A stretch of 64,000 nt of DNA from an uncultured virus (IMG/VR IMGVR_UViG_3300021138_000015) (IMGVR_UViG_3300021138_000015), one strand, 5' to 3'. Numbered from the stretch's first letter, positions 1 to 64,000 are shown. Notes: a model not told the origin generated them from the letters alone. Made by a program: numbers and translations.

Positions 1-226
1 TAATATTAGTGGTATAGAGTTAGTGTATGGTACTTTCGAAGGCTCAGTTATTTCGCATATTGACAGCAAAGAATTAACCAAGTTCGCCGAGTTGATTGTA
101 GCAGAATGTCTTGCCGTATGTGCTGTTAATACCGATGATGAACCGCTGGACTACAAACGAGGTGTTATTTTTGCTATGAATAGATGCCAGCGGAATATTA
201 AAGAACATTTCGGAGTTGAAGAATGA
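1..226 (+). CDS. small phage hypothetical protein ('KFAELIV.EC...HFGVEE' family), probably 5'-truncated by the window edge
   Basis: The frame of ORF 23..226 stays open back to position 2. It shares KFA(E/Q)LIV.EC and HFGV.E motifs with the next ORF. Confidence 0.7.
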   Translation, partial: NISGIELVYGTFEGSVISHIDSKELTKFAELIVAECLAVCAVNTDDEPLDYKRGVIFAMNRCQRNIKEHFGVEE

Positions 227-486
227 ACGAACGTATTAAACTACTTGCCGAACAGGCCGTAGAACATATAGAACTACCCATGCCCGATGAGGTTTATCAT
301 ATGGGCGATGACGTGTTTCGTAAACATACGATATTCAATAAAGAAAAGTTTGCCCAGTTGATTGTGAAAGAATGTGTGGAACAGATACTGACCGGAGTCC
401 GGACGAATCCGCCACAAGCACATCCGCCTGAATTGGTACGAACTTTGGTACGCAGAATCGAACGACATTTTGGAGTTGCGGAATGA
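223..486 (+). CDS. small phage hypothetical protein, paralogue of the upstream ORF
   Basis: MNERIKLLAEQA...KFAQLIVKEC...HFGVAE; ATGA overlaps at both ends. Confidence 0.8.
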   Translation: MNERIKLLAEQAVEHIELPMPDEVYHMGDDVFRKHTIFNKEKFAQLIVKECVEQILTGVRTNPPQAHPPELVRTLVRRIERHFGVAE

Positions 487-719
487 CAATCACCATAAAT
501 CAATCGCCTTGGATTACTTTGAAAGAAGGCGACACCGGGTTTACATTAAAAGATAGTTTTACTATGGCATATCGTGCCGGTATAGAAGTTACTGCTAGTT
601 GTCCTAGAGAGTATGTTAGTATTATTATGCAGGCTTATGAACGTGGGTGGTTAGTACCAGTGGCCACCGTACCACGAACTGATCCAACATTAATATGGGA
701 GACTTTACGCAATGAGTAA
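483..719 (+). CDS. hypothetical protein
   Basis: 78-aa ORF overlapping both neighbours. Confidence 0.7.
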   Translation: MTITINQSPWITLKEGDTGFTLKDSFTMAYRAGIEVTASCPREYVSIIMQAYERGWLVPVATVPRTDPTLIWETLRNE

Positions 720-999
720 TACACAAGTAGATGAAAAAGATTTACCAGCAGTACAAAAGATTTACACCAATGCTCCCGAAACAGTAGAAGCGGCTATTGC
801 TCGAATTATGGAATTAGAAATGCGTCTAGAAGATCTTAGCCGTGCTAGCGAAATTGCCATGATTACTCGTCAATTTGACATGATGGAATCGTTTAAAACA
901 GCCGCAGATGCATCTTTACTTAATAAGATTGTTATTGAGCAACCAACAGCCGAAGATTTTAAATTGACTGTTATAACCGACGAAAAAATTGATGCTTAA
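712..999 (+). CDS. hypothetical protein (helical/coiled-coil)
   Basis: 95-aa ORF overlapping both neighbours. Confidence 0.7.
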   Translation: MSNTQVDEKDLPAVQKIYTNAPETVEAAIARIMELEMRLEDLSRASEIAMITRQFDMMESFKTAADASLLNKIVIEQPTAEDFKLTVITDEKIDA

Positions 1000-1294
1000 A
1001 CACGGCGAAGTTAATCCATTGGCTGTGTTTGGGCTACGAAGATTAGAACACAGACCCCCGCACTTTGTTTCTATGCCATTTGAAGCTCGTGTCAGTGACA
1101 AGATCATCACTGACTGGATCTACGAAAACCTAGAAGGTAGATTTTATCTCAACGACGAGTACACAGTGTTAGAAAAACACAAACTAAGCCAGCCCAGTAC
1201 CCAGGCAAACAAAGTGGTAGCTTTTGAAATCCCAGGCGAAGTAAGTATGTTTGCGCTTATGTTAGATACTATAAACCAAACACAGGACTGGTAA
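992..1294 (+). CDS. hypothetical protein
   Basis: ORF MLKHGEVNPL...; ATG at 992 overlaps the end of the upstream gene. Confidence 0.7.
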   Translation: MLKHGEVNPLAVFGLRRLEHRPPHFVSMPFEARVSDKIITDWIYENLEGRFYLNDEYTVLEKHKLSQPSTQANKVVAFEIPGEVSMFALMLDTINQTQDW

Positions 1295-1323
1295 AGAAAT
1301 TTTTCCGTCTAAATTATATATAG

Positions 1324-1329
1324 TAAATA
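1324..1329 (+). promoter_or_regulatory. putative late promoter core TAAATA
   Basis: GTAAATACTAT in an AT-rich intergenic gap; matches the motif seen upstream of structural genes. Confidence 0.4.
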
Positions 1330-1356
1330 CTATATATTTTTAAAACGGAGAAACAA

Positions 1357-1608
1357 ATGTCTGATGATTTACAACAAACCCCAGCAGAATCGCAACCGGC
1401 AAATCCTCAATTAACAATTCAGGATCTTGCTTTGGCATTGCAAACTATTCAAGTAACAGCACAGCGTGGCGCTATTCGCGCTGACGAAATGAGTGCAGTA
1501 GGTTTATTACATGATAAACTACTAGCCTTCTTAAAAGCATCAGGTGCGTTTAACACACCAGCAGAAACAGAAACAACGGAGTCCGCTGAGCAAACTCAAG
1601 GAGAATAA
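1357..1608 (+). CDS. hypothetical protein
   Basis: 83-aa ORF with a GGAGA RBS upstream. Confidence 0.8.
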   Translation: MSDDLQQTPAESQPANPQLTIQDLALALQTIQVTAQRGAIRADEMSAVGLLHDKLLAFLKASGAFNTPAETETTESAEQTQGE

Positions 1609-1609
1609 A

Positions 1610-2302
1610 ATGGCACAAAATCAAGTAATTAAACACGTAGGGCGTCACGGCGATAAGAAGATTGTATTAGCCTATCGTCAGATTCCCGGAGACGAACACA
1701 TGTGTTTGGTAATGTACAGCGACATGTTACCATCATTGGTACACAACGAAGTTATGGCTGTATTAGAAAGTCCAGTTGGGCAAAATGCATCAGACTTAGC
1801 TGACGCACTATTCCGTCATGTCATGGCTGACGGTCGCAACTGCTTAGAAGTTGTACATAAATCTGGTTACTTGAAAAAGGTTAATACCAATCAAGTTATT
1901 ATCACACCTAATGCTAAAAGCTCAGTTCGTTTAGATGAATTAAACGGTATCTTAAATGAAATGAATAAGGGTGAAGAAGCCATTAAAAAATTAGCCGAAC
2001 TTGATGCCGGTGCTGGTATGACTGGTAAAACCAAACGCGAAGGTCGCGAACTAGGTGTTAGCCCAGCTAGCCGTTCACAGCCTGCTGAAGTTAGTACAGC
2101 AACAATCGGTGATGTACTGTCCGATGATCAACTAGCTAGCCAACGTATTGCACAGGCTGCTAAAATGAAATTAGAAGCCAAAGCTCTATTAGCCGAAGCT
2201 GAAAAATTAGAACAAGAAGCATCATCATTTACTGTACCTGCGAAAAATGTCAAAACAACTAGAGCCAAAAAAGCCACGCCCGCGAAAAAACAAACGGCTT
2301 AA
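1610..2302 (+). CDS. hypothetical protein with a Lys/Ala-rich C-terminal tail
   Basis: The likely start is ATG 1610 (MAQNQ..., after an AGGAGA RBS) rather than 1544. Confidence 0.8.
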   Translation: MAQNQVIKHVGRHGDKKIVLAYRQIPGDEHMCLVMYSDMLPSLVHNEVMAVLESPVGQNASDLADALFRHVMADGRNCLEVVHKSGYLKKVNTNQVIITPNAKSSVRLDELNGILNEMNKGEEAIKKLAELDAGAGMTGKTKREGRELGVSPASRSQPAEVSTATIGDVLSDDQLASQRIAQAAKMKLEAKALLAEAEKLEQEASSFTVPAKNVKTTRAKKATPAKKQTA

Positions 2303-2600
2303 ATTAACCATTAACGAACGCGATAAATGGAGACAGATACTAGCCGAGGTTGATAAAGCCGAAGCACCGGTATCTGTACTACGCGGTCTTACTGTTAATC
2401 TAATAGACGGTACTCAAGTAGATATAGACATCCAAGAGCTATTAGCCGAAGGTATCTTACCCGCGGATTTAGAAATAGAAATAAACGACAAACTGCAAAA
2501 ATTAGACGACGTTATTGAAAACGTTGATTTCTTTATCAGCGTCGATCATGTAGCCAAAGCAGTTCAACCCTTTACAGATTCTTTACTTAAAAACTTATGA
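2247..2600 (+). CDS. hypothetical protein
   Basis: 117-aa ORF; ATGA overlap with DHFR. Confidence 0.7.
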   Translation: MSKQLEPKKPRPRKNKRLKLTINERDKWRQILAEVDKAEAPVSVLRGLTVNLIDGTQVDIDIQELLAEGILPADLEIEINDKLQKLDDVIENVDFFISVDHVAKAVQPFTDSLLKNL

Positions 2601-3097
2601 TTAATGCCCTATTTGCCGTGGACCACTACGGCGGTATGGGGTTAAATGGCACACTGCCATGGCCCCGTAACAGTCACGACTTAGCTAATTTTCAACGCCT
2701 AACTAAAAACCACGTAGTGGTAATGGGACATCGCACCTGGGATGATCCAGTGATGCCTAAACCATTGTTAGAGCGTATTGTGTACGTTGCTAGTAATAAA
2801 CACATTGACCAAGCCAGTCAAATATCTGGTGACATAGTTGCCGAAGTACTTAGACTAGAACAAGAAAATCCAACTCGTAAAATATGGGTCATAGGCGGTC
2901 CTCGGTTAATTGAAAGTTGTATTAATATATTAGATGCGGTGTATTTAACCCACTTCAAAGGCTCGTTTAAAATAGACACTAGAATAGAACTTAGAACTTT
3001 TTTAACAGGATTTACTCCTGTTAGTGCCGAAGTAGCTGCCGATTTTCAATCGACGTTGGTAAAATATGAACCAATATTCAAACGAACAACAGCCTAA
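2597..3097 (+). CDS. folA: dihydrofolate reductase
   Basis: GMGLNGTLPW, DLANFQRLT, VVMGHRTWD, KPL..R and WVIGG motifs. Confidence 0.92.
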   Translation: MINALFAVDHYGGMGLNGTLPWPRNSHDLANFQRLTKNHVVVMGHRTWDDPVMPKPLLERIVYVASNKHIDQASQISGDIVAEVLRLEQENPTRKIWVIGGPRLIESCINILDAVYLTHFKGSFKIDTRIELRTFLTGFTPVSAEVAADFQSTLVKYEPIFKRTTA

Positions 3098-3830
3098 GAT
3101 TTTTATAGCTGGAACTAGCTGGGCCCGAGGGGAATGGCAAGGCCCACGGCTTGTTCATAAAGGCCTAGAACAATATTTTATTGATGATGGATACACAGTA
3201 ATAAATTCATCTCGCCCACGTAGCACACATGCTGAAGTTAATTTATACTTAGATAAAAGTTTATCACAATATTATAAGGATGGTGATATTATACTATGGA
3301 TTCAGGCCGACCCTTTGTCAACTATCATCGGGCCCAATAGAGATAAAAATAACAAACTTTCTAATTTAAGTCAAGCACTACAAAATACTGGCAGTTTATC
3401 TAAACTAATAGCCGACCAAAAAAAAGTTATATTTACAGAATTAAATCAGACTGCATTAAAATACAAAACTACAATTTTGTGTATCGGTGGACCTTATAAT
3501 ATATCATCGGCAATCGAAGACTATAGCAACTTGAAATCACTGATACCAAGTTGGATTTATCTGCTAGTAGGACATCTTCAAGATTATAACCATACCGCAG
3601 ATCCAGAATTTGGAATGATACTCACTTGGTCAATTGAACAAATTGATTTTAGTCAATGCAACAATAATCTATCTATAAGTATCAGTCAAGAAATTGGCGA
3701 ACGAATAAGTAATAGTAAGTTAACTCGAGAAGATATATTCCACCCCGACGGTGTTCATCCAAACCGTCACGGACATCGAATACTATATGATTGTGTGGTT
3801 GATAAATTAAATTTACAAAAGTTAGCATAG
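3066..3830 (+). CDS. SGNH/GDSL-like hydrolase or acyltransferase
   Basis: N-terminal IAGTSW nucleophile-like motif and C-terminal DGVHPN..GH (DxxH). Confidence 0.65.
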   Translation: MNQYSNEQQPKIFIAGTSWARGEWQGPRLVHKGLEQYFIDDGYTVINSSRPRSTHAEVNLYLDKSLSQYYKDGDIILWIQADPLSTIIGPNRDKNNKLSNLSQALQNTGSLSKLIADQKKVIFTELNQTALKYKTTILCIGGPYNISSAIEDYSNLKSLIPSWIYLLVGHLQDYNHTADPEFGMILTWSIEQIDFSQCNNNLSISISQEIGERISNSKLTREDIFHPDGVHPNRHGHRILYDCVVDKLNLQKLA

Positions 3831-3834
3831 TCAC

Positions 3835-3864
3835 TTTACAAATACATCAACTTTGTTATACAAT
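3835..3864 (+). promoter_or_regulatory. putative sigma70-type promoter upstream of thyX
   Basis: TTTACA-N18-TACAAT in the intergenic gap. Confidence 0.4.
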
Positions 3865-3905
3865 AAAGAAATAGTCAAAGTTAAACAAAAAATTAAAGAA
3901 ATTAT

Positions 3906-4613
3906 ATGAACCAATATTTGAACGACAAATTACAACCCCAAGTTAAACTAGTAAGTTATTCTGCACCAAGTACAGATATGTTAGAATCCGATATCCAGGA
4001 TGTACAAGAACTAGTGGCATTTTGTGCTAGAGTTTCAAACCCCAGCAATCAAATCAATACCGAAACTAGCGAACGACTTATACGTTATCTGATCAAACAC
4101 CAACATTGGTCACCACTTGAAATGGTATCAGCCTGCCTGGAAATTACAACCACCAGAGACATTGCCAGGCAGATGTTGCGTCATAGAAGTTTCAGTTTCC
4201 AAGAGTTTAGCCAACGCTATGCTGATCCTACACAAGACCTAAGTTTTGTCTTACGTGAAGCACGCCTACAAGACACTAAAAATCGTCAAAACAGCATAGA
4301 GTTAGAAGATAACATAAGCAATCAGATTCTTAGAGAAACCTGGCAAGAGCGGCAACAGGCTGTGATCAAATTGGCTCAAGAAACCTATGCCTGGGCAGTA
4401 CGCAATGGCATTGCCAAAGAACAGGCTCGTTGTGTATTGCCCGAAGGTAATACTGTCAGCAGAGTCTATATGAATGGAACCTTACGCTCATGGATACACT
4501 ACATAGAACTTCGTAGTGCCAATGGCACACAGTTAGAACATCAACAGGTAGCCTGTGCCTGCGCAGAGGTTATTTCTACAATATTCCCAATGGCTAGCGA
4601 ATTTGTAAAATGA
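3906..4613 (+). CDS. thyX: flavin-dependent thymidylate synthase ThyX
   Basis: RHRSFSFQEFSQRY signature; HWSPLE; AKEQAR.VLP; LRSWIHYIELR. Confidence 0.95.
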   Translation: MNQYLNDKLQPQVKLVSYSAPSTDMLESDIQDVQELVAFCARVSNPSNQINTETSERLIRYLIKHQHWSPLEMVSACLEITTTRDIARQMLRHRSFSFQEFSQRYADPTQDLSFVLREARLQDTKNRQNSIELEDNISNQILRETWQERQQAVIKLAQETYAWAVRNGIAKEQARCVLPEGNTVSRVYMNGTLRSWIHYIELRSANGTQLEHQQVACACAEVISTIFPMASEFVK

Positions 4614-5566
4614 AATTTCTTGTAACCGGTGGTGCCGGCTTTATTGGACATAGCGTAGTACGTGAACTAGAACTGCAAGGACACGAAGTTTGTGTGCTAG
4701 ATAATTTTACCAACTACGGTATCATACCTGAATCAGAATTAACTCCTTTACATCAAGAACGTCTTGATCGTATTCAAACGCAGAACATACACAATGTAGA
4801 CATTAGAAATTATAACTATGTGTTGAATGTGTTTGAAGAGTGTAGACCAGATGTGGTTATACATTGTGCCGCATATCCCAGAGCCAAGGCAGTTGACCTA
4901 AATCCCATAGAAGGCAGTCAAGTACTTACCACAGGTGTAATAAATCTATTACGAGCCAGCGAATCAGTTAGTGTTCGTAGATTTGTTTACATAAGTAGCA
5001 GCATGGTCTACGGTGATTTTAGCCCATTGGCCTACGAATCAATGCGGTGCCAACCAAAAGGCATATATGGCATACTTAAATTAGCCGGCGAAGCACTAGT
5101 TCAAGATCATTGTGATCGCGCAGACATAGACCATGTGGTTATACGTCCCAGTGCAGTATACGGACCAAGAGATGTTCTAGATCGTGTGGTCAGTAAATTT
5201 TTATACTCAGCCATGCAGAACCAACGATTGACTGTGTGTGGCGGACGGGAAAGACTAGACTTTACCTATGTCACAGATGTAGTTGATGGAATTGTACGAG
5301 CCAGCACTAATTTTAACAGTAGTCGTCGCACTTACAACATCACTCGTGGACGAGCCAGGACCTTGTTAGAAGCTGCTGAATTGGCTGTAGAGATAGCCGG
5401 TGGTGGCACTATTGAAGTAGTTGATGCCAATCCAAGATATCCCAGTCGTGGAGTATTAAGTAACATACAGGCCGGACAAGACTTTGGCTATGTGGGATCA
5501 GTGGACATCGAAACAGGTTTTAGAGAATACTATGAGTGGATCACAGATACCCTTCTTCGGCGTTGA
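4610..5566 (+). CDS. NAD-dependent NDP-sugar epimerase/dehydratase (extended SDR)
   Basis: TGGAGFIG, SSSMVYG, YGILK (YxxxK), VYGP, DFTYVTD. Confidence 0.93.
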   Translation: MKFLVTGGAGFIGHSVVRELELQGHEVCVLDNFTNYGIIPESELTPLHQERLDRIQTQNIHNVDIRNYNYVLNVFEECRPDVVIHCAAYPRAKAVDLNPIEGSQVLTTGVINLLRASESVSVRRFVYISSSMVYGDFSPLAYESMRCQPKGIYGILKLAGEALVQDHCDRADIDHVVIRPSAVYGPRDVLDRVVSKFLYSAMQNQRLTVCGGRERLDFTYVTDVVDGIVRASTNFNSSRRTYNITRGRARTLLEAAELAVEIAGGGTIEVVDANPRYPSRGVLSNIQAGQDFGYVGSVDIETGFREYYEWITDTLLRR

Positions 5567-6638
5567 TCGTCAATATCAAAACCTCAGTGAGGAAATACTT
5601 GATGCTGTAGATCGAGTATATAGATCTGGACAAGTATTAGATGGCGCATATACACAGGCCTTTGAAGAAGCTATTGCCCAACGATGCGGTCGTCAATATG
5701 CTGTGGCTGTTAATAGCGGTACACAAGGGTTGATCTTTGCTCAACAAGTATCTTTACTTCAAAATTCTCGTGTATTAATTCCCACATTAAGTTTCGCAGC
5801 CACTATCAATTCAGTGTTGTATGCTGGTAATGAACCGGTATTCTGTGACACTGACAGTAGTGCATTAATAGATTTAGAAAGCATGGACATGGCCTTAACC
5901 GGTGCCGGTGTCGCAGCTATTATGTATGCTAATTTATTTGGACATACCATTGATTATGATCGTTTTAGATTACAGTCTGAGTTCTTTAACAAAAACATAT
6001 ATGTAATAGAAGATGCTGCACAGAGCTTTGGTGCTCGATATAAAGATCAACCTTCAGGCAGTCTAGGTACTGTTAGTGTGTTGAGTTTCGATCCTACTAA
6101 AAACTTAAACAATTATGGATCTGGCGGAATGGTACTTACTGATAGCCAGTCCATACACGAAGACCTTGTAGACTTACGCGATAATGGTAAAAAATTAGAC
6201 CATCAAGGATTTGGAACTAACAGCAAAATGAGTGAAAGTGACTCAGCTCAGATGTTAGTCAAGCTCAAATACTTTGATAGATGGCAAAGTCGTAGGCAAC
6301 AGATTGCTGAATACTATACACAGGAACTTTGTGAATTGGTAGATGTAGTCTTGCCTGGCCTGCATGTCGAAAGTGCCTGGAGTAAATTTGTAATAAGATT
6401 GTCAGAACGACACGGCCTACGTGATTATTTGGCCAACTGTGGTATTGAAACACGTTTTCACTATGATCAACCTTTGTTTGAATTAAATGTTGGTTGGGAC
6501 TATATTGACTATGCTAGGCAGTTATTTAGAGAATCCACAGCGTTTTCAAGAGAAGCAATCAGTTTGCCAATATACCCAGAACTTACCGATTTAGAAGTTG
6601 AACGAGTGGCAAATGCAGTTAAAAATTACCTGCGTTAA
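5532..6638 (+). CDS. DegT/DnrJ/EryC1/StrS-family PLP-dependent sugar aminotransferase
   Basis: NSGT, IEDAAQSFGA, SFDPTKNL..GSGG (PLP lysine), SLPIYPEL. Likely start is ATG 5532. Confidence 0.93.
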   Translation: MSGSQIPFFGVDRQYQNLSEEILDAVDRVYRSGQVLDGAYTQAFEEAIAQRCGRQYAVAVNSGTQGLIFAQQVSLLQNSRVLIPTLSFAATINSVLYAGNEPVFCDTDSSALIDLESMDMALTGAGVAAIMYANLFGHTIDYDRFRLQSEFFNKNIYVIEDAAQSFGARYKDQPSGSLGTVSVLSFDPTKNLNNYGSGGMVLTDSQSIHEDLVDLRDNGKKLDHQGFGTNSKMSESDSAQMLVKLKYFDRWQSRRQQIAEYYTQELCELVDVVLPGLHVESAWSKFVIRLSERHGLRDYLANCGIETRFHYDQPLFELNVGWDYIDYARQLFRESTAFSREAISLPIYPELTDLEVERVANAVKNYLR

Positions 6639-7177
6639 TAACCACGAACACGATCAAAGAAATTGGGTTTAGGAGCACCCTTTACCTGTCCGTGCCGTTG
6701 ATGTTGTTGCTGATAGTCATAAAATTTTCCTACTAGATCATATGCCGGTTTAAAAAATATAGCTGCTGGAACATTAGTTAAACGCAATAATCCTACACGT
6801 TCTTTACCTGCAGGGGCTGGTTTTTTCTTTTTTGTATTTTTATCTACTGGTTGTAGCCAAGCGGTATCTTTAATCCGCACTAACCAGACATAAGGATTTT
6901 CACTGGCAAACATGTTTTTATTTTTAAGATAATAACTTAAAGGATAAAACCAAAGTGCTGGACGACCTTGTCCTGCACCAATGTAATCTACACTGAACAG
7001 AGGATTATCAATGTCTGGGCTACGTCCAAACGTCTGCCGAGCACTAAATCCCAATTGATCTACCGATGTAAATCGAACATAGTAATTCTTAATATTGCCA
7101 CCATCTTTTTGTACAGCGGCAATGATTTGATCCCGTACTGGCAATCGAGCTTCAGTAATGATTTCTGCAATAAACAT
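6635..7177 (-). CDS. hypothetical protein, possibly a virion/internal protein
   Basis: 180-aa ORF directly behind ATAAATA. The N-terminus MFIAEIITE resembles the Glu-ending propeptides of T4-like head proteins (inference). Confidence 0.6.
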   Translation of the reverse strand: MFIAEIITEARLPVRDQIIAAVQKDGGNIKNYYVRFTSVDQLGFSARQTFGRSPDIDNPLFSVDYIGAGQGRPALWFYPLSYYLKNKNMFASENPYVWLVRIKDTAWLQPVDKNTKKKKPAPAGKERVGLLRLTNVPAAIFFKPAYDLVGKFYDYQQQHQRHGQVKGAPKPNFFDRVRGY

Positions 7178-10100
7178 CTAGTATTTATTGTCAAACCGTT
7201 GCCTAAGCCACGCCCACTCAAACGATAACTTTAGCCGCTCATAATCTCCCCCAACTTCATTATAGTATTTAACTGCATCCTCTGCTCCACGCAGGCAGTC
7301 GTCGGCATAATCGCCTTCGGCCACTGTCAGCCATGTTTTGAGTCTATGTTCCGTTTCTACAGTAGGTTGCGTGGCCATAAAGTGTTTGAGTTTAACCACC
7401 TCACGGAATGCGGTACGCCAGGTCATCCAGGGGTCTTGATTGAAATGTGCTATTCCAGACAATATGGGCACTGACTCGTGTGGTTGGCTTAAGGTAAAGT
7501 CAATGCCTGGCGTGTTATTTTCTAATACCATTCTTTTATTGTATGCTATGATACCTTGGTGTCCGTACTCTAGACCATTTAATGGATTACGGCTATTAAA
7601 GATATAGTGCTTTGGTCCTTGAAAATAGTCTGGCATCCACTGCCAATCAAACTCACTACCCAAAACTTCTAGTTTAGCAAATACAGCAAAGAACCAGGGC
7701 GTACGACTGCGTCGTGCAGCTTCTTGATAAGCGGCAGTACGCCCATCGACTCCACGTACCCATTCTATGTTGGCGGTATTACTCATATAGGATAAACAAT
7801 CGTACCAACGTTGTTCGTCAGGTTCGCCATTGCTGATATAGACTATGTCTAGCCCAGGTTCATGTTTGTTAATAAAGTAGTCGCGAATCCTATAAACCGA
7901 GTCCTCAATGTAAGGATAATCGTAGATTTGAGACTTCAAATCGGCCTTAATATCACGAGGCACTAACACAGTAGCACCAGACTCACTGCACCTGGCAACA
8001 ACACGGTCTTTGCGACTCCATAGGCATTCTGAACTTTCAATTTGTGTATCTTTTTGGTTTGTAAATAACACGTAAGGACCGTCAAACCGGTAATTTTTTA
8101 TTTCTGCAATTAAATCATCGGACTCATAATAATGAACCGGTACAGAAAAACGATCTACAGCCCTATCGTCAATATAATTAATTACGTTAAACCAATCTAA
8201 TAATTCTAATTCGATCATTTGCCGTTTGAATGATTCTACGTGTATGTAAAATGTATCGCCACGTTTCTGCAGACCACTAGGGAATACGTGTATCATTTCA
8301 CGTTGCCAGGGTTCAGGTTGCCAGGTAAAATCAAATTGAGTATAGTCGCATACACTATTAATGATCCAGACATACTCAGTTTCGGCCACTGCCATAATAC
8401 GTTTAAACGTATCTAAATAGTTGTCCATAAAACGTGTTTGAACTATGTCCGGGTGTTCGGTACGCAGGTATTCGTATTGATGTTGTGCTATGGTGCCATT
8501 GCTATGATCAACATAGAATATATTAGCCAAGTTTTCTGGACGTGTTACTGTCTGGTCACGAACAAAATTCAAGTTAGGAAACTGTTCTAATCCTTCAGCC
8601 CAGGCGCTATGGCGTTCAAACTCCCAACGATTAATAAGGAACGTGTCTGACCATTTTTGATGCTGGCTAGGAAATACGTGTGTCATGTAGGTCTGCCAAG
8701 GTTGGGCGTGCCAGGTAAAATCAAAGTTGTCGTAGTTGTATTCACTGCTGATAACCCAGAACTTGCTGGTAGTGGCCTTATTTGCACAGCGTTGTATAGT
8801 GGCCATTATGCTGTTGGCGTATCTGACTTTTTGTATGCGTGGATACCGCATCTGCAGGCGTTCATAGCGTGTCTGTGCAGTGGCGTTATTACGATCAACA
8901 AAAAATATATCTAATACCACGGCCACTTTCTTTTCTTTCTCTCGTAATGGCGGAATTACGGCAAACTTTAATTCAGTAGCACCGGGTACGGTATAGGTAA
9001 GTCCAATACTCATTTGATGTTCGGTGCCAAAGTGATGTACGTAAGGCTGTTCTTGAGGGTGTGGATGCCAGCTAAAGTCAATGTTTGTTGCATCAATTTC
9101 TTCAGGAATAGACCAACGATCCATTAATGGCACCAACTTGGCTTGATTGTAATCTAGATATTTGCGTTCTGTAGCACCAGGCATGTGATATTCTACTGTG
9201 GGCATGACTTCTGCTGGGTACCATTGATTTCCAAACACATAGATATAAGCAGGGCTTCCGGGCTCAGGATGCCACGAATAGTCAAACTCGCAATCGGCTA
9301 AGGTATGCCAATGGTTGTTGTGTCTTTCTGACAAACGAGCCACAGGTTCTAGCATAAACTTGCGTTCAGTAGCACCGGCTACACAGTATTCAACAGTCTG
9401 CATGACTTCTGCAGGCCACCATTGGTTACCAAATACGTAGATGTAAGGTGGCGATCCAGGATCTGGCTCCCAGGAGTAGTCAAAATCACAGGCATAATGT
9501 GTAGTAAATTTACTGGGATCGCCCACACGCCGAGCCTTAGGTTCATCCATATACTTGATTTCCGTGGCACCGGGTACAGTATAACGCAATGCCGGACGTT
9601 GCTCGGGACTGAGCCATTGGTTACCAAACACATAGATGTAGGCAGGATCCTTGGGGGTTGGTCGCCAAGAATAATCAAAGGATTCTATGTCGTCTAATAA
9701 TTCCCATGCTGTCATATCTTTGGCTACAGTGGCCACAATGTCATCGACATATTTTATTTCTGTGGCTCCAGCCACAGCATAGACCACTGTGGGCTCTAGT
9801 ACAGCCGGATTCCATTGATTACCAAACACATAGGTCATAGGAGGATCAAAAGGATTAGGTTCCCAAGACCAGTCAAAGTCGGCTACGGCTATGTTTGATT
9901 TAAATAGCTCAGGCTGTGGCAATCTACGGGTGCGCAATTCCATGTACTTGACTTCTGTAGCACCAGCTACAGAATATCTAACGCTGGCTTTGTATTCGGC
10001 AGGATTCCATTGGTTACCAAACTGGTAGATGTAAGGCGGATCTTTGGGGTTTGGTCTCCAGGTCCAGTCCCATGCATCTTCATCTATGGGTTCTAATATT

Positions 10101-11575
10101 TCCCAATTAGCTCTAGTAGCGGCCAGTTTGGCCACTGGCAAATCTATAAACTTTTCCTGTGTGGCACCGGGCATGTGATATTTTACTGTAGGCATAATAC
10201 TACCAGGATAGTGTTGATTACCAAATATGTAGATGTAGGGTTCTTCTGTAGTGTCAGGATGCCACGAATAGTCAAAATCACAGGGCTCCAGTGTTTGCCA
10301 ATTGGGGTCATTAACTGGCAATCGTTTTGCTGGTATATCCACGTATTTGATTTTTACTGCACCTGGCACACAGTATGTAGGACCACCATTGGGTTGCCAT
10401 TGTGTAGCAAACTCATAGATATAGGGTTCTTCAGTATTGTCTGGGTGCCATGAATAATCAAAATTTTCCACTGGGAATGGCACAGTCCAATTGGACAGAT
10501 CTGGTAGCCTACGATGAGCTAAATCAACATACTTGCGTTCAACTGCTCCGGGTACACAATATACTGCACCGCCATTGGGTTGCCATTGTGTAGCAAATTC
10601 GTAGATGTAGGCCGGATCCCCGGGATCAGGACGCCAGGTATAATTTACACTGGTTTTATCAATGGTGTCGGGCACAATCCAGTTAGTTGGGTCAGGGCGT
10701 AGTGTAGCAATAATGTCTACGAATTTACGCTCTACTGCACCGGGAGTGTGATATTCTACTGTAGGCATACGTTCAGCTGGATACAATTGATTACCAAATA
10801 CATAAATGAATGGTGGATCCTTAGGATGTGGTACCCAAGACCAATCAAAACGATCTTCGTATATAGATTCTAATATGCGCCAGTTATCTCGACTGGGTTT
10901 TGTTCGTACTGTTGATTCGGTTATGTATTTGTATTCGGTTGCTCCGGGTACGCGATACACCGGTCCTCCTTCAGGATTCCATTGCGTAGCAAACTCGTAG
11001 ACGTAGGGCGGAGCAGTGGGATCTGGGCGCCAGGTAAAGTCAACAGTTTTTGTGTCTATGTTGTCTGGAACTTCCCAATTGCTTTGATCTTCTGCTAACG
11101 TAGCTGTTGGCTCGTATACAAATTTTTCTTGCGTGGCCCCGGGTACTAGATATTTTACTGTAGGCATAACAGTACCGGGATAATGTTGATTTCCAAATAC
11201 GTAGATGTATGGCGGCTCCCATGGGTGTGGAGTCCATGTATGATCAAAGTCGCAGTTGATTAATACCTGGACTCGTTCAGGAAAATATCTAGTGGGTAAT
11301 TTTTCTGTATGTACATACAAATTATCACTGGCATTATCTTTTCTAGTAAGGTATGCACCATAAAATTTGTCCCATTCCGTTGGCCATACATGTGTGTATT
11401 GACTTTCCCAAGGAACTGGTACATAGTCAAAATCAAATCCTGTGTAGTCATTGCCCCCATAAATATACCAGTAGTATTTGGTTCTAGACAAAGCAGCAGC
11501 TTGTTCTAAGCTATCAGCAGGTTTTTCAAATTCAAATAAACCGGGTTTAGGCCCCCAATAAAAAACATCAAACAT
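7178..11575 (-). CDS. 1465-aa protein: 12 tandem W/P/Y-rich repeats followed by several degenerate GT-A-like (glycosyltransferase-fold) domains
   Basis: Repeat consensus D(Y/W/F)(S/T)WxP...PYIY.F(GNQW/ATQW)..P.Y.VPGA.E.KY. The C-terminal DIVYISNGEP...RGVDGR..AY..AA...NPLNGLEYG...WRTAFREVVK is clearly homologous to 29477..30373. Confidence 0.8.
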   Translation of the reverse strand: MFDVFYWGPKPGLFEFEKPADSLEQAAALSRTKYYWYIYGGNDYTGFDFDYVPVPWESQYTHVWPTEWDKFYGAYLTRKDNASDNLYVHTEKLPTRYFPERVQVLINCDFDHTWTPHPWEPPYIYVFGNQHYPGTVMPTVKYLVPGATQEKFVYEPTATLAEDQSNWEVPDNIDTKTVDFTWRPDPTAPPYVYEFATQWNPEGGPVYRVPGATEYKYITESTVRTKPSRDNWRILESIYEDRFDWSWVPHPKDPPFIYVFGNQLYPAERMPTVEYHTPGAVERKFVDIIATLRPDPTNWIVPDTIDKTSVNYTWRPDPGDPAYIYEFATQWQPNGGAVYCVPGAVERKYVDLAHRRLPDLSNWTVPFPVENFDYSWHPDNTEEPYIYEFATQWQPNGGPTYCVPGAVKIKYVDIPAKRLPVNDPNWQTLEPCDFDYSWHPDTTEEPYIYIFGNQHYPGSIMPTVKYHMPGATQEKFIDLPVAKLAATRANWEILEPIDEDAWDWTWRPNPKDPPYIYQFGNQWNPAEYKASVRYSVAGATEVKYMELRTRRLPQPELFKSNIAVADFDWSWEPNPFDPPMTYVFGNQWNPAVLEPTVVYAVAGATEIKYVDDIVATVAKDMTAWELLDDIESFDYSWRPTPKDPAYIYVFGNQWLSPEQRPALRYTVPGATEIKYMDEPKARRVGDPSKFTTHYACDFDYSWEPDPGSPPYIYVFGNQWWPAEVMQTVEYCVAGATERKFMLEPVARLSERHNNHWHTLADCEFDYSWHPEPGSPAYIYVFGNQWYPAEVMPTVEYHMPGATERKYLDYNQAKLVPLMDRWSIPEEIDATNIDFSWHPHPQEQPYVHHFGTEHQMSIGLTYTVPGATELKFAVIPPLREKEKKVAVVLDIFFVDRNNATAQTRYERLQMRYPRIQKVRYANSIMATIQRCANKATTSKFWVISSEYNYDNFDFTWHAQPWQTYMTHVFPSQHQKWSDTFLINRWEFERHSAWAEGLEQFPNLNFVRDQTVTRPENLANIFYVDHSNGTIAQHQYEYLRTEHPDIVQTRFMDNYLDTFKRIMAVAETEYVWIINSVCDYTQFDFTWQPEPWQREMIHVFPSGLQKRGDTFYIHVESFKRQMIELELLDWFNVINYIDDRAVDRFSVPVHYYESDDLIAEIKNYRFDGPYVLFTNQKDTQIESSECLWSRKDRVVARCSESGATVLVPRDIKADLKSQIYDYPYIEDSVYRIRDYFINKHEPGLDIVYISNGEPDEQRWYDCLSYMSNTANIEWVRGVDGRTAAYQEAARRSRTPWFFAVFAKLEVLGSEFDWQWMPDYFQGPKHYIFNSRNPLNGLEYGHQGIIAYNKRMVLENNTPGIDFTLSQPHESVPILSGIAHFNQDPWMTWRTAFREVVKLKHFMATQPTVETEHRLKTWLTVAEGDYADDCLRGAEDAVKYYNEVGGDYERLKLSFEWAWLRQRFDNKY
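7182..7188 (-). promoter_or_regulatory. putative late promoter ATAAATA
   Basis: The minus strand reads ATAAATA-CTAG-ATG(7177). Confidence 0.5.
8960..11251 (-). repeat. 12 tandem coding repeats of roughly 60-70 aa
   Basis: Counted from the translation, from DFDHTWTPHPW to DFSWHPHPQ...PGATELKF. Boundaries are approximate. Confidence 0.85.
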
Positions 11576-12734
11576 GTATAATATTCACAGTCATTACGAA
11601 AATATATTTTATCATTTAAAAAGTATTGTAACACATCGACGACTACTTTACCTACTACCATATGGCTCAACTAATCCAGAAAATATAGAAACACTGTCAG
11701 ACGATAATAGTCACATTCCGGTCTTTGTTGATACAGATCCACTGTTTGTCTGTTATGATCAAGAACCCATATATGGTAACTTTAATTATCATTTATTTGA
11801 TCACATACAAGATAATTTTCCTGGGCCATTTATACTACTAACCACAGAAAAAAATAGCTCGGCTGTCGATCAGATACAAGAACGATATGGTTGGCCTGTA
11901 GCGTACTACTTTCATCACGCTTTTGCTGCCAACGATTGGTTTCGCGGTTACCGATATTGTCCATTGTTAATTGAGCCAGCACGTAGAACCTTAACTAAAA
12001 AATACATTACATTTAATCGACTAACCAGCGGGCATCGTGTGTATCGTAGTTTGTTAATCAGTGAATTAATCAAACGCAACATACTTGATCAAGGCTACGT
12101 TAGCTACAACGATACCTGTCCTGACGGTGGCAATTATCAAGAAAATTTACTGACCAGCCCGTTAGTACCAATGGATATTGCTACCGAAGCCGTTGCTAAC
12201 ATCAACAGCATAAAATTACCCTTACGAGTAGATTATCATGGTCATAACTTTATACCCAATCATAGTTTTGTCCTCAGTGCTGTTGAACAAACACAAGAAA
12301 GTTTTTGTTATCTGGTAACCGAAACCTGTTATTGGGATAAAAAAGATCATTTAACTGAAAAAATATTTAAACCTATTGTGAGTCGTATGCCTTTTGTATT
12401 AGCTGGTCCAGCACATAATCTACGATATCTACGTGAATACGGATTTCAGACCTTCAGTCAGTGGATCGACGAAAGCTACGACGACATAGAAGATCCGTTG
12501 TTGCGTATGCAGGCCATTGGTGAGACTATGAGCAAAATATGCAACCGTAGTCTAGTAGAATTAACTGATATGCTTCAAGCAATGACTCCGGTATTAGAGC
12601 ATAACTATAATCTATTCTACAGCAATGATTTCTTAGATCACTGTTGGACAGAACTACAGACTAATCTTCTAGCGTCAGTTAACGGCCAAAGCGAACCCAG
12701 GCCCGCTCATGAAGATAGTACAACAGCATCTTAG
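11574..12734 (+). CDS. GT10/fucosyltransferase-like protein (paralogue 1)
   Basis: LVTET...LTEKIFKPI...PF..GP...L.YL..YGF.TF..WIDESYD. Confidence 0.6.
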   Translation: MYNIHSHYENIFYHLKSIVTHRRLLYLLPYGSTNPENIETLSDDNSHIPVFVDTDPLFVCYDQEPIYGNFNYHLFDHIQDNFPGPFILLTTEKNSSAVDQIQERYGWPVAYYFHHAFAANDWFRGYRYCPLLIEPARRTLTKKYITFNRLTSGHRVYRSLLISELIKRNILDQGYVSYNDTCPDGGNYQENLLTSPLVPMDIATEAVANINSIKLPLRVDYHGHNFIPNHSFVLSAVEQTQESFCYLVTETCYWDKKDHLTEKIFKPIVSRMPFVLAGPAHNLRYLREYGFQTFSQWIDESYDDIEDPLLRMQAIGETMSKICNRSLVELTDMLQAMTPVLEHNYNLFYSNDFLDHCWTELQTNLLASVNGQSEPRPAHEDSTTAS

Positions 12735-13293
12735 TAAATACTTCGACTCCGCCAATGGCAACAGCCAAATGAACCTGTCCGGTAATAATCCAGCTTAATA
12801 TAAAAGTATCAAAAGTACCTAAGACTCGCCAGCTGACAGCTTTTAAAATACTGCGCCGATGACTTTCTTGACGAGTACCGAATTGTGCTGTTAATTGTTT
12901 AATTACTGCGTCATTTTGATCCCAGGCAGTTATTCGATAATCAAATTTAGCCGGAGGTTTAAATAACCGATTAGTATCTGCAAATCTGCCTTCTTCAATG
13001 GCGTCCATCCATACTATTAGATCGGCTGCAAATATTAAACGGTATTCTTCTGTAGGACATACAAAATCACAGATAGCAAAATCTGCTCCACTACTGTCAG
13101 CCATTTCCCGCATACGTTTTACCTGTCTTAGTCGACCTTTAGGTGTAAAATCCCAGTCATCAAATTCTTGTCTAACAGCATCGGCATTAAACCATTTAAC
13201 TGTGTGACTGAGCATTAATCTTTTAACTAATTCTTGTGTGAAAGTAGTTTTACCCGAGCCCGGTAGTCCCATTACTAATATACGTTTTGTCAT
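12679..13293 (-). CDS. cysC: adenylylsulfate-kinase-like P-loop kinase fused to a C-terminal DUF2061-like membrane domain
   Basis: MGLPGSGKT, NADAVR...DWDF...R.RQ, FVCP, F.PP. C-terminal RSILKAVSWR...YYLHERAW. Confidence 0.75.
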   Translation of the reverse strand: MTKRILVMGLPGSGKTTFTQELVKRLMLSHTVKWFNADAVRQEFDDWDFTPKGRLRQVKRMREMADSSGADFAICDFVCPTEEYRLIFAADLIVWMDAIEEGRFADTNRLFKPPAKFDYRITAWDQNDAVIKQLTAQFGTRQESHRRSILKAVSWRVLGTFDTFILSWIITGQVHLAVAIGGVEVFTKMLLYYLHERAWVRFGR

Positions 13294-13655
13294 TTAAGTC
13301 CCATCTGCTTTCTAATTTCTGTGGCGCTGATTGCGTGAATATCTTCATCAAATACTTCTTGTTCTATAGTATAGCCAACTGCACGACCATAGGTAATGTT
13401 GGTGATGTTAGGCACAAATAATATAACATATTGTCCTGCGTATTTCTCATCTAGGTCAGCGTGTATAAAATTCGCAACTTCTTCCATTTGAAATGGGTTG
13501 CTGTCGTTCCAGCCCTCGCAGTCACGAACCATGATAGCAACTTGCCCTGTCTTGGCAATGGCACGTTCAAATAGAGCGCGATGGCCAGCGTGCCATGGTT
13601 GCCAACGTCCCAGCATCTGTACTGTAGGTTTACGCCAATCAAATTGTGTTGTCAT
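13290..13655 (-). CDS. cytidylyltransferase-like (HxGH) nucleotidyltransferase
   Basis: GRWQPWHAGH, NPF, ISATEIR. Confidence 0.85.
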   Translation of the reverse strand: MTTQFDWRKPTVQMLGRWQPWHAGHRALFERAIAKTGQVAIMVRDCEGWNDSNPFQMEEVANFIHADLDEKYAGQYVILFVPNITNITYGRAVGYTIEQEVFDEDIHAISATEIRKQMGLK

Positions 13656-14734
13656 ATAATTAATCTTTCCATGTATTTTTCTAAATTATTAGAATCTTCT
13701 TGAAATTGTTTTTCTAACGAAACCAATGCGTGATTTTGATTATGCTCAATTACGTCATTTACAGAATCTAACATCAATATTAATTCTTTTATGCTGAGTT
13801 TTGTTATTCTATCCAGTTCTTGTAATACATAATCAAAACGATTTATGTTATTAGATACCAAATCGTAACTTTCGTCAATGATGTTATTGTAAGTTTCAAA
13901 TCCTATTTGTCTTAATGTATTTAACGAGCCAGGTGCACCAAATAATAAAAATGGATTCCCAAATGTCAATGGCCGTAGTATTTTTTCAGTGAACCCGGCA
14001 TTATTCTCAAGTTCGTTGCTTATGTATGTTTCAGTTTCAACAGCAACCGCAGATTCATTATAAAAATCTTGTACTGTTGTCCAGGCTTCCATTGAGCGTT
14101 CGGGTTGATTTTTTTCTATAAAATTTTTATAAGGTAATTGATTGTAGATTTCTTCAAGGTTTAAATTTTCTATAAGAATAGGCGGAATGTAACTGTTTGT
14201 TAATTCAAACAACTCTTTTTTTGAATAATTTCCATCATTGCGTTTCCAATCAAACAAATAACTTACATGTCCTTGATCTAACAACTTATTTTTATGCAGA
14301 TAATAAAATAAATGATGTCTGTACCACGTAGGTCTACTAGACAGTGATATAAAATGTTTTCTAATAGGTTTTCGGTTGCATTCATTGAATTGATTGCCCC
14401 ACATCATAAAACTATACATTGATCGCATAGTTATCCAATGTATATTTTTAGAAAAATTAAACTCTGCAGGATAGTCAACAGTCGATATAATAATTAATTG
14501 TGTATCACAGTTATTTTCTTGACACCATTGATCAAATTCTTCTACTTCTTGATAAAACTGATAATAATAGTCACCTAAAAATAAAGAAACAATTAATTTG
14601 TGTGTGCGAACAAACGATTTAAAAAGATAACGATAGTGTCCGCATAATTTAATTTTAGGATTATTTTTTAAAAATGGAAAAAAATCTAAACTACTATTCT
14701 TATTCCACTGTGGTATTTGAGTAATATATTTCAT
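13652..14734 (-). CDS. GT10-like protein (paralogue 2)
   Basis: VETET...FTEKILRPL..GNPF...G..L..IGFETY..IIDESYD. Confidence 0.6.
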   Translation of the reverse strand: MKYITQIPQWNKNSSLDFFPFLKNNPKIKLCGHYRYLFKSFVRTHKLIVSLFLGDYYYQFYQEVEEFDQWCQENNCDTQLIIISTVDYPAEFNFSKNIHWITMRSMYSFMMWGNQFNECNRKPIRKHFISLSSRPTWYRHHLFYYLHKNKLLDQGHVSYLFDWKRNDGNYSKKELFELTNSYIPPILIENLNLEEIYNQLPYKNFIEKNQPERSMEAWTTVQDFYNESAVAVETETYISNELENNAGFTEKILRPLTFGNPFLLFGAPGSLNTLRQIGFETYNNIIDESYDLVSNNINRFDYVLQELDRITKLSIKELILMLDSVNDVIEHNQNHALVSLEKQFQEDSNNLEKYMERLII

Positions 14735-15315
14735 CCTACACGCCTTGCCGGACTACCAACATAGTGCCCGGGTTTGTCTATACTTTTTGTCACCAAGGAA
14801 CCTGCACCTACAGAAACTTCATCACAAATATCTAGTTTGTCGATAATTGAACAACGTAGATTTAATAAACAGTATTGACCGATAGTAGTAGAACCAGCAA
14901 CCATAGCACCCGAGTGTATGAGTGACCCATTACCTATGTGTGATTTATGACTAATCATTGAGTAAGGACCCATAGTACAATCTTTACCTACTGTAGCGTT
15001 ATATGCTACTGTACAAAAAGGTGCAATAAATGTTCCCTCGCCAACAGTTGCAGTGGGATCAATATAGGCCAGAGGATGTACAAACGTATACCGTGATAGA
15101 TTGTTGTTGTCTAGGTAGTCAACAATAGCTTTTCGTAATGCCAGCTCGCGAGTAACAGTGACCATAAATTGACTGCCATCATCAAAATTATTTTTAAAAA
15201 ATTCATCAGGATGTAGGATCTCAGCAACATTTCCTTGTGCATTGATCATGTGGGCCAGGTCATGAATAATAGAAGCCTGTTCAAATCCAATTAATGTAAT
15301 TTTACTTGTCGTCAT
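14731..15315 (-). CDS. hexapeptide-repeat sugar acetyltransferase (PglD/NeuD-like)
   Basis: VHPLAYI, left-handed beta-helix repeats, VGAGSLVTK..G.PAR. Likely start is ATG 15315. Confidence 0.85.
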   Translation of the reverse strand: MTTSKITLIGFEQASIIHDLAHMINAQGNVAEILHPDEFFKNNFDDGSQFMVTVTRELALRKAIVDYLDNNNLSRYTFVHPLAYIDPTATVGEGTFIAPFCTVAYNATVGKDCTMGPYSMISHKSHIGNGSLIHSGAMVAGSTTIGQYCLLNLRCSIIDKLDICDEVSVGAGSLVTKSIDKPGHYVGSPARRVG

Positions 15316-15532
15316 TTTTGAATAGTCTCTGTACGTGATGCATACGTTTAATTTCTTTGTAAATTCGATAAACACCAAGCGGACCAGCTGCGGCAAAAAA
15401 CCACGGAAGGAAGCCATGAATATAACTTTTTATGGCAATAACAATAAGACGATTACTTTGTTTAATGCTATGTCCTAGGTGCTTCCAATAGCCCATGCCC
15501 GATTCTTTAAGATGTTCTCGTGCTGATTTCAT
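15302..15532 (-). CDS. small protein, DUF6356-like
   Basis: EHL...GMGYWKH...IH.FLP.FF pattern; ATGA overlap with the carbamoyltransferase stop. Confidence 0.6.
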   Translation of the reverse strand: MKSAREHLKESGMGYWKHLGHSIKQSNRLIVIAIKSYIHGFLPWFFAAAGPLGVYRIYKEIKRMHHVQRLFKNDDK

Positions 15533-17007
15533 GAGCAAACTTTTACTCCATATTGTAGTTCAAAGCGGTCAGCATCTGCACGATCATTTACCATTGGTTC
15601 GCCACGGATGTTTAAGCTAGTATTAAGTAGCATAGGGCAACCGGTCATTACAAACCATTTTTCTAATAGTTCTCGGATTCCTGATCCGTCTTTAGGCACA
15701 GTCTGTATACGGCTAGTGCCGTCAACGTGGGTAATAGCAGGATATAGGTCAGGATGCCGACAACGACCGACGATCTGCATATACCTAGTGTCACTCCAGC
15801 CACTAGGGATATCAAAATATTCACTAGCGTGTTCCTCCAGTATAACTGGCGCAAATGGTCTGAATTTTTGTCTTCGTTTGATTTCATTTACTCTATCCTT
15901 TATATCTAGACCGCGTGGGTCTGCTAATAAACTCCTATTGCCCAAAGCACGAGGGCCAAACTCAGCACGGCCACTAGCAACACCAACAATTTTATCAGTA
16001 AGAAGACAATCCAAAATATCATTGACAGGATAAGCACCAGGAATGCAGTAACCCAGATAGGCATTTTGCCACTGTAACTGTTTGCCATATGCCAACGCCG
16101 CTGCCCCCAAACTGCTGCCGGCATCGCCAGGGCAAGGCATAATCCATATACTATCAAAATAATCTCCTAGGTTTCTATTTGCCAAACAGTTAAGTGCCAC
16201 ACCACCTGAATAGACTAAATTTGTACTCCACCCAAAGTCTCTAGCACGACGCATTACATTATACACTAGATTTTCACAAAGGTCTTGTGCTGATGCAGCT
16301 ATATCTTCCTTTTGATAATAGTCTGTGTAACTACTGGGCAACCCGGTGTGTAGATTTTGTTGGAACGTTACTTCTGATTCGTTTTTGATCAAATGCATTT
16401 TCATATTATCGCTGGCTGTAGGAGTTCCGTAGGCACTCATACCCATTAGGATATACTCATCTTCCATGGGCTTTAGTCCTATTTCGGCTGTGGCTGCTGT
16501 ATAGAATAATCCTATGCTGTGTGGATATCTCTGCCTCCATAGACGTGTATATTTAGCTTGACCGCGAACATACTGGGCTGCCCATATACTGATTGTGTCC
16601 CATTCCCCAATGGCATCTATTACCACTACTGTAGCACGAGTGTAAGGGCTGGTTTGAAATCCCCCGGCAGCATGGCTTAAATGATGATTATGTGTGCTAA
16701 CCGGCACATTAGGAAAATGTCCTTTTAATTGATTTTTTAATATATTCCAAACAGTTAATTTATCCCAATCAATTCCTTGTCCCGAGTATAACTGTCTTAA
16801 CTGTTTATTCCACGGACGTTCGTAATAGGCTATATGGTCTATATGACGATTGTCGGCGAGATCCCATATTAAATCCATGTGAATATCTGGGTCGTTTTTT
16901 ATACGACTATAGCGTTCGCTATGCCCAGCAAATACAATTTCACCTAAGTTGTTAACAACTGCAACGGCTGCGTCATGAAATCCAGCCGAGATTCCTAATA
17001 TGTTCAT
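15529..17007 (-). CDS. NodU/CmcH/TobZ-family O-carbamoyltransferase
   Basis: HDAA, ER.SR.K, HHLSHA, DAIGE, GGVALNC, GDAG, EFGPRALGNRS, RPFAP, HVDGTSRIQ, LNTSLN..GEP. Confidence 0.95.
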   Translation of the reverse strand: MNILGISAGFHDAAVAVVNNLGEIVFAGHSERYSRIKNDPDIHMDLIWDLADNRHIDHIAYYERPWNKQLRQLYSGQGIDWDKLTVWNILKNQLKGHFPNVPVSTHNHHLSHAAGGFQTSPYTRATVVVIDAIGEWDTISIWAAQYVRGQAKYTRLWRQRYPHSIGLFYTAATAEIGLKPMEDEYILMGMSAYGTPTASDNMKMHLIKNESEVTFQQNLHTGLPSSYTDYYQKEDIAASAQDLCENLVYNVMRRARDFGWSTNLVYSGGVALNCLANRNLGDYFDSIWIMPCPGDAGSSLGAAALAYGKQLQWQNAYLGYCIPGAYPVNDILDCLLTDKIVGVASGRAEFGPRALGNRSLLADPRGLDIKDRVNEIKRRQKFRPFAPVILEEHASEYFDIPSGWSDTRYMQIVGRCRHPDLYPAITHVDGTSRIQTVPKDGSGIRELLEKWFVMTGCPMLLNTSLNIRGEPMVNDRADADRFELQYGVKVCS

Positions 17008-17641
17008 TGATTTTTTCTGCTACTCGTTGATGTCCTTCTTCCAAGAAATGCCCATTGGGCCCTTGGGGTAATTTATAATTCCATTCCGCCATTCCTTCTT
17101 TTTCAAATCCTAAAAAGTAGGTTTGATCAATTTGATCAGTGTACCAGCTCTTCCCATCAAAAAATGCACGTTTATAATATTCGTTTTGACTGGTGTTAAG
17201 CATTACATATTTTATATTTTTGTTTTGTAAAAAGTTTTGTAGTAAAATAACCTGTTGTAAAAATTTTCTATGGAACCAAGCACTATTATGATATTTGTTA
17301 ATATATACTAATAAATCTTCTCGCCAGGTAGCACCATCCCTAATAAATAATTTTCCACCATACCCTGGCCATACGTCATATGTACCAACTTCATCGGCCC
17401 ATTCGCTTCTTCCTGTATCTGCCCAGGCAATAATAACTAAATCAGGAATGGTGTTCATTGGATTAATTAAAACCTCAATGGTCTTACGCAGAATTTTATC
17501 GTTACTAGAGGCCGGCTGACCTAAATTTGTTACCGAAGCCTGCAGTTGGTTAGCCAACAGAGACGGCCAAGCAAGATTTCTATCATTGAGTTCTTCCCCG
17601 TAGGTAAAACTGTCGCCTACGGCCAATATATTTTTAATCAT
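16973..17641 (-). CDS. SGNH/GDSL-like protein
   Basis: GDSFTYG; C-terminal GPNGHFLEEGH. Confidence 0.7.
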   Translation of the reverse strand: MIKNILAVGDSFTYGEELNDRNLAWPSLLANQLQASVTNLGQPASSNDKILRKTIEVLINPMNTIPDLVIIAWADTGRSEWADEVGTYDVWPGYGGKLFIRDGATWREDLLVYINKYHNSAWFHRKFLQQVILLQNFLQNKNIKYVMLNTSQNEYYKRAFFDGKSWYTDQIDQTYFLGFEKEGMAEWNYKLPQGPNGHFLEEGHQRVAEKINEHIRNLGWIS

Positions 17642-17739
17642 TTATAGATAAAAGGATCTCTTTTACGCAACTCTTTTAATTTCTTGCGATAACGTATTTC
17701 TAATACAATTCTATTGTATATGTTTTTTAACCAGTTCAT
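17638..17739 (-). CDS. 33-aa basic peptide MNWLKNIYNRIVLEIRYRKKLKELRKRDPFIYK (absent from the ORF track)
   Basis: ATG at 17739 and TGA at 17638-17640. It overlaps the upstream gene end and makes an ATGA junction with the downstream start, closing the only gap in the operon. Confidence 0.7.
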   Translation of the reverse strand: MNWLKNIYNRIVLEIRYRKKLKELRKRDPFIYK

Positions 17740-18532
17740 TGAATCGATCTTTCATTAAATTTGCTGCATCCTGATGTGCTTCTTCTAGTGGGTGTGTAGT
17801 ACCCACTGGGTATTTATTCTCTACTGCCCATTGGTAGAAGCCTCTTGGATCTTGTGTTTCGTGTGGGTGTGTTCCAGGCGGAAAAGTGTACCATTTATGC
17901 CAGTTAATTTGACTATAAATTGAGTTCATAGTAGGATCATTCTTGTGTCTAAGATAAATTCCATTATTTTCTAAATATATGTCAGCTGGGGCAAACAAAT
18001 AGGGAATTTGATTTATTTGAAAATACTGTTGTAAAAATAATATTTCTCGAAGACTAGTGTATGTTTCGTAGTATTCGTTATTTCCTACATGTTTATAAAA
18101 TGTCTTAGCAAAATCTGTTAATCCAGAATTATCCAACATTAATTTGTTATTAATATGTGCGTCAAACACCAGAGAATCAAATGTTGTAAATTCTTTTTTT
18201 ATAGTTGCGGGATCATCAACAATATCCCACAAATTAATGCTATACCATGGACTTGATTTCCTACCAGTATCGTAATTAAATCTAAACTCGTATCTATGAG
18301 TAAATGTCCACAATACTATTGCAAACAGGTCTTGTCCTTTACGTGCTTCGCAGGCATTCATTACCTGTCGAGCAATAGCTGCATTGGCATTTCCTGATTC
18401 GGCTGCACATACATAATCAGCATCGACAGTATTGGCTAATAAAGCTGGAAATGTTGATAGGCTATGTTGTCTAACACAGTCTTTTAATTCTGCACCATAG
18501 ACAAAACTATCACCCCCGGCTACTATAATCAT
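17711..18532 (-). CDS. SGNH/GDSL-like protein
   Basis: GGDSFVYG, WTF..R, GTTHPLEEAH. Confidence 0.7.
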   Translation of the reverse strand: MIIVAGGDSFVYGAELKDCVRQHSLSTFPALLANTVDADYVCAAESGNANAAIARQVMNACEARKGQDLFAIVLWTFTHRYEFRFNYDTGRKSSPWYSINLWDIVDDPATIKKEFTTFDSLVFDAHINNKLMLDNSGLTDFAKTFYKHVGNNEYYETYTSLREILFLQQYFQINQIPYLFAPADIYLENNGIYLRHKNDPTMNSIYSQINWHKWYTFPPGTHPHETQDPRGFYQWAVENKYPVGTTHPLEEAHQDAANLMKDRFNELVKKHIQ

Positions 18533-19643
18533 ATCCTGGTCTCATCATATTAATTTGTTGTTGCTTGTAATCTAAGTCAGTCCAACAATAATTAAAAGTA
18601 CCAACAGTTCCATTTACTTCAATTTTATAAATGTCTAGGTGATTACTTAATATTTGTTGTATAGTTTCTGGATGAACAGTGCCAAAACTAGATCTGAGAT
18701 TGACCTGTCCTAATGGTAGATATCCTAAACTTAATTTAGGATCGTTTTTATCGCGATTATTATTGGCTAACCATGCGTAAAAGTTATCAAGTTGAGCTGT
18801 GTGCCATGGCTGATCTTTACTACCATAAACAATATCCTGTCCCCATTCTACATCAAACTCACCTGAATAGTATTTCAATTCTGTAATAGCTTCGCACACA
18901 GTATCTGTTAACTCTGGAGCATGTTCGTCGCGAAATACTTCAAATAGTGTTTTACCTATCTGCGTCCAGTGCATATATACACCACCAAACCGACGGTCAT
19001 ACCCATTGGTAACGAATCCGTTACGGTGCTCGTCTTTAAGGTCTAGTCTATCTGCGTGTAAAAAAGTAGTAATTTGACTAGGACGTACAAACTGTGGTGT
19101 AGTTGCCTGTTTGCGTTGACTTAGACAAAGTGTTTCCATTTCATGGCACAAATTGTTTAACTGTCGTATGGCATATTTTGTTTCATAATCTGCTATTCGA
19201 TAGTAATCGCTTAATGCCCACACTGTACCTTGTAGTATTTCAAAATGGTTGTGTAACTTGTTCATTATACCATGTTTGATGCCAAGCCCTAGGTTACTTT
19301 CATCATAGCCAATGGGATACTCATCACCAAATCGTACTGTGTCAGGAGTAAAATATTCTTCGATAATATAACTATCTAGGCCGGCCTTTTGCCAAGTGCC
19401 TGTTCTATTAAATAAATTTATCTTGTAGATACAACTGTTTAGTTCATTGCAAAGATAACTTAAATTACGTGCAGTATGCGGAAATCCCATAAAACAGAAA
19501 TTTTTTTCTAATAGATTCCCAGACTGTAAAAGATCGGTTAATGCCACAGTCCAATCTTGTGCCAATAAAGAGTCATTGGTCTCTATGATATAGTCTACTA
19601 GATCATTTCTATCTAGCGGGTTGCGTAGTATAACTTTAATCAA
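18510..19643 (-). CDS. hypothetical protein
   Basis: 377-aa ORF coupled to its neighbours; His-containing motifs LHNHFE and LCHEME; family not recognised. Confidence 0.75.
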   Translation of the reverse strand: MIKVILRNPLDRNDLVDYIIETNDSLLAQDWTVALTDLLQSGNLLEKNFCFMGFPHTARNLSYLCNELNSCIYKINLFNRTGTWQKAGLDSYIIEEYFTPDTVRFGDEYPIGYDESNLGLGIKHGIMNKLHNHFEILQGTVWALSDYYRIADYETKYAIRQLNNLCHEMETLCLSQRKQATTPQFVRPSQITTFLHADRLDLKDEHRNGFVTNGYDRRFGGVYMHWTQIGKTLFEVFRDEHAPELTDTVCEAITELKYYSGEFDVEWGQDIVYGSKDQPWHTAQLDNFYAWLANNNRDKNDPKLSLGYLPLGQVNLRSSFGTVHPETIQQILSNHLDIYKIEVNGTVGTFNYCWTDLDYKQQQINMMRPGYDYSSRG

Positions 19644-20934
19644 TTTGATTCCACCATTCTAATACCGCAGGTCGTTCTGCTAGTATATCTTGCATAGTAT
19701 ACTGATCTTTACGAATTTTTTCAAGAGTTAATATTCGGCGTTTGCCCTTTTGGAGCCCAGCTAGCCAGTCCGCGGGCCATTGTTCTTGAAATGTGGGTCT
19801 AGTTTTTAGCTGGACAAGTATGTCATGTAGAGCTCCTTTATCAATGGAGTGCAAGATTTCGTCTACCCAAGGATGTAATAATTCTCTAGGTAGTGCTAAG
19901 GGTGACATAACTATGTCCGGGCTAAAACTAAAAACAACTTTGGCTAGTACATCTACTCCGAGTTTTTCTGCGAGCGCCGATACCTTTTCAACTTCAAAGA
20001 GTCCTGGTGTAGTAAGAGTGAAATCCATACGGATTTGGCGGCGGTGTTGGCTGTACGCAATTCCTTCATTGAAGTTCTCAAGCCATTGAGTAAAATTAAG
20101 ACCTGATCGAATATACTCTCCAATTCGGCCTGTGCCATCAATGCTTGCGCAGATTTGCCAGTCTCGTAGCCTAGCCAAAATATCACGATACAAATTAATA
20201 CCACGATAATTAACCCGACTGAGATTTGTGTTATACCTAGCGTAAACATTTGGACCATCTCCTAATTCTATTATTCTCTGCATATACCGCCAATGCTGTT
20301 CATACATTAGCGGTTCGCCACCGACCCAGTATATTTCTTCTACCCGATGTTCCTCTACTGCTTCTGCAAACTCTTGCTCAATCTGTGTATTCTGAAACTG
20401 TTCAATTTGTTGTTTAACTTCAGGCTTCATCCAATTGTTTTTTGGATTGGTGTAGTCAATCATTGCGTGTTGGCGCTGTTCTGACTCCCAGGCACTACTT
20501 AACATATCGCCACACATACGGCATTTAAAATTACAGAGATTACTAAAACGATAATCCCAGCTTACCGGCTTTACTGTTGTAAACCCTGTAACGTCAGTTG
20601 CTGCCATTGCGTCTAAATACTTATGCCCAAACAGCTGGTTAAAATAGCTACGGTAAACATCTGTGTTTAAAAGTCGATCATTACAGACTTCACACTCAGG
20701 TAATGTTTCCCCGGCCATCATACGACGCCGTACAGATCGCATATGATCACTGTTCCAGTGTTCATCTAGGGTAACAGGAATGTATCGTCCAGTGCCTGAG
20801 CCGGTATCTATATACTGTTCAAAGTTTTGTGCTGGTTCACGGCTGGCACAACACATACGTCGTTCAGTCTGCGGACTTAGGTATGTGTGGGTCCAGGGTG
20901 CCATGCATAGTGTGTCAGGTTTCTGCATATTCAA
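19636..20934 (-). CDS. radical SAM protein with N-terminal twitch (half-SPASM) domain
   Basis: CMAPW..MCC..CEVC, then CNFKCRMC and GGEP. Confidence 0.9.
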   Translation of the reverse strand: MNMQKPDTLCMAPWTHTYLSPQTERRMCCASREPAQNFEQYIDTGSGTGRYIPVTLDEHWNSDHMRSVRRRMMAGETLPECEVCNDRLLNTDVYRSYFNQLFGHKYLDAMAATDVTGFTTVKPVSWDYRFSNLCNFKCRMCGDMLSSAWESEQRQHAMIDYTNPKNNWMKPEVKQQIEQFQNTQIEQEFAEAVEEHRVEEIYWVGGEPLMYEQHWRYMQRIIELGDGPNVYARYNTNLSRVNYRGINLYRDILARLRDWQICASIDGTGRIGEYIRSGLNFTQWLENFNEGIAYSQHRRQIRMDFTLTTPGLFEVEKVSALAEKLGVDVLAKVVFSFSPDIVMSPLALPRELLHPWVDEILHSIDKGALHDILVQLKTRPTFQEQWPADWLAGLQKGKRRILTLEKIRKDQYTMQDILAERPAVLEWWNQID

Positions 20935-21877
20935 TTATCTGATTAACTATTTCGTTGACAAATCGTTGTTCAACTATATCGTTATTAAAAAATAAATTTC
21001 TATTATGTTCTAACTTTTCCCAGGTTATCTGATCATACGGCACCTGCACAAAATCTTCGACGCATTTTTTTATCATTGGCAATTTGTGGTATATATCTGG
21101 CGCTTGATCGTAGGATTCGTTAAACAAATTTTCAAATGTTTCAAATCCTAAGTTTTTTAAAAATGCCAAAACTCCAGGTTGACCGTAGACTATAAATGGA
21201 TGCCAAAATGCCAACGGTTTAAAAGTTTTTTCTGTGACAAATATACCTGTAGCGTTGTCGGCTTGACTTTCTGCTACTATACTAAAGTAAGTATTGTTGT
21301 ACCACTCAGGGTTAAAATTTCTCTGAAACTGTGTATTGGGATTATTGTAATTATGGCAGTAATTACCAATGGCATCGGTACTTAGATCAGGTGCGGTATC
21401 GTTGGGTAAATAAATTCCTTTTTCGACGTAACTATAAATCATATCATCTAAATAGGGGTGTAGACTATCTAATAATTGATCTCTACTGTATCGTTGCATA
21501 CGCATAGGCATAAAGGCCAGTTTGCTGTAGGTTTTATTTGGTATATAATTATGATAGCCAAGGGGCCGATACCATAGACTTTCGTTATACCAAAACCAAT
21601 TGTTGTTATGTAACAACATGTTTGGAAATGGTCTGGTAGCGTCGGTACTGACTTTTTCCCATAAATGATCAACTAAAACTTTTACACCACTATTAATTAA
21701 TTTTTTCGCCCAGGCAGCTTCTTTATTATATGTACCAACAATGGCCAATGATGTATTTTTATCGTACGTGACATTGGGATCATATTCAACTAGGTTAAAA
21801 TATTTTGTCAGCAGAGGCTTGAGATACCACGAATTAAATGATGTATGCTCGTGCTGTATTAAAGTTATTTTATTCAT
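20915..21877 (-). CDS. GT10-like protein (paralogue 3)
   Basis: IVAES...VTEKTFKPL...PF..YG...L..LGFETF..LFNESYD. Confidence 0.6.
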   Translation of the reverse strand: MNKITLIQHEHTSFNSWYLKPLLTKYFNLVEYDPNVTYDKNTSLAIVGTYNKEAAWAKKLINSGVKVLVDHLWEKVSTDATRPFPNMLLHNNNWFWYNESLWYRPLGYHNYIPNKTYSKLAFMPMRMQRYSRDQLLDSLHPYLDDMIYSYVEKGIYLPNDTAPDLSTDAIGNYCHNYNNPNTQFQRNFNPEWYNNTYFSIVAESQADNATGIFVTEKTFKPLAFWHPFIVYGQPGVLAFLKNLGFETFENLFNESYDQAPDIYHKLPMIKKCVEDFVQVPYDQITWEKLEHNRNLFFNNDIVEQRFVNEIVNQIIEYAET

Positions 21878-23087
21878 AGCCCATTGCGCTGGCTATTTCT
21901 GGGTGCGTATCCATAAAGTTTTGCTTACGGTATGCATCAGTACGTTGCATTTCAAATAAGAAACGTTTGCCATCACTGCCTGTTCCATTTTCAATGAACT
22001 TAATCACATTATCAATTTCTTGTTGATACTTGTCGGTAGTCCAAAATGTTGTCTTAAGTTTGTTTAATACTAACTCTTGTGCTCTAGGGGTCATGTTTTG
22101 TATATTCATGTACTCTGGACTATGCATCATGTTAAAGTATATGCTGGTAAAACCTTTAGTGTTTGCCCAGGCAAGTAGTTCATCTAGGTAATAGACGTTC
22201 TGTATGTTTATAGTAAAACATAACTGTGTAGTGATATTTCCACAATGTGGCTTGTTGGTCATGTTGTTAACTACATCAACAATCTCGTTAGCACGATCCC
22301 ACCGAGCACCATAACGTTCATATTCAAAGCGATCACCTACGTTGTCAATGCTAAAGGCAACATCAACACGGCCAAACTCTGCCCAGAGATCAAACAAGGT
22401 TGTGTCCCATTGCGTAGCATTTGTATTGTAGTGTATATCAATATGTTTTGCGTGGCCTGTTTGACAAGCAAACTTTAATAGATCTTTATGCTCTTCAATC
22501 ATCCAAGGCTCACCGCCAGTGAACTCTATATACTTGATATTAGGAATAAGTTCACGCATATTGTCCCAGAATGTTTCAGTCTTGCGTGGCCATGCACCTT
22601 GCCGTAACCATGTGTAGGCAATATGTTCTTTAGGATTAGTATGTTCTTTAACATACTGCATTTCTTCTTCGGCCCATTTACTACTCGACCAGGATCCGCA
22701 GATGCGGCATTTAAGATTACAAATATTACCTAACTTTAGATCAACAAACCATAATTGATCTGGATTATCATTTGCCCAATCTACCTGTTGGTATAGTTCT
22801 TTTAATCGAATCTGACTGTTAATGCGTTTGCTATCACGTCCTGCTGCTTCTTCGTCCCAGCATCTTTTACAAGTATTGGGCTTTTCCCCGCGACGGAATT
22901 GTTGACGTAAATCTTGCATATACTGACTATGATATACTACTTCAAGATTAGTTTCATTTAAATCGTACTTACGACCAGTTTCGTCTACAATCTCATCATC
23001 GGCTAAACAGCAAGGGCGTGTAGTGCCTAATGGACTAGTTTCAATACTGATCCATGGTAACATACATATAGTTGTAGGTAATGTCAT
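21870..23087 (-). CDS. N-terminal-twitch radical SAM protein
   Basis: CMLPW..PCC..CKRC; CNLKCRIC; GGEP; YNTN. Confidence 0.9.
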   Translation of the reverse strand: MTLPTTICMLPWISIETSPLGTTRPCCLADDEIVDETGRKYDLNETNLEVVYHSQYMQDLRQQFRRGEKPNTCKRCWDEEAAGRDSKRINSQIRLKELYQQVDWANDNPDQLWFVDLKLGNICNLKCRICGSWSSSKWAEEEMQYVKEHTNPKEHIAYTWLRQGAWPRKTETFWDNMRELIPNIKYIEFTGGEPWMIEEHKDLLKFACQTGHAKHIDIHYNTNATQWDTTLFDLWAEFGRVDVAFSIDNVGDRFEYERYGARWDRANEIVDVVNNMTNKPHCGNITTQLCFTINIQNVYYLDELLAWANTKGFTSIYFNMMHSPEYMNIQNMTPRAQELVLNKLKTTFWTTDKYQQEIDNVIKFIENGTGSDGKRFLFEMQRTDAYRKQNFMDTHPEIASAMGYE

Positions 23088-24418
23088 TGTAATTGTTTGA
23101 ACTCCGGAAATGTAGCCCAGAAGTCTTCTCCGCGTAAATCATCTAATAATTTAATCTCTTCAACAAACCGCGGCCATAGATCATTACGATCGTTTGCTGT
23201 TAAAAAGTTTAAGACACTTTGAAATCCTACTGTAGCACGACGTAGTTTATCCTGCGAATCTAACCATTCGATATGACGTTGATATGCTGGAATAATAACT
23301 TCTTTCTTAAACCATTCAGGAAAAATATCAACTCGATACCATTCTGGACTTTGGCAAATATTAATGTTAAAGTCCTTGGGTTCAATTAGGCCCAGATCAA
23401 CCCATTCTCGATGAAAATCTAACACGTGTAAGATATTCATAGCACTGATTGTGGCACTGATATAAAAATCCACATGTGGTACTTCTCGCATCATGCGCCT
23501 ACGATTTTCAACTGCTTGTTGCCAATCTGTGCCTTTACGCATTAGCTCCGCTCTAGCTCCGCTGGCATCTAGGCTGGCTCCTACGTTTACTGTTTCAAAT
23601 TTTTTCCAATAATCAAACACGTGACGGTCTTTAAAACGCATTTCACTAAAGTTTGTATTATAGATTAATCTACAATCTGTTTTATCTTGTTCCAATAGTC
23701 GATCTAGTAGGAAATAATGTTCTTTCATAATCAATGGTTCGCCACCAGCAAAATAGACCTGCTCTAAGTTAGGAATATGTGGTTCCATTTGACGTTGCAT
23801 ACTGTCTTCGTCGCCTGCAGCATATTCTACACGTAGCATTTCACGTCCAAGAACATCGGGCTTGCGATCATACATTTTAACATGGTCGTTGTACCAGTTG
23901 CTACTGAAAATAGGACCACAGGTGCGACAACTAAAATTACAGAGATTACTAAAACGTATATCCCAGTAACGAATTTTAAACTCTGGGTTAGTTCCATCCT
24001 CTAGTGTTAAATCTACGTCATTGATATAGTGTCCTTGATTACGATTTGCTTCATTACGCATACTAAAGAATCCATTTTCTTCTTGTTCATAACATTTAGT
24101 ACATTCTATACAAGGACGATCTTCAAGCATGTTACGACGCATGGTCCGGTACCCATCTTGGTTCCAAACTTCCTCCATGGTATTTTTACGCAGGTCGCCC
24201 ACTGGGTGCCAATAGTCTGCTAGACAACAAGGATATGTACGGCCATCTGGAAAGGCATGCATATGAGTCCATGGCAATATACAAAATGTTTTGCTTTCGG
24301 TTAAGCGTTTAATTTGTAATTCTGTTAGATCTTCCTCGTCTATATAGTAAGGCATCTTACTCATATAGTCGTAGCCTTTTTTATAAAATGCTTTTTGACG
24401 TTCTGCTTTATCTGTCAT
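23084..24418 (-). CDS. N-terminal-twitch radical SAM protein
   Basis: CILPW..PCC..CTKC; CNFSCRTC; GGEP; YNTN. Confidence 0.9.
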   Translation of the reverse strand: MTDKAERQKAFYKKGYDYMSKMPYYIDEEDLTELQIKRLTESKTFCILPWTHMHAFPDGRTYPCCLADYWHPVGDLRKNTMEEVWNQDGYRTMRRNMLEDRPCIECTKCYEQEENGFFSMRNEANRNQGHYINDVDLTLEDGTNPEFKIRYWDIRFSNLCNFSCRTCGPIFSSNWYNDHVKMYDRKPDVLGREMLRVEYAAGDEDSMQRQMEPHIPNLEQVYFAGGEPLIMKEHYFLLDRLLEQDKTDCRLIYNTNFSEMRFKDRHVFDYWKKFETVNVGASLDASGARAELMRKGTDWQQAVENRRRMMREVPHVDFYISATISAMNILHVLDFHREWVDLGLIEPKDFNINICQSPEWYRVDIFPEWFKKEVIIPAYQRHIEWLDSQDKLRRATVGFQSVLNFLTANDRNDLWPRFVEEIKLLDDLRGEDFWATFPEFKQLQ

Positions 24419-25770
24419 ATTGAATTATACCATTCTGCTAAATTTGGAAATGTTGCTGTAAAGTTCTTGTTGCGACGTTGGTCATATTGACTATAAAATT
24501 GTTTAAAATCCTGTTGCAATACTGATTGTTCAGCAGCGCCCATGTGCGGTGTTTTAACCACATCAAGATAATCTATTAGTCGCTGAACTTGATTAAGTTC
24601 CATTTGATGTAAAAAACCTGAATTCTGATTTTCATCTAACCAACGTTGTAGACGAATTCGATAACTGGTTCGTAAATTATCCGGTAAAACCAATGGACTT
24701 TGAAAACTAGGGAATCTTAAAATATTTAGTGTAAATGTTGGAAAGTCTTTGCCCCATTCACGCTTCCAGTTTAATAACACATCTAAGAATGTGTCAAGAC
24801 TATCTAGGCATAATGCGTTAATGGTACACATCATATGAAATCCTTCTATGTGTGCATTCTGTAATACTCGTTCTACATTGTCTGCCCAGGTTTGCCATAC
24901 AAGCCCGTCGCGAATGTACTCTGACTGTATGCCCACAGCTTCATTGCTGGTATATAAATGGAAATGTTTAATATGATGTGTAGCTTCGATCATGCGATCT
25001 ATTAGGTCATCTTTGGCACCTAGATTACTGTTAAGTGCAAACCGCATCTCAGGATTAACTTCTTTAGTTCGAAACCAATCTAATAGTCTCCAGGTATCTC
25101 CAGACATTAAGGGTTCGCCACCGGTTAGTCGAAGCTCCTGTAGTGTACGACTGAGGTCTGTTCCCCACCATTTAAAGAACGCCTCAACGTAAGGATTATG
25201 CTCACCAAAACGATATAGCTGACTGCTTGCATGACTATGAGTAAAATGATTCCTACCGTCTGAAGTGAGGCCGGTATAAGAGCCATTGGTGTCAATATCC
25301 CGAACCCAAGTGCTGCTGAAAGCAGGGTTACAGTAACTACACCCAAAATTGCATGTGCGATCAAAAGCGATTTCAAGCGTCTGTAGATCCACATCTGTGC
25401 TGGCAGGCCTAGCATAGGCATCTCTTAGATCCTCATCTGAATATATAACTGTTTTGTAAACTCTATCACTTATATTATCTCGACCAATGTCTTCTATCTT
25501 CCAGCAATACTCACAACCTGTGGGACGCTCGCCTCGTTGCATCTGCTCGCGTTCCATTTTTTTCTTTTGTGTATTGTGTAATGCCTTGGGATTTCTTTCA
25601 ATTTCATTGATATTTATTTGATGTGGCAATGGATGATGACAACTTGTGGTTTGCCCAGATCCCAACCATATTGTGGCGTTGTAATACTTTGCTGCACACC
25701 AACTCTCACTCTTGATGTCAATTACTCTTTTTTTGTATTGATGAAAATTTTCACCTGGCAATAATGGCAT
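24415..25770 (-). CDS. N-terminal-twitch radical SAM protein (C-H-H subtype)
   Basis: CAAKY..SCHHP..CEYCW; CNFGCSYC; GGEP. Confidence 0.9.
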   Translation of the reverse strand: MPLLPGENFHQYKKRVIDIKSESWCAAKYYNATIWLGSGQTTSCHHPLPHQININEIERNPKALHNTQKKKMEREQMQRGERPTGCEYCWKIEDIGRDNISDRVYKTVIYSDEDLRDAYARPASTDVDLQTLEIAFDRTCNFGCSYCNPAFSSTWVRDIDTNGSYTGLTSDGRNHFTHSHASSQLYRFGEHNPYVEAFFKWWGTDLSRTLQELRLTGGEPLMSGDTWRLLDWFRTKEVNPEMRFALNSNLGAKDDLIDRMIEATHHIKHFHLYTSNEAVGIQSEYIRDGLVWQTWADNVERVLQNAHIEGFHMMCTINALCLDSLDTFLDVLLNWKREWGKDFPTFTLNILRFPSFQSPLVLPDNLRTSYRIRLQRWLDENQNSGFLHQMELNQVQRLIDYLDVVKTPHMGAAEQSVLQQDFKQFYSQYDQRRNKNFTATFPNLAEWYNSI

Positions 25771-25978
25771 AATCTATTTCTTTACCTTCTCTAATAAGTT
25801 TAACATCGTATCCTGCTTTTTTAGTAGCGATTAATTTGTTAATATTGTTTTGTTCTAAAATTTTGTCTTTGCCCTGGCGATTCCATGTCCAATCGCTTTT
25901 TATTTCATATACAACATTTTCTATTATAAAATCACTTAGATACCATCGTGGTTTTCCATAGTAATCAATTCTTGGCAT
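25751..25978 (-). CDS. short PD-(D/E)XK-type endonuclease-like ORF, possibly a remnant of a mobile nuclease
   Basis: YLSDFII..VVYEIKS.W motif; only 75 aa. Confidence 0.5.
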   Translation of the reverse strand: MPRIDYYGKPRWYLSDFIIENVVYEIKSDWTWNRQGKDKILEQNNINKLIATKKAGYDVKLIREGKEIDYAIIAR

Positions 25979-27350
25979 GGTATTCGCATTCTTTCCAAAA
26001 TTCTCGCATTTCTGGAAATGTATTTAAAAAATTAGTATTACGACGTTTATCGTGTTCGTTGAAAAATCTGTAAAAATCTGCACGTTGCAGTTTAACATAA
26101 TCTGGTGCCAACTTGCTACCTTCCCGCATCCAATCTATGTCGCGGCGCAAGCGTTGTACTTCATAATCTTTGAATCCGTGGAATGGATTGTCGGCTGTTT
26201 CTAAATTAAGTTCCATCCAGTCGGCTACACGCTCTAATACCCCAACATACACAGGAGGAAGTATTTGTAAACTCTGCCATCGAGGTTGTCTAAGCAATGG
26301 TGTATCAAACCAAACACGTTGATATGTACTGCTAAATCGACGACGCATGCTCAGTATCCAGTCCAGCTGATGCTGTAGACCCAGTACCGATAAGTTATTC
26401 ATTGTAATAATAAATGTTAGGCTATTGCGGTAAGGTATTTCTTCTAAGAACCTTTGCGAATTAGTATACATTCGATTGAAGTCTAACCCATGCCTGATAT
26501 ATTCTGCGTGTGAAGGAATGCCAGAGTCTACACTCACATACTGCATGAAATGTTCAATCTGTGTCGAACATAACTGTTTTACGTAGTCCATATATTTGTT
26601 AAACAATCCGTCTTCTACACTAAAATTACTGGTTACATTTAAGTGTAACTCAGGATTGGGTAATGCTAGTACATAGTCAAATACTTTATATGTATTCCGA
26701 TCCATTAGCGGTTCACCACCGGTCATGCGGAAATGTTTTAATTTTGGGTATAGTTCTGGCCACCACTCCCAAAACGCATCTACGTAGGGGTTAGATTGAC
26801 TAACAGGGATGGGTCTATTTCGACCTGTAAAATGGCTAGCGTCATTATGAATACTGCTAGTAGGATAACCACCCCAACGATCAATTTCTGCTTGCCATGT
26901 ACTGCTGAACTGTGGGCTACAATAACTGCAAGCCAGATTACAAGCATGATTAAAATTAACTTCGACATAACTTGGAATAACATCTTCGTTTCCTTTTAAA
27001 TTTACAATTACGTCATAATCTTCTGCGGCCCACCGTTCACCAGAACGATAGTGACGATCACTTAACTGTCCATGTGCTTCTATGTTCCAGCAATAACTAC
27101 ATTCTGCGGGTTTTTCCTGTTGTAACATCAAGACACGCTGTTTCTTTTTATGTTCAGTGTTATGTAGTGCGCCTGGGTTGTCTGCTAAGACGTCAGGATC
27201 AATTTCATGCAATGGTGGGTGATAACAACTGTTATTAAGTCCGGTTGGTAAATGTAGACTTACCTGTTTCCATTTAGCCAAGCAGAGTGCTGGACCTAAA
27301 TTTTCTTTCATCCATTCGGCACTGGCCATAAAGTCACTTTTATTGGTCAT
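25965..27350 (-). CDS. N-terminal-twitch radical SAM protein (C-Y-H subtype)
   Basis: CLAKW..SCYHP..CSYCW; CNLACSYC; GGEP. Confidence 0.9.
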   Translation of the reverse strand: MTNKSDFMASAEWMKENLGPALCLAKWKQVSLHLPTGLNNSCYHPPLHEIDPDVLADNPGALHNTEHKKKQRVLMLQQEKPAECSYCWNIEAHGQLSDRHYRSGERWAAEDYDVIVNLKGNEDVIPSYVEVNFNHACNLACSYCSPQFSSTWQAEIDRWGGYPTSSIHNDASHFTGRNRPIPVSQSNPYVDAFWEWWPELYPKLKHFRMTGGEPLMDRNTYKVFDYVLALPNPELHLNVTSNFSVEDGLFNKYMDYVKQLCSTQIEHFMQYVSVDSGIPSHAEYIRHGLDFNRMYTNSQRFLEEIPYRNSLTFIITMNNLSVLGLQHQLDWILSMRRRFSSTYQRVWFDTPLLRQPRWQSLQILPPVYVGVLERVADWMELNLETADNPFHGFKDYEVQRLRRDIDWMREGSKLAPDYVKLQRADFYRFFNEHDKRRNTNFLNTFPEMREFWKECEYHAKN

Positions 27351-28294
27351 TGTAATCTATCGAGTATTTTCTTGTTGTATAGCAAAGTATCTTGCATGTC
27401 TTTATACATCTGTTGTCTATCACTTATGCTTAATGTGTCAAGAAAATCTATCACAGTGTATATTTTTTTGATTCTTTCGTACTGTTGATAATCATCATAA
27501 CTTTCGTCCCACCATTGATTAAATGTTTGAAATCCATATTTTGCTCGAAGATTTGATAAAAATCCCTGTGGACCATATGTAATAAATGGTGTTAATGCTA
27601 ACATAGGACGAAACGTTTTTTCGGTCGTAAAAAATGTTTTACCAGTTGTATACGTTTCAGCAACCACATCAACAAAAAAATCATTATAAAATTTAATAAT
27701 TTCCATATTTTCGTTGAATTCTGGTTTATGTCCTGGATGTCCTGGTAAGGGCTGTGGATTAGTTTTTAAATATTCAATAACATTATATAATTCTTGAGGT
27801 GCATACATAATTACATTATCCAGTGATACTGTATTATGTTGTCGTTCTTCTAATGTAACATTGCAGGCTAATAACGAATTAGTTTGTGTTCTACGTTTTA
27901 TATAACTTAATAAGCATAATCTATTCCAACTTGGAATGTTATACAGGCACCCAAATAATTTTTTTGTAACATCTTTGTTGGGCACAAAATTCCGTTTATT
28001 TGCTTCTAGTTTTGCTGTTTGTATCCAGTGTTGATGGCGTATAACAATATCATAATCGTTGTTAATTTCATCGGCATTCCAGGTTATTATTCTTATATTT
28101 TTTTTATTAAAATTAAATTGTTCGCAAACATAATCTAACATTTTATACAAGCCAATGGCTTCGGCGTCGGGTCCTTCACCATTCATAATAATAGTTGCCG
28201 ATCCACTGGTTTGGTATTCTTTTATCAAATCAGTTACAATATTTTCTTTTTGAAATATTTCATTATGGCTTGTAACTACACGTATCATTTTCAT
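27347..28294 (-). CDS. GT10-like protein (paralogue 4)
   Basis: VVAET...FTTEKTFRP...PF..YG...L...GFQTF..WWDESYD. Confidence 0.6.
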   Translation of the reverse strand: MKMIRVVTSHNEIFQKENIVTDLIKEYQTSGSATIIMNGEGPDAEAIGLYKMLDYVCEQFNFNKKNIRIITWNADEINNDYDIVIRHQHWIQTAKLEANKRNFVPNKDVTKKLFGCLYNIPSWNRLCLLSYIKRRTQTNSLLACNVTLEERQHNTVSLDNVIMYAPQELYNVIEYLKTNPQPLPGHPGHKPEFNENMEIIKFYNDFFVDVVAETYTTGKTFFTTEKTFRPMLALTPFITYGPQGFLSNLRAKYGFQTFNQWWDESYDDYQQYERIKKIYTVIDFLDTLSISDRQQMYKDMQDTLLYNKKILDRLQ

Positions 28295-28644
28295 TCGCTT
28301 AAGTGATCTTTCTTAATTTCTCTAACCTTGCATCCTAGTATTTCAGCAATATTATTTTTTATAACAACACGCTTATTATTCCGGTCACGTATAGCAATAG
28401 CACGCCTGCCAATTTCCTCAAGACTTAATTCTGATTCTCTACCTGATTTAAGCAACGCTTCTAAAGTCCAAATTTCACTGTGTATATTATACAATTCATC
28501 AATTTGATCTTTTACCAGTGATAGATCATATGATTGTAATTGTTCGCTATAAAAATCAAGTTCGGCCTGATTTGCCTGTGTTTTACTAAATTTTAATTTT
28601 GCAATAGCATATCTATCAACTAATTCAATTACAGGAAATATCAT
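28291..28644 (-). CDS. helical protein, DUF6165/DUF4254-like
   Basis: ELVDR..I.KLK...IW.LE...N..R...K..I pattern. Confidence 0.5.
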   Translation of the reverse strand: MIFPVIELVDRYAIAKLKFSKTQANQAELDFYSEQLQSYDLSLVKDQIDELYNIHSEIWTLEALLKSGRESELSLEEIGRRAIAIRDRNNKRVVIKNNIAEILGCKVREIKKDHLSE

Positions 28645-29480
28645 AAGTTCTCCAAAATATATTTTCCCCAGATCTGATGTCCGCGTGCCAATGGATGATA
28701 ATTTCTAAAATTATTCGTGTCTTCAAGTATTTTTCTTCTGTCTAATGCAGATGTGCTTAGATTAATGATCCAATCTAAGTACTTGTTTTTGTTATTGCAT
28801 AAATCAATTGAGCTTTTTAATGATTCTATAACAGGGGTGCTGACCATATAACAAGTGTTAAATTTTTGGTTATATATTGTTTCTATCCAGGTGTCGGGTA
28901 ATAAAACAGCAGACGCTTTTTCTAATCCAATATGATCAACAAAATTGCTACCAATCTTTAATGTAACATTTTTATGCAACTTTACTGCGTCTATTATTTG
29001 TTCTACAACATAATCATTTAAAAACTTTAATAAATTATTGTAGTCGTTATTATTATTGAACCAATCAATATAATCTATATGTCGGTCAAGATCTGAATTA
29101 AATGCTCTTCCGGGTTCTGTAAATGTGCATATAAGATAGATATGTTGATAAGCTAATTCGGGAATAAGTGACGATAATTCTTTAATCTTTCCCATAAGCC
29201 AAAAGTTACCACTGCCACCTTGTCCCAGATTTAACCAATCTGCTTGTAGTTCACGCGATAATAATTTACCATAATGGTTAGAAAGTCTAAATTCCATATT
29301 ATCATTAACAGTCATATCTGCTCCCCAGGTCCAAGAATCACCAACAGTGACTACTAATTTATCAGATTTGTTATTAGTAAATGTAAAGCCAAAGTTTTTA
29401 CGACCGGATACTGGATCTGTAAAACCAGTATCTACACTGGTAAAATATTGATCTAATGTTTCGTTGGTTAATTCAATCAT
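28641..29480 (-). CDS. SGNH/GDSL-like protein
   Basis: VGDSWTWG, NLGQGGSGN, YHPLARGH. Confidence 0.7.
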   Translation of the reverse strand: MIELTNETLDQYFTSVDTGFTDPVSGRKNFGFTFTNNKSDKLVVTVGDSWTWGADMTVNDNMEFRLSNHYGKLLSRELQADWLNLGQGGSGNFWLMGKIKELSSLIPELAYQHIYLICTFTEPGRAFNSDLDRHIDYIDWFNNNNDYNNLLKFLNDYVVEQIIDAVKLHKNVTLKIGSNFVDHIGLEKASAVLLPDTWIETIYNQKFNTCYMVSTPVIESLKSSIDLCNNKNKYLDWIINLSTSALDRRKILEDTNNFRNYHPLARGHQIWGKYILENL

Positions 29481-30373
29481 TCTCTAACCATTGGACCTTT
29501 GTTTTGAAACTGACTCTTGTAGTGATGTTTAAAGAAACTGCTTTCCTCTGGATCCATATCTACTATTAACAAGCCTAGTCTGGTGCGTAAGGTCTCGCCT
29601 AGGCTACGGCATTGATCGGCGCCATCTTGTTTAAACGATTCCCAGAGTCTGGCTAGTACATCAAAGTCTTGTACATCACGATAGTTCCACCCTTCGATCA
29701 TAGTCATGTATGTGCCTAACCTGGCACCATATATAGCCCAAAATCCGTTGTCGGCATCGGCTCCTACCGTTTGCCATATACACAAATTATCGTAATTACG
29801 ATCATGCACACGACGTTCAAATTCGGTCATTTCGGGGCGAGCGCCACGATCTAAACACATCTTTACACCTTCTCGGAATCCAGCACGCCAGGCTTGGAAT
29901 GCTGTGGCGTTAGGGTATGTTGTGCTGTAACAGTCATTCATGGCCCAATAGTTGGGATAAAAACAAAACTCTACATCATTTTCAGCGGCGCCATCTGTGG
30001 CTTCGTGTGTTCGCATGTTATAAACAAACTCTTTGGTCCAACAGCTCATGCCGCCATTACCATACATCAGTCCATTTATAGAGTTACGAGCCTTCCACCG
30101 AAACACACAATCACGATTTGTATCGGTTAGCGTAAGTTGCAGATTAAAAAACTCAGGATCAGGAATGTTATCACCATCAACTAAAACAAAGCGATCAGTA
30201 TCGCTGGCATCTGCTGCGGCCTTATGTGCAGCATCAGATCCTTTAACTCCATCTACTCTTTTAGCCCATGGAACCATATTCTGTATCTTAATCCAGTTAG
30301 TTTCTTTATTAGGTTCATCGTAGGTTAAAAAAATGCAGTCCAAGTCTGCAACATCAACTATTTCTGTAGTCAT
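29477..30373 (-). CDS. GT-A-fold glycosyltransferase-like protein with intact DxD
   Basis: FLTYDEP, RVDGVKG..AAH..AA, FVLVDGDN, NGLMYGNGG, WRAGFREGVK. Confidence 0.7.
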   Translation of the reverse strand: MTTEIVDVADLDCIFLTYDEPNKETNWIKIQNMVPWAKRVDGVKGSDAAHKAAADASDTDRFVLVDGDNIPDPEFFNLQLTLTDTNRDCVFRWKARNSINGLMYGNGGMSCWTKEFVYNMRTHEATDGAAENDVEFCFYPNYWAMNDCYSTTYPNATAFQAWRAGFREGVKMCLDRGARPEMTEFERRVHDRNYDNLCIWQTVGADADNGFWAIYGARLGTYMTMIEGWNYRDVQDFDVLARLWESFKQDGADQCRSLGETLRTRLGLLIVDMDPEESSFFKHHYKSQFQNKGPMVRE

Positions 30374-30713
30374 AATATTCTATATCTTTATATATTTCTC
30401 CTACCTCTAACGGTAGGCTAGCGTGATTTTTTACTACAGGAAATCCCACTGTAGATTTTGTTAATTTTACACTATATCTGCGGTCTCGGTCAATCTTTTT
30501 TAACTGTTGATCAACTACACGGTAGTCAAAGTAGTTATGGTATTCTTCTGGCGTCGCTACTACATATGGTCCAGAGTCCTCATGGTCCACCATTGAACAC
30601 TTGACTATCTCTCCAAGTTCGTCGTAGTATAGTCTGTATTCTATAAGCACAGCCTTAGGTGGCCTAATTAATTTTTCTACTTCAGACCAAAAATTAATTT
30701 CTTCGGGATTCAT
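30354..30713 (-). CDS. hypothetical protein
   Basis: 119-aa ORF overlapping both neighbours. Confidence 0.7.
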   Translation of the reverse strand: MNPEEINFWSEVEKLIRPPKAVLIEYRLYYDELGEIVKCSMVDHEDSGPYVVATPEEYHNYFDYRVVDQQLKKIDRDRRYSVKLTKSTVGFPVVKNHASLPLEVGEIYKDIEYYDYRNS

Positions 30714-31542
30714 AATATTTAATTAATTCTGCTGTGGCATAATTTTTATCGTAGTAGTGTACAGGATCGTACTGATTTAGATTATTAATACGTATAACAT
30801 CTCCGTCTTGTTCATATGAAACGGTTTCTAACCAAGACTGACCGTCACTCCAACCATTAAATCCTGACTTCATATGAACAAAGTTTATAAAGTCCATGCT
30901 GGGCATGGTAACAGCTTCTGGGCTAATCAGTGCAGCAATAGCATATACTACATCTGTGGTGGGCTTTTCTTCTGTGCAGTTTTTTAATTCTTCTCTGTAG
31001 AGATCCCAATGATAATTAATCAGATGGGCTACACTAAAAAAATCTGCGGCTTCTCTACTGTATCTAAAATACATTAATCCGTTATAAACGTCGGGCAAAT
31101 TGTTGTCATCAAATAGTTGCCGGTATTTTCTCATACCAGATCCTATACCAAGGTAATTTTTAGCGCCGGTGCTTAGGCAAACATTTCGTAATCTAAAAGC
31201 TGTCCACCAATGGTCAATTGATCGAGTGAATAATAAATCACTTTCTAATTTAACAGTTTCTTTAAACGGTGTAAGATCAAATACCTGAGATTCATTGGCA
31301 AACTTATTGGCATTAAAAGTACGGGTATAATCGACGTGTAAATCAATAATATAATCAAAAGTATTGATGTGGCGTTCATCAACCTTTTGCCGTGTTGCTG
31401 AATCTACAATAACAGCATAACTATTATTTTTTTGTGTGGTTTTAATGTTTAGACATTGTAGATAGGCTAATTCTAAATAATCTACTGTGTCGGTATTTTG
31501 TGCAAAAGTTACAAAACCCTGTTGTTCTTTATGTTGGGGCAC
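30694..31542 (-). CDS. glycosyltransferase-like protein (GT-A/GT8-like), paralogue of the next gene
   Basis: G.VTFAQN...DY..LA; TPFKETVKLESD (degenerate DxD); FVHMK. Confidence 0.55.
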   Translation of the reverse strand: MPQHKEQQGFVTFAQNTDTVDYLELAYLQCLNIKTTQKNNSYAVIVDSATRQKVDERHINTFDYIIDLHVDYTRTFNANKFANESQVFDLTPFKETVKLESDLLFTRSIDHWWTAFRLRNVCLSTGAKNYLGIGSGMRKYRQLFDDNNLPDVYNGLMYFRYSREAADFFSVAHLINYHWDLYREELKNCTEEKPTTDVVYAIAALISPEAVTMPSMDFINFVHMKSGFNGWSDGQSWLETVSYEQDGDVIRINNLNQYDPVHYYDKNYATAELIKYYESRRN

Positions 31543-32353
31543 AGATAGTCTCCACTAGATGTTTAAAATTGTCGCACTGTAAATATTCTTTATCCATTAT
31601 GTGTATATTGCAGTATGGCACAACCACAGCCAAATTATTGTGATATATTTTAAGAAAATGTTTATCTGGTGCAATATGTTTAATTTTTTCTTCTATAGTA
31701 AACATAGGCCAAGGAATTGACTGTTGTTCATTTAAATTATAACCGTTAATAATGTTATTAGCAATAGCAAAGGCATAATCATTTCTATAGTTACGCTCTC
31801 GTATATTATATAGAGCTCGATAATATTGATAACGGCGTTGTACTCGTCCGACTAAATTAAAAAACATACTGGCACGATCGGTCTTTCTAAACAACACTAC
31901 TGTGGCCCAGACAAACGGCAGGCCAGTTTCTCCCATTTTTTCGTAACTGGCACCAGCTGGTGTACGATTATGATGTAAGAGTCGGTAGTCAAATTTGGTC
32001 TCAAATAATTTTAATAAACTGCGGTCAAATACCACGTAGTCTGTGTCTAATAGGACTGTTTCCTGATAAGGACTTAGAGTGTATGCCAAATATCTACCAA
32101 AATTGCGCCAGGTTACCTGATTAAAATTAAGATCTAATCTATGTGTCTGGCCCTGCGGATCTATTCGTATCACTTGATCGTAGTCAAATTGTGGATCACT
32201 GGCATGATCAGTGACTAGTGTAATAGGTAATCCAAGTGCATGTGCAGTTAACTGACTGGTTTGATCTGCTATACTAACATAATCAACTTGTTCAGTATTA
32301 AATGCAAATACTACAACACCCCTAGATTTTTCTAAGTTTTCGTAGTTCTGCAT
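31529..32353 (-). CDS. glycosyltransferase-like protein (GT-A/GT8-like)
   Basis: GVVVFAFN..VDY; SPYQETVLLDTD (DxD); RNDYAFAIA; HIMDK. Confidence 0.6.
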   Translation of the reverse strand: MQNYENLEKSRGVVVFAFNTEQVDYVSIADQTSQLTAHALGLPITLVTDHASDPQFDYDQVIRIDPQGQTHRLDLNFNQVTWRNFGRYLAYTLSPYQETVLLDTDYVVFDRSLLKLFETKFDYRLLHHNRTPAGASYEKMGETGLPFVWATVVLFRKTDRASMFFNLVGRVQRRYQYYRALYNIRERNYRNDYAFAIANNIINGYNLNEQQSIPWPMFTIEEKIKHIAPDKHFLKIYHNNLAVVVPYCNIHIMDKEYLQCDNFKHLVETICAPT

Positions 32354-32636
32354 TTTCCTGATGCCAACGGTTCATGGCCTTTTGATAACACTCACGGGCT
32401 GCGATTAAAAACTCTTCGCGATTGACTTCAATGGGATTTTGATACGTGTCTTCAATGTATAATACTGTATCGGGCCAGGTAGTCACAAAAGCAATTAATT
32501 CTTGTGTGGCTTTAAATAAACCACCGTTCAAGGGAAAATGTAGATCAGTCTGTATTTTTTCTCGTAGAATTCTACGATTAACTTGATAGTCGGTGGCCTG
32601 TCGAATCTGATAGGTTAAGGGTTCTAATTCACTCAT
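32322..32636 (-). CDS. hypothetical protein (first gene of the coupled operon)
   Basis: 104-aa ORF directly behind a sigma70-like promoter. Confidence 0.7.
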   Translation of the reverse strand: MSELEPLTYQIRQATDYQVNRRILREKIQTDLHFPLNGGLFKATQELIAFVTTWPDTVLYIEDTYQNPIEVNREEFLIAARECYQKAMNRWHQENAELRKLRKI

Positions 32637-32642
32637 TGAGTT

Positions 32643-32671
32643 ATTTTATAACAGAACTACCAAAAAGTCAA
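32643..32671 (-). promoter_or_regulatory. sigma70-type promoter for the modification operon
   Basis: The minus strand reads TTGACT-N17-TAAAAT, ending 6 nt before ATG 32636. Confidence 0.7.
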
Positions 32672-32680
32672 ACCGTTTGG

Positions 32681-33613
32681 TTAAGCGATTGTAACTGTAC
32701 CCCAACTGTTGCTTAGGTTAGTTGTTTCTGGATATACTACGTCAATTCTATGATTCACAGTTACGTTTAAAGTATCATTAAACGATCCTGGGTGTGATGA
32801 ATAGTACTGTAGGTTAAATGTAATTACTGTGCCTTTATCGGCGTTACTGCCCTGTACACCATTTGATAGTACGTTTAACAAGAAGTAGTCAGTTGAGTAT
32901 GTACTGCTTGATGTTGTAACTTGAGCAATGGTCTGAGCACTGGTAGTTAAACTATAGTATCCTGAGGTATATCCACCACCGGCTAATGTACCACCTGACC
33001 CTGTACGTTGACCGTTTGTGGCAGCTTTAAACGCACTCATACCAGCAAAATATGTGCCAATAGTGCTAACAGCATCTGCACTACGTGATGTGCTGTCGTT
33101 GTTGGCAACACTAATAATAACTAAATTTAATTGCCCACCTGCATTAAAGAAATAACGTGCAGAATCTGCAGAAGCAAAAGTCACTGTACGAGTTGCGAAA
33201 GTTGTAAGACCATATGTAGCACCTTGAGTGGCTGTAATTGTTGGACTAAATGTGCTACCTGTTGTTGTGGTACCTTGTGTTGCTGCATTTAGGTGATTTG
33301 TGTTGTATGTGCTGATTCCAGAACTGACTGTACTTAAATAATTAACAGTTGATCCAGCAGTTGGAGCACTTAGTCCAGATCCACTACCACTTTGGTGTGT
33401 GCTAACACTATTCATAGTATTAATTAAACTGGCCCATTGTGCGGCTGTTACCAATCCACTTTGGCTAACTGCGGCAATACCTGTTTGTCCGTATCCATAA
33501 GATCCGTTACCAGTTGACCATACATAGTTAAGTGTGCCCGAAGTGGTGTTATTAGATCCTACAAACCCGTTGTAGTCCGATGCTGCTATTAAGCCACCCT
33601 GTGAATATGCCAT
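32681..33613 (-). CDS. virion structural protein (Ser/Thr/Gly-rich, tail/fibre-associated)
   Basis: MAYSQGGLI..SDYN, GYGQ, RYFFNAGG; last gene of the tail-fibre cluster. Confidence 0.65.
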   Translation of the reverse strand: MAYSQGGLIAASDYNGFVGSNNTTSGTLNYVWSTGNGSYGYGQTGIAAVSQSGLVTAAQWASLINTMNSVSTHQSGSGSGLSAPTAGSTVNYLSTVSSGISTYNTNHLNAATQGTTTTGSTFSPTITATQGATYGLTTFATRTVTFASADSARYFFNAGGQLNLVIISVANNDSTSRSADAVSTIGTYFAGMSAFKAATNGQRTGSGGTLAGGGYTSGYYSLTTSAQTIAQVTTSSSTYSTDYFLLNVLSNGVQGSNADKGTVITFNLQYYSSHPGSFNDTLNVTVNHRIDVVYPETTNLSNSWGTVTIA

Positions 33614-33626
33614 TTTTCTTTATTCC

Positions 33627-34913
33627 TTACGAATTTAATTTGACCACGGCCTCAATAAGACCTATGCCCGAATCCAGTTTATCTTCTAATGCACGTCCAA
33701 TTACGTTCCAGGCTGTAATTTCACTGCGAGCACCTGCTCGAGCTAGTCCATTTCCAGCACTGACTAATCGATCACCTTTGCGTATTTTTCCTGTTACACG
33801 AACAGGTACACGACCTTGTACTGCCACAGGCGGATGAGTATCATCGGAGCCGGCTCCAGAATTCATTAAATAAGCCGCGCTAGTACTTATGACGCCAAAT
33901 ACATTTTCGCTTAGATCTTGACCTGTTGCTATAATTTCTGCTGGACCACCTAACTCAACTACTGTACCTGCTGAATAAGGTTGATCACTAGCAAAACGTT
34001 CTGCTAAGTCAGCGTACTGTGCATGTATAGCTGTACCATAAATGTTATTAAACCACGCTGTGGTACTGCCTAAATTATATAATAAATTAGATGTAGGAGT
34101 CAAATTTCCTGTTAAGGTAACATTAGTAAATGCACCTGTACCCGGTGTAACATTACCAATTGCTACTGCTTGCAATCCGCCCGTTGAAGCTGTAGTTAAC
34201 GTAGTAGTACCGGTAACAGCCAGGGTAGAACTCAACAATGTTGTAAATGCACCAGTACTTGGAGTAATATTACCAATTGGTGTAGAATTAATAGCTCCAA
34301 AATTTGCTAACCCGCTAACAACCACATTAGCAAGTATGTTAAATCCTGGAGTAATTGTGCTGAATCCACCAGCTGCAGATGGAATTGCCGGAGTGAATGA
34401 TGTGCTATCACTACTAACTATTGCAGTTAATTTATTGTTAACCATTACGTTGCCAACTGTGTGAACAGCCGATACTGTGTCGGTTATACCATTGGGTACA
34501 AATGAGGTTAGTGCTGTACCTGGTGGGGTAACCGGACCGATAGCGATCCAGCTACTTCCGTTATATACATTTAATATACTGTGTGCAGAATCAAACCAAA
34601 AATCGCCAGTTTGTGAATTTCCTGGGGCAGAGCTTGCAGGATTTGAGTTAGTTATTTCTTTCCATACTGTTCCTGTGTATACTTTTAATACTGCGTTTGT
34701 GCTGTCGTACCAAATTTGACCCTTTAAAGGAGCATTAGGAGCAGAACTATTAGAAAAATGCTCTAGTAAATGAATAAAGTTTTCATTTAGGTATACTCCG
34801 TAACCGGCGTAATTTCTACCAATTAAACCAAGACTGGTAGTAGTGGTGTCAGTGGTATTGTCGGCTAAAGTTTCTAATAGTTGACCGTTTGTTAGAGTTA
34901 AAGTATACGACAT
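33627..34913 (-). CDS. tail fibre protein with C-terminal intramolecular-chaperone-like domain
   Basis: N-terminal GRNY.GYG..NENF..LLE.F and P..GQIWYD; C-terminal YADLAERF...GVIS...VQGRVPVRV.G.I.KGD.LV. Confidence 0.8.
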   Translation of the reverse strand: MSYTLTLTNGQLLETLADNTTDTTTTSLGLIGRNYAGYGVYLNENFIHLLEHFSNSSAPNAPLKGQIWYDSTNAVLKVYTGTVWKEITNSNPASSAPGNSQTGDFWFDSAHSILNVYNGSSWIAIGPVTPPGTALTSFVPNGITDTVSAVHTVGNVMVNNKLTAIVSSDSTSFTPAIPSAAGGFSTITPGFNILANVVVSGLANFGAINSTPIGNITPSTGAFTTLLSSTLAVTGTTTLTTASTGGLQAVAIGNVTPGTGAFTNVTLTGNLTPTSNLLYNLGSTTAWFNNIYGTAIHAQYADLAERFASDQPYSAGTVVELGGPAEIIATGQDLSENVFGVISTSAAYLMNSGAGSDDTHPPVAVQGRVPVRVTGKIRKGDRLVSAGNGLARAGARSEITAWNVIGRALEDKLDSGIGLIEAVVKLNS

Positions 34914-34938
34914 GGTTAATATTCCAGTTTATTTTAGT

Positions 34939-34945
34939 TATTTAT
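34939..34945 (-). promoter_or_regulatory. putative late promoter ATAAATA
   Basis: Lies in the gap upstream of the fibre gene that starts at 34913. Confidence 0.55.
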
Positions 34946-34950
34946 CCGTT

Positions 34951-37707
34951 TTACCAGTTAAACGATACAGCACCAGGACCGCCATTTCCAGCTATACCAC
35001 CAGCATTAACACCCGGTGTGTTGTAGGTGGCCTGTAAACTGTTCCATAATTCTGTGCCATCGGGATTGATAATTTGCGCAGCTATACCAGCCGGTCCGCC
35101 AAAGTTGGTATTAACTAAAGTGATAGTATGGGTACCAGCTGATACAGAATAAGTTGTGCTAGCAACACTGCCAAAAGCTGAGTATCCACCATAGCTGTCT
35201 AGGATATCACTGCCATCTAATTCAATATATCCTGCGTTGTCAGCAGATATATTGAATGTATAATTACCAGAAGTTGGGAATGTTATCTGTGTTTGATAGA
35301 CGTTAGTGGTAACATCTTGTGATCCACCGGTCCAAATACTGTAAGTGGCCATAAAACTGCACCAGTAACCGGGCGCTTCATTGCCAGTGGCATACCACCC
35401 ACTATTAACAGGTTCTTGTCCTGTAGTAGCCGTACAACCTGCAGGCACTAGATCAGTACCATCAGAACCAGAATATGATCCTTCATCACCACCTACTAAG
35501 GCACCGCAAGCACCACCATCATAACCGCCGCCACCTCCGCCAGACCCGCCACCGTCACTGCCATGATCTATTCCGTCTTGTCCGTAATGAGATCCTACTT
35601 GTCCGCCACTTTGTCCTCGTCCAGGGCTGTGCCAACCTCCACCACCTCCACCGCCTCCACCGGCAGCTACTAAAATAGTAGAACTGTTTTTAACCAATAC
35701 TGTGGCTGCACCGCCACCTCCTCCGCCACCAGACACTCCAGCGCCGCCGGCAGCTCCGCCTGATCCACCCGAGTAACCCGATCCATGATCATTGCCACTG
35801 TAGCCGCCACCGACTCCAGTTCCAGTGTAGCCACCTCCGCCACCTCCGGCGACATAAATTTTAAATATGTCGCCGGGAGAGACCGAAATAGGCCCAGTGA
35901 CTTGATGTCCGTTATATCCGTAATACCCAACACTGGCATCGTTACCGCCACCACCGCCACCACCGCCTAAAGCATTAACAGTAATTGTATGTACGCCAGC
36001 TGGTACTGTAAATGTTGAGTAACCTTCGGCAAATGTCTGCGATCCATGCGGAGTAGTAACAGTCATTGAAACCGGAATCTGTATAGGACCTTGGTTAAGC
36101 AAGTCGGTATAGACTGTTATGATATCTGAAAATGTACCGTTATCAACAAACACTGGAGTGTTTGCAATAAATTTAACAGTATTTGATCCTGGTACAAATA
36201 CATTAGCTACTGTTATTGTGCCATTGGTAGTAAGTGCAGTTATATTGGCATTACCTCCACTGGCAGTAATATTGAAAGATTGTGATTGTGTTGGGTCGCC
36301 AACATAGACTGAGTAAGCAAGAGATGCGGTGTTGGCCTGTACGGTAACATTGTCTGGAGAAACTATAGTAGTAATTGGAATTGCAATGTTTGAGTAAAGT
36401 TTAATATCACTACCAGCATATCCGCCTGTGCTGCCATTTATAACAGTAATATTACCTGTAGCAAGCCCAATAATATTACCAACTACAGTTACATCTAAAT
36501 AAGTTGAGCCACCTGGATATATGGTTATTGGAAACCCAGCTGAATTTATACCAACTGTATCGATATGCGACGAATAACTGCCATCATGCCGCACAACATT
36601 GGCAATAACAAGATTATCGTTACCAGTATTGGTTAGAGTAATGCGCTGATAAGGCGATGCATACTGATATTGATAAGAATTAAAAGTCAATGAACCAGAA
36701 GATGAAGTCAAGTTGCCAGCCGGAGTCGGCCACCACTGTTCCCAGGTTCCATTGGAGTTTTTTACGTATGCTTTTTGAACTGTAGTCCATACATTGGCAG
36801 TATTTTTATAACTTATGGTTTTTGGCAATGTCCAGGTGCCGCTGTTTTTAACATAGCCGTAGCCGAGTTTGCCACTGTTGTTTGCCGGAGTTCCAATGAC
36901 AATAGTCTGAGGAGTCAGACTAGAAGGTAATATCGTCGGTGGAGGATGTCCTTGTAAAAATATTGGAGATCCCACAAAAGAAGTTGGTATGGTATTTGAT
37001 ACCAATGTGCCGTTGCTGGTAAATGTGTGAGTCACCGTAGATCCAACAGTGGTTATAGTACCACCACTGAATAGTGCACCAGTTGCAGAAATATATTGCA
37101 CAACTGCTAATCCTGATCCGCCTGTGCCACCCGATGTAGAAGACCCGGCTCCACCACCACCTCCGGTGTTGGCTACACCATTGCCTCCGGGTTGATTACC
37201 GCTAGGTGGAGATGTTCCTCCATTGCCACCGCCACCGGCACCACCAGTCCCAGGTGATAATCCAAATCCTGTGCCGCCACCACCGTATGAGCCGCCGGCG
37301 CCGCCACCACCTACTGTATGTCCTAAGTAAGTTACGCCAGCATCACCATTGCCACCATAATTTGGATAAGAGCCACTTTGTCCATTAACTGCTGCACCAC
37401 CACCAGCACCTCCGCCCCAACCACCATGACTGTCTCCGCCCGTGCCCGGGGAATATCCGTTTCCTGATACGCCATTTCCACCGCCACCGGCAGCAGTCAA
37501 TAAAGTTCCAAATGTTGTACTTGTTCCGTTTGAGTCACTGGCTCCGCCTTGACCAATGGTAACCGAATAATTAGTGCCAATAGTAAGGGTGATATTGGTT
37601 TTATAGAGAACTTGACCAGCACCACCTCCTACTGCACCGACTCCGCTGCCACCTCCTCCGCCACCGCCAACAAGAAGAATTGTGCTTTGAACTGATAAAC
37701 TAGTCAT
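34951..37707 (-). CDS. glycine-rich tail fibre/adhesin with Ig-like segments and a C-terminal PA14-like domain
   Basis: Two Gly-rich domains (VGGGGGGG...SGLAVV; FTVPAGV...GGGGGGG); G.YTFNISADNAGYIELDG...G.HTITL. Confidence 0.7.
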   Translation of the reverse strand: MTSLSVQSTILLVGGGGGGGSGVGAVGGGAGQVLYKTNITLTIGTNYSVTIGQGGASDSNGTSTTFGTLLTAAGGGGNGVSGNGYSPGTGGDSHGGWGGGAGGGAAVNGQSGSYPNYGGNGDAGVTYLGHTVGGGGAGGSYGGGGTGFGLSPGTGGAGGGGNGGTSPPSGNQPGGNGVANTGGGGGAGSSTSGGTGGSGLAVVQYISATGALFSGGTITTVGSTVTHTFTSNGTLVSNTIPTSFVGSPIFLQGHPPPTILPSSLTPQTIVIGTPANNSGKLGYGYVKNSGTWTLPKTISYKNTANVWTTVQKAYVKNSNGTWEQWWPTPAGNLTSSSGSLTFNSYQYQYASPYQRITLTNTGNDNLVIANVVRHDGSYSSHIDTVGINSAGFPITIYPGGSTYLDVTVVGNIIGLATGNITVINGSTGGYAGSDIKLYSNIAIPITTIVSPDNVTVQANTASLAYSVYVGDPTQSQSFNITASGGNANITALTTNGTITVANVFVPGSNTVKFIANTPVFVDNGTFSDIITVYTDLLNQGPIQIPVSMTVTTPHGSQTFAEGYSTFTVPAGVHTITVNALGGGGGGGGNDASVGYYGYNGHQVTGPISVSPGDIFKIYVAGGGGGGYTGTGVGGGYSGNDHGSGYSGGSGGAAGGAGVSGGGGGGGAATVLVKNSSTILVAAGGGGGGGGGWHSPGRGQSGGQVGSHYGQDGIDHGSDGGGSGGGGGGYDGGACGALVGGDEGSYSGSDGTDLVPAGCTATTGQEPVNSGWYATGNEAPGYWCSFMATYSIWTGGSQDVTTNVYQTQITFPTSGNYTFNISADNAGYIELDGSDILDSYGGYSAFGSVASTTYSVSAGTHTITLVNTNFGGPAGIAAQIINPDGTELWNSLQATYNTPGVNAGGIAGNGGPGAVSFNW

Positions 37708-37719
37708 CGAGTTTTACCA

Positions 37720-39546
37720 TTAAAGTTGGAACCAAAAATCTCCAGGCTGACCCTGCGCAGGATCTGGGGTACCCCCTGGTGTTGTATTGACAAATTTATG
37801 ACTACCTTGCCATAAGGCCGAGTTAGCAGTAGCAACTGTGGTTTGAACAAATGCTGTAGTAGCTAACTGTGCTGTATTGGTACCAGTGGCAGCATTAGCA
37901 GCAGTAGGTGTCCCAGTGAATGCTGGATTCAAAATTGTTGCCAATGTAGATGTTGCAGTAGATATTGAATTGTCAATATAGGTCTTTGTATTTGATCCCA
38001 GTGCGGTCTGTACAAATTGAGTTGTGGCTATCTGTGCGGTATTAGCTGTTACACTGGCAGTAGGAGCAGTAGGTGTGCCAGTGAATGCCGGACTGGCAAT
38101 ATTGGCCAAAGGAGCCACTGCTGTGGCAATTGAGTTGTCAACATAGGTTTTTGCCGCCGTACCTAAGGTAATTTGTACAAAATTTGTTGTGGCAATTTGA
38201 GCTGTATTTGCTGTTGATGCAATATTTGGTGCTAATGGCGTACCAGTAAATGTTGGACTTGAGGTAGGTGCTAAAGGCGCTATTGCTGTAGCAATAGATG
38301 TATCAACATAACTTTTTGTATTAGAACCCAAGGCTGTTTGTACAAATTGTGTAGTAGCAATCTGTGCGGTATTGGCTGTAACTGAAGCTGTTGGAGCAGT
38401 TGGTGTGCCAGTGAATGCCGGACTGGCAATATTGGCCAAAGGAGCCACTGCTGTGGCAATTGAGTTGTCAATGTAACTCTTTGTATTAGAACCCAAGGCT
38501 GTTTGTACAAATTGTGTAGTAGCAATCTGTGCGGTATTTGCCGTAACTGAAGCTGTTGGAGCAGTTGGTGTGCCGGTAAATGCCGGGCTGGCGATGTTAG
38601 CCAGTGGTGCTGCAGTAGTAGAAACTACTGTATCAACATAATTTTTTGTGGCTATACCCAATGCTGTAGTTGGATCTCCGGCTATTTTGATTAATCCTGA
38701 ACTACCAATAATTTCTAAAGGTTTTATAGTAACGCCAGCAACATTACTGTAAAACGCAATGTTGGCATTTTGTACAGTATTGATTATACTTACATGACCA
38801 TCTGGGCGAGCAGTAATGCTGAGATTACCTCCACCGATAGCAATATTGGCTGCAAAAGTTGTTGTAATATCTTTTCTTGCAAAATTAACTGCGGCTATGT
38901 TACCTAACTGCTCTGCGTTAGTTATAGTTCCAAAAATTTTGCCATTGACATTACTGAGAGTTTGGCCTTGATTTATTGTGGTAAATCCAGTGATTGCAGT
39001 CAATGGTGTAAATGCAGGGTCATTGCTGACAATACTGGTAACAACATTATTAACATATACTTTTAGTACAGTATGGCTGTTGTTGCCAGTGTCTAGAATG
39101 TTTTCTACTATAACTCCACTGATGCCGTTTAGTACACTATAGGGAGGACCGACTAGTGCCCAATTAGATCCATTGTAAATTTTAAGTTGCTGATTTGTAG
39201 TATCCCACCATTCTGCACCCAGTATAGTCTGTGATGGGGTAGTAGCCGATATTATTATTGGACTTACACTGACAAAACTAGTACCATTATAAACTTTTAA
39301 AAAACTAGTACTGGTGTCATACCAAAGTTCGCCTATCAGCGGTTTGTTTGGCGGAACACTATTGGCAAAATTTTGTAGTAAATCTATAAAATTTTCGTTT
39401 TGTATTTGCCCGTAACTGGGATAATTATGACCTATTAAATTAACATCAGTGGCATTTAGGCCAGGATTAACATCTGGTCCGTCGGCTGTACCGTCGGGTA
39501 GTGTAATAATTACCGTGCCATTGGGTTGTTTAATTATATAACTCAT
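37720..39546 (-). CDS. tail fibre protein with five 55-aa SPAFTGTPTAPT repeats
   Basis: Same N-terminal domain as 33627..34913; phage fibre repeat SPAFTGTPTAPT...QIATT.FV. Confidence 0.85.
   Translation of the reverse strand: MSYIIKQPNGTVIITLPDGTADGPDVNPGLNATDVNLIGHNYPSYGQIQNENFIDLLQNFANSVPPNKPLIGELWYDTSTSFLKVYNGTSFVSVSPIIISATTPSQTILGAEWWDTTNQQLKIYNGSNWALVGPPYSVLNGISGVIVENILDTGNNSHTVLKVYVNNVVTSIVSNDPAFTPLTAITGFTTINQGQTLSNVNGKIFGTITNAEQLGNIAAVNFARKDITTTFAANIAIGGGNLSITARPDGHVSIINTVQNANIAFYSNVAGVTIKPLEIIGSSGLIKIAGDPTTALGIATKNYVDTVVSTTAAPLANIASPAFTGTPTAPTASVTANTAQIATTQFVQTALGSNTKSYIDNSIATAVAPLANIASPAFTGTPTAPTASVTANTAQIATTQFVQTALGSNTKSYVDTSIATAIAPLAPTSSPTFTGTPLAPNIASTANTAQIATTNFVQITLGTAAKTYVDNSIATAVAPLANIASPAFTGTPTAPTASVTANTAQIATTQFVQTALGSNTKTYIDNSISTATSTLATILNPAFTGTPTAANAATGTNTAQLATTAFVQTTVATANSALWQGSHKFVNTTPGGTPDPAQGQPGDFWFQL
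37845..38650 (-). repeat. five tandem 165-bp coding repeats
   Basis: An identical block occurs at 38081-38141 and 38411-38471 (330 bp apart). Boundaries are approximate. Confidence 0.85.
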
Positions 39547-39555
39547 TTGCTATCC

Positions 39556-40257
39556 TTAGGCTGTGCTACTTAAATTGGTCAGTGTCTGTATGCGTACTGT
39601 GTAGTCAATTTGTATTAGTCTGTTTAGGCTTTTTTGTACTGGATGAAATATAACGTGAGTCAATAACGGTCCTGTATCTGATGTAAATGTTCCTGTGCCA
39701 GACACATCAACTGAACCGTCAGTACTACGACCCACTAGTCCTAGTTCGTCAAAAGTGTAGGTATCAGTCATAGTTGGACTATTATCAAAGGCACTTTGTC
39801 CAGCTGGCTCGCCATAGTCTAAAAGACAACTGACTAAAATATCTGTATAAACTGTTCCTGGAATATGGCGTATTTGTATATAGTTACGAGCAGGATCTGT
39901 ATTGGCCGTAGATGTGTTATCTACAATTTTGCTGTAAGTGGGATTGTATAAATTACTGTTTTGTGTATTAGTATTAGGTGGCAAATAGCTGATTACGCCA
40001 GTTGGATCAATGCTTGAACCGCCGTTGCCAAAACGCATTTCATAGATGAAGCTACCATTGGTGCCATTTTTGTTGCTTAAACAGTAGGCAATAGCTGTAG
40101 AAATATTTTCATAATGGATAGCATTACGCTTATTCACAAAAACTTCTTGTGTTTTTGGATCATAAATTTTGATATGCCCTTGCACATAGATACCCCCGGT
40201 TTCGTCTGGCTGGCGAACAGGTTGTTCTTGGGTGGGCTGTTGAGTTGTATCTGTCAT
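39556..40257 (-). CDS. baseplate/tail-fibre attachment structural protein
   Basis: GHIKI.D..K.NAIH, LDYGEP, FDELGL, THVIFHPVQKS.NR.I.I.YT; position between wedge and fibre genes. Confidence 0.6.
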   Translation of the reverse strand: MTDTTQQPTQEQPVRQPDETGGIYVQGHIKIYDPKTQEVFVNKRNAIHYENISTAIAYCLSNKNGTNGSFIYEMRFGNGGSSIDPTGVISYLPPNTNTQNSNLYNPTYSKIVDNTSTANTDPARNYIQIRHIPGTVYTDILVSCLLDYGEPAGQSAFDNSPTMTDTYTFDELGLVGRSTDGSVDVSGTGTFTSDTGPLLTHVIFHPVQKSLNRLIQIDYTVRIQTLTNLSSTA

Positions 40258-40280
40258 TATTGTACCTAATTATATCTATA

Positions 40281-40287
40281 TATTTAT
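40281..40287 (-). promoter_or_regulatory. putative late promoter ATAAATA
   Basis: Intergenic, upstream of the start at 40257. Confidence 0.55.
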
Positions 40288-40339
40288 TGCGTTTGCAACT
40301 GGTTATTTTAACTTATTGTTTTTACTATTTATTTGCCTT

Positions 40340-43300
40340 TTACTTAACAAAAACAGCTTCTACTGTGGTACTGCCCGCAAGTCCTGTACCATCGACTACT
40401 GTATATCCGTTGGTAACGGAACCTACACATGCAGATAAATTAGCACCATCACAATAAACATAGGTATTGGCTGTTAAATTTGCTGTAAATGTGCCGGTTA
40501 TGTTTCCAGACCATACGGTAATTGCAGCTCCAGTGGTACTGGCGGCAACCACGCCCGATGCTCCGGTTGCTGGCTGAGTTATAACGTTTCCAGCATAGAC
40601 CTGCGTGTTTCCTGTTACAGTTAATACTTTTACTGAGCGAGGGGTGGCTGTTAAATTTAACCAAGTTCCAAGATGCACATTTGCATTAGCCGTAGCCGAT
40701 GTTGGTATTAGTTGATTTACCGAAGACTCAACTACTGCTGATCCAGCTACATGTAAATTTGCAGCACCTGTTCCATCTACTGCACGACGTATTTGTCCTA
40801 ACACATTATTAACAGTATCTACTGTCCAATAGGTAATTTTTTCTCCATTGACAAATATTATACCTGGTTGTGTTGGTATATTGTTTATAACACCTTCTGT
40901 GGTTGTATAAGTATTGGCACTGGGATTCCACAGTGCGGATGCATTGGTCACATATATATTGCTGTCTGTTAAATTTAAATTAGCCGACAATGTTGTGGTA
41001 TTTGCCGCAAAAATTGCATAATACCCAGGCCACAGACTGTAATTTGATGACGCCGCATTGGTGTTCATGTTATTAACAATACGATATCCAACATTGACTG
41101 TGCTCATACCCACTGCGACATTAGTATAAACACTCATGTTTAAATTATCATAGGTTATACCTGGTACTAATTCTTCTGGAGCATGGCTTGAATAAGTATC
41201 GTAATATCTACCGCCATCTACGTTAATATCGTTAGGTCTGGTTCCTAGTGCAGTATCTGTATAAGAACTTTGTATTGCTGTGTCTAATATTGTAGGATTG
41301 TTATAATCATAATATTGTATAGCCACATTAGAACCTAAGGCAATATTGTTCATTGCACCCAACACAGTTATGCTATTGCTGGTAAAATTAATAAGTCTAA
41401 CATTACTGGTAGTATTGTTAGTATAATTTATAATAGTAACTGGCAAACCTCTGGACAGCCCTGAGTTAGTAAAATTAAGAGCCGCTACGTTACTGCTGTA
41501 TAGTGTTCCGGTATTATTGTAAAAATATATCAGATTAGATAAGAGCGTATTGGTATATGCACGATATTTTACACCAGTTACTTTTACACCCGGATATTCA
41601 ATTCCGGTCATTAACTGAGCTAACTCTGGTCCAGGCATACTGCCAGTGGGTTGATAAGACGCTGTAATACGATCTGCTGCTGTAGTCAAATTAGCAGTTG
41701 GTATTAGATTATATTTACTGTAGTCAAATATATTGGTTACGGCCACTGGTGTGGTGTTAGAATCTATTCCGTTTATCCGTAGATTACCACCGCGTCTGAC
41801 ATAGGTGCCGGTGATATTGGCCACAGTAACCAAACTTAAATTACTGCTGATACTTATAACTCTTGCATTGGCAGTTGCGTTGTTGGCCTGTGTTACATAG
41901 TCGCCAATATTAGCTGAAATATTACCATTGACTTTTAGTGCAGCCGAACTATACACCGTGGTATTGGCCTGATAAGCAGATCCACTGTAGGATACCCAGG
42001 TATTTGCCACAACAGTCAAATCTGGTTGCCAAGTTATAATATTACTAGTATAACTAACACGGTCAAATCGAATTGCCTCACTGAATGTTCTTACCTTGTT
42101 ATAACTTTGATCTACAAAGGTAGTGTAAGCATAAATTGGTGTAGCTGTAGAACTTACAGTATAGGTCTGTGGTCTAACTCCAAGATTAGCAGTATTAGCC
42201 ACAAACAGGTAGGTGTTACCAACAAATGTACCCTGTGTATTCCACAAAGATAATGATGTTCCGGTACTAGAACTATAAACTTCGGCCTGTGCTATTATAT
42301 TTCCTGCGGCATTGGCCTGTGTAATAATATTACCTTTATAAACTGAAATGTTACTGCCAACTGAAATATTTGCAGTTGGCACTCCAACTCTAACCTGTAG
42401 ATTAGCCGAATCGCTGAACACATATTGATTGCTGATAAATGTTCCTACCACACCACTTAAGGTAATGGTATTTCCAGTGGATGCAGAGTAAACTGTGCCA
42501 CTGGCATCGGCCACCGGTTGTGTAACAATATTTCCTGGGTATACAGTGGCATTGCCGGTTAAGGTAATAACCTGCAATGGTGTGCTTTCAATTACTGTTT
42601 GTCCAACTAATATTGGATATCCTGCACCGCCGGTTCCGCTACCGTTGATATTAATCTCAGGAGTTGAAGTATAACCAGACCCACCACTGACAACATCAAA
42701 TTTAACAATGGTATTTGTGGTAAAATCAACTACAGCCTGTATATTAGCACCAGATCCGCCTCCACCAGTTACTGTGACAATTGGAGTTGAAAAATAGTTA
42801 GCACCAATGTTGGCAACTGTTACCGACTGTATGCTATAGGAATGATTATTATACCACTGACTATACTGTGGTAAGTTTGCAAGATTATAAGCATCTGACG
42901 CTACTAGACCACTGTCGTTAGGACTACGATACATATTGACATTACTGATATAAGTAGCAGGTATGTCAAAGTCAGTCATGTCTCCGTAGTATTCATCATT
43001 GCCTTGATAGTCAATTTTATATTCACGAATACTGGTTCGGTAAGGTTTAACTTCGTTAATGTAATTTTCGTAGTAGGTTTGATTGTCCTGAATATATGCT
43101 GGAAACTGTTCTAGTTTTTTAATTTTATGTAAGACACTGACAAAGCTGGTTTTAAAGATCCAATCAACAGCTTTTTGTTCGGTTAAAATATAATTTACCA
43201 AGAAGAAGAATAGATCATTGAAATATCCAGCAAGATCATTAATAAAGATATCGTTTTGTAGTGTTTCAAATAGTATGCGTATTTCGTTGCCGGCTACTGT

Positions 43301-46300
43301 GGTAGTGTAAAGATTGTTATTAAACTGTATAGTACCATCTTCTAGGCCTACCAAATTCCACGTAGATCCAGTCCATTGATATACAGCGTATTGACCATTA
43401 CCTCTGTTGGCCACTTGAGTTATTTCATTGACAGCTGGTGTCAGTGATGCTAAATCTGCGTAGGTATTAACCAAGTAGTTGACTTTGTTAGTTGAATCGT
43501 ATCCGTCAGCGTACCAATTGGCAAAACTCCAGTAGAACGGTGTATAGTAACTCTGTATCTGGTTAACCGCCCAGGTAGTTCCAGACCATACATAAGTAGC
43601 CCATAAACCGTTTTCAGTTTCATCTTTGATAACCAATACAGTATAACCCGAATTTAGTAGTGTAGTATCAATGTAGCCAAGTTCTGCATGAGTATCTACA
43701 GAAATATCATAGTTTTCTGTCGAAGGAACCGGCTCCGAAGTATATAAATTATTAATATTATATTCTTCTACAATAGGATACTGAACAAAAATACCGTTAA
43801 CATATTCAACAAAATTTTCTAATGCTGTTAATCTATTGTAAAATACAGTTTGGTTAGGATTTATTCCCAATCCCAATTTGGCCTGTGGTGTTAGTTCCAC
43901 AGCCGGCACCGGATTGCCCAAACTGTCAATGCCCGACAGGCTGTCAACAATTTTGTTGACAATTCTTGTAGGTATTATACTTTCACTGTTACCTTCTTGA
44001 ACCAATTGGTATTCGCTGTGTATGATGTTGTTGTTTTTAATTGTGTCGTAATCAGCATGGAACACTACAGTATTTCCTGCACCAATTAAGTAATCAGCAA
44101 CATTATATAAACTTATAGTATCATCGCGCAGTATTGCAGCATAAGGAACCGCTTGTGCTGTAGGATTAGAAATAATATCTTGTATGGTTGTGATACTGTT
44201 GGTATGTTGGCTATTGACTTCTAAGGTTGTTTTATTAATGACCCAATAATAATATCTGGCTGTCATCAACTTAGTTGATGGATTTACATAAGTTTCCACA
44301 ACATATCTTGAATTATCTGGGTATAGGGCTTCACCAGACCCAGCATAGTTGCTAGGCGGAACTGAACTCATTACCCATTCAGCTACCTGTATGTTACTGC
44401 CTGGGAATGTGGCTCCCCAGTTAGCAGATCTATAGGTAACATTACCTTGTTCATAGTTAAGATAACGAACTTGACTTATATCCCACCAGGTCTGTGTTAC
44501 TTGATTATTGCCCCAGTGATTGTCTATGTTGTAAGATACAGCCGGAACAGAATCAAATCCGCCCACTGCGTTATACACAGCCGGATCGTAGGCTGTAATA
44601 TAGTCTAAATCCTGTTGTGCTGCACCTAATACTTTGCCCTTGGCTGGATCAATCCAGTCAAAGTTAGTTAATAGTGTTGCTGTATCGTTGTTGTATATGT
44701 ACATACGAGTAATACTACCAATATCAACCTGCGGTTGTTGACTGCTGATAACGTCCCAGCCCACATTTCCTGAGAAATTATGGTATGTGTAGTAGGTACC
44801 TGCATTAGGTATTGTAACTATCGATCCTGAATTAGGATCAGTGGTGGTATGATTGCTGTCACCAGGAGCTCCTACCAACAATATGTTAGAAGATAGGGCT
44901 AGACTGCTACCAAGTTGATCGTTAAATGATACAGCGTTGTTTTGTAGTTCTTGTATTAGTACATATTGATCTGCTGCTGTACTGGTTAATGCGCTTTCAA
45001 CTAGACCATATACATAAACAGCACCAGATCCCGGATGCGCTGAATAAAATTCTGTGGATCCACTGTCAAACATTGTTGTGGCTTGATCATATGTGTCAGT
45101 GTAGTAAGTTGATCCACGGCTGGCAGCAATTACCAGTGTTGTAGAATCTGTTGACGATGTAACTTGACTACCAAAGTTTTGTACCTGCAGGTCACCGGGA
45201 TGAGTAATTGACTGCACTGATGAGTAAACTGTTAATCCAATATTGGCTATAGCATTACCCGAGCCAGGCTGTATTAGTAATTTTTCAAATGGTACTGTTA
45301 CCGAGCTGGTGATAATTAAATTTCCATTATCCTGTGCTGTGGCTGTGACTCCGGCTATGTTTGCCGAATTAATGTTAGCCACAATACTCTTTAGATTGCC
45401 CACTGAACTACCAACAGCATTAGCGCCAAAAGTAACAGAAAATCCATTGATGTATAAATTATCACCTACTGTAACCGTAGGATTTGAAATAGTATTTGTT
45501 ATTGTTCCGTAGTTAGCACCAGAGTTTACAAATCTATAAACAATACCACTTAGATATCCTGGAGCTGTGTATCCAGGACTGGCTACATAGACATCAGCAT
45601 CGTTACCGGCAATGTGTGCTACCTGCCCAAATAATCCACCACTGGTCGGCGATGGAGAAGTAATTTTTTCTAGTAGCGCAATATTATTTGTATCTACTGT
45701 AATTGTAGTCCCAACAATAGGAGCATGTGTAAATGTCACAGCACTGCTGTTGCTGGTATAACCAGTGGTCAGTACAGTACCATTTACTGTAACTTTAACA
45801 GTATTAGATATAATAGGATACTGTGTGTAGTAGGCTGTATTTCCGGTAGCAATAAAACTTTCACGACTACGATTGAATATGTATACCGCTCCAGAATTAG
45901 TAATTCCACCCGCTGACTCATAAGGCGAACTGATCAATACCTGTGCACCATCCGAAGAAGAATCAACTACCGATCCAAATTTAGCTGACCAAGCGTTGCC
46001 GCTGGTAACATAACTGTTTCCGTTTATGGTATTAGCATAACTGTAGTAACTGTTGGCATTAGCATGATAGATATAGACATTACCATGGTTAGGAGCACCT
46101 ACATATAACCAAGTGCCATCGTCGCTGGCACTTATGCTGTAGCCAAATTGGTCTCCAGTATTACCAGAAAATGGTCCAGCTAAGGTCTGTAGCCAAGGAA
46201 AACTGGCGTTGCCGTTGAATCGATGTATGTGTACACGCCCATATTCGGTTGTCCCGTTACCAGGATCGCCTATGTATAATAAGTTACCCGAACTGTGTAG

Positions 46301-49300
46301 ACTAGCACCAAATAAACTTACACTATTTCCAGAGCGGGCACCAAGATTGGCTACCATAGTGAAGTTATGACCATTAACTGTGTTAGCAACAAAGGCAATT
46401 ACATTGCCCATGCCTAAATTAGGCATACCGGCAGCTGCAAATGTAGCAGTCTGATTAACAGTAACTACTGTGCCAAATCCGGAATTTGAAATATAGCTGT
46501 TGGCATCTAACTGCATACTAACTGGATTACTGATTACAGAAGTATTAGCAGTGGTCCATGGCGACGATTTATTATATACTGCCCATCCATTGACATTTTG
46601 ATCGTAGTCGACCCATAATTTATCTCCGTTAATCCATTGATGCATTGGAGTAATGGCTGTTAAATCTGTGTTATTTTTTAATCTTAAAGACTGTAATTTA
46701 AACACAGGTGCTAGCCCAGTAACGGGCCCGGCTGTTTGTATTTGACTTCTTGTGCTAGAAGATACTGTGACGTTAAAATTACGCCCATCAACATTTTCGT
46801 AGACCTGATAAACACCATCGACTCTAGGATCAAATCCTTTGATCACAATAAAATCACCATACAGAAAACTTTGAGTACTGTCAACTGTAACTGTAGCAAT
46901 ATTGTCTATGTCATAGGAAAACTTTGTTACATACAATTCGGTTTCAGACACTCTGTAGACGTTCCAGCTGGTAGTGACATTATCTTTGGCAGCCCAAATT
47001 TTAGTACCTACACCTATTTTTGACAGTGAAGCATTAAGATCACTGTAGTAGGTCATGTCAAATATTTGAATATCTACTTCGGTAGTGCTGACATACCCGG
47101 CTGTACCAATATCGTTTTCATACACGCTACTGTCATCTCGATTTGTATATATTGCCGGATTGAATGTAGATATATTACTGGTAGTTAAGTAAAGATTAGC
47201 CGGATATACACCAATGGTATTATCTGTATTAACTTCATTGTTAGACAATAAAGTAAATGTTATTGGATCACCGTTGTATTGTCCTTCTACTAGTTCAAGT
47301 TCAATGTACTGATTATTGGTCAATGCACCGTACTCGCCTACACGCAAGGCCCATTCTTCATAGAGTGCAATATTGCTGGTAACTCCATTAAAGCCGGCAG
47401 CAGTAAATGCTGTAATAGCATTCATAGTACCTTTTTGTCTAATAAATCCTTGATAGAATTTGGCCTGTGTAGGAAGATCTATACCAAAGTCGCTGAGATA
47501 CTGTCTTGGTCTGAATCCAATTTCAGCACCCACAAAACGACTGAAATCTCCTTGCAGTTCAGGGTTATTTAAATTATTGTAGCGCAGGCTCTTGCCGGCA
47601 TTGTAACTAAAGTTAGGCAGTAGACCAGTCTGTATCTGATTGCTCTGTAACTGTTGCCAGCTGTTGGCATAAAATACCGGAGCTGCTGCTAAGTCTTGTG
47701 TGGCTGTATAATAGTTACTCTTGTATTTTATCAGTGATCCTAATGCGTAGTCGCGATTTGCCTGCCATGAATCAACATAAGGACTGTTATAGATGAATCC
47801 AGGTGGATTTAATGTGCCTGTCCAACTACCAGTTTTTTTACCAACCAATTTTAATCTATACTGTCTATTACCCAATTCTGGTACATAGATAACATCGCTA
47901 AATTCAGTTATATTATCAAATATTAACACGTGCTCATACTCAACTACATCAAGCACAGCCAGTGCAATAGTCTGCCCAGAAATGGCTGTAAGTGTAAATC
48001 TGTTGTCAGTTCTAGTAACCGACATATTATTATACTTGATAAAATTATAACCGGTGTCTAATACTCTGGTATCATTGGGAGTATTTTGTATTTGATCTAC
48101 TACACCAGATTTGGTGTTAATTATCAAATGGTTTAGTATAGGGCTAAGAACCAACACACTACCCGCAACCCAGCCTTGCTGACTCCAGGTTAAAAATTCT
48201 TTTACACTTAATATAAAATCTCTTTGTACATTAAGCGAGGTATCTTGATCACTGAATGCTACTCCGCTGCCAACTAAGTATCGTTGATAGCTGACTAAAA
48301 AATCTACTACCTGTTGTTTATTGGTAAATTCAAATCCATAAGGAACTGTAATTTTATAGCGTTGGAAATCTCGATAGATTATACCAACATCAGATGCCAC
48401 TGTGACCGGATAAGAATTATTATTGGCCAGACTTGGTATAATGGTAAAATAAGGATCTGTGGTATCATATCCACTGACTGTATATCCGTTTTCACTGCGT
48501 TCAATTACTACTGCACTATAAACAATGCTCTGGGTAGGCGTAGATTTGTATAATTCTATTCTATAATTTTCAGGTGGTATGATAACACTATTAGTAGTGC
48601 TGCTAGGACTGGCTTGTTCAGCCTGTACCGTTAAGAAACTACTGTCACTGAAGCCGGCCATCTTATAAGCCAACTGCACATCTACATAGTTTAGATATTC
48701 AAGTATTTTAGTTTCAGGATCAATACCAATATTGGTTAAGTAATCGGCAATCCAATTTAGGTAACCAGCCACACGATAACGACCACCGGCGCCATCACTG
48801 CCGCCGTTTATGCGCACTGCCAACGGACTGATGCGCTGTAGGGTATCTGTTAAAACATATTGATTTAATTGTGCGTTTTTATTGTAGCGTGTGACATCCA
48901 TTAGGGTGCCAAAGAAATAGGCCGGGTTAGCCAGGGCAATAGCCTGTTGCATAGCATAAGGAAAATCACTGCTACGACGCCAGGCAGTTTCTACTGGGCC
49001 TTGTTGTCCTACAGCATAACTACCATTGGCCTGATTGCTGTTAAAGTTACGCACAATATACTGTGTAGGCGGACGTAGATTACCATTTTCGTCTACTGGA
49101 ATAATATTTAATAATCCGGGTCTTACAAAACGACTGTCAGTGTAGGGTGCACCATTGTTCCAGACATAGCCAGCAGCTAGGTCTTGCCACATTACTAAAT
49201 TACCTCCGGTATATGGTGCTGGTCCATAGCGTTTGGTCCACCAAGTTGGTTGTTCGCTGAAACCTAACATTTTCCAAGGAGTTGTACCTGGAGTATCTGT

Positions 49301-52300
49301 GTCATAAAAATAATCAAAGATGGCACGCCAAGTTCCTGGTAAAAGAGCACCAGTTACAGTATCAGTGAATCTGCTGTAGTTCCAGGTAAATGGGTCTGAC
49401 GCGATAAAATAATTGTTTGAAGTAAAATCTACACGATTGTCACCGACCCACTGTAGAAATGAGCCGGTTAGCAACTGTGTAAATTCTTTGTTGGTATAGG
49501 CAGTAGTTCTAAACGCACCTGGTTTAAAATTATAAACATCATCAACCTGCGAATGATAATCGACTTTGATATTATTGTAAATACGCAATTCAAATTCTAA
49601 CAACACCCGATCTCTGAAATCGCCAAAGGTTGGAGTTATACTTCCGTCGTGTCCTTGTATAACTTCTGTAGGAGTCAGATAAGAATAATCTGTGTAAATG
49701 TCTGGAGTAAATTTAGGATATAGTCCTAGCTTGGTTGGTGTTTCTGGAATATAGTTACCATCGGTGTTGTTGTATTCGTTTATGGTAATTATGTCACCGT
49801 AATTTAATTTTTTAGAAAAAGTAACACCAGCACGATTATTATCAAATACATAGTCTGTGCCTTTGATTAATTGTTGACTATTAACATAAACTAATACTGC
49901 ACGATTGCTCAAAGTAGTATCGCTGAATATAGAGCTGATTTCGTAATCAACCAGTTCAGGATTGATAACAGTATAGGTAATAACATTTTTTAATGGGCCA
50001 TAAGGAACCATGTCTGAATAGTACCAAGAAAAAGTATTATTTTTAACACTATTAATTGTTTGTAAAATATTGTCTAATATGCCGGGTATGTCTGTTGTAT
50101 CAACTGTTTTTAAATTGGCTGCAGATTCTAAAATTTTATTTTTAATGCGACTGTAGTTGTGTCTAGCAAGATCCAGCCCTTTAAAATAGTTAGTATCCGA
50201 ATCAACTAAAAATAATTCACTATACAAAACAGGACTAGCGTGTTGTAATATATTACCGCCTTGTGCTTTTATGTAACGATCTCTTATAACAGTATCGCCT
50301 AGTGCTGAACCAACTATACTATTGCTGTTAGATACCAAGGCAACTAAATGATTGCGTAGTTGTCCTAATGTCAATGTGGTAAAGTCAGAATTTTTACTGT
50401 TGAAGTTTAAATTTTCAGGAACTTGATAATAGCCTAGAGCAGTAACCGATGTGGGATTATAAATTGTTATATCAATTTGATCTTGAGCTATTAAAGAACT
50501 GTTGATAATTTTTACATAGTAATTAACCCCCTGTTGCAGTATAATATAATCTTTAATAAAGACTAGTTCGATAAAATTTTTATAAACTTTAATATATGGT
50601 ATACTGGCCGATGTTGGTGGTAGTATATCAATTTTAAAATAGGGATTTACACCATCATATACACCACTAATGGTTTGATATTGGTGGCTTGGTTCTACCA
50701 CTGTGGTCCAGGCATTTCTTAGATCGTATGTGGTTAGTCCGGTGTTTTGCTGTAGTGTGCCTGCGGTGTTAATATTTGCTGATAATGTAGCAGAATTTTC
50801 TGTGTAGCTGAAGGTGTCAGAGTCAAAGTTATTGACAAACTGTATGTCACCCGATAGAGTAAATGTTCTATAATTTAATGGAAATCCCAAGACCTGGTCT
50901 GGTGTGCCTGTGCCAACATCATAAGAAAAAACAGGTGTTCCTCCAACCACAGTACCTAGGTTGTTTTTAGTAGAGGCAAAAGTACTAGCAGGATAGACCG
51001 AAGTATCACCGATACTAACACCATTCATGTCAATGACATCAAACATTGGAGTTTGATTTATTGCAGTTTTTTGTTGTCCTTCGATCCACTCATTGCCGTT
51101 ATACCAATATTCAACACCAGAGTTAGTGCCCAATAATACTATTAAATTATTATAGGCCAGTATCTCACTGTCAGCAGCCGGTTCTAAAGTAATTACCGGA
51201 GTTAGATTAATAACACTGATACTAACCACAAATATCTGATTACGAACTGTATTGTCAAAATCGTCAGCAAATATAATTCGTTGTCCGTCTTGTAACGGCA
51301 CACCCATTATTTCTTTATAGACCTGTAATTCAACTTGATTACGAGCATCGGTAATAGATCCATCATTACAGAAAATATCCACTGGTACTTTGGCTGCTCT
51401 GCCAAAGTTGTATAATTGTAAATTGGCTTCAAACTCAATAATAGGTCTATTGGCACGTAAATTTTGATCAAATACCGGAATGGTTTTATTGTAAGCGGCA
51501 GTGGCTTTTATAACATCTATATGGAACCAACGATTACTGCGAGTCCAAGGATTTAGATCTTGGCTGGCACGATTAATGGTAATGTAGTCGGGAGTTGTTG
51601 GTCCTTGACCTTGTAAATAAGTGTCGGGTGTCTGCAGATCAGTTTCTGCTATTAACTGTATAGCTGTGCCAACGCCTTCTACATAGTAGGTATTGCCAGC
51701 ATAACTGGCAGGCACGGCGCTGTTATCAAATTTTATTTTTAAACCATTGGTAAATGCAATTCCAGTCTGACTGGTATAATTTGCCTTTCCTACAATATCG
51801 GTATCAACATTGACTGTGGAATCATTTGCGGCAACTAAATTAAATTCACCTACTAGACTTGCTCCAACACCGTCTTGATAGTAGACTGTGGCTAATGTAG
51901 CTGTTAGGTTAGGAACTGCGCGATAATATGTATAGCTAGGATCAATATAAAAACTATATTCTGCATAAGTTTTACCTGCAGTTACATACACACGCTGATT
52001 TGTTGTAACTGTCTGTACAGGTATAAGATTAATTGCGGTGCCTACTAACTGTATTTGCCAGACATTTCGACGTTGTGCAACTGGTACTGTTACTCCCCCC
52101 ACTGTCCAATACAGGGCATCAATGTCAGTGTTGGTAAAAATAAAAGTTTTACCCACTAGATTGCCAGTGATGCCATCAAGTCCGCCTAAGGCCTGTAGCT
52201 GTTCTATAGTGCTACCCTGTATTTGATTATAGTGTAAGGCTGTACTAACATCCGCAGAATATACCACCGGCATAGTGACGTAATAATCTTGTGCATTGTT

Positions 52301-53023
52301 CTGTGGCACACTAAATGTTATAGTGCCAACATCCGTGCCGTTATTAACTACACCTAATACATCTCTACTGCTGAGATTACTCTGATTATCCTTTAATCCT
52401 GATGTTCCCGGACTGCTCTGTATCCAAAACGGATAACCTGGCTGATTAACTATAAATGTATATACACCACCACGTGCCAAACGCAATGAAGGATTCTCTG
52501 CTACCCCATATCCAGAAAAATGATAAGTCCCGGTGTTGGCATCTCTGATAACTGTGTAGGTGGCCGAATTTGGCACAGGAGATCCATATACACCGACTGT
52601 GTCTGGACCGTTGGCTAACCAGTAGTATTGATTAAAATTTACAAATTTATCAAAATCAAACAGGCCATCGTAACTGTACATTTCTGCTGAAAATAGTCGG
52701 TCTTGATTATTGGTGATAGCACCATCGTACCCAAGCTGATTCAGTAGATCAGGGTAACTGCTGAAAAAATCAACGTTGTTGGTAATAGGGTTTTTTACAA
52801 CCACACTGGGTTCTAATTGATAATTTTGTCTTGTGGCTGTTGGTTCTGGTTGATAATTGTCGCCGGCTCGATAAGTAGGTGCAAACTTACGACCTATATA
52901 GGCATTAACTGATCTAAGATCCGGCGGAGTGTACAGTTGATCTAAAGTAGCATTTAGAAACTTTTGATTAGTATCTGTTCTGAATACTTCAGGTAAAAAA
53001 TTTATAGTTTTTATAGATGCCAT
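40340..53023 (-). CDS. giant 4227-aa baseplate wedge-like structural protein (gp7-like position)
   Basis: Follows the gp6-like gene. N-terminal NFLPEVFRT..N.KFL.ATLDQ; YINEVKPY; GGSGYTSTP.I.I; FG-GAP-like repeats. Confidence 0.75.
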   Translation of the reverse strand: MASIKTINFLPEVFRTDTNQKFLNATLDQLYTPPDLRSVNAYIGRKFAPTYRAGDNYQPEPTATRQNYQLEPSVVVKNPITNNVDFFSSYPDLLNQLGYDGAITNNQDRLFSAEMYSYDGLFDFDKFVNFNQYYWLANGPDTVGVYGSPVPNSATYTVIRDANTGTYHFSGYGVAENPSLRLARGGVYTFIVNQPGYPFWIQSSPGTSGLKDNQSNLSSRDVLGVVNNGTDVGTITFSVPQNNAQDYYVTMPVVYSADVSTALHYNQIQGSTIEQLQALGGLDGITGNLVGKTFIFTNTDIDALYWTVGGVTVPVAQRRNVWQIQLVGTAINLIPVQTVTTNQRVYVTAGKTYAEYSFYIDPSYTYYRAVPNLTATLATVYYQDGVGASLVGEFNLVAANDSTVNVDTDIVGKANYTSQTGIAFTNGLKIKFDNSAVPASYAGNTYYVEGVGTAIQLIAETDLQTPDTYLQGQGPTTPDYITINRASQDLNPWTRSNRWFHIDVIKATAAYNKTIPVFDQNLRANRPIIEFEANLQLYNFGRAAKVPVDIFCNDGSITDARNQVELQVYKEIMGVPLQDGQRIIFADDFDNTVRNQIFVVSISVINLTPVITLEPAADSEILAYNNLIVLLGTNSGVEYWYNGNEWIEGQQKTAINQTPMFDVIDMNGVSIGDTSVYPASTFASTKNNLGTVVGGTPVFSYDVGTGTPDQVLGFPLNYRTFTLSGDIQFVNNFDSDTFSYTENSATLSANINTAGTLQQNTGLTTYDLRNAWTTVVEPSHQYQTISGVYDGVNPYFKIDILPPTSASIPYIKVYKNFIELVFIKDYIILQQGVNYYVKIINSSLIAQDQIDITIYNPTSVTALGYYQVPENLNFNSKNSDFTTLTLGQLRNHLVALVSNSNSIVGSALGDTVIRDRYIKAQGGNILQHASPVLYSELFLVDSDTNYFKGLDLARHNYSRIKNKILESAANLKTVDTTDIPGILDNILQTINSVKNNTFSWYYSDMVPYGPLKNVITYTVINPELVDYEISSIFSDTTLSNRAVLVYVNSQQLIKGTDYVFDNNRAGVTFSKKLNYGDIITINEYNNTDGNYIPETPTKLGLYPKFTPDIYTDYSYLTPTEVIQGHDGSITPTFGDFRDRVLLEFELRIYNNIKVDYHSQVDDVYNFKPGAFRTTAYTNKEFTQLLTGSFLQWVGDNRVDFTSNNYFIASDPFTWNYSRFTDTVTGALLPGTWRAIFDYFYDTDTPGTTPWKMLGFSEQPTWWTKRYGPAPYTGGNLVMWQDLAAGYVWNNGAPYTDSRFVRPGLLNIIPVDENGNLRPPTQYIVRNFNSNQANGSYAVGQQGPVETAWRRSSDFPYAMQQAIALANPAYFFGTLMDVTRYNKNAQLNQYVLTDTLQRISPLAVRINGGSDGAGGRYRVAGYLNWIADYLTNIGIDPETKILEYLNYVDVQLAYKMAGFSDSSFLTVQAEQASPSSTTNSVIIPPENYRIELYKSTPTQSIVYSAVVIERSENGYTVSGYDTTDPYFTIIPSLANNNSYPVTVASDVGIIYRDFQRYKITVPYGFEFTNKQQVVDFLVSYQRYLVGSGVAFSDQDTSLNVQRDFILSVKEFLTWSQQGWVAGSVLVLSPILNHLIINTKSGVVDQIQNTPNDTRVLDTGYNFIKYNNMSVTRTDNRFTLTAISGQTIALAVLDVVEYEHVLIFDNITEFSDVIYVPELGNRQYRLKLVGKKTGSWTGTLNPPGFIYNSPYVDSWQANRDYALGSLIKYKSNYYTATQDLAAAPVFYANSWQQLQSNQIQTGLLPNFSYNAGKSLRYNNLNNPELQGDFSRFVGAEIGFRPRQYLSDFGIDLPTQAKFYQGFIRQKGTMNAITAFTAAGFNGVTSNIALYEEWALRVGEYGALTNNQYIELELVEGQYNGDPITFTLLSNNEVNTDNTIGVYPANLYLTTSNISTFNPAIYTNRDDSSVYENDIGTAGYVSTTEVDIQIFDMTYYSDLNASLSKIGVGTKIWAAKDNVTTSWNVYRVSETELYVTKFSYDIDNIATVTVDSTQSFLYGDFIVIKGFDPRVDGVYQVYENVDGRNFNVTVSSSTRSQIQTAGPVTGLAPVFKLQSLRLKNNTDLTAITPMHQWINGDKLWVDYDQNVNGWAVYNKSSPWTTANTSVISNPVSMQLDANSYISNSGFGTVVTVNQTATFAAAGMPNLGMGNVIAFVANTVNGHNFTMVANLGARSGNSVSLFGASLHSSGNLLYIGDPGNGTTEYGRVHIHRFNGNASFPWLQTLAGPFSGNTGDQFGYSISASDDGTWLYVGAPNHGNVYIYHANANSYYSYANTINGNSYVTSGNAWSAKFGSVVDSSSDGAQVLISSPYESAGGITNSGAVYIFNRSRESFIATGNTAYYTQYPIISNTVKVTVNGTVLTTGYTSNSSAVTFTHAPIVGTTITVDTNNIALLEKITSPSPTSGGLFGQVAHIAGNDADVYVASPGYTAPGYLSGIVYRFVNSGANYGTITNTISNPTVTVGDNLYINGFSVTFGANAVGSSVGNLKSIVANINSANIAGVTATAQDNGNLIITSSVTVPFEKLLIQPGSGNAIANIGLTVYSSVQSITHPGDLQVQNFGSQVTSSTDSTTLVIAASRGSTYYTDTYDQATTMFDSGSTEFYSAHPGSGAVYVYGLVESALTSTAADQYVLIQELQNNAVSFNDQLGSSLALSSNILLVGAPGDSNHTTTDPNSGSIVTIPNAGTYYTYHNFSGNVGWDVISSQQPQVDIGSITRMYIYNNDTATLLTNFDWIDPAKGKVLGAAQQDLDYITAYDPAVYNAVGGFDSVPAVSYNIDNHWGNNQVTQTWWDISQVRYLNYEQGNVTYRSANWGATFPGSNIQVAEWVMSSVPPSNYAGSGEALYPDNSRYVVETYVNPSTKLMTARYYYWVINKTTLEVNSQHTNSITTIQDIISNPTAQAVPYAAILRDDTISLYNVADYLIGAGNTVVFHADYDTIKNNNIIHSEYQLVQEGNSESIIPTRIVNKIVDSLSGIDSLGNPVPAVELTPQAKLGLGINPNQTVFYNRLTALENFVEYVNGIFVQYPIVEEYNINNLYTSEPVPSTENYDISVDTHAELGYIDTTLLNSGYTVLVIKDETENGLWATYVWSGTTWAVNQIQSYYTPFYWSFANWYADGYDSTNKVNYLVNTYADLASLTPAVNEITQVANRGNGQYAVYQWTGSTWNLVGLEDGTIQFNNNLYTTTVAGNEIRILFETLQNDIFINDLAGYFNDLFFFLVNYILTEQKAVDWIFKTSFVSVLHKIKKLEQFPAYIQDNQTYYENYINEVKPYRTSIREYKIDYQGNDEYYGDMTDFDIPATYISNVNMYRSPNDSGLVASDAYNLANLPQYSQWYNNHSYSIQSVTVANIGANYFSTPIVTVTGGGGSGANIQAVVDFTTNTIVKFDVVSGGSGYTSTPEININGSGTGGAGYPILVGQTVIESTPLQVITLTGNATVYPGNIVTQPVADASGTVYSASTGNTITLSGVVGTFISNQYVFSDSANLQVRVGVPTANISVGSNISVYKGNIITQANAAGNIIAQAEVYSSSTGTSLSLWNTQGTFVGNTYLFVANTANLGVRPQTYTVSSTATPIYAYTTFVDQSYNKVRTFSEAIRFDRVSYTSNIITWQPDLTVVANTWVSYSGSAYQANTTVYSSAALKVNGNISANIGDYVTQANNATANARVISISSNLSLVTVANITGTYVRRGGNLRINGIDSNTTPVAVTNIFDYSKYNLIPTANLTTAADRITASYQPTGSMPGPELAQLMTGIEYPGVKVTGVKYRAYTNTLLSNLIYFYNNTGTLYSSNVAALNFTNSGLSRGLPVTIINYTNNTTSNVRLINFTSNSITVLGAMNNIALGSNVAIQYYDYNNPTILDTAIQSSYTDTALGTRPNDINVDGGRYYDTYSSHAPEELVPGITYDNLNMSVYTNVAVGMSTVNVGYRIVNNMNTNAASSNYSLWPGYYAIFAANTTTLSANLNLTDSNIYVTNASALWNPSANTYTTTEGVINNIPTQPGIIFVNGEKITYWTVDTVNNVLGQIRRAVDGTGAANLHVAGSAVVESSVNQLIPTSATANANVHLGTWLNLTATPRSVKVLTVTGNTQVYAGNVITQPATGASGVVAASTTGAAITVWSGNITGTFTANLTANTYVYCDGANLSACVGSVTNGYTVVDGTGLAGSTTVEAVFVK

Positions 53024-53035
53024 TATGACTTCCGA

Positions 53036-56000
53036 TTATACAATTATGTTTGTTCCAGCAAGTGTTTGGTTAATTTGTGCAGCAGTTATAGCACTGATTA
53101 TCTGTACATTTTGTGCTGTGGCACAACTGATAATAATTTCATCAGGGTTAGTATTAATCTGCATTAATCCACCAAAGGCAGTATCAGTGTTAGTAGGTAC
53201 GATAATAATGCTGGCTACACCTGGCGCTAGTGTGTTGTGCAGGTATGTGGCCAATTCACTAAAATAAAATGTTTCGCCAAAATCCCAATTGGCTGTGTTA
53301 AAATAGGTATTAATGGCAACAATAGTCTGACTAATAACATCATTGTCTGTGATAGTTAAATTTGGATTTTTAACAATTTTAAATGTAGCTTGGAAATTAC
53401 TATCAGCTTTGCTACCAAACACTGGTTTGTACTTGCCAGGATTATAAATGATAGTGTCGCTTAAGGCCTTATAGTTTTCAAGACTGTTAGGACCTGATCC
53501 GTAGGCCTGTTTTAGTTCGTCATTAGTTGGAACTGCTGGTTCAGGAACTGCACCAGTGGTATCTTGTATCCAGGCAATATAATCATTGCTGTAGCTGGCA
53601 GTTAATATATACAGGTCCATTATGTTATTTGGACTTGGATCAATGCGACGATCACTGGGGCTATTATGTTGATACTGGAAATATAAGTCCTGGCGACCAA
53701 TTTCGGCTTGATATACTGTAGACAATGTAAGTGTTCTTACCAAATTGGCATTGATTGACAAAGTATAAAAGTTATTTTCTGCTGTGGCGTAGAATATCTG
53801 TCCGTTAATGTATAAATTTTGGTTAGCTAAGATTGCTGATTTAGTTGTATAGTCTGATACTACCAATGCGCTGTCTACAGGTTCTATACTGATAAAACTA
53901 CCAGTGGTTTGATCAGTAACTTCTTGGAAGTAAACATATTTTTTACTGGCATTGACTGTGGGGTTTACAATGTTAGTAAACAGATCTGGATCTACTGGCA
54001 CACCATTGTTGGTATTAGGGAAAGTGACTTTAATTTTAGTATCGTCAATATAGCCGTCGGGTGCTGTAACACGATCATATATGTACCAGGTTTGTTCTTG
54101 ACCAATTGAACTCAGACTGTCGGGCGCTGTGTTTGTACCTAATACATTAATTTGATCATTAATTGTTTTTCCTGACTTGCTGTCAAAAACTTTTACATCT
54201 GGATCAAAGTAAAATTTTGTTTGAGCTGTGCTTTCGAATACATATTCTAAACTGCGATTAGCAATATTATAACTGACTCCGTTATAGGCAAACGACACTA
54301 TCCAACTGCTGTCAAGATTTCCACTCGATGTATCACCTTGATGTGCTAGACTAAATGCACCAAAACTTAGATCGGCAGGTGCAACAATTTGCCAACTCTG
54401 ACTTGCGACATCATACCTAAGACCAAAATTTTTGTAACTCTTAATAAGATTAACCATGGTGTTTATCACGGTTATATTGGTAAGTGTTGTTTTAAATACC
54501 GGAATAATACTGCTCAGTACTGCACCTGTTGGTATATTGGCTGTAATTTGTAAATTAGTTCCATTAGTAACTGTGCTTACTGCGGCATAGATATACAGTT
54601 TATCAGTAGGATATTGTGGCGTTCCTGTAACAATTATATTTTGTGCATTAAAATATTTGCCAGTGCCGGCTGTAAATTTTAACAGTGCGCCAGTGGCTAC
54701 ATACTGTAAGTTATTGCTGGATGTTATATATCCTACTTGTAAAATACTGTTGTTGTTTACTAAATTACCAGTACTGGTACCCGAGTCAGCGGTGTTCTGC
54801 ACCCAGGTTGCTGTAACTGTTGGTGTATATCTGGTGTAGTTAGCATAGTAAAATTGTTTCACCGCTGTACTGGCCAATATACTGAACACCGTATTATAAA
54901 TTACACTGTTAATATCATTTAATGAATTAAAATTAAATGTCTGGCTTGGTAATGTTGTTTGTTCATACAAAATACCATCTGTACAAAAAACATTGGTGCT
55001 GGAATATTTGCCAGTGACATCTAATACATCTAAATAACGACTGATTCCTGAACTGGTACGATTTACTGCTTTAACTTTTATAATATCGCTAAAATTAGTA
55101 TATGGCAAAAGATTGTAGTCTTCGCCAGTGATCATGCGATTTTGTGTATAATACTGTTGTGGTGCTTTGACTCTAATGTCGTTAAGTGTTTCCCTAACAG
55201 TGGCATTTGTAACGGTGTAGTGTAAACTGGCCTGCACCGTCAGAGTTTCAACTGTGTTATTTCGACTTACATAGTTTATTGTAATGGTGATGTTTTGCAT
55301 TTCATCAGGAGTGATCTTATAAGTAGATCCGTTGCTGATGCGATAAAATGCCTGGAAATTGCCCTGTGGAATATTGGCAAAACTGCCATCGCCAAATACT
55401 AAATCAATTTGGTCATTGGCACGAGTATTAACCTGATATAGATTACGATTGGTGCTTTGATTGTAAATGATATTAATGCCGGCCACAGCAGGCACACTGG
55501 CCCAAATTGTAGATGGGCGATTATTTTTGTCTAACTGGTATAACCAAACATCAGAATTGTTAATATTATCATAGTTAATGCTGACTACACGATTAGGCAA
55601 ACTCTGTTGTAGATTAAGACTTATATTGTTTAAAGCACCTTGTTTAAAATACAAAAAATATCCGGTATTGATACTGCCATTACCTAGATTATCGTTTTGA
55701 TATAATATGTTAAACTTGCCACTGGGCGCTGGACTTGCTTCATATACGTAATTTTGTCCTGCACTGGTAGCACTAACAGCTTCAAATGTGGTAGTGGTAC
55801 CTTCAATGATTGCATTAAATCTATAAACAGGTATAACATTAGGCACCATGTTTATGCTATATTCGCTGGTCATTATACCGTTTATGTCCTGTGTGTTTCC
55901 GGGATTACCAATACTTTGATTGGTAATTAACGCAGCATTGAATATAGCAGTAAACTGTTCTTGCCAGTCTGGGTTCGTGGTGTCATTCCAGTTAATTAAT

Positions 56001-56419
56001 AGATTAGCCAGATTTAGGCCATTGCTGTCAAATACACTTTCACTGGTAGTAATTGAATCAATTTTTAAATAGCCCGATGCGGCTGTATTGCGTTTGGCAT
56101 TGTAGTTAATTAAACTGGCCAGGCGCAGTATGCTGTCTCTGCGTTCCGCGGTATCAAAGAAATTTTCTCTGGCATTTAGATCTGTACGAAATGCCAGACT
56201 TTGTCCTAGATAGGCAATAAGATCTATCAGTGCTACGTATTCTGAGCTTTCGGTAAAATCGTTAAAATCTTCTGGATAGTAATTACGCAAATAATTGATC
56301 ATTGCGTTGCGTATAGTTTCAAAGTCATAGCTTTGAAAGTCAGCATTTTGAAAGCTCTGGTATAGGGTAGTCCAGTCTTGGTTTACCAGTAGATTGGTTT
56401 GACGAGTAGTAATAGCCAT
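53036..56419 (-). CDS. baseplate wedge subunit, T4 gp6-like
   Basis: DF.SYDFETIR..M..YL, E.F.DTA.RR.S..RLA...Y, FGDG, QNRMITGEDY, DFGETFY.SEL; adjacent to the gp25-like gene. Confidence 0.85.
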   Translation of the reverse strand: MAITTRQTNLLVNQDWTTLYQSFQNADFQSYDFETIRNAMINYLRNYYPEDFNDFTESSEYVALIDLIAYLGQSLAFRTDLNARENFFDTAERRDSILRLASLINYNAKRNTAASGYLKIDSITTSESVFDSNGLNLANLLINWNDTTNPDWQEQFTAIFNAALITNQSIGNPGNTQDINGIMTSEYSINMVPNVIPVYRFNAIIEGTTTTFEAVSATSAGQNYVYEASPAPSGKFNILYQNDNLGNGSINTGYFLYFKQGALNNISLNLQQSLPNRVVSINYDNINNSDVWLYQLDKNNRPSTIWASVPAVAGINIIYNQSTNRNLYQVNTRANDQIDLVFGDGSFANIPQGNFQAFYRISNGSTYKITPDEMQNITITINYVSRNNTVETLTVQASLHYTVTNATVRETLNDIRVKAPQQYYTQNRMITGEDYNLLPYTNFSDIIKVKAVNRTSSGISRYLDVLDVTGKYSSTNVFCTDGILYEQTTLPSQTFNFNSLNDINSVIYNTVFSILASTAVKQFYYANYTRYTPTVTATWVQNTADSGTSTGNLVNNNSILQVGYITSSNNLQYVATGALLKFTAGTGKYFNAQNIIVTGTPQYPTDKLYIYAAVSTVTNGTNLQITANIPTGAVLSSIIPVFKTTLTNITVINTMVNLIKSYKNFGLRYDVASQSWQIVAPADLSFGAFSLAHQGDTSSGNLDSSWIVSFAYNGVSYNIANRSLEYVFESTAQTKFYFDPDVKVFDSKSGKTINDQINVLGTNTAPDSLSSIGQEQTWYIYDRVTAPDGYIDDTKIKVTFPNTNNGVPVDPDLFTNIVNPTVNASKKYVYFQEVTDQTTGSFISIEPVDSALVVSDYTTKSAILANQNLYINGQIFYATAENNFYTLSINANLVRTLTLSTVYQAEIGRQDLYFQYQHNSPSDRRIDPSPNNIMDLYILTASYSNDYIAWIQDTTGAVPEPAVPTNDELKQAYGSGPNSLENYKALSDTIIYNPGKYKPVFGSKADSNFQATFKIVKNPNLTITDNDVISQTIVAINTYFNTANWDFGETFYFSELATYLHNTLAPGVASIIIVPTNTDTAFGGLMQINTNPDEIIISCATAQNVQIISAITAAQINQTLAGTNIIV

Positions 56420-56440
56420 GCGAATATATCCCTTATAGAG

Positions 56441-56447
56441 TATTTAT
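56441..56447 (-). promoter_or_regulatory. putative late promoter ATAAATA
   Basis: Intergenic, upstream of the gp6-like start and an AGGGA RBS. Confidence 0.55.
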
Positions 56448-56468
56448 CGCTGTTAAAAACTACGTATA

Positions 56469-56855
56469 TTAAACCAAGTCGCTAGTGGTTAGTGTTTGAT
56501 TATTTGAGTCAAATTGTAGATTAAGACTAGTTGTTTGATTAGTAGGAATATACAGTAAATCTACAGCAATCTGTATGCCATTATGGTATTCGTTAATGGT
56601 TATAGTCTGTAGATTAGTACGAGGATCGTATCCGACTATGCGAGTAACATCATCTACTATGGCCTGGTGGACTGCATCAGTCATTGGTTCAAACAATAAA
56701 TTCCAAATAATAGTGCCAAAGTTGGGTTGCATGAGCTTTTCGCCTTTGCGTACACTAAAATGATTAAGCAGGTCTTGTTTGATCAAGTTCATGTCAGTAA
56801 CACGAAACTTTTTGTGTCGTCGGACTGTGCTAAAACCTTTGTAAAATTGTTTCAT
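56469..56855 (-). CDS. baseplate wedge subunit, gp25/GPW-like
   Basis: IKQDLLNHF..RKGEKLMQPNFGT.I..LLFEP; DPR. Confidence 0.9.
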   Translation of the reverse strand: MKQFYKGFSTVRRHKKFRVTDMNLIKQDLLNHFSVRKGEKLMQPNFGTIIWNLLFEPMTDAVHQAIVDDVTRIVGYDPRTNLQTITINEYHNGIQIAVDLLYIPTNQTTSLNLQFDSNNQTLTTSDLV

Positions 56856-56862
56856 AGTATAT

Positions 56863-56869
56863 TATTTAT
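56863..56869 (-). promoter_or_regulatory. putative late promoter ATAAATA
   Basis: Overlaps the gp5-like stop codon, 7 nt before ATG 56855. Confidence 0.45.
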
Positions 56870-59800
56870 TGTGGTATTGCCTGACCAGGGGCCCAGGCCA
56901 ACAACTGTATATGTACAGCATCCGGAGTGGTAAATGTTCCGCCCCAGCGCAGACCAAATTTGGCTAAATCTATTGTCTGTGCTACCAAAGTGGACTGACT
57001 TGAGTCTATGGCTATACCGCCGTGACTGCCCACACTCTTACTTGGTGTTGTAATTCCGGCGGCAGTGGGCTTTTCTGGTATTTTTCCTCCGGCAGCTACC
57101 CATCGATCGTACAATGCAGTTTGACTTTCTTGACTACGATAAGCACTGTTTACAGTTATTTTTGTTCCAGTGGCATCTAAAAATGCCTTGGCCGCCTGTA
57201 GCATAGCCGACTGGAATGTGCTACTGGTTGCCTGGAATGACTCTAACGAGCCTGTGCCTGATGTAAAGTTTAATACACTATTTGGATCTATGCTGGTTGG
57301 ATTAACTTTAGCAACAGCCTGATTAGTTGCTGGTGCAGAATTTTTAGCACTTAAAACATCAATTGCATATCTACCATGATTATAATATTCTTCAGCTGAG
57401 CCGGCTACTCCAATATAGGCCGGTGGATTGGCCACTGATCCAGTTCGGCGCCATTCTGCGGCTAAATCTGCACTGCGATATTTGTGTGCTACAAACAGCA
57501 TACCAGCGGCTGTACAGATATCATCAGACTGGTATATACCTTGATTGGATAATAGTTTAGAGTAGTTAGCATTAAATTCTTGATTTTGCAAACTGTCTTG
57601 TATTTGTTTATTAGCAATAAAATCTGCTTGGCTGTTGATATTGTCTGTGCCAGTCCAGCTTTCATCCTGTTTGAGTGTGCCATCACCGTACTGTGCAACA
57701 GCATCAGGTTTAACATAGCCGGCATCTGCCAGATAGTTAGCATCAACTTGATATTTGCCAACCAGTATGCCGTTTGGATTGGTCAGTGTGTAATCCCACT
57801 TGCTTTCAAAGTAGGCTAGCTCAGCCAGCATATTTGTGGCATAAGTTTGTGTTAAGTATGGAGCCGAAGTACTGATAGGTCCTGTGGCTTTGTATAACTC
57901 AGGTTTGAATAACCAGTCCGAAGGACATTGATTAGTGATAGATTTGTTGGCAGCATTAGTTATTCCTACATTACCCGATGACGACCCAGTGGTATTGGCT
58001 GTGCCGGTAGTTACCGGGTTACCCGATCCGTCGGTGACTGCTACTCCTGAACCAGACTGTACTACTCCATTGGGATTTACTGCTCCTGCATTGGCTAATG
58101 CCTGCTTGACCAGTGGTACTTTTGCTGCTGCTACTGCACCAACGCTGGCACAGGTAATGCTTCCGTCTGGGCCGCATAATCCCCTATTTTGACTTGCAAC
58201 TTGACTACCGGCCGGTGCAATTACATAATTGTCCGCTTGTCCAATAGCAGCTGGCCAAAATACGCAGAGATATAAATCTTGTAGTTTAGGATTAGGTACT
58301 TTTTGTTTAAATCTAAAATAATTAAAATATTTTAATACCCAGTCCATTTGATCAACGCGACTTAACTGTGCTAACGCCTGTGTGGTAGTCCCTAAGCCGG
58401 TGGCTGTTGCTGGCATAAACTGTATAAGTCCTGTGGCACCAATGCTGTTCACAATACCTGGATCGTATGTGCCAGCAGATTCGTTGTACATAAATGCCAA
58501 TACATCTATGTAGTCAGCATTTAGTGCGGCAGCAACAGATTTTACTTTATCCAAAAATTCGGTGTCTGTGGTCCATGGTGCATCACCCTTGTTAGGTTTG
58601 CCAAAATTGCGTAGTGTTCCATAGTCAAGTTTATTACCATTGGGCGGTGGTAATACTGTACTAGCTGGTCCACTTCCGGGCTTGGGCGGACAAACTGTAG
58701 TTGGCAAGGTCTGCGATGGAATAGCGTTAGGATCAACCCCAGGGGTGGCAGATCTAATCCAGGGTTGATGTGTTGGAAAAACACCAACTATACTTGATGC
58801 AGCACCAGTAACAGAATTCCAAAGACCGGTACCCGAATCATAACTGGTGTCAGGATAGTCGGTTTTTTGTAATGTTTTGCTTGAGACTTCTGGAGCATCA
58901 GCACCACTGTTAATGTCAACTGTTCCCCCGGCAATGGTAATAGCACCACCAGACCCTACTGTTACTGTGCTACCGGCAGCAGTTAATGCGCCACCAGCAC
59001 CTATGTTAGTTTTACCACCGTATAATAAAGCCGTAGCCGACGCACTGATGTTAATGTCTGCAGATACAGCATTAATAACTGTGTCGGCATTGATATTAAG
59101 TTCTTTGCTGTTAATATTGATATTTCTGTCGGCGTGTAAATTTATATCTTTTTGAGACCTAACACTAAAACTGCCAGCATTGTATATGTTCATGTCACCA
59201 TGTTTGGCTAACTCAATCCAGGTTGTACCAGTAGAGTTGATAATAAACATAACACCTTCAGTGTCGTTCATTAAAATAGTGTGTCCGCCCGATGATCTTA
59301 ATCTTACTAGTCTATCTTTACCGGCAGCATCTCCGTCATCCATGACAAAGCTATGCCCACCATTACGAGCTTTAACCACGTAGTCTGTGGTTTTGAAAGT
59401 TCCGCTTTGAAGTTTTGCTTGATAATTAGGGTCGTTAGACGGATCGCCGGCACCGTGCGCTCTACCAGGAGTACTAATACCAAAAACAGAACTAGGGCTT
59501 TCTCGTTGGCTACTGCTACTAATAGCACCGCGCACAGGATCGCGATCTAGACCCTGTTGAAATAGTATGCTGGCCTGTGTTTCGTGTATAGGTTTAGGAT
59601 TATTGTAAAATGCAGATGTATAGGCATTATTGTCATTTTCGTTAAATTCAACAACCGGTAGTGTTTGACTATTGTCATTGAGCAAACTTTTTTTAACTGT
59701 GGCTGACACATGGCTGGTATCTTCTTCAGCCTGTGGAGCACCGGCTATACCAGGAACCATATGGTGGCTAAGTGTGGGATTTACACAAGCAAACCAATAA

Positions 59801-60159
59801 CCGCGATCTGGGTCACCGTTGACAAAAGTGCATAATACTTGGTTGTTTAAGTCGGGTGGAACCATCCACATACCATAGGTATGATTAGTAGTGTTGAATG
59901 CGTTGTTGGCTGTTGCTGGACCTACAAAAGTTGCTCCAAAGAAAGGACTGGCATAGCTGACTGTTTGCCAATAATCTTCTTGATCCTCAGTACCGCCAAA
60001 GTCAGGAATCCAAACACGCAGTCGTCCACCGCGTATAGGGTCAGAGTTGTCTTTGACCACTCCCATGTAGGTGGCCGCGTCGTATTTTATACCCGAAGCA
60101 CGGGTTCTGTCCGTCCACTTGGGTAATTTTGATCCTACTACGCCGTTAATTTGTCCCAT
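56866..60159 (-). CDS. gp5/VgrG-like baseplate spike with OB-fold, beta-helix and C-terminal peptidoglycan-hydrolase domains
   Basis: D....GRLRVWIP, GMW.VPPD...V; GH..VMDDG, R...GH.I.M.D; ES....N..GATGLIQFM; ES..Y...GKYQ; SAYRS..Q...SH...D...HIQ. Confidence 0.85.
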   Translation of the reverse strand: MGQINGVVGSKLPKWTDRTRASGIKYDAATYMGVVKDNSDPIRGGRLRVWIPDFGGTEDQEDYWQTVSYASPFFGATFVGPATANNAFNTTNHTYGMWMVPPDLNNQVLCTFVNGDPDRGYWFACVNPTLSHHMVPGIAGAPQAEEDTSHVSATVKKSLLNDNSQTLPVVEFNENDNNAYTSAFYNNPKPIHETQASILFQQGLDRDPVRGAISSSSQRESPSSVFGISTPGRAHGAGDPSNDPNYQAKLQSGTFKTTDYVVKARNGGHSFVMDDGDAAGKDRLVRLRSSGGHTILMNDTEGVMFIINSTGTTWIELAKHGDMNIYNAGSFSVRSQKDINLHADRNININSKELNINADTVINAVSADINISASATALLYGGKTNIGAGGALTAAGSTVTVGSGGAITIAGGTVDINSGADAPEVSSKTLQKTDYPDTSYDSGTGLWNSVTGAASSIVGVFPTHQPWIRSATPGVDPNAIPSQTLPTTVCPPKPGSGPASTVLPPPNGNKLDYGTLRNFGKPNKGDAPWTTDTEFLDKVKSVAAALNADYIDVLAFMYNESAGTYDPGIVNSIGATGLIQFMPATATGLGTTTQALAQLSRVDQMDWVLKYFNYFRFKQKVPNPKLQDLYLCVFWPAAIGQADNYVIAPAGSQVASQNRGLCGPDGSITCASVGAVAAAKVPLVKQALANAGAVNPNGVVQSGSGVAVTDGSGNPVTTGTANTTGSSSGNVGITNAANKSITNQCPSDWLFKPELYKATGPISTSAPYLTQTYATNMLAELAYFESKWDYTLTNPNGILVGKYQVDANYLADAGYVKPDAVAQYGDGTLKQDESWTGTDNINSQADFIANKQIQDSLQNQEFNANYSKLLSNQGIYQSDDICTAAGMLFVAHKYRSADLAAEWRRTGSVANPPAYIGVAGSAEEYYNHGRYAIDVLSAKNSAPATNQAVAKVNPTSIDPNSVLNFTSGTGSLESFQATSSTFQSAMLQAAKAFLDATGTKITVNSAYRSQESQTALYDRWVAAGGKIPEKPTAAGITTPSKSVGSHGGIAIDSSQSTLVAQTIDLAKFGLRWGGTFTTPDAVHIQLLAWAPGQAIPQ

Positions 60160-60165
60160 ATTGTA

Positions 60166-60171
60166 TATTTA
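60166..60171 (-). promoter_or_regulatory. putative late promoter core TAAATA
   Basis: TAAATA-TACAAT-ATG(60159). Confidence 0.4.
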
Positions 60172-60181
60172 ATTGATTAAT

Positions 60182-62989
60182 TTAAGCAAAAGAAATATCC
60201 TCGCCTATTGCTACTTCGGGTCCTGAGTCTGTGATGGCCGCAAGATCTGTTGTGTCTGCGTCTGATATTCCATCGTCAGTTGGGTCATTGTATAAATCAC
60301 TGGTATCATCAAAAACCTGTGAGTCACTGGTGCTGTCATCTAAGGCCTCTGGTGGAGCATTTTCCTCAGCAAACGGATCTAGTGGGAGATCTTCAAGACT
60401 TGGTATATCAGATATATTGTTAAGTAAGGAACCAGAAATTTTAGGATTATTGGCCAGTGCAGATTTTGCAACAGGTTTAACCGGATCTTCCTGGCGAGTT
60501 CGGTCTGTGCCTTTGGTGCGCAGATCTTCTGCTTGGTTTGGTTCTCTTACCATTTCTAAAGTTTGTGTAAATCGACCCTGACGAAACTCTGAATCTACTA
60601 CAAGTATTCTATAAAGACCGCTGAATGCCGAAGTTGTTTCGGTATTGTTATAGTAGCTTAGTCCTTTGCCGGTAGTGTCAATATCTGCTGGTGTTTTAAA
60701 AGTTACTCTACAATAAACTGCACCGGCGTCCATGTTTAGACTGCTGCCTGTGTCTGAAGAAACCCGAGCGCCACCCGGAGTATAACCTTTTGATTCGGGC
60801 GTGAAAAATATATCGTCTTGTTTAATAAAATCGGGATCACCAACTATCTGTAGTTTTAAATGTAGCATGTCTCCACTTAGTTGGCTATATACACTGTCTT
60901 TAAAACTCTGTGCGTTTTGTTTATCTCCGTCTTTGATAGCACCAGCAGTACTGTTATTGGTGTTGTTAATTACTGCTTCTTGCATAGTTGGCAACACTTC
61001 GTAACCGGTTTTTTTGGCACTCTTGCCCGCAGGAGGACTGATAGTCTGCGACTTTGGTGTTAGACCCGTATCTTCTTTGTTCTTTTTATTGACCTGTATG
61101 GCTGTAAAAAATAGTGCGTTAAAATCCATATCAAAATTAATAACATCACGATTTTTTCCAGTGTATAAAAAATCGTATTCTTTAACCGGCGGTGGCAAAG
61201 TTGAAATTGGAGCTCGCTCGTCACGCATGTTATAGTGTATGTAAGGTCTAATATAATAGGTAATCTTTTTAGCCCAGGTTTGTCGTGTGCTGTCAAATCC
61301 AGCAAGTTCGACTTTTGGAACAATTCGATACCAGTAAATCTGTTTTGCACCCAAGGCTGTGACTATACTGTCAGGATTGTTAGTGGTTGCAGTTTTTGAT
61401 TCTGCATTGGTCAATTGATTCAGTATATAACTGCTGTTGGTAATCACAGTATCAACAACTGATTGTATACTAGTACCAGCATTAATAGCAAATGTTCCTG
61501 AGTTAAGTTGGTTAATGGGCGCACTGGCAGTGGTAGCCGATAGTGTAGGGTCATTGCTTCTGACCGCAGTATTTTTTCCAGCAGCACCTTGGCTGGTCAT
61601 TGTAGTTTTTTTAGCGTCTGTTTTAAAACTTAAAGTTGCTGAACCCAATAGTGGAACTCCGACTAAGCCCACTGTTGATCCTTCTTGTATTACAAACGAA
61701 ATCTGATCGGCCTGTGACATGGCCTGTCCTGATTTTTGCAAAGAACCAAACCAGGCGTTGTAGGCCGCTGCAAATCCATTACTGGTTTTAATTGAAGGTG
61801 GAGGTGTTGTATTTTTTGTTTCTGTGGTTCCTCCCGGGGTTCTAACAGCAGAATTTGCGCCAGTTGCATCGGGTTGTGTTACTGCCTGTGCATTTCCTGG
61901 AGGGTCTTGATACGCACCAGGATCTAGTTCTCCGCTGGTGGCCACTTGATTTTGAACATCTACTCTTATAGCATCATCTTGAATCTGTGTTTTTGCTGCC
62001 GTAACCGATGCTGTAGTTGAAGCATCAGCTGATCTGTTGTTTAAAAAATCACTGACTGTGGTAGCAACAATTTCAACCTGTACCGGTACTGCCTGTGTAG
62101 TAGAAAAATTAGCCTGATGCCCAAACGGCACGGCTTCGATCTGATATTCTGTGCCTCTTACGCCGGCTCGCATTTTCATATTGATTAATCTGATAGGTAT
62201 GCGTTTGGTTAGATTTGAAAGTGCGGCTGGGTTACCAGAATCATCATAGCCAAAAAAATCTAACTGTAACACATACGGAATAACAAGATAATTTTCTATT
62301 CGTAGTGTATTTTCAGTAAGATCCAATAGTCTATTGATCAAGGTCATGCCATAAGGCTCAATGATAGTAAAACTTAAATTCACCGCATTTGATGCTTTAT
62401 TCTGAGCATTCATGCCTATTACAGTTTTCATTTTAAAATCTTCAAAATAAAAATCATCTTTAAAGTATTTGCTACGTGTATCGTGAAATCTGCTGGCTGA
62501 ACTGATCAAGGTGGCGGTATATTTGAGATTTTTAGGGTCAGCCAACAGTTCTGAATAGGCATTAGAATCTAGTGCGTGTAAAGTCAAACCATATGTATAA
62601 CCCGGATAGTTGTGTAATATGTTATCTAAGGTATTGCCAGTAGAAGTAGTACTGGTTGAAGAAGTGCTAGTTGCTTTAGTATTAATCGAGCCATCTTCGG
62701 CATTGGCAGTACTGGGATTTGACGTCAGTGATGCTTGTTGCGCTGGGTCTGGAGTATAAGGAACTGCTTCGCCTTCACTGTCCCAAGCATTAGGATTGTA
62801 AGGGTCAATGTTGGCGGCTTCGGTATCTGTTATTGCAGGTGTTCCACTAGGAACTGCTGTGCCGGTATTTTGTGTTTGTGCTGTGGCTAAACTACTGGTA
62901 GGATCTAACTCAGGACTATTTGGGGGTATTTCATTGACTACGGCATCTATGGCTGTATTTGATGAAGCTGTATCAGAAAAATCTGCCAT
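60182..62989 (-). CDS. baseplate hub protein (gp27/gp44-like) with acidic low-complexity termini
   Basis: F.IIEPYG, KEYDFLYTGKN.D..FD, L.IVGDP, SGLYRI..V.S.F..G.FTQ.L; lies upstream of the gp5-like gene. Confidence 0.65.
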   Translation of the reverse strand: MADFSDTASSNTAIDAVVNEIPPNSPELDPTSSLATAQTQNTGTAVPSGTPAITDTEAANIDPYNPNAWDSEGEAVPYTPDPAQQASLTSNPSTANAEDGSINTKATSTSSTSTTSTGNTLDNILHNYPGYTYGLTLHALDSNAYSELLADPKNLKYTATLISSASRFHDTRSKYFKDDFYFEDFKMKTVIGMNAQNKASNAVNLSFTIIEPYGMTLINRLLDLTENTLRIENYLVIPYVLQLDFFGYDDSGNPAALSNLTKRIPIRLINMKMRAGVRGTEYQIEAVPFGHQANFSTTQAVPVQVEIVATTVSDFLNNRSADASTTASVTAAKTQIQDDAIRVDVQNQVATSGELDPGAYQDPPGNAQAVTQPDATGANSAVRTPGGTTETKNTTPPPSIKTSNGFAAAYNAWFGSLQKSGQAMSQADQISFVIQEGSTVGLVGVPLLGSATLSFKTDAKKTTMTSQGAAGKNTAVRSNDPTLSATTASAPINQLNSGTFAINAGTSIQSVVDTVITNSSYILNQLTNAESKTATTNNPDSIVTALGAKQIYWYRIVPKVELAGFDSTRQTWAKKITYYIRPYIHYNMRDERAPISTLPPPVKEYDFLYTGKNRDVINFDMDFNALFFTAIQVNKKNKEDTGLTPKSQTISPPAGKSAKKTGYEVLPTMQEAVINNTNNSTAGAIKDGDKQNAQSFKDSVYSQLSGDMLHLKLQIVGDPDFIKQDDIFFTPESKGYTPGGARVSSDTGSSLNMDAGAVYCRVTFKTPADIDTTGKGLSYYNNTETTSAFSGLYRILVVDSEFRQGRFTQTLEMVREPNQAEDLRTKGTDRTRQEDPVKPVAKSALANNPKISGSLLNNISDIPSLEDLPLDPFAEENAPPEALDDSTSDSQVFDDTSDLYNDPTDDGISDADTTDLAAITDSGPEVAIGEDISFA

Positions 62990-62992
62990 AGT

Positions 62993-63298
62993 TTAAAGCC
63001 CTAGGTCTGAGGTTAACGTTGCTTTATTAGGAATGTATATGGTAGTACCGGCACGGAAGTCCAGCAGTGGATCTTCAATTGTGTTAGGATTGCGAGCAGC
63101 AAATACCCACCATAGTCCTGAATCGCCATATAGGTCAAAGGCCAACATGTCGGGTCTAAACTGATAGATAGAATTTATAGTATAAACTACATCATCGGGT
63201 TTGGTAGTAATGGGCCTATATGATAGAATGTCAAGGAAAGGCCCAAAGCTACTGGTAGTATAGTATGCGCTATTTTTTTTGTAAGTAGGTGTGGACAT
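62993..63298 (-). CDS. baseplate wedge subunit, gp53/LysM-like
   Basis: RPD.LA..LYGD..LWWVFA.RN...G..IYIP. Confidence 0.8.
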   Translation of the reverse strand: MSTPTYKKNSAYYTTSSFGPFLDILSYRPITTKPDDVVYTINSIYQFRPDMLAFDLYGDSGLWWVFAARNPNTIEDPLLDFRAGTTIYIPNKATLTSDLGL

Positions 63299-64000
63299 TA
63301 TAAGAATCCTGCTGTATCTTTACTGCCTGGGTTACCTAACAGTGCTCCACTGGCAAATTTATTTAGACTAAAATTGTCGTATACATTACGACGACTGTAT
63401 ACTGGCTGTAGAGTAACCTGTAGTTGACTGCTAGTAGGTAACCTTACTGTGCCGGTACTACTTGTGGGATTCTGATTAGGATTATTAGTAGTTCCAGTGT
63501 TTGTAGGTATTTCTAAATAGTCAACATTATCAGGCATGGTGTGTTGGAACGAGGTAATTACACAGCTGACATGTGGCAAATAATATTGCCCATACCCGTC
63601 TAAGAATACAATTGGCGGTGGATTACCTGCAGTATCAGTTTTTTCCTGTGTGCCAAAAAACATTTTAGTACAGGTTCTAAAAAAGTATATGGCATCCAGT
63701 AGATACTGCCCTTCAGTGACATTTTGTACAGTAAATTCGCCAGCAATGGTAATTGCTGCCACATCTGAGCCTTCGTAAAAGTAATTTTTATAATTGCTGT
63801 GTGTCAGTGCCTGTTCTTGATATCTAGCATTGTGCGTAATTGTCACTGTAGGAATGTAGGGAAATATTACACCATTGGTTTTATCAATCAAGGTGTTCTT
63901 GCCAAATATAGGCGAAGCCAACAATGGACTTTGGCTTGGTAAGCTGATACGTATGCGCCAATCTTTTTCTTTAGGAGTTCCGGCAACAGTATTAATATTA
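63298..64000 (-). CDS. tail tube initiator/baseplate protein (gp48/gp54-like), 5'-truncated by the window edge
   Basis: The frame stays open past 63924 to the window end (…KDWRIRISL…); FPY.P, HSNY, G.PPP, GYG...P. Confidence 0.65.
   Translation of the reverse strand, partial: NINTVAGTPKEKDWRIRISLPSQSPLLASPIFGKNTLIDKTNGVIFPYIPTVTITHNARYQEQALTHSNYKNYFYEGSDVAAITIAGEFTVQNVTEGQYLLDAIYFFRTCTKMFFGTQEKTDTAGNPPPIVFLDGYGQYYLPHVSCVITSFQHTMPDNVDYLEIPTNTGTTNNPNQNPTSSTGTVRLPTSSQLQVTLQPVYSRRNVYDNFSLNKFASGALLGNPGSKDTAGFL

What the first reader, a model, noticed from the sequence alone, without database searches (positions are those of the whole stretch)
19636..27350. Five clustered radical SAM enzymes with the twitch domain at the N-terminus, in two subtypes
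Seen: all five have CxxxCxxC and GGEP, preceded by a Cys-containing twitch-like domain. Three have C..PW/CC/CxxC (19636, 21870, 23084). Two have C.AK(W/Y)/SC(Y/H)HP/CxYCW (24415, 25965), where His may replace a Cys ligand. Established: SPASM/twitch domains are normally C-terminal; twitch enzymes include the sugar-acting BtrN, and SPASM enzymes include peptide and sulfatase maturases. To my knowledge the N-terminal-twitch family has no assigned function. Inference: interleaving with GT10-like genes suggests sequential radical chemistry on sugars (oxidation, epimerisation, C-C chemistry) or cross-linking of virion proteins.
Basis: partly seen in the sequence, partly recalled or inferred. Interest (0 to 1): 0.85.

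Follow-up and report, generated by a model that had tools for sequence, protein, structure and literature searches.

The report
Five twitch-first radical SAM enzymes, phage
An uncultured freshwater giant phage carries five old, distinct copies of a catalogued but never-studied iron-sulfur "radical SAM" enzyme at the centre of a conserved sugar-handling gene cassette next to its tail-fibre genes, so they most likely edit a sugar decoration by chemistry nobody has tested.

Summary
All five ORFs (R1 25965-27350, R2 24415-25770, R3 23084-24418, R4 21870-23087, R5 19636-20934, minus strand) score 288-386 bits against NCBIfam NF033640, the twitch domain-containing radical SAM family (cut-off 170). 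Each has four invariant N-terminal Cys ahead of CxxxCxxC and GGEP. No His-for-Cys swap is needed.

They are five ancient orthogroups kept in one order in 28 of 28 related viral contigs. The fixed cassette also holds GT8-like and GT-A-like transferases, an unknown 377-aa protein, SGNH-like proteins, a conserved 33-aa peptide and a carbamoyltransferase.

Natural fusions join this enzyme type to GT2, GNAT and two cassette companions. No flippase, polymerase or initiating-transferase family, and no membrane protein apart from the DUF2061 tail of the kinase-like protein, was found.

Best reading (0.55): soluble radical editing of a sugar or glycan in the phage's host-recognition module. Substrate and reaction are untested. 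The GT10 label is only a lead.

The family is catalogued and has no paper in the searched library. This scan has noted the same cassette on at least seven other genomes.

The parts
25965..27350 (-). R1, twitch-first radical SAM, subtype B (461 aa)
   Evidence: NF033640 298.6 bits. Orthogroup of 23 distinct sequences at 61-100% identity. Most domain fusions found are R1-type.
24415..25770 (-). R2, twitch-first radical SAM, subtype B (451 aa)
   Evidence: NF033640 303.3 bits. Orthogroup of 24. Group-specific invariant Cys at R4 positions 291 and 297.
23084..24418 (-). R3, twitch-first radical SAM, subtype A (444 aa)
   Evidence: NF033640 385.7 bits. Pfam SPASM at residues 46-109, 45.6 bits. Orthogroup of 23.
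21870..23087 (-). R4, twitch-first radical SAM, subtype A (405 aa, shortest form)
   Evidence: NF033640 341.5 bits. AlphaFold2 model with 123-row alignment: pLDDT 94.1, pTM 0.90.
19636..20934 (-). R5, twitch-first radical SAM, subtype A (432 aa)
   Evidence: NF033640 287.6 bits. Orthogroup of 20 at 67-100% identity. Always followed by the 377-aa protein.
27347..28294 (-). Ta, transferase-like protein with a conserved TEK..KP..PF motif (variable cassette member)
   Evidence: Same superfamily as 20915-21877, 11574-12734 and 13652-14734. No Pfam or PDB sequence hit.
20915..21877 (-). Tb, second member of the same transferase-like superfamily, between R4 and R5
   Evidence: Protein-atlas GT10 clusters score only 0.81-0.82, a lead only.
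18510..19643 (-). U377, conserved protein of unknown family directly after R5
   Evidence: Present in 22 of 28 loci and upstream of the peptide in 80 of 80 further loci. No Pfam, NCBIfam or PDB hit. Profile matches the N-terminal 25-263 of fusion protein P0261, hhalign 94.2%.
17711..18532 (-). SG1, SGNH-like by its GDS motif and similarity to SG2 only
   Evidence: 33.7% identity over 83 aa to SG2. No Pfam hit. Present in 19 of 28 loci.
17638..17739 (-). pep33, conserved 33-aa basic peptide gene overlapping both neighbours
   Evidence: Found in 22 loci. 31 of 33 third codon positions vary while the last seven residues RDPFIYK (and 15 of the 33 positions in all) never change. 436 of 600 pattern matches in viral contigs encode it.
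16973..17641 (-). SG2, DUF6071 / GDSL-like protein
   Evidence: Pfam DUF6071 E 9.9e-14, above cut-off. GDSL models below cut-off.
15529..17007 (-). Carbamoyltransferase (NodU/CmcH type)
   Evidence: Pfam Carbam_trans_N and Carbam_trans_C. PHROG 1601, E 2e-94. Downstream of pep33 in 76 of 80 loci.
29477..30373 (-). GTA, conserved GT-A-like protein with a DGD motif
   Evidence: Present in 25 of 28 loci. Weak Glyco_tranf_2_3 hits in 6 of 20 orthologues. Profile matches the N-terminal 2-224 of fusion protein P0157, hhalign 98.7%.
30694..31542 (-). N1, GT8-like (glycogenin-like) transferase
   Evidence: Joint N1/N2 profile hits glycogenin-1 at E 1.1e-5 over profile positions 7-115. Present in 23 of 28 loci.
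31529..32353 (-). N2, paralogue of N1
   Evidence: 23.6% identity to N1, E 6e-8. Same profile hit as N1.
32681..33613 (-). U310, conserved unknown; first cassette gene after the tail-fibre gene
   Evidence: Present in 22 of 28 loci. No family hit.
33627..34913 (-). Tail-fibre-like protein immediately upstream of the cassette
   Evidence: PHROG tail-fibre and virion-protein hits. Peptidase_G2 chaperone domain below cut-off. Precedes the cassette in related loci.
14731..15417 (-). NeuD/PglB/VioB-like sugar N-acetyltransferase (variable member)
   Evidence: TIGR03570 120.9 bits, below the 160.8 cut-off. Hexapep E 1.3e-23. Present in 1 of 28 loci.
4610..6638 (+). NDP-sugar epimerase/dehydratase (4610-5566) and DegT/DnrJ/EryC1 aminotransferase (5484-6638)
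   Evidence: Pfam Epimerase E 3e-45 and DegT E 4.6e-79.
7178..11575 (-). 1465-aa protein whose C-terminal about 220 residues resemble GTA
   Evidence: BLAST to GTA E 5e-6 and to the N-terminus of P0157 E 7e-23.

Best explanation
The five genes are non-redundant, anciently diverged members of the twitch-first radical SAM family NF033640. They form the invariant centre of a soluble glycan-building and glycan-tailoring cassette, which sits directly behind a tail-fibre gene of an uncultured freshwater jumbo myophage.

Inferred mechanism for each enzyme: the CxxxCxxC cluster cleaves SAM to a 5'-deoxyadenosyl radical, which abstracts one particular sugar hydrogen. The fully Cys-ligated N-terminal [4Fe-4S] twitch cluster then acts as an electron relay, as in BtrN-type enzymes. 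The outcome would be oxidation, epimerisation, dehydration or C-C chemistry at five different positions or residues.

GT8-like, GT-A-like and TEK-motif transferases would add the sugars. SGNH-like proteins and a carbamoyltransferase would finish the product. The likely acceptor is a phage protein of the host-recognition module.

Shown here: family membership, cysteine pattern, fold, five orthogroups, fixed gene order, companions and fusions. Inferred: cluster content, sugar substrate, reaction types and acceptor.
For: - Family and motifs.
- Model: a confident R4 model (pLDDT 94.1) has full-length structural matches only among predicted phage proteins (TMq 0.73-0.86 for 19 of the 20 best rows).
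- Orthogroups: five groups at 42-100% identity within and 20-25% between. All 28 related loci hold at least 4 copies, in the same order.
- Sugar context in the window: N1/N2 profile hits glycogenin GT8, E 1.1e-5. GTA gives weak GT2_3 hits in 6 of 20 orthologues. Carbamoyltransferase. NeuD/PglB/VioB-like acetyltransferase. NDP-sugar dehydratase/epimerase and DegT aminotransferase.
- Fusions, among 24 fused representatives scanned with Pfam and typed by paralogue: GT2+Glyco_transf_7C::R1-type (P0214, 3 cluster members), R2-type::GT2 (P0144), GNAT::R1-type (P0208, 3 members).
- Cassette companions fused to R1-type enzymes: GTA-like (hhalign 98.7%) and U377-like (94.2%).
- Tandem fusions keep the gene order R1-R2, R3-R4 and R4-R5.
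- A bacterial member (Elusimicrobiota MAG) lies among three GT2, one GT4, two GDSL-containing proteins and TPR proteins.
- In the operon only the DUF2061 tail of the kinase-like protein reaches the TM threshold; the DUF6356 protein is borderline at 1.56. No flippase, polymerase or initiating-transferase family was found.
Against: - No substrate, product or iron-sulfur content was measured. All functional evidence is context.
- Solved-structure matches cover only the generic radical SAM core and are tied between sugar-acting and peptide-acting enzymes: BlsE Z 12.8, SkfB 12.5, anSME 12.2, viperin 12.0.
- Three of the main companions have no recognisable family: U377, GTA and the TEK superfamily.
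- Some fusions point towards protein or peptide partners: TPR or Sel1 in 4 of 24 and a subtilase fragment in 1 of 24.
- A strongly conserved 33-aa peptide sits inside the cassette. SPASM/twitch enzymes are often peptide maturases.
- Single-member fusion clusters (P0144, P0157; P0261's cluster was not looked up) could be gene-calling read-throughs of adjacent genes.
Confidence: 0.55

Rival explanations
1. Peptide or protein maturases. The conserved 33-aa peptide, or a virion protein, is the substrate or scaffold. The five enzymes install cross-links, epimerisations or other side-chain changes, as SPASM/twitch RiPP maturases do. The transferases and the carbamoyltransferase then decorate that peptide.
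For: - pep33 is present in all 22 loci that reach that position.
- It is under clear purifying selection: 31 of 33 third codon positions vary, and W3, Y17, F30 and Y32 are among its 15 invariant positions.
- It is encoded in 436 of 600 pattern-matching viral stretches.
- In 80 of 80 further loci it is preceded by a radical SAM gene and U377.
- The sequence profile's best solved relative is TigE, followed by viperin and the peptide maturase SkfB.
- TPR, Sel1 and subtilase fusions exist.
Against: - No RRE/PqqD-type domain appears in any of the five at E up to 0.1.
- Position 8 of the peptide, mostly aromatic, is Ile or Val in 3 of 19 sequences, in loci that keep all five enzymes. This fits a hydrophobic helix face better than a modification site.
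- Vibrio phage K566 has four family members in one cluster and no pep33, U377 or carbamoyltransferase match.
- pep33 always sits between U377 (or SG1) and the carbamoyltransferase (or SG2), not next to R1-R4.
Confidence: 0.17
2. Same radical sugar chemistry, but the product is aimed at the host. The cassette remodels a host envelope polysaccharide or its soluble precursors during infection, for example to block superinfection, rather than decorating the virion.
For: NDP-sugar enzymes and many transferases are present. Literature on pelagimyophages describes radical SAM cassettes inside a variable 'host recognition cluster' (PMC7029224, passages read).
Against: No membrane-embedded transferase, flippase or polymerase was found. 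The cassette is fixed directly after a tail-fibre gene on the same strand.
Confidence: 0.15
3. Biosynthesis of a free small molecule, such as an aminoglycoside-like or nucleoside-like compound, released or used inside the infected cell.
For: Twitch enzymes and NodU-type carbamoyltransferases occur in aminoglycoside pathways (recalled knowledge, not tested here). BlsE, a nucleoside-antibiotic enzyme, is the top VIA match, though tied with others. A cyanophage paper labels a radical SAM gene next to a DegT-type gene as 'antibiotic synthesis' (PMC12801897, passages read).
Against: No cyclitol synthase or resistance gene was recognised. No membrane protein that could serve as an exporter was found. 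There are about eight transferase-like domains, and the position in the tail-fibre module fits a polymer or protein decoration better.
Confidence: 0.08
4. Hypermodification of phage DNA bases with sugars.
For: Phage DNA hypermodification pathways can use radical SAM enzymes and glycosyltransferases (recalled knowledge, not tested here).
Against: The window encodes ordinary dTMP synthesis (DHFR, ThyX). No hydroxymethylase or nucleotide kinase was recognised among the operon or window genes scanned. The cassette lies in the tail-fibre module.
Confidence: 0.03

Closest known systems
NCBIfam NF033640, N_Twi_rSAM (twitch domain-containing radical SAM protein)
   Same: All five proteins match over the full length at 288-386 bits against a cut-off of 170. 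They share the N-terminal four-Cys domain, CxxxCxxC and GGEP.
   Different: The family has a name but no assigned reaction. Nothing in it describes five fixed paralogues, the phage cassette or its companions. Searches for 'NF033640' and for 'radical SAM' with 'N-terminal twitch' each returned 0 papers.
BtrN (2-deoxy-scyllo-inosamine dehydrogenase, PDB 4M7T), the type twitch enzyme
   Same: The family profile's N-terminal positions 17-93 align to BtrN's twitch domain, residues 183-258, E 7e-4. The spacing of the four Cys is of the same kind. That BtrN's cluster is fully Cys-ligated is recalled knowledge.
   Different: In BtrN the twitch domain follows the core; here it precedes it. The cores are not specially close: BtrN is absent from the 50 best VIA rows. 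The substrate here is unknown.
BlsE, anSME, SkfB, viperin and MoaA (solved radical SAM cores)
   Same: The partial-barrel core superposes at Z 11-12.8 over about 200-223 residues.
   Different: Only model residues about 90-375 align. Foldseek TMq is at most 0.40. No solved structure covers the whole architecture. The matches are tied, so they do not indicate a substrate.
Radical SAM genes noted in marine T4-like phage genomes (PMC5332604, PMC7029224)
   Same: One T4-like environmental genome with 12 radical SAM genes, and radical SAM cassettes inside the pelagimyophage host recognition cluster next to the tail fibres (passages read).
   Different: Those papers give no family assignment, orthogroups, companions or function in the passages read. 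Their supplements were not read.
Virus-encoded cytoplasmic glycosylation of virion proteins (mycobacteriophage, chlorovirus, mimivirus fibrils)
   Same: A virus-encoded set of soluble transferases plus an amino-sugar pathway next to structural genes. This analogy is recalled, not tested here.
   Different: To my knowledge none of those systems is described with radical SAM tailoring enzymes. Whether this phage's virion is glycosylated is unknown.

Membership tests
NF033640 N_Twi_rSAM | Whole-protein HMM score above the curated cut-off of 170 bits | tested here: met
   R1 298.6, R2 303.3, R3 385.7, R4 341.5 and R5 287.6 bits.
NF033640 N_Twi_rSAM | Twitch-type four-Cys domain placed N-terminal to the radical SAM core | tested here: met
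   Four Cys are invariant in A1 and kept in at least 23 of 24 sequences in each orthogroup. Pfam SPASM sits at the N-terminus of R3 and R4. The profile matches the BtrN twitch domain.
Radical SAM superfamily | CxxxCxxC cluster motif and GGE SAM-binding motif | tested here: met
   C134, C138, C141 and G205-G206-E207-P208 (R5 numbering) are invariant. Pfam Radical_SAM is above cut-off for R4 and R5 and just below for R1-R3.
Radical SAM superfamily | Two [4Fe-4S] clusters actually bound; SAM cleavage | not testable with these tools
   Needs reconstitution, iron/sulfide analysis, EPR or Mossbauer spectroscopy, and 5'-deoxyadenosine assays.
Full SPASM enzymes (anSME, PqqE, MftC type) | Seven or eight Cys for two auxiliary clusters, C-terminal to the core | tested here: not met
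   Only four Cys outside CxxxCxxC are conserved across the groups, and all are N-terminal.
RiPP radical SAM maturases | Leader-peptide recognition element (RRE/PqqD-like domain) | tested here: not met
   No such Pfam or NCBIfam domain at E up to 0.1 in any of the five. A divergent RRE cannot be excluded.
RiPP radical SAM maturases | Cognate precursor peptide encoded in the cluster | tested here: inconclusive
   A conserved 33-aa peptide gene lies in the cassette. It flanks U377 and the carbamoyltransferase, and it is absent from the K566 radical SAM cluster.
GT10 fucosyltransferases (for 20915-21877 and 27347-28294) | Match to Pfam PF00852 or to a solved GT10 sequence | tested here: not met
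   None of 22 superfamily members hits PF00852 at E up to 1. No PDB sequence hit at E up to 5. Protein-atlas GT10 clusters score only 0.81-0.82, below that tool's own trust level.
GT8 retaining glycosyltransferases (for N1 and N2) | Sequence-profile similarity over the nucleotide-sugar-binding half | tested here: met
   Profile A5 hits glycogenin-1 at E 1.1e-5, profile positions 7-115. The C-terminal half and the activity are untested.

The most novel reading that the evidence does not exclude
The 33-aa peptide is the scaffold on which the cassette works. A glycogenin-like transferase would prime one of its invariant tyrosines. The five radical SAM enzymes, U377, the SGNH-like proteins and the carbamoyltransferase would then build a heavily edited glycopeptide or peptide-derived molecule. 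That would be a phage-encoded hybrid between RiPP and glycan biosynthesis, present in hundreds of jumbo-phage genomes.
Probability: 0.12. Interest if true: 0.9.

Novelty: new variant of a known kind. Interest (0 to 1): 0.6.

Why it matters
The family is very large: 5,157 clusters at 50% identity match the five-paralogue profile at E up to 1e-30. The protein-atlas clusters nearest to R3 are 93-100% viral, and full-length structural matches to the R4 model were found only among predicted viral proteins. In the searched literature it has no reaction, no structure and no paper.

Five paralogues kept in fixed order next to tail-fibre genes suggest a multi-step radical pathway tied to host recognition. 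If so, this would be a new enzymology (a radical SAM "assembly line" on sugars) and a new kind of phage surface chemistry.

The fusions to GT2, GNAT, GTA-like and U377-like domains point to concrete pairs to assay. Structural relatives in cultured vibriophages (KVP40, phi-pp2) and sequence relatives in K566 make the question testable.

Tried and rejected
- Megablast of the 7.7-kb region against the phage collection: no match.
- tblastn of R3 against plasmids: no match.
- The window's own assembly is not held. The nearest record, G001, is a 21-kb fragment with one weak hit.
- AlphaFold2 of R3 without an alignment gave pLDDT 43.4 and was discarded.
- Alignment A1 was too divergent for a genome-collection scan. 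I then used the single bacterial protein P0259.
- Profile searches of GTA, U377 and the TEK superfamily against PDB sequences found nothing meaningful.
- Pfam scans of U377 and TEK members found nothing meaningful.
- Sigma-70 promoter-like and terminator-like sites are no more frequent than in shuffles. The T4 late-promoter motif TATAAATA is absent. No transcription-unit boundary could therefore be set.
- Complex prediction of the carbamoyltransferase with pep33 returned 'no answer'. It says nothing either way.
- No RNA holder was listed among the sequencing runs, so nothing can be said on expression.
- The search for homologous proteins does not take a 33-aa query. I used the search for related loci with alignment A8 instead.
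- Literature searches with 0 hits: 'radical SAM' with 'N-terminal twitch'; 'NF033640'; 'radical SAM' with 'carbamoyltransferase' and 'cyanophage'.
- My first impression that this is a T4-like cyanophage was dropped. The nearest cultured baseplate-wedge relatives are jumbo phages (Phosso, Atu_ph07) at about 34% identity, and the DNA recurs in lake metagenomes.

Full report
WHAT IS THERE

Five minus-strand ORFs lie at the reported coordinates: R1 25965-27350, R2 24415-25770, R3 23084-24418, R4 21870-23087 and R5 19636-20934.

- They are only 20-25% identical to one another.
- They share seven invariant cysteines: four in the first about 85 residues (C10, C28, C81, C84 in R5 numbering) and then CxxxCxxC. 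A GGEP motif is also invariant.
- Pfam puts its SPASM model at the N-terminus of R3 and R4, above cut-off, and of R5, just below it. It finds none in R1 or R2.
- NCBIfam NF033640 ("N_Twi_rSAM, twitch domain-containing radical SAM protein") covers all five end to end at 287.6-385.7 bits against a cut-off of 170. No characterised radical SAM family comes near its own cut-off.
- A profile of 123 family sequences aligns its N-terminal positions 17-93 to the C-terminal twitch domain of BtrN, E 7e-4.

One point is not. In R1 and R2 the first Cys of the 'CC' pair is Ser. The four candidate ligands are kept in at least 23 of 24 sequences in every orthogroup, so a His ligand need not be invoked.

Four of the five groups also have their own invariant Cys in the core: R5 at R4 position 244, R4 at 290, R2 at 291 and 297, and R1 in an insertion. 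These could be hydrogen-atom donors of the kind used by radical SAM epimerases. That is a lead only.

FOLD

- Folding R3 without an alignment failed (pLDDT 43.4).
- Folding R4 with a 123-row alignment of paralogues from related loci gave pLDDT 94.1 and pTM 0.90.
- Against solved structures only the generic core matches. Foldseek TMq is at most 0.40.
- VIA-align gives BlsE Z 12.8, SkfB 12.5, anSME 12.2, viperin 12.0 and CteB 11.4. These are effectively tied and cover model residues about 90-375.
- Against predicted viral structures, 19 of the 20 best rows have TMq 0.73-0.86 over the whole length. Nearly all are "uncultured Caudovirales phage" proteins.
- Weaker whole-length matches occur in Vibrio phages phi-pp2 (TMq 0.61) and KVP40 (TMq 0.57).
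- The complete architecture therefore has no solved representative.

HOW WIDESPREAD

- R3 alone has 7,297 relatives at E up to 1e-5 among the 8,000 candidates scored, a capped number.
- A profile of the five finds 18,874 cluster representatives at E up to 1e-3, 11,332 at 1e-10 and 5,157 at 1e-30.
- The nearest protein-atlas clusters are 93-100% viral.
Vibrio phage K566 has four places in one cluster, and Ralstonia phage RsoM2USA has two.
- One bacterial carrier was found, an Elusimicrobiota MAG. It was the only one of 151 genomes sampled from its phylum with a hit above cut-off.
- None of 14 control genomes reaches the cut-off.

FIVE ORTHOGROUPS AND A FIXED CASSETTE

Using R3 as query, 28 viral contigs were fetched.

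- Every one holds 4-7 family members. The loci with four are cut by a contig end.
- The 123 distinct sequences fall into five groups matching R1-R5, with 20-24 sequences each including the window's. Identity is 42-100% within groups. A further 10 copies are below 40% identical to any window paralogue.
- The gene order is the same everywhere: tail fibre, U310, U104, N2, N1, U119, GTA, [variable], R1, [variable], R2, R3, R4, [variable], R5, U377, SG1, pep33, SG2, carbamoyltransferase.
- Companion counts out of 28 loci: GTA 25, N1 23, N2 23, U377 22, U310 22, carbamoyltransferase 20. Several loci end before these genes.
L015 and L024 have nothing between R2 and R5, and L018 and L019, which print one identical gene order, likewise.

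WHAT THE COMPANIONS ARE

- N1 and N2 are paralogues. Their joint profile hits glycogenin-1 (GT8) at E 1.1e-5 over the nucleotide-sugar-binding half.
- GTA has a DGD motif. It gives weak Glyco_tranf_2_3 hits in 6 of 20 orthologues and no PDB sequence hit.
- Ta, Tb, the plus-strand 11574-12734 gene and 13652-14734 form one superfamily with a conserved TEK..KP..PF..G..GF.TF..ESYD block.
  - It matches no Pfam family, including GT10, in 0 of 22 members.
  - It matches no PDB sequence.
  - Only protein-atlas rows at 0.81-0.82 name GT10, below that tool's trust level.
- Other assigned genes:
  - 15529-17007 is a NodU/CmcH-type carbamoyltransferase.
  - 14731-15417 is NeuD/PglB/VioB-like, 120.9 bits, below cut-off.
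  - 16973-17641 is DUF6071/GDSL-like.
  - 15302-15538 is DUF6356.
  - 4610-5566 is an NDP-sugar epimerase/dehydratase and 5484-6638 a DegT aminotransferase.
- U377 has no recognisable family.
- Only the DUF2061 tail of the kinase-like protein reaches the transmembrane threshold; the DUF6356 protein is borderline. No flippase, polymerase or initiating-transferase family was seen. The pathway looks soluble.

FUSIONS

Among the 150 best representatives, many are fused forms.

- Tandem fusions follow the gene order:
  - R3-R4: P0121, P0125, P0126, P0132, P0133, P0140.
  - R1-R2: P0122.
  - R4-R5: P0124.
- Of the 24 fused proteins scanned with Pfam, the domain fusions were:
  - GT2+Glyco_transf_7C::R1-type (P0214, three cluster members).
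  - R2-type::GT2 (P0144, one member).
  - GNAT::R1-type (P0208, three members).
  - a subtilase fragment::R1-type (P0168).
  - Sel1 or TPR with R3-type (or, in P0136, R4-type) modules (P0259, P0130, P0136, P0260).
- Two cassette companions recur as N-terminal domains of R1-type enzymes:
  - GTA-like in P0157 (hhalign 98.7%, E 3.8e-16).
  - U377-like in P0261 (94.2%, E 1.1e-7).
- Single-member fusions could be read-through artefacts. The three-member ones are less likely to be.

THE BACTERIAL MEMBER

In the Elusimicrobiota MAG, the Sel1-fused enzyme lies among three GT2, one GT4, two proteins with GDSL domains, several TPR proteins, B12-binding radical SAM enzymes and ordinary C-terminal-SPASM radical SAM enzymes. 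This is the same mix of functions as in the phage cassette.

THE 33-AA PEPTIDE

ORF 17638-17739 overlaps both of its neighbours.

- It is found in all 22 of the 28 loci that reach that position.
- Across 19 sequences, 31 of 33 third codon positions vary. Fifteen of its 33 positions are invariant in a 17-sequence alignment, including the last seven residues RDPFIYK.
- In the 80 loci kept, a radical SAM gene and U377 lie upstream in 80 of 80. A carbamoyltransferase lies downstream in 76 of 80.
- The peptide directly follows U377 in 41 loci and SG1 in 34. It directly precedes the carbamoyltransferase in 39 and SG2 in 38.
- It is a real, strongly constrained gene tied to the U377/carbamoyltransferase end of the cassette.
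- The K566 radical SAM cluster lacks the peptide, U377 and the carbamoyltransferase.

MOST LIKELY MECHANISM

I put 0.55 on a soluble pathway in which GT8-like, GT-A-like and TEK-type transferases assemble sugars. The acceptor would be a protein of the host-recognition module, or the sugars may still be at the nucleotide-sugar level. Five specialised radical SAM enzymes would each abstract a defined sugar hydrogen. The N-terminal [4Fe-4S] twitch cluster would serve as an electron relay. SGNH-like proteins and a carbamoyltransferase would finish the product.

Family membership, motifs, fold, orthogroups, synteny and fusions are shown. Cluster content, substrate, reactions and acceptor are inferred.

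Rivals:
- Peptide or protein maturation with pep33 as substrate or scaffold: 0.17.
- The same chemistry aimed at host envelope sugars: 0.15.
- A free small molecule: 0.08.
- DNA hypermodification: 0.03.

COMPARISON WITH WHAT IS KNOWN

The proteins are members of a catalogued family with no known function.

- Searches for 'NF033640' and for 'radical SAM' with 'N-terminal twitch' each gave 0 papers.
- 'twitch domain-containing radical SAM' gave six papers (search listing only). By their titles, five concern radical SAM enzymology or spectroscopy and one an antimicrobial screen; none mentions phages.
- Two papers mention such genes in passing; only passages were read:
  - A T4-like marine viral genome with 12 radical SAM genes (PMC5332604).
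  - Radical SAM cassettes in the pelagimyophage host recognition cluster (PMC7029224).
- A cyanophage paper labels one radical SAM gene beside a DegT-type gene 'antibiotic synthesis' (PMC12801897, passages).
- Supplements were not read and might list more.
- This scan's own notes describe the same cassette on at least seven other genomes and reach the same untested sugar-tailoring reading. I treated those notes as leads, not evidence.

ORGANISM

- The baseplate-wedge protein is about 34% identical to those of jumbo phages Phosso, Atu_ph07 and SCTP-2.
- Related contigs reach 354 kb.
- Near-identical DNA is held by lake and freshwater metagenome runs from 2012 to 2022. Seven runs hold at least half of the sampled words.
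- The host is unknown.

LIMITS

- No biochemical fact was established.
- Model coordinates could not be measured.
- The related loci were found with R3 and pep33 as bait, so they are a clade sample and not the whole family.
- The counts out of 28 include loci truncated by contig ends.

Noticed in passing
window 17638-17739 (-): A 33-aa basic peptide gene, more conserved than its neighbours, with an invariant seven-residue C-terminus RDPFIYK. It is encoded in at least 436 viral-contig stretches and always lies between U377 or SG1 and SG2 or the carbamoyltransferase. No family match.
   Followed up: yes
window 25751-25978 (-): A 75-aa ORF wedged between R1 and R2, overlapping both. It has a below-cut-off match to the C-terminal end of DUF7487 (E 2.5e-5) and is absent from all 28 related loci. 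It may be a remnant of an inserted element.
   Followed up: partly
window 7178-11575 (-): A 1465-aa protein with no family hit. Its last about 220 residues resemble the cassette's GT-A-like protein and the N-terminal domain of the fused radical SAM protein P0157.
   Followed up: partly
window 40340-53023 (-): A single 4227-aa ORF between the tail-fibre-like genes and the baseplate-wedge gene. Not analysed.
   Followed up: no
whole window: The T4 late-promoter motif TATAAATA occurs 0 times on either strand, against 9.9 +/- 3.3 expected from shuffles.
   Followed up: no
window 2597-4613 (+): DHFR and ThyX (flavin-dependent thymidylate synthase) genes lie upstream of the NDP-sugar dehydratase/aminotransferase pair.
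   Followed up: no
window 12679-13293 (-): An APS-kinase-like P-loop domain fused to DUF2061, followed by a 121-aa cytidylyltransferase-like protein (13290-13655). This may be a sugar or alcohol phosphate activation step. Present in 16 and 12 of 28 loci.
   Followed up: partly
L042 and L031 (Elusimicrobiota MAG contig, about 42 kb): About 15 radical SAM genes of several types (C-terminal SPASM, B12-binding, twitch-first) are packed with GT2, GT4, GDSL and TPR genes. This resembles the arrays noted earlier by the scan in other small-celled bacteria.
   Followed up: partly
window 15302-15538 (-): A small DUF6356 protein directly after the carbamoyltransferase (E 5.8e-10). It overlaps the annotated long start of the acetyltransferase ORF, whose true start is probably further downstream.
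   Followed up: partly
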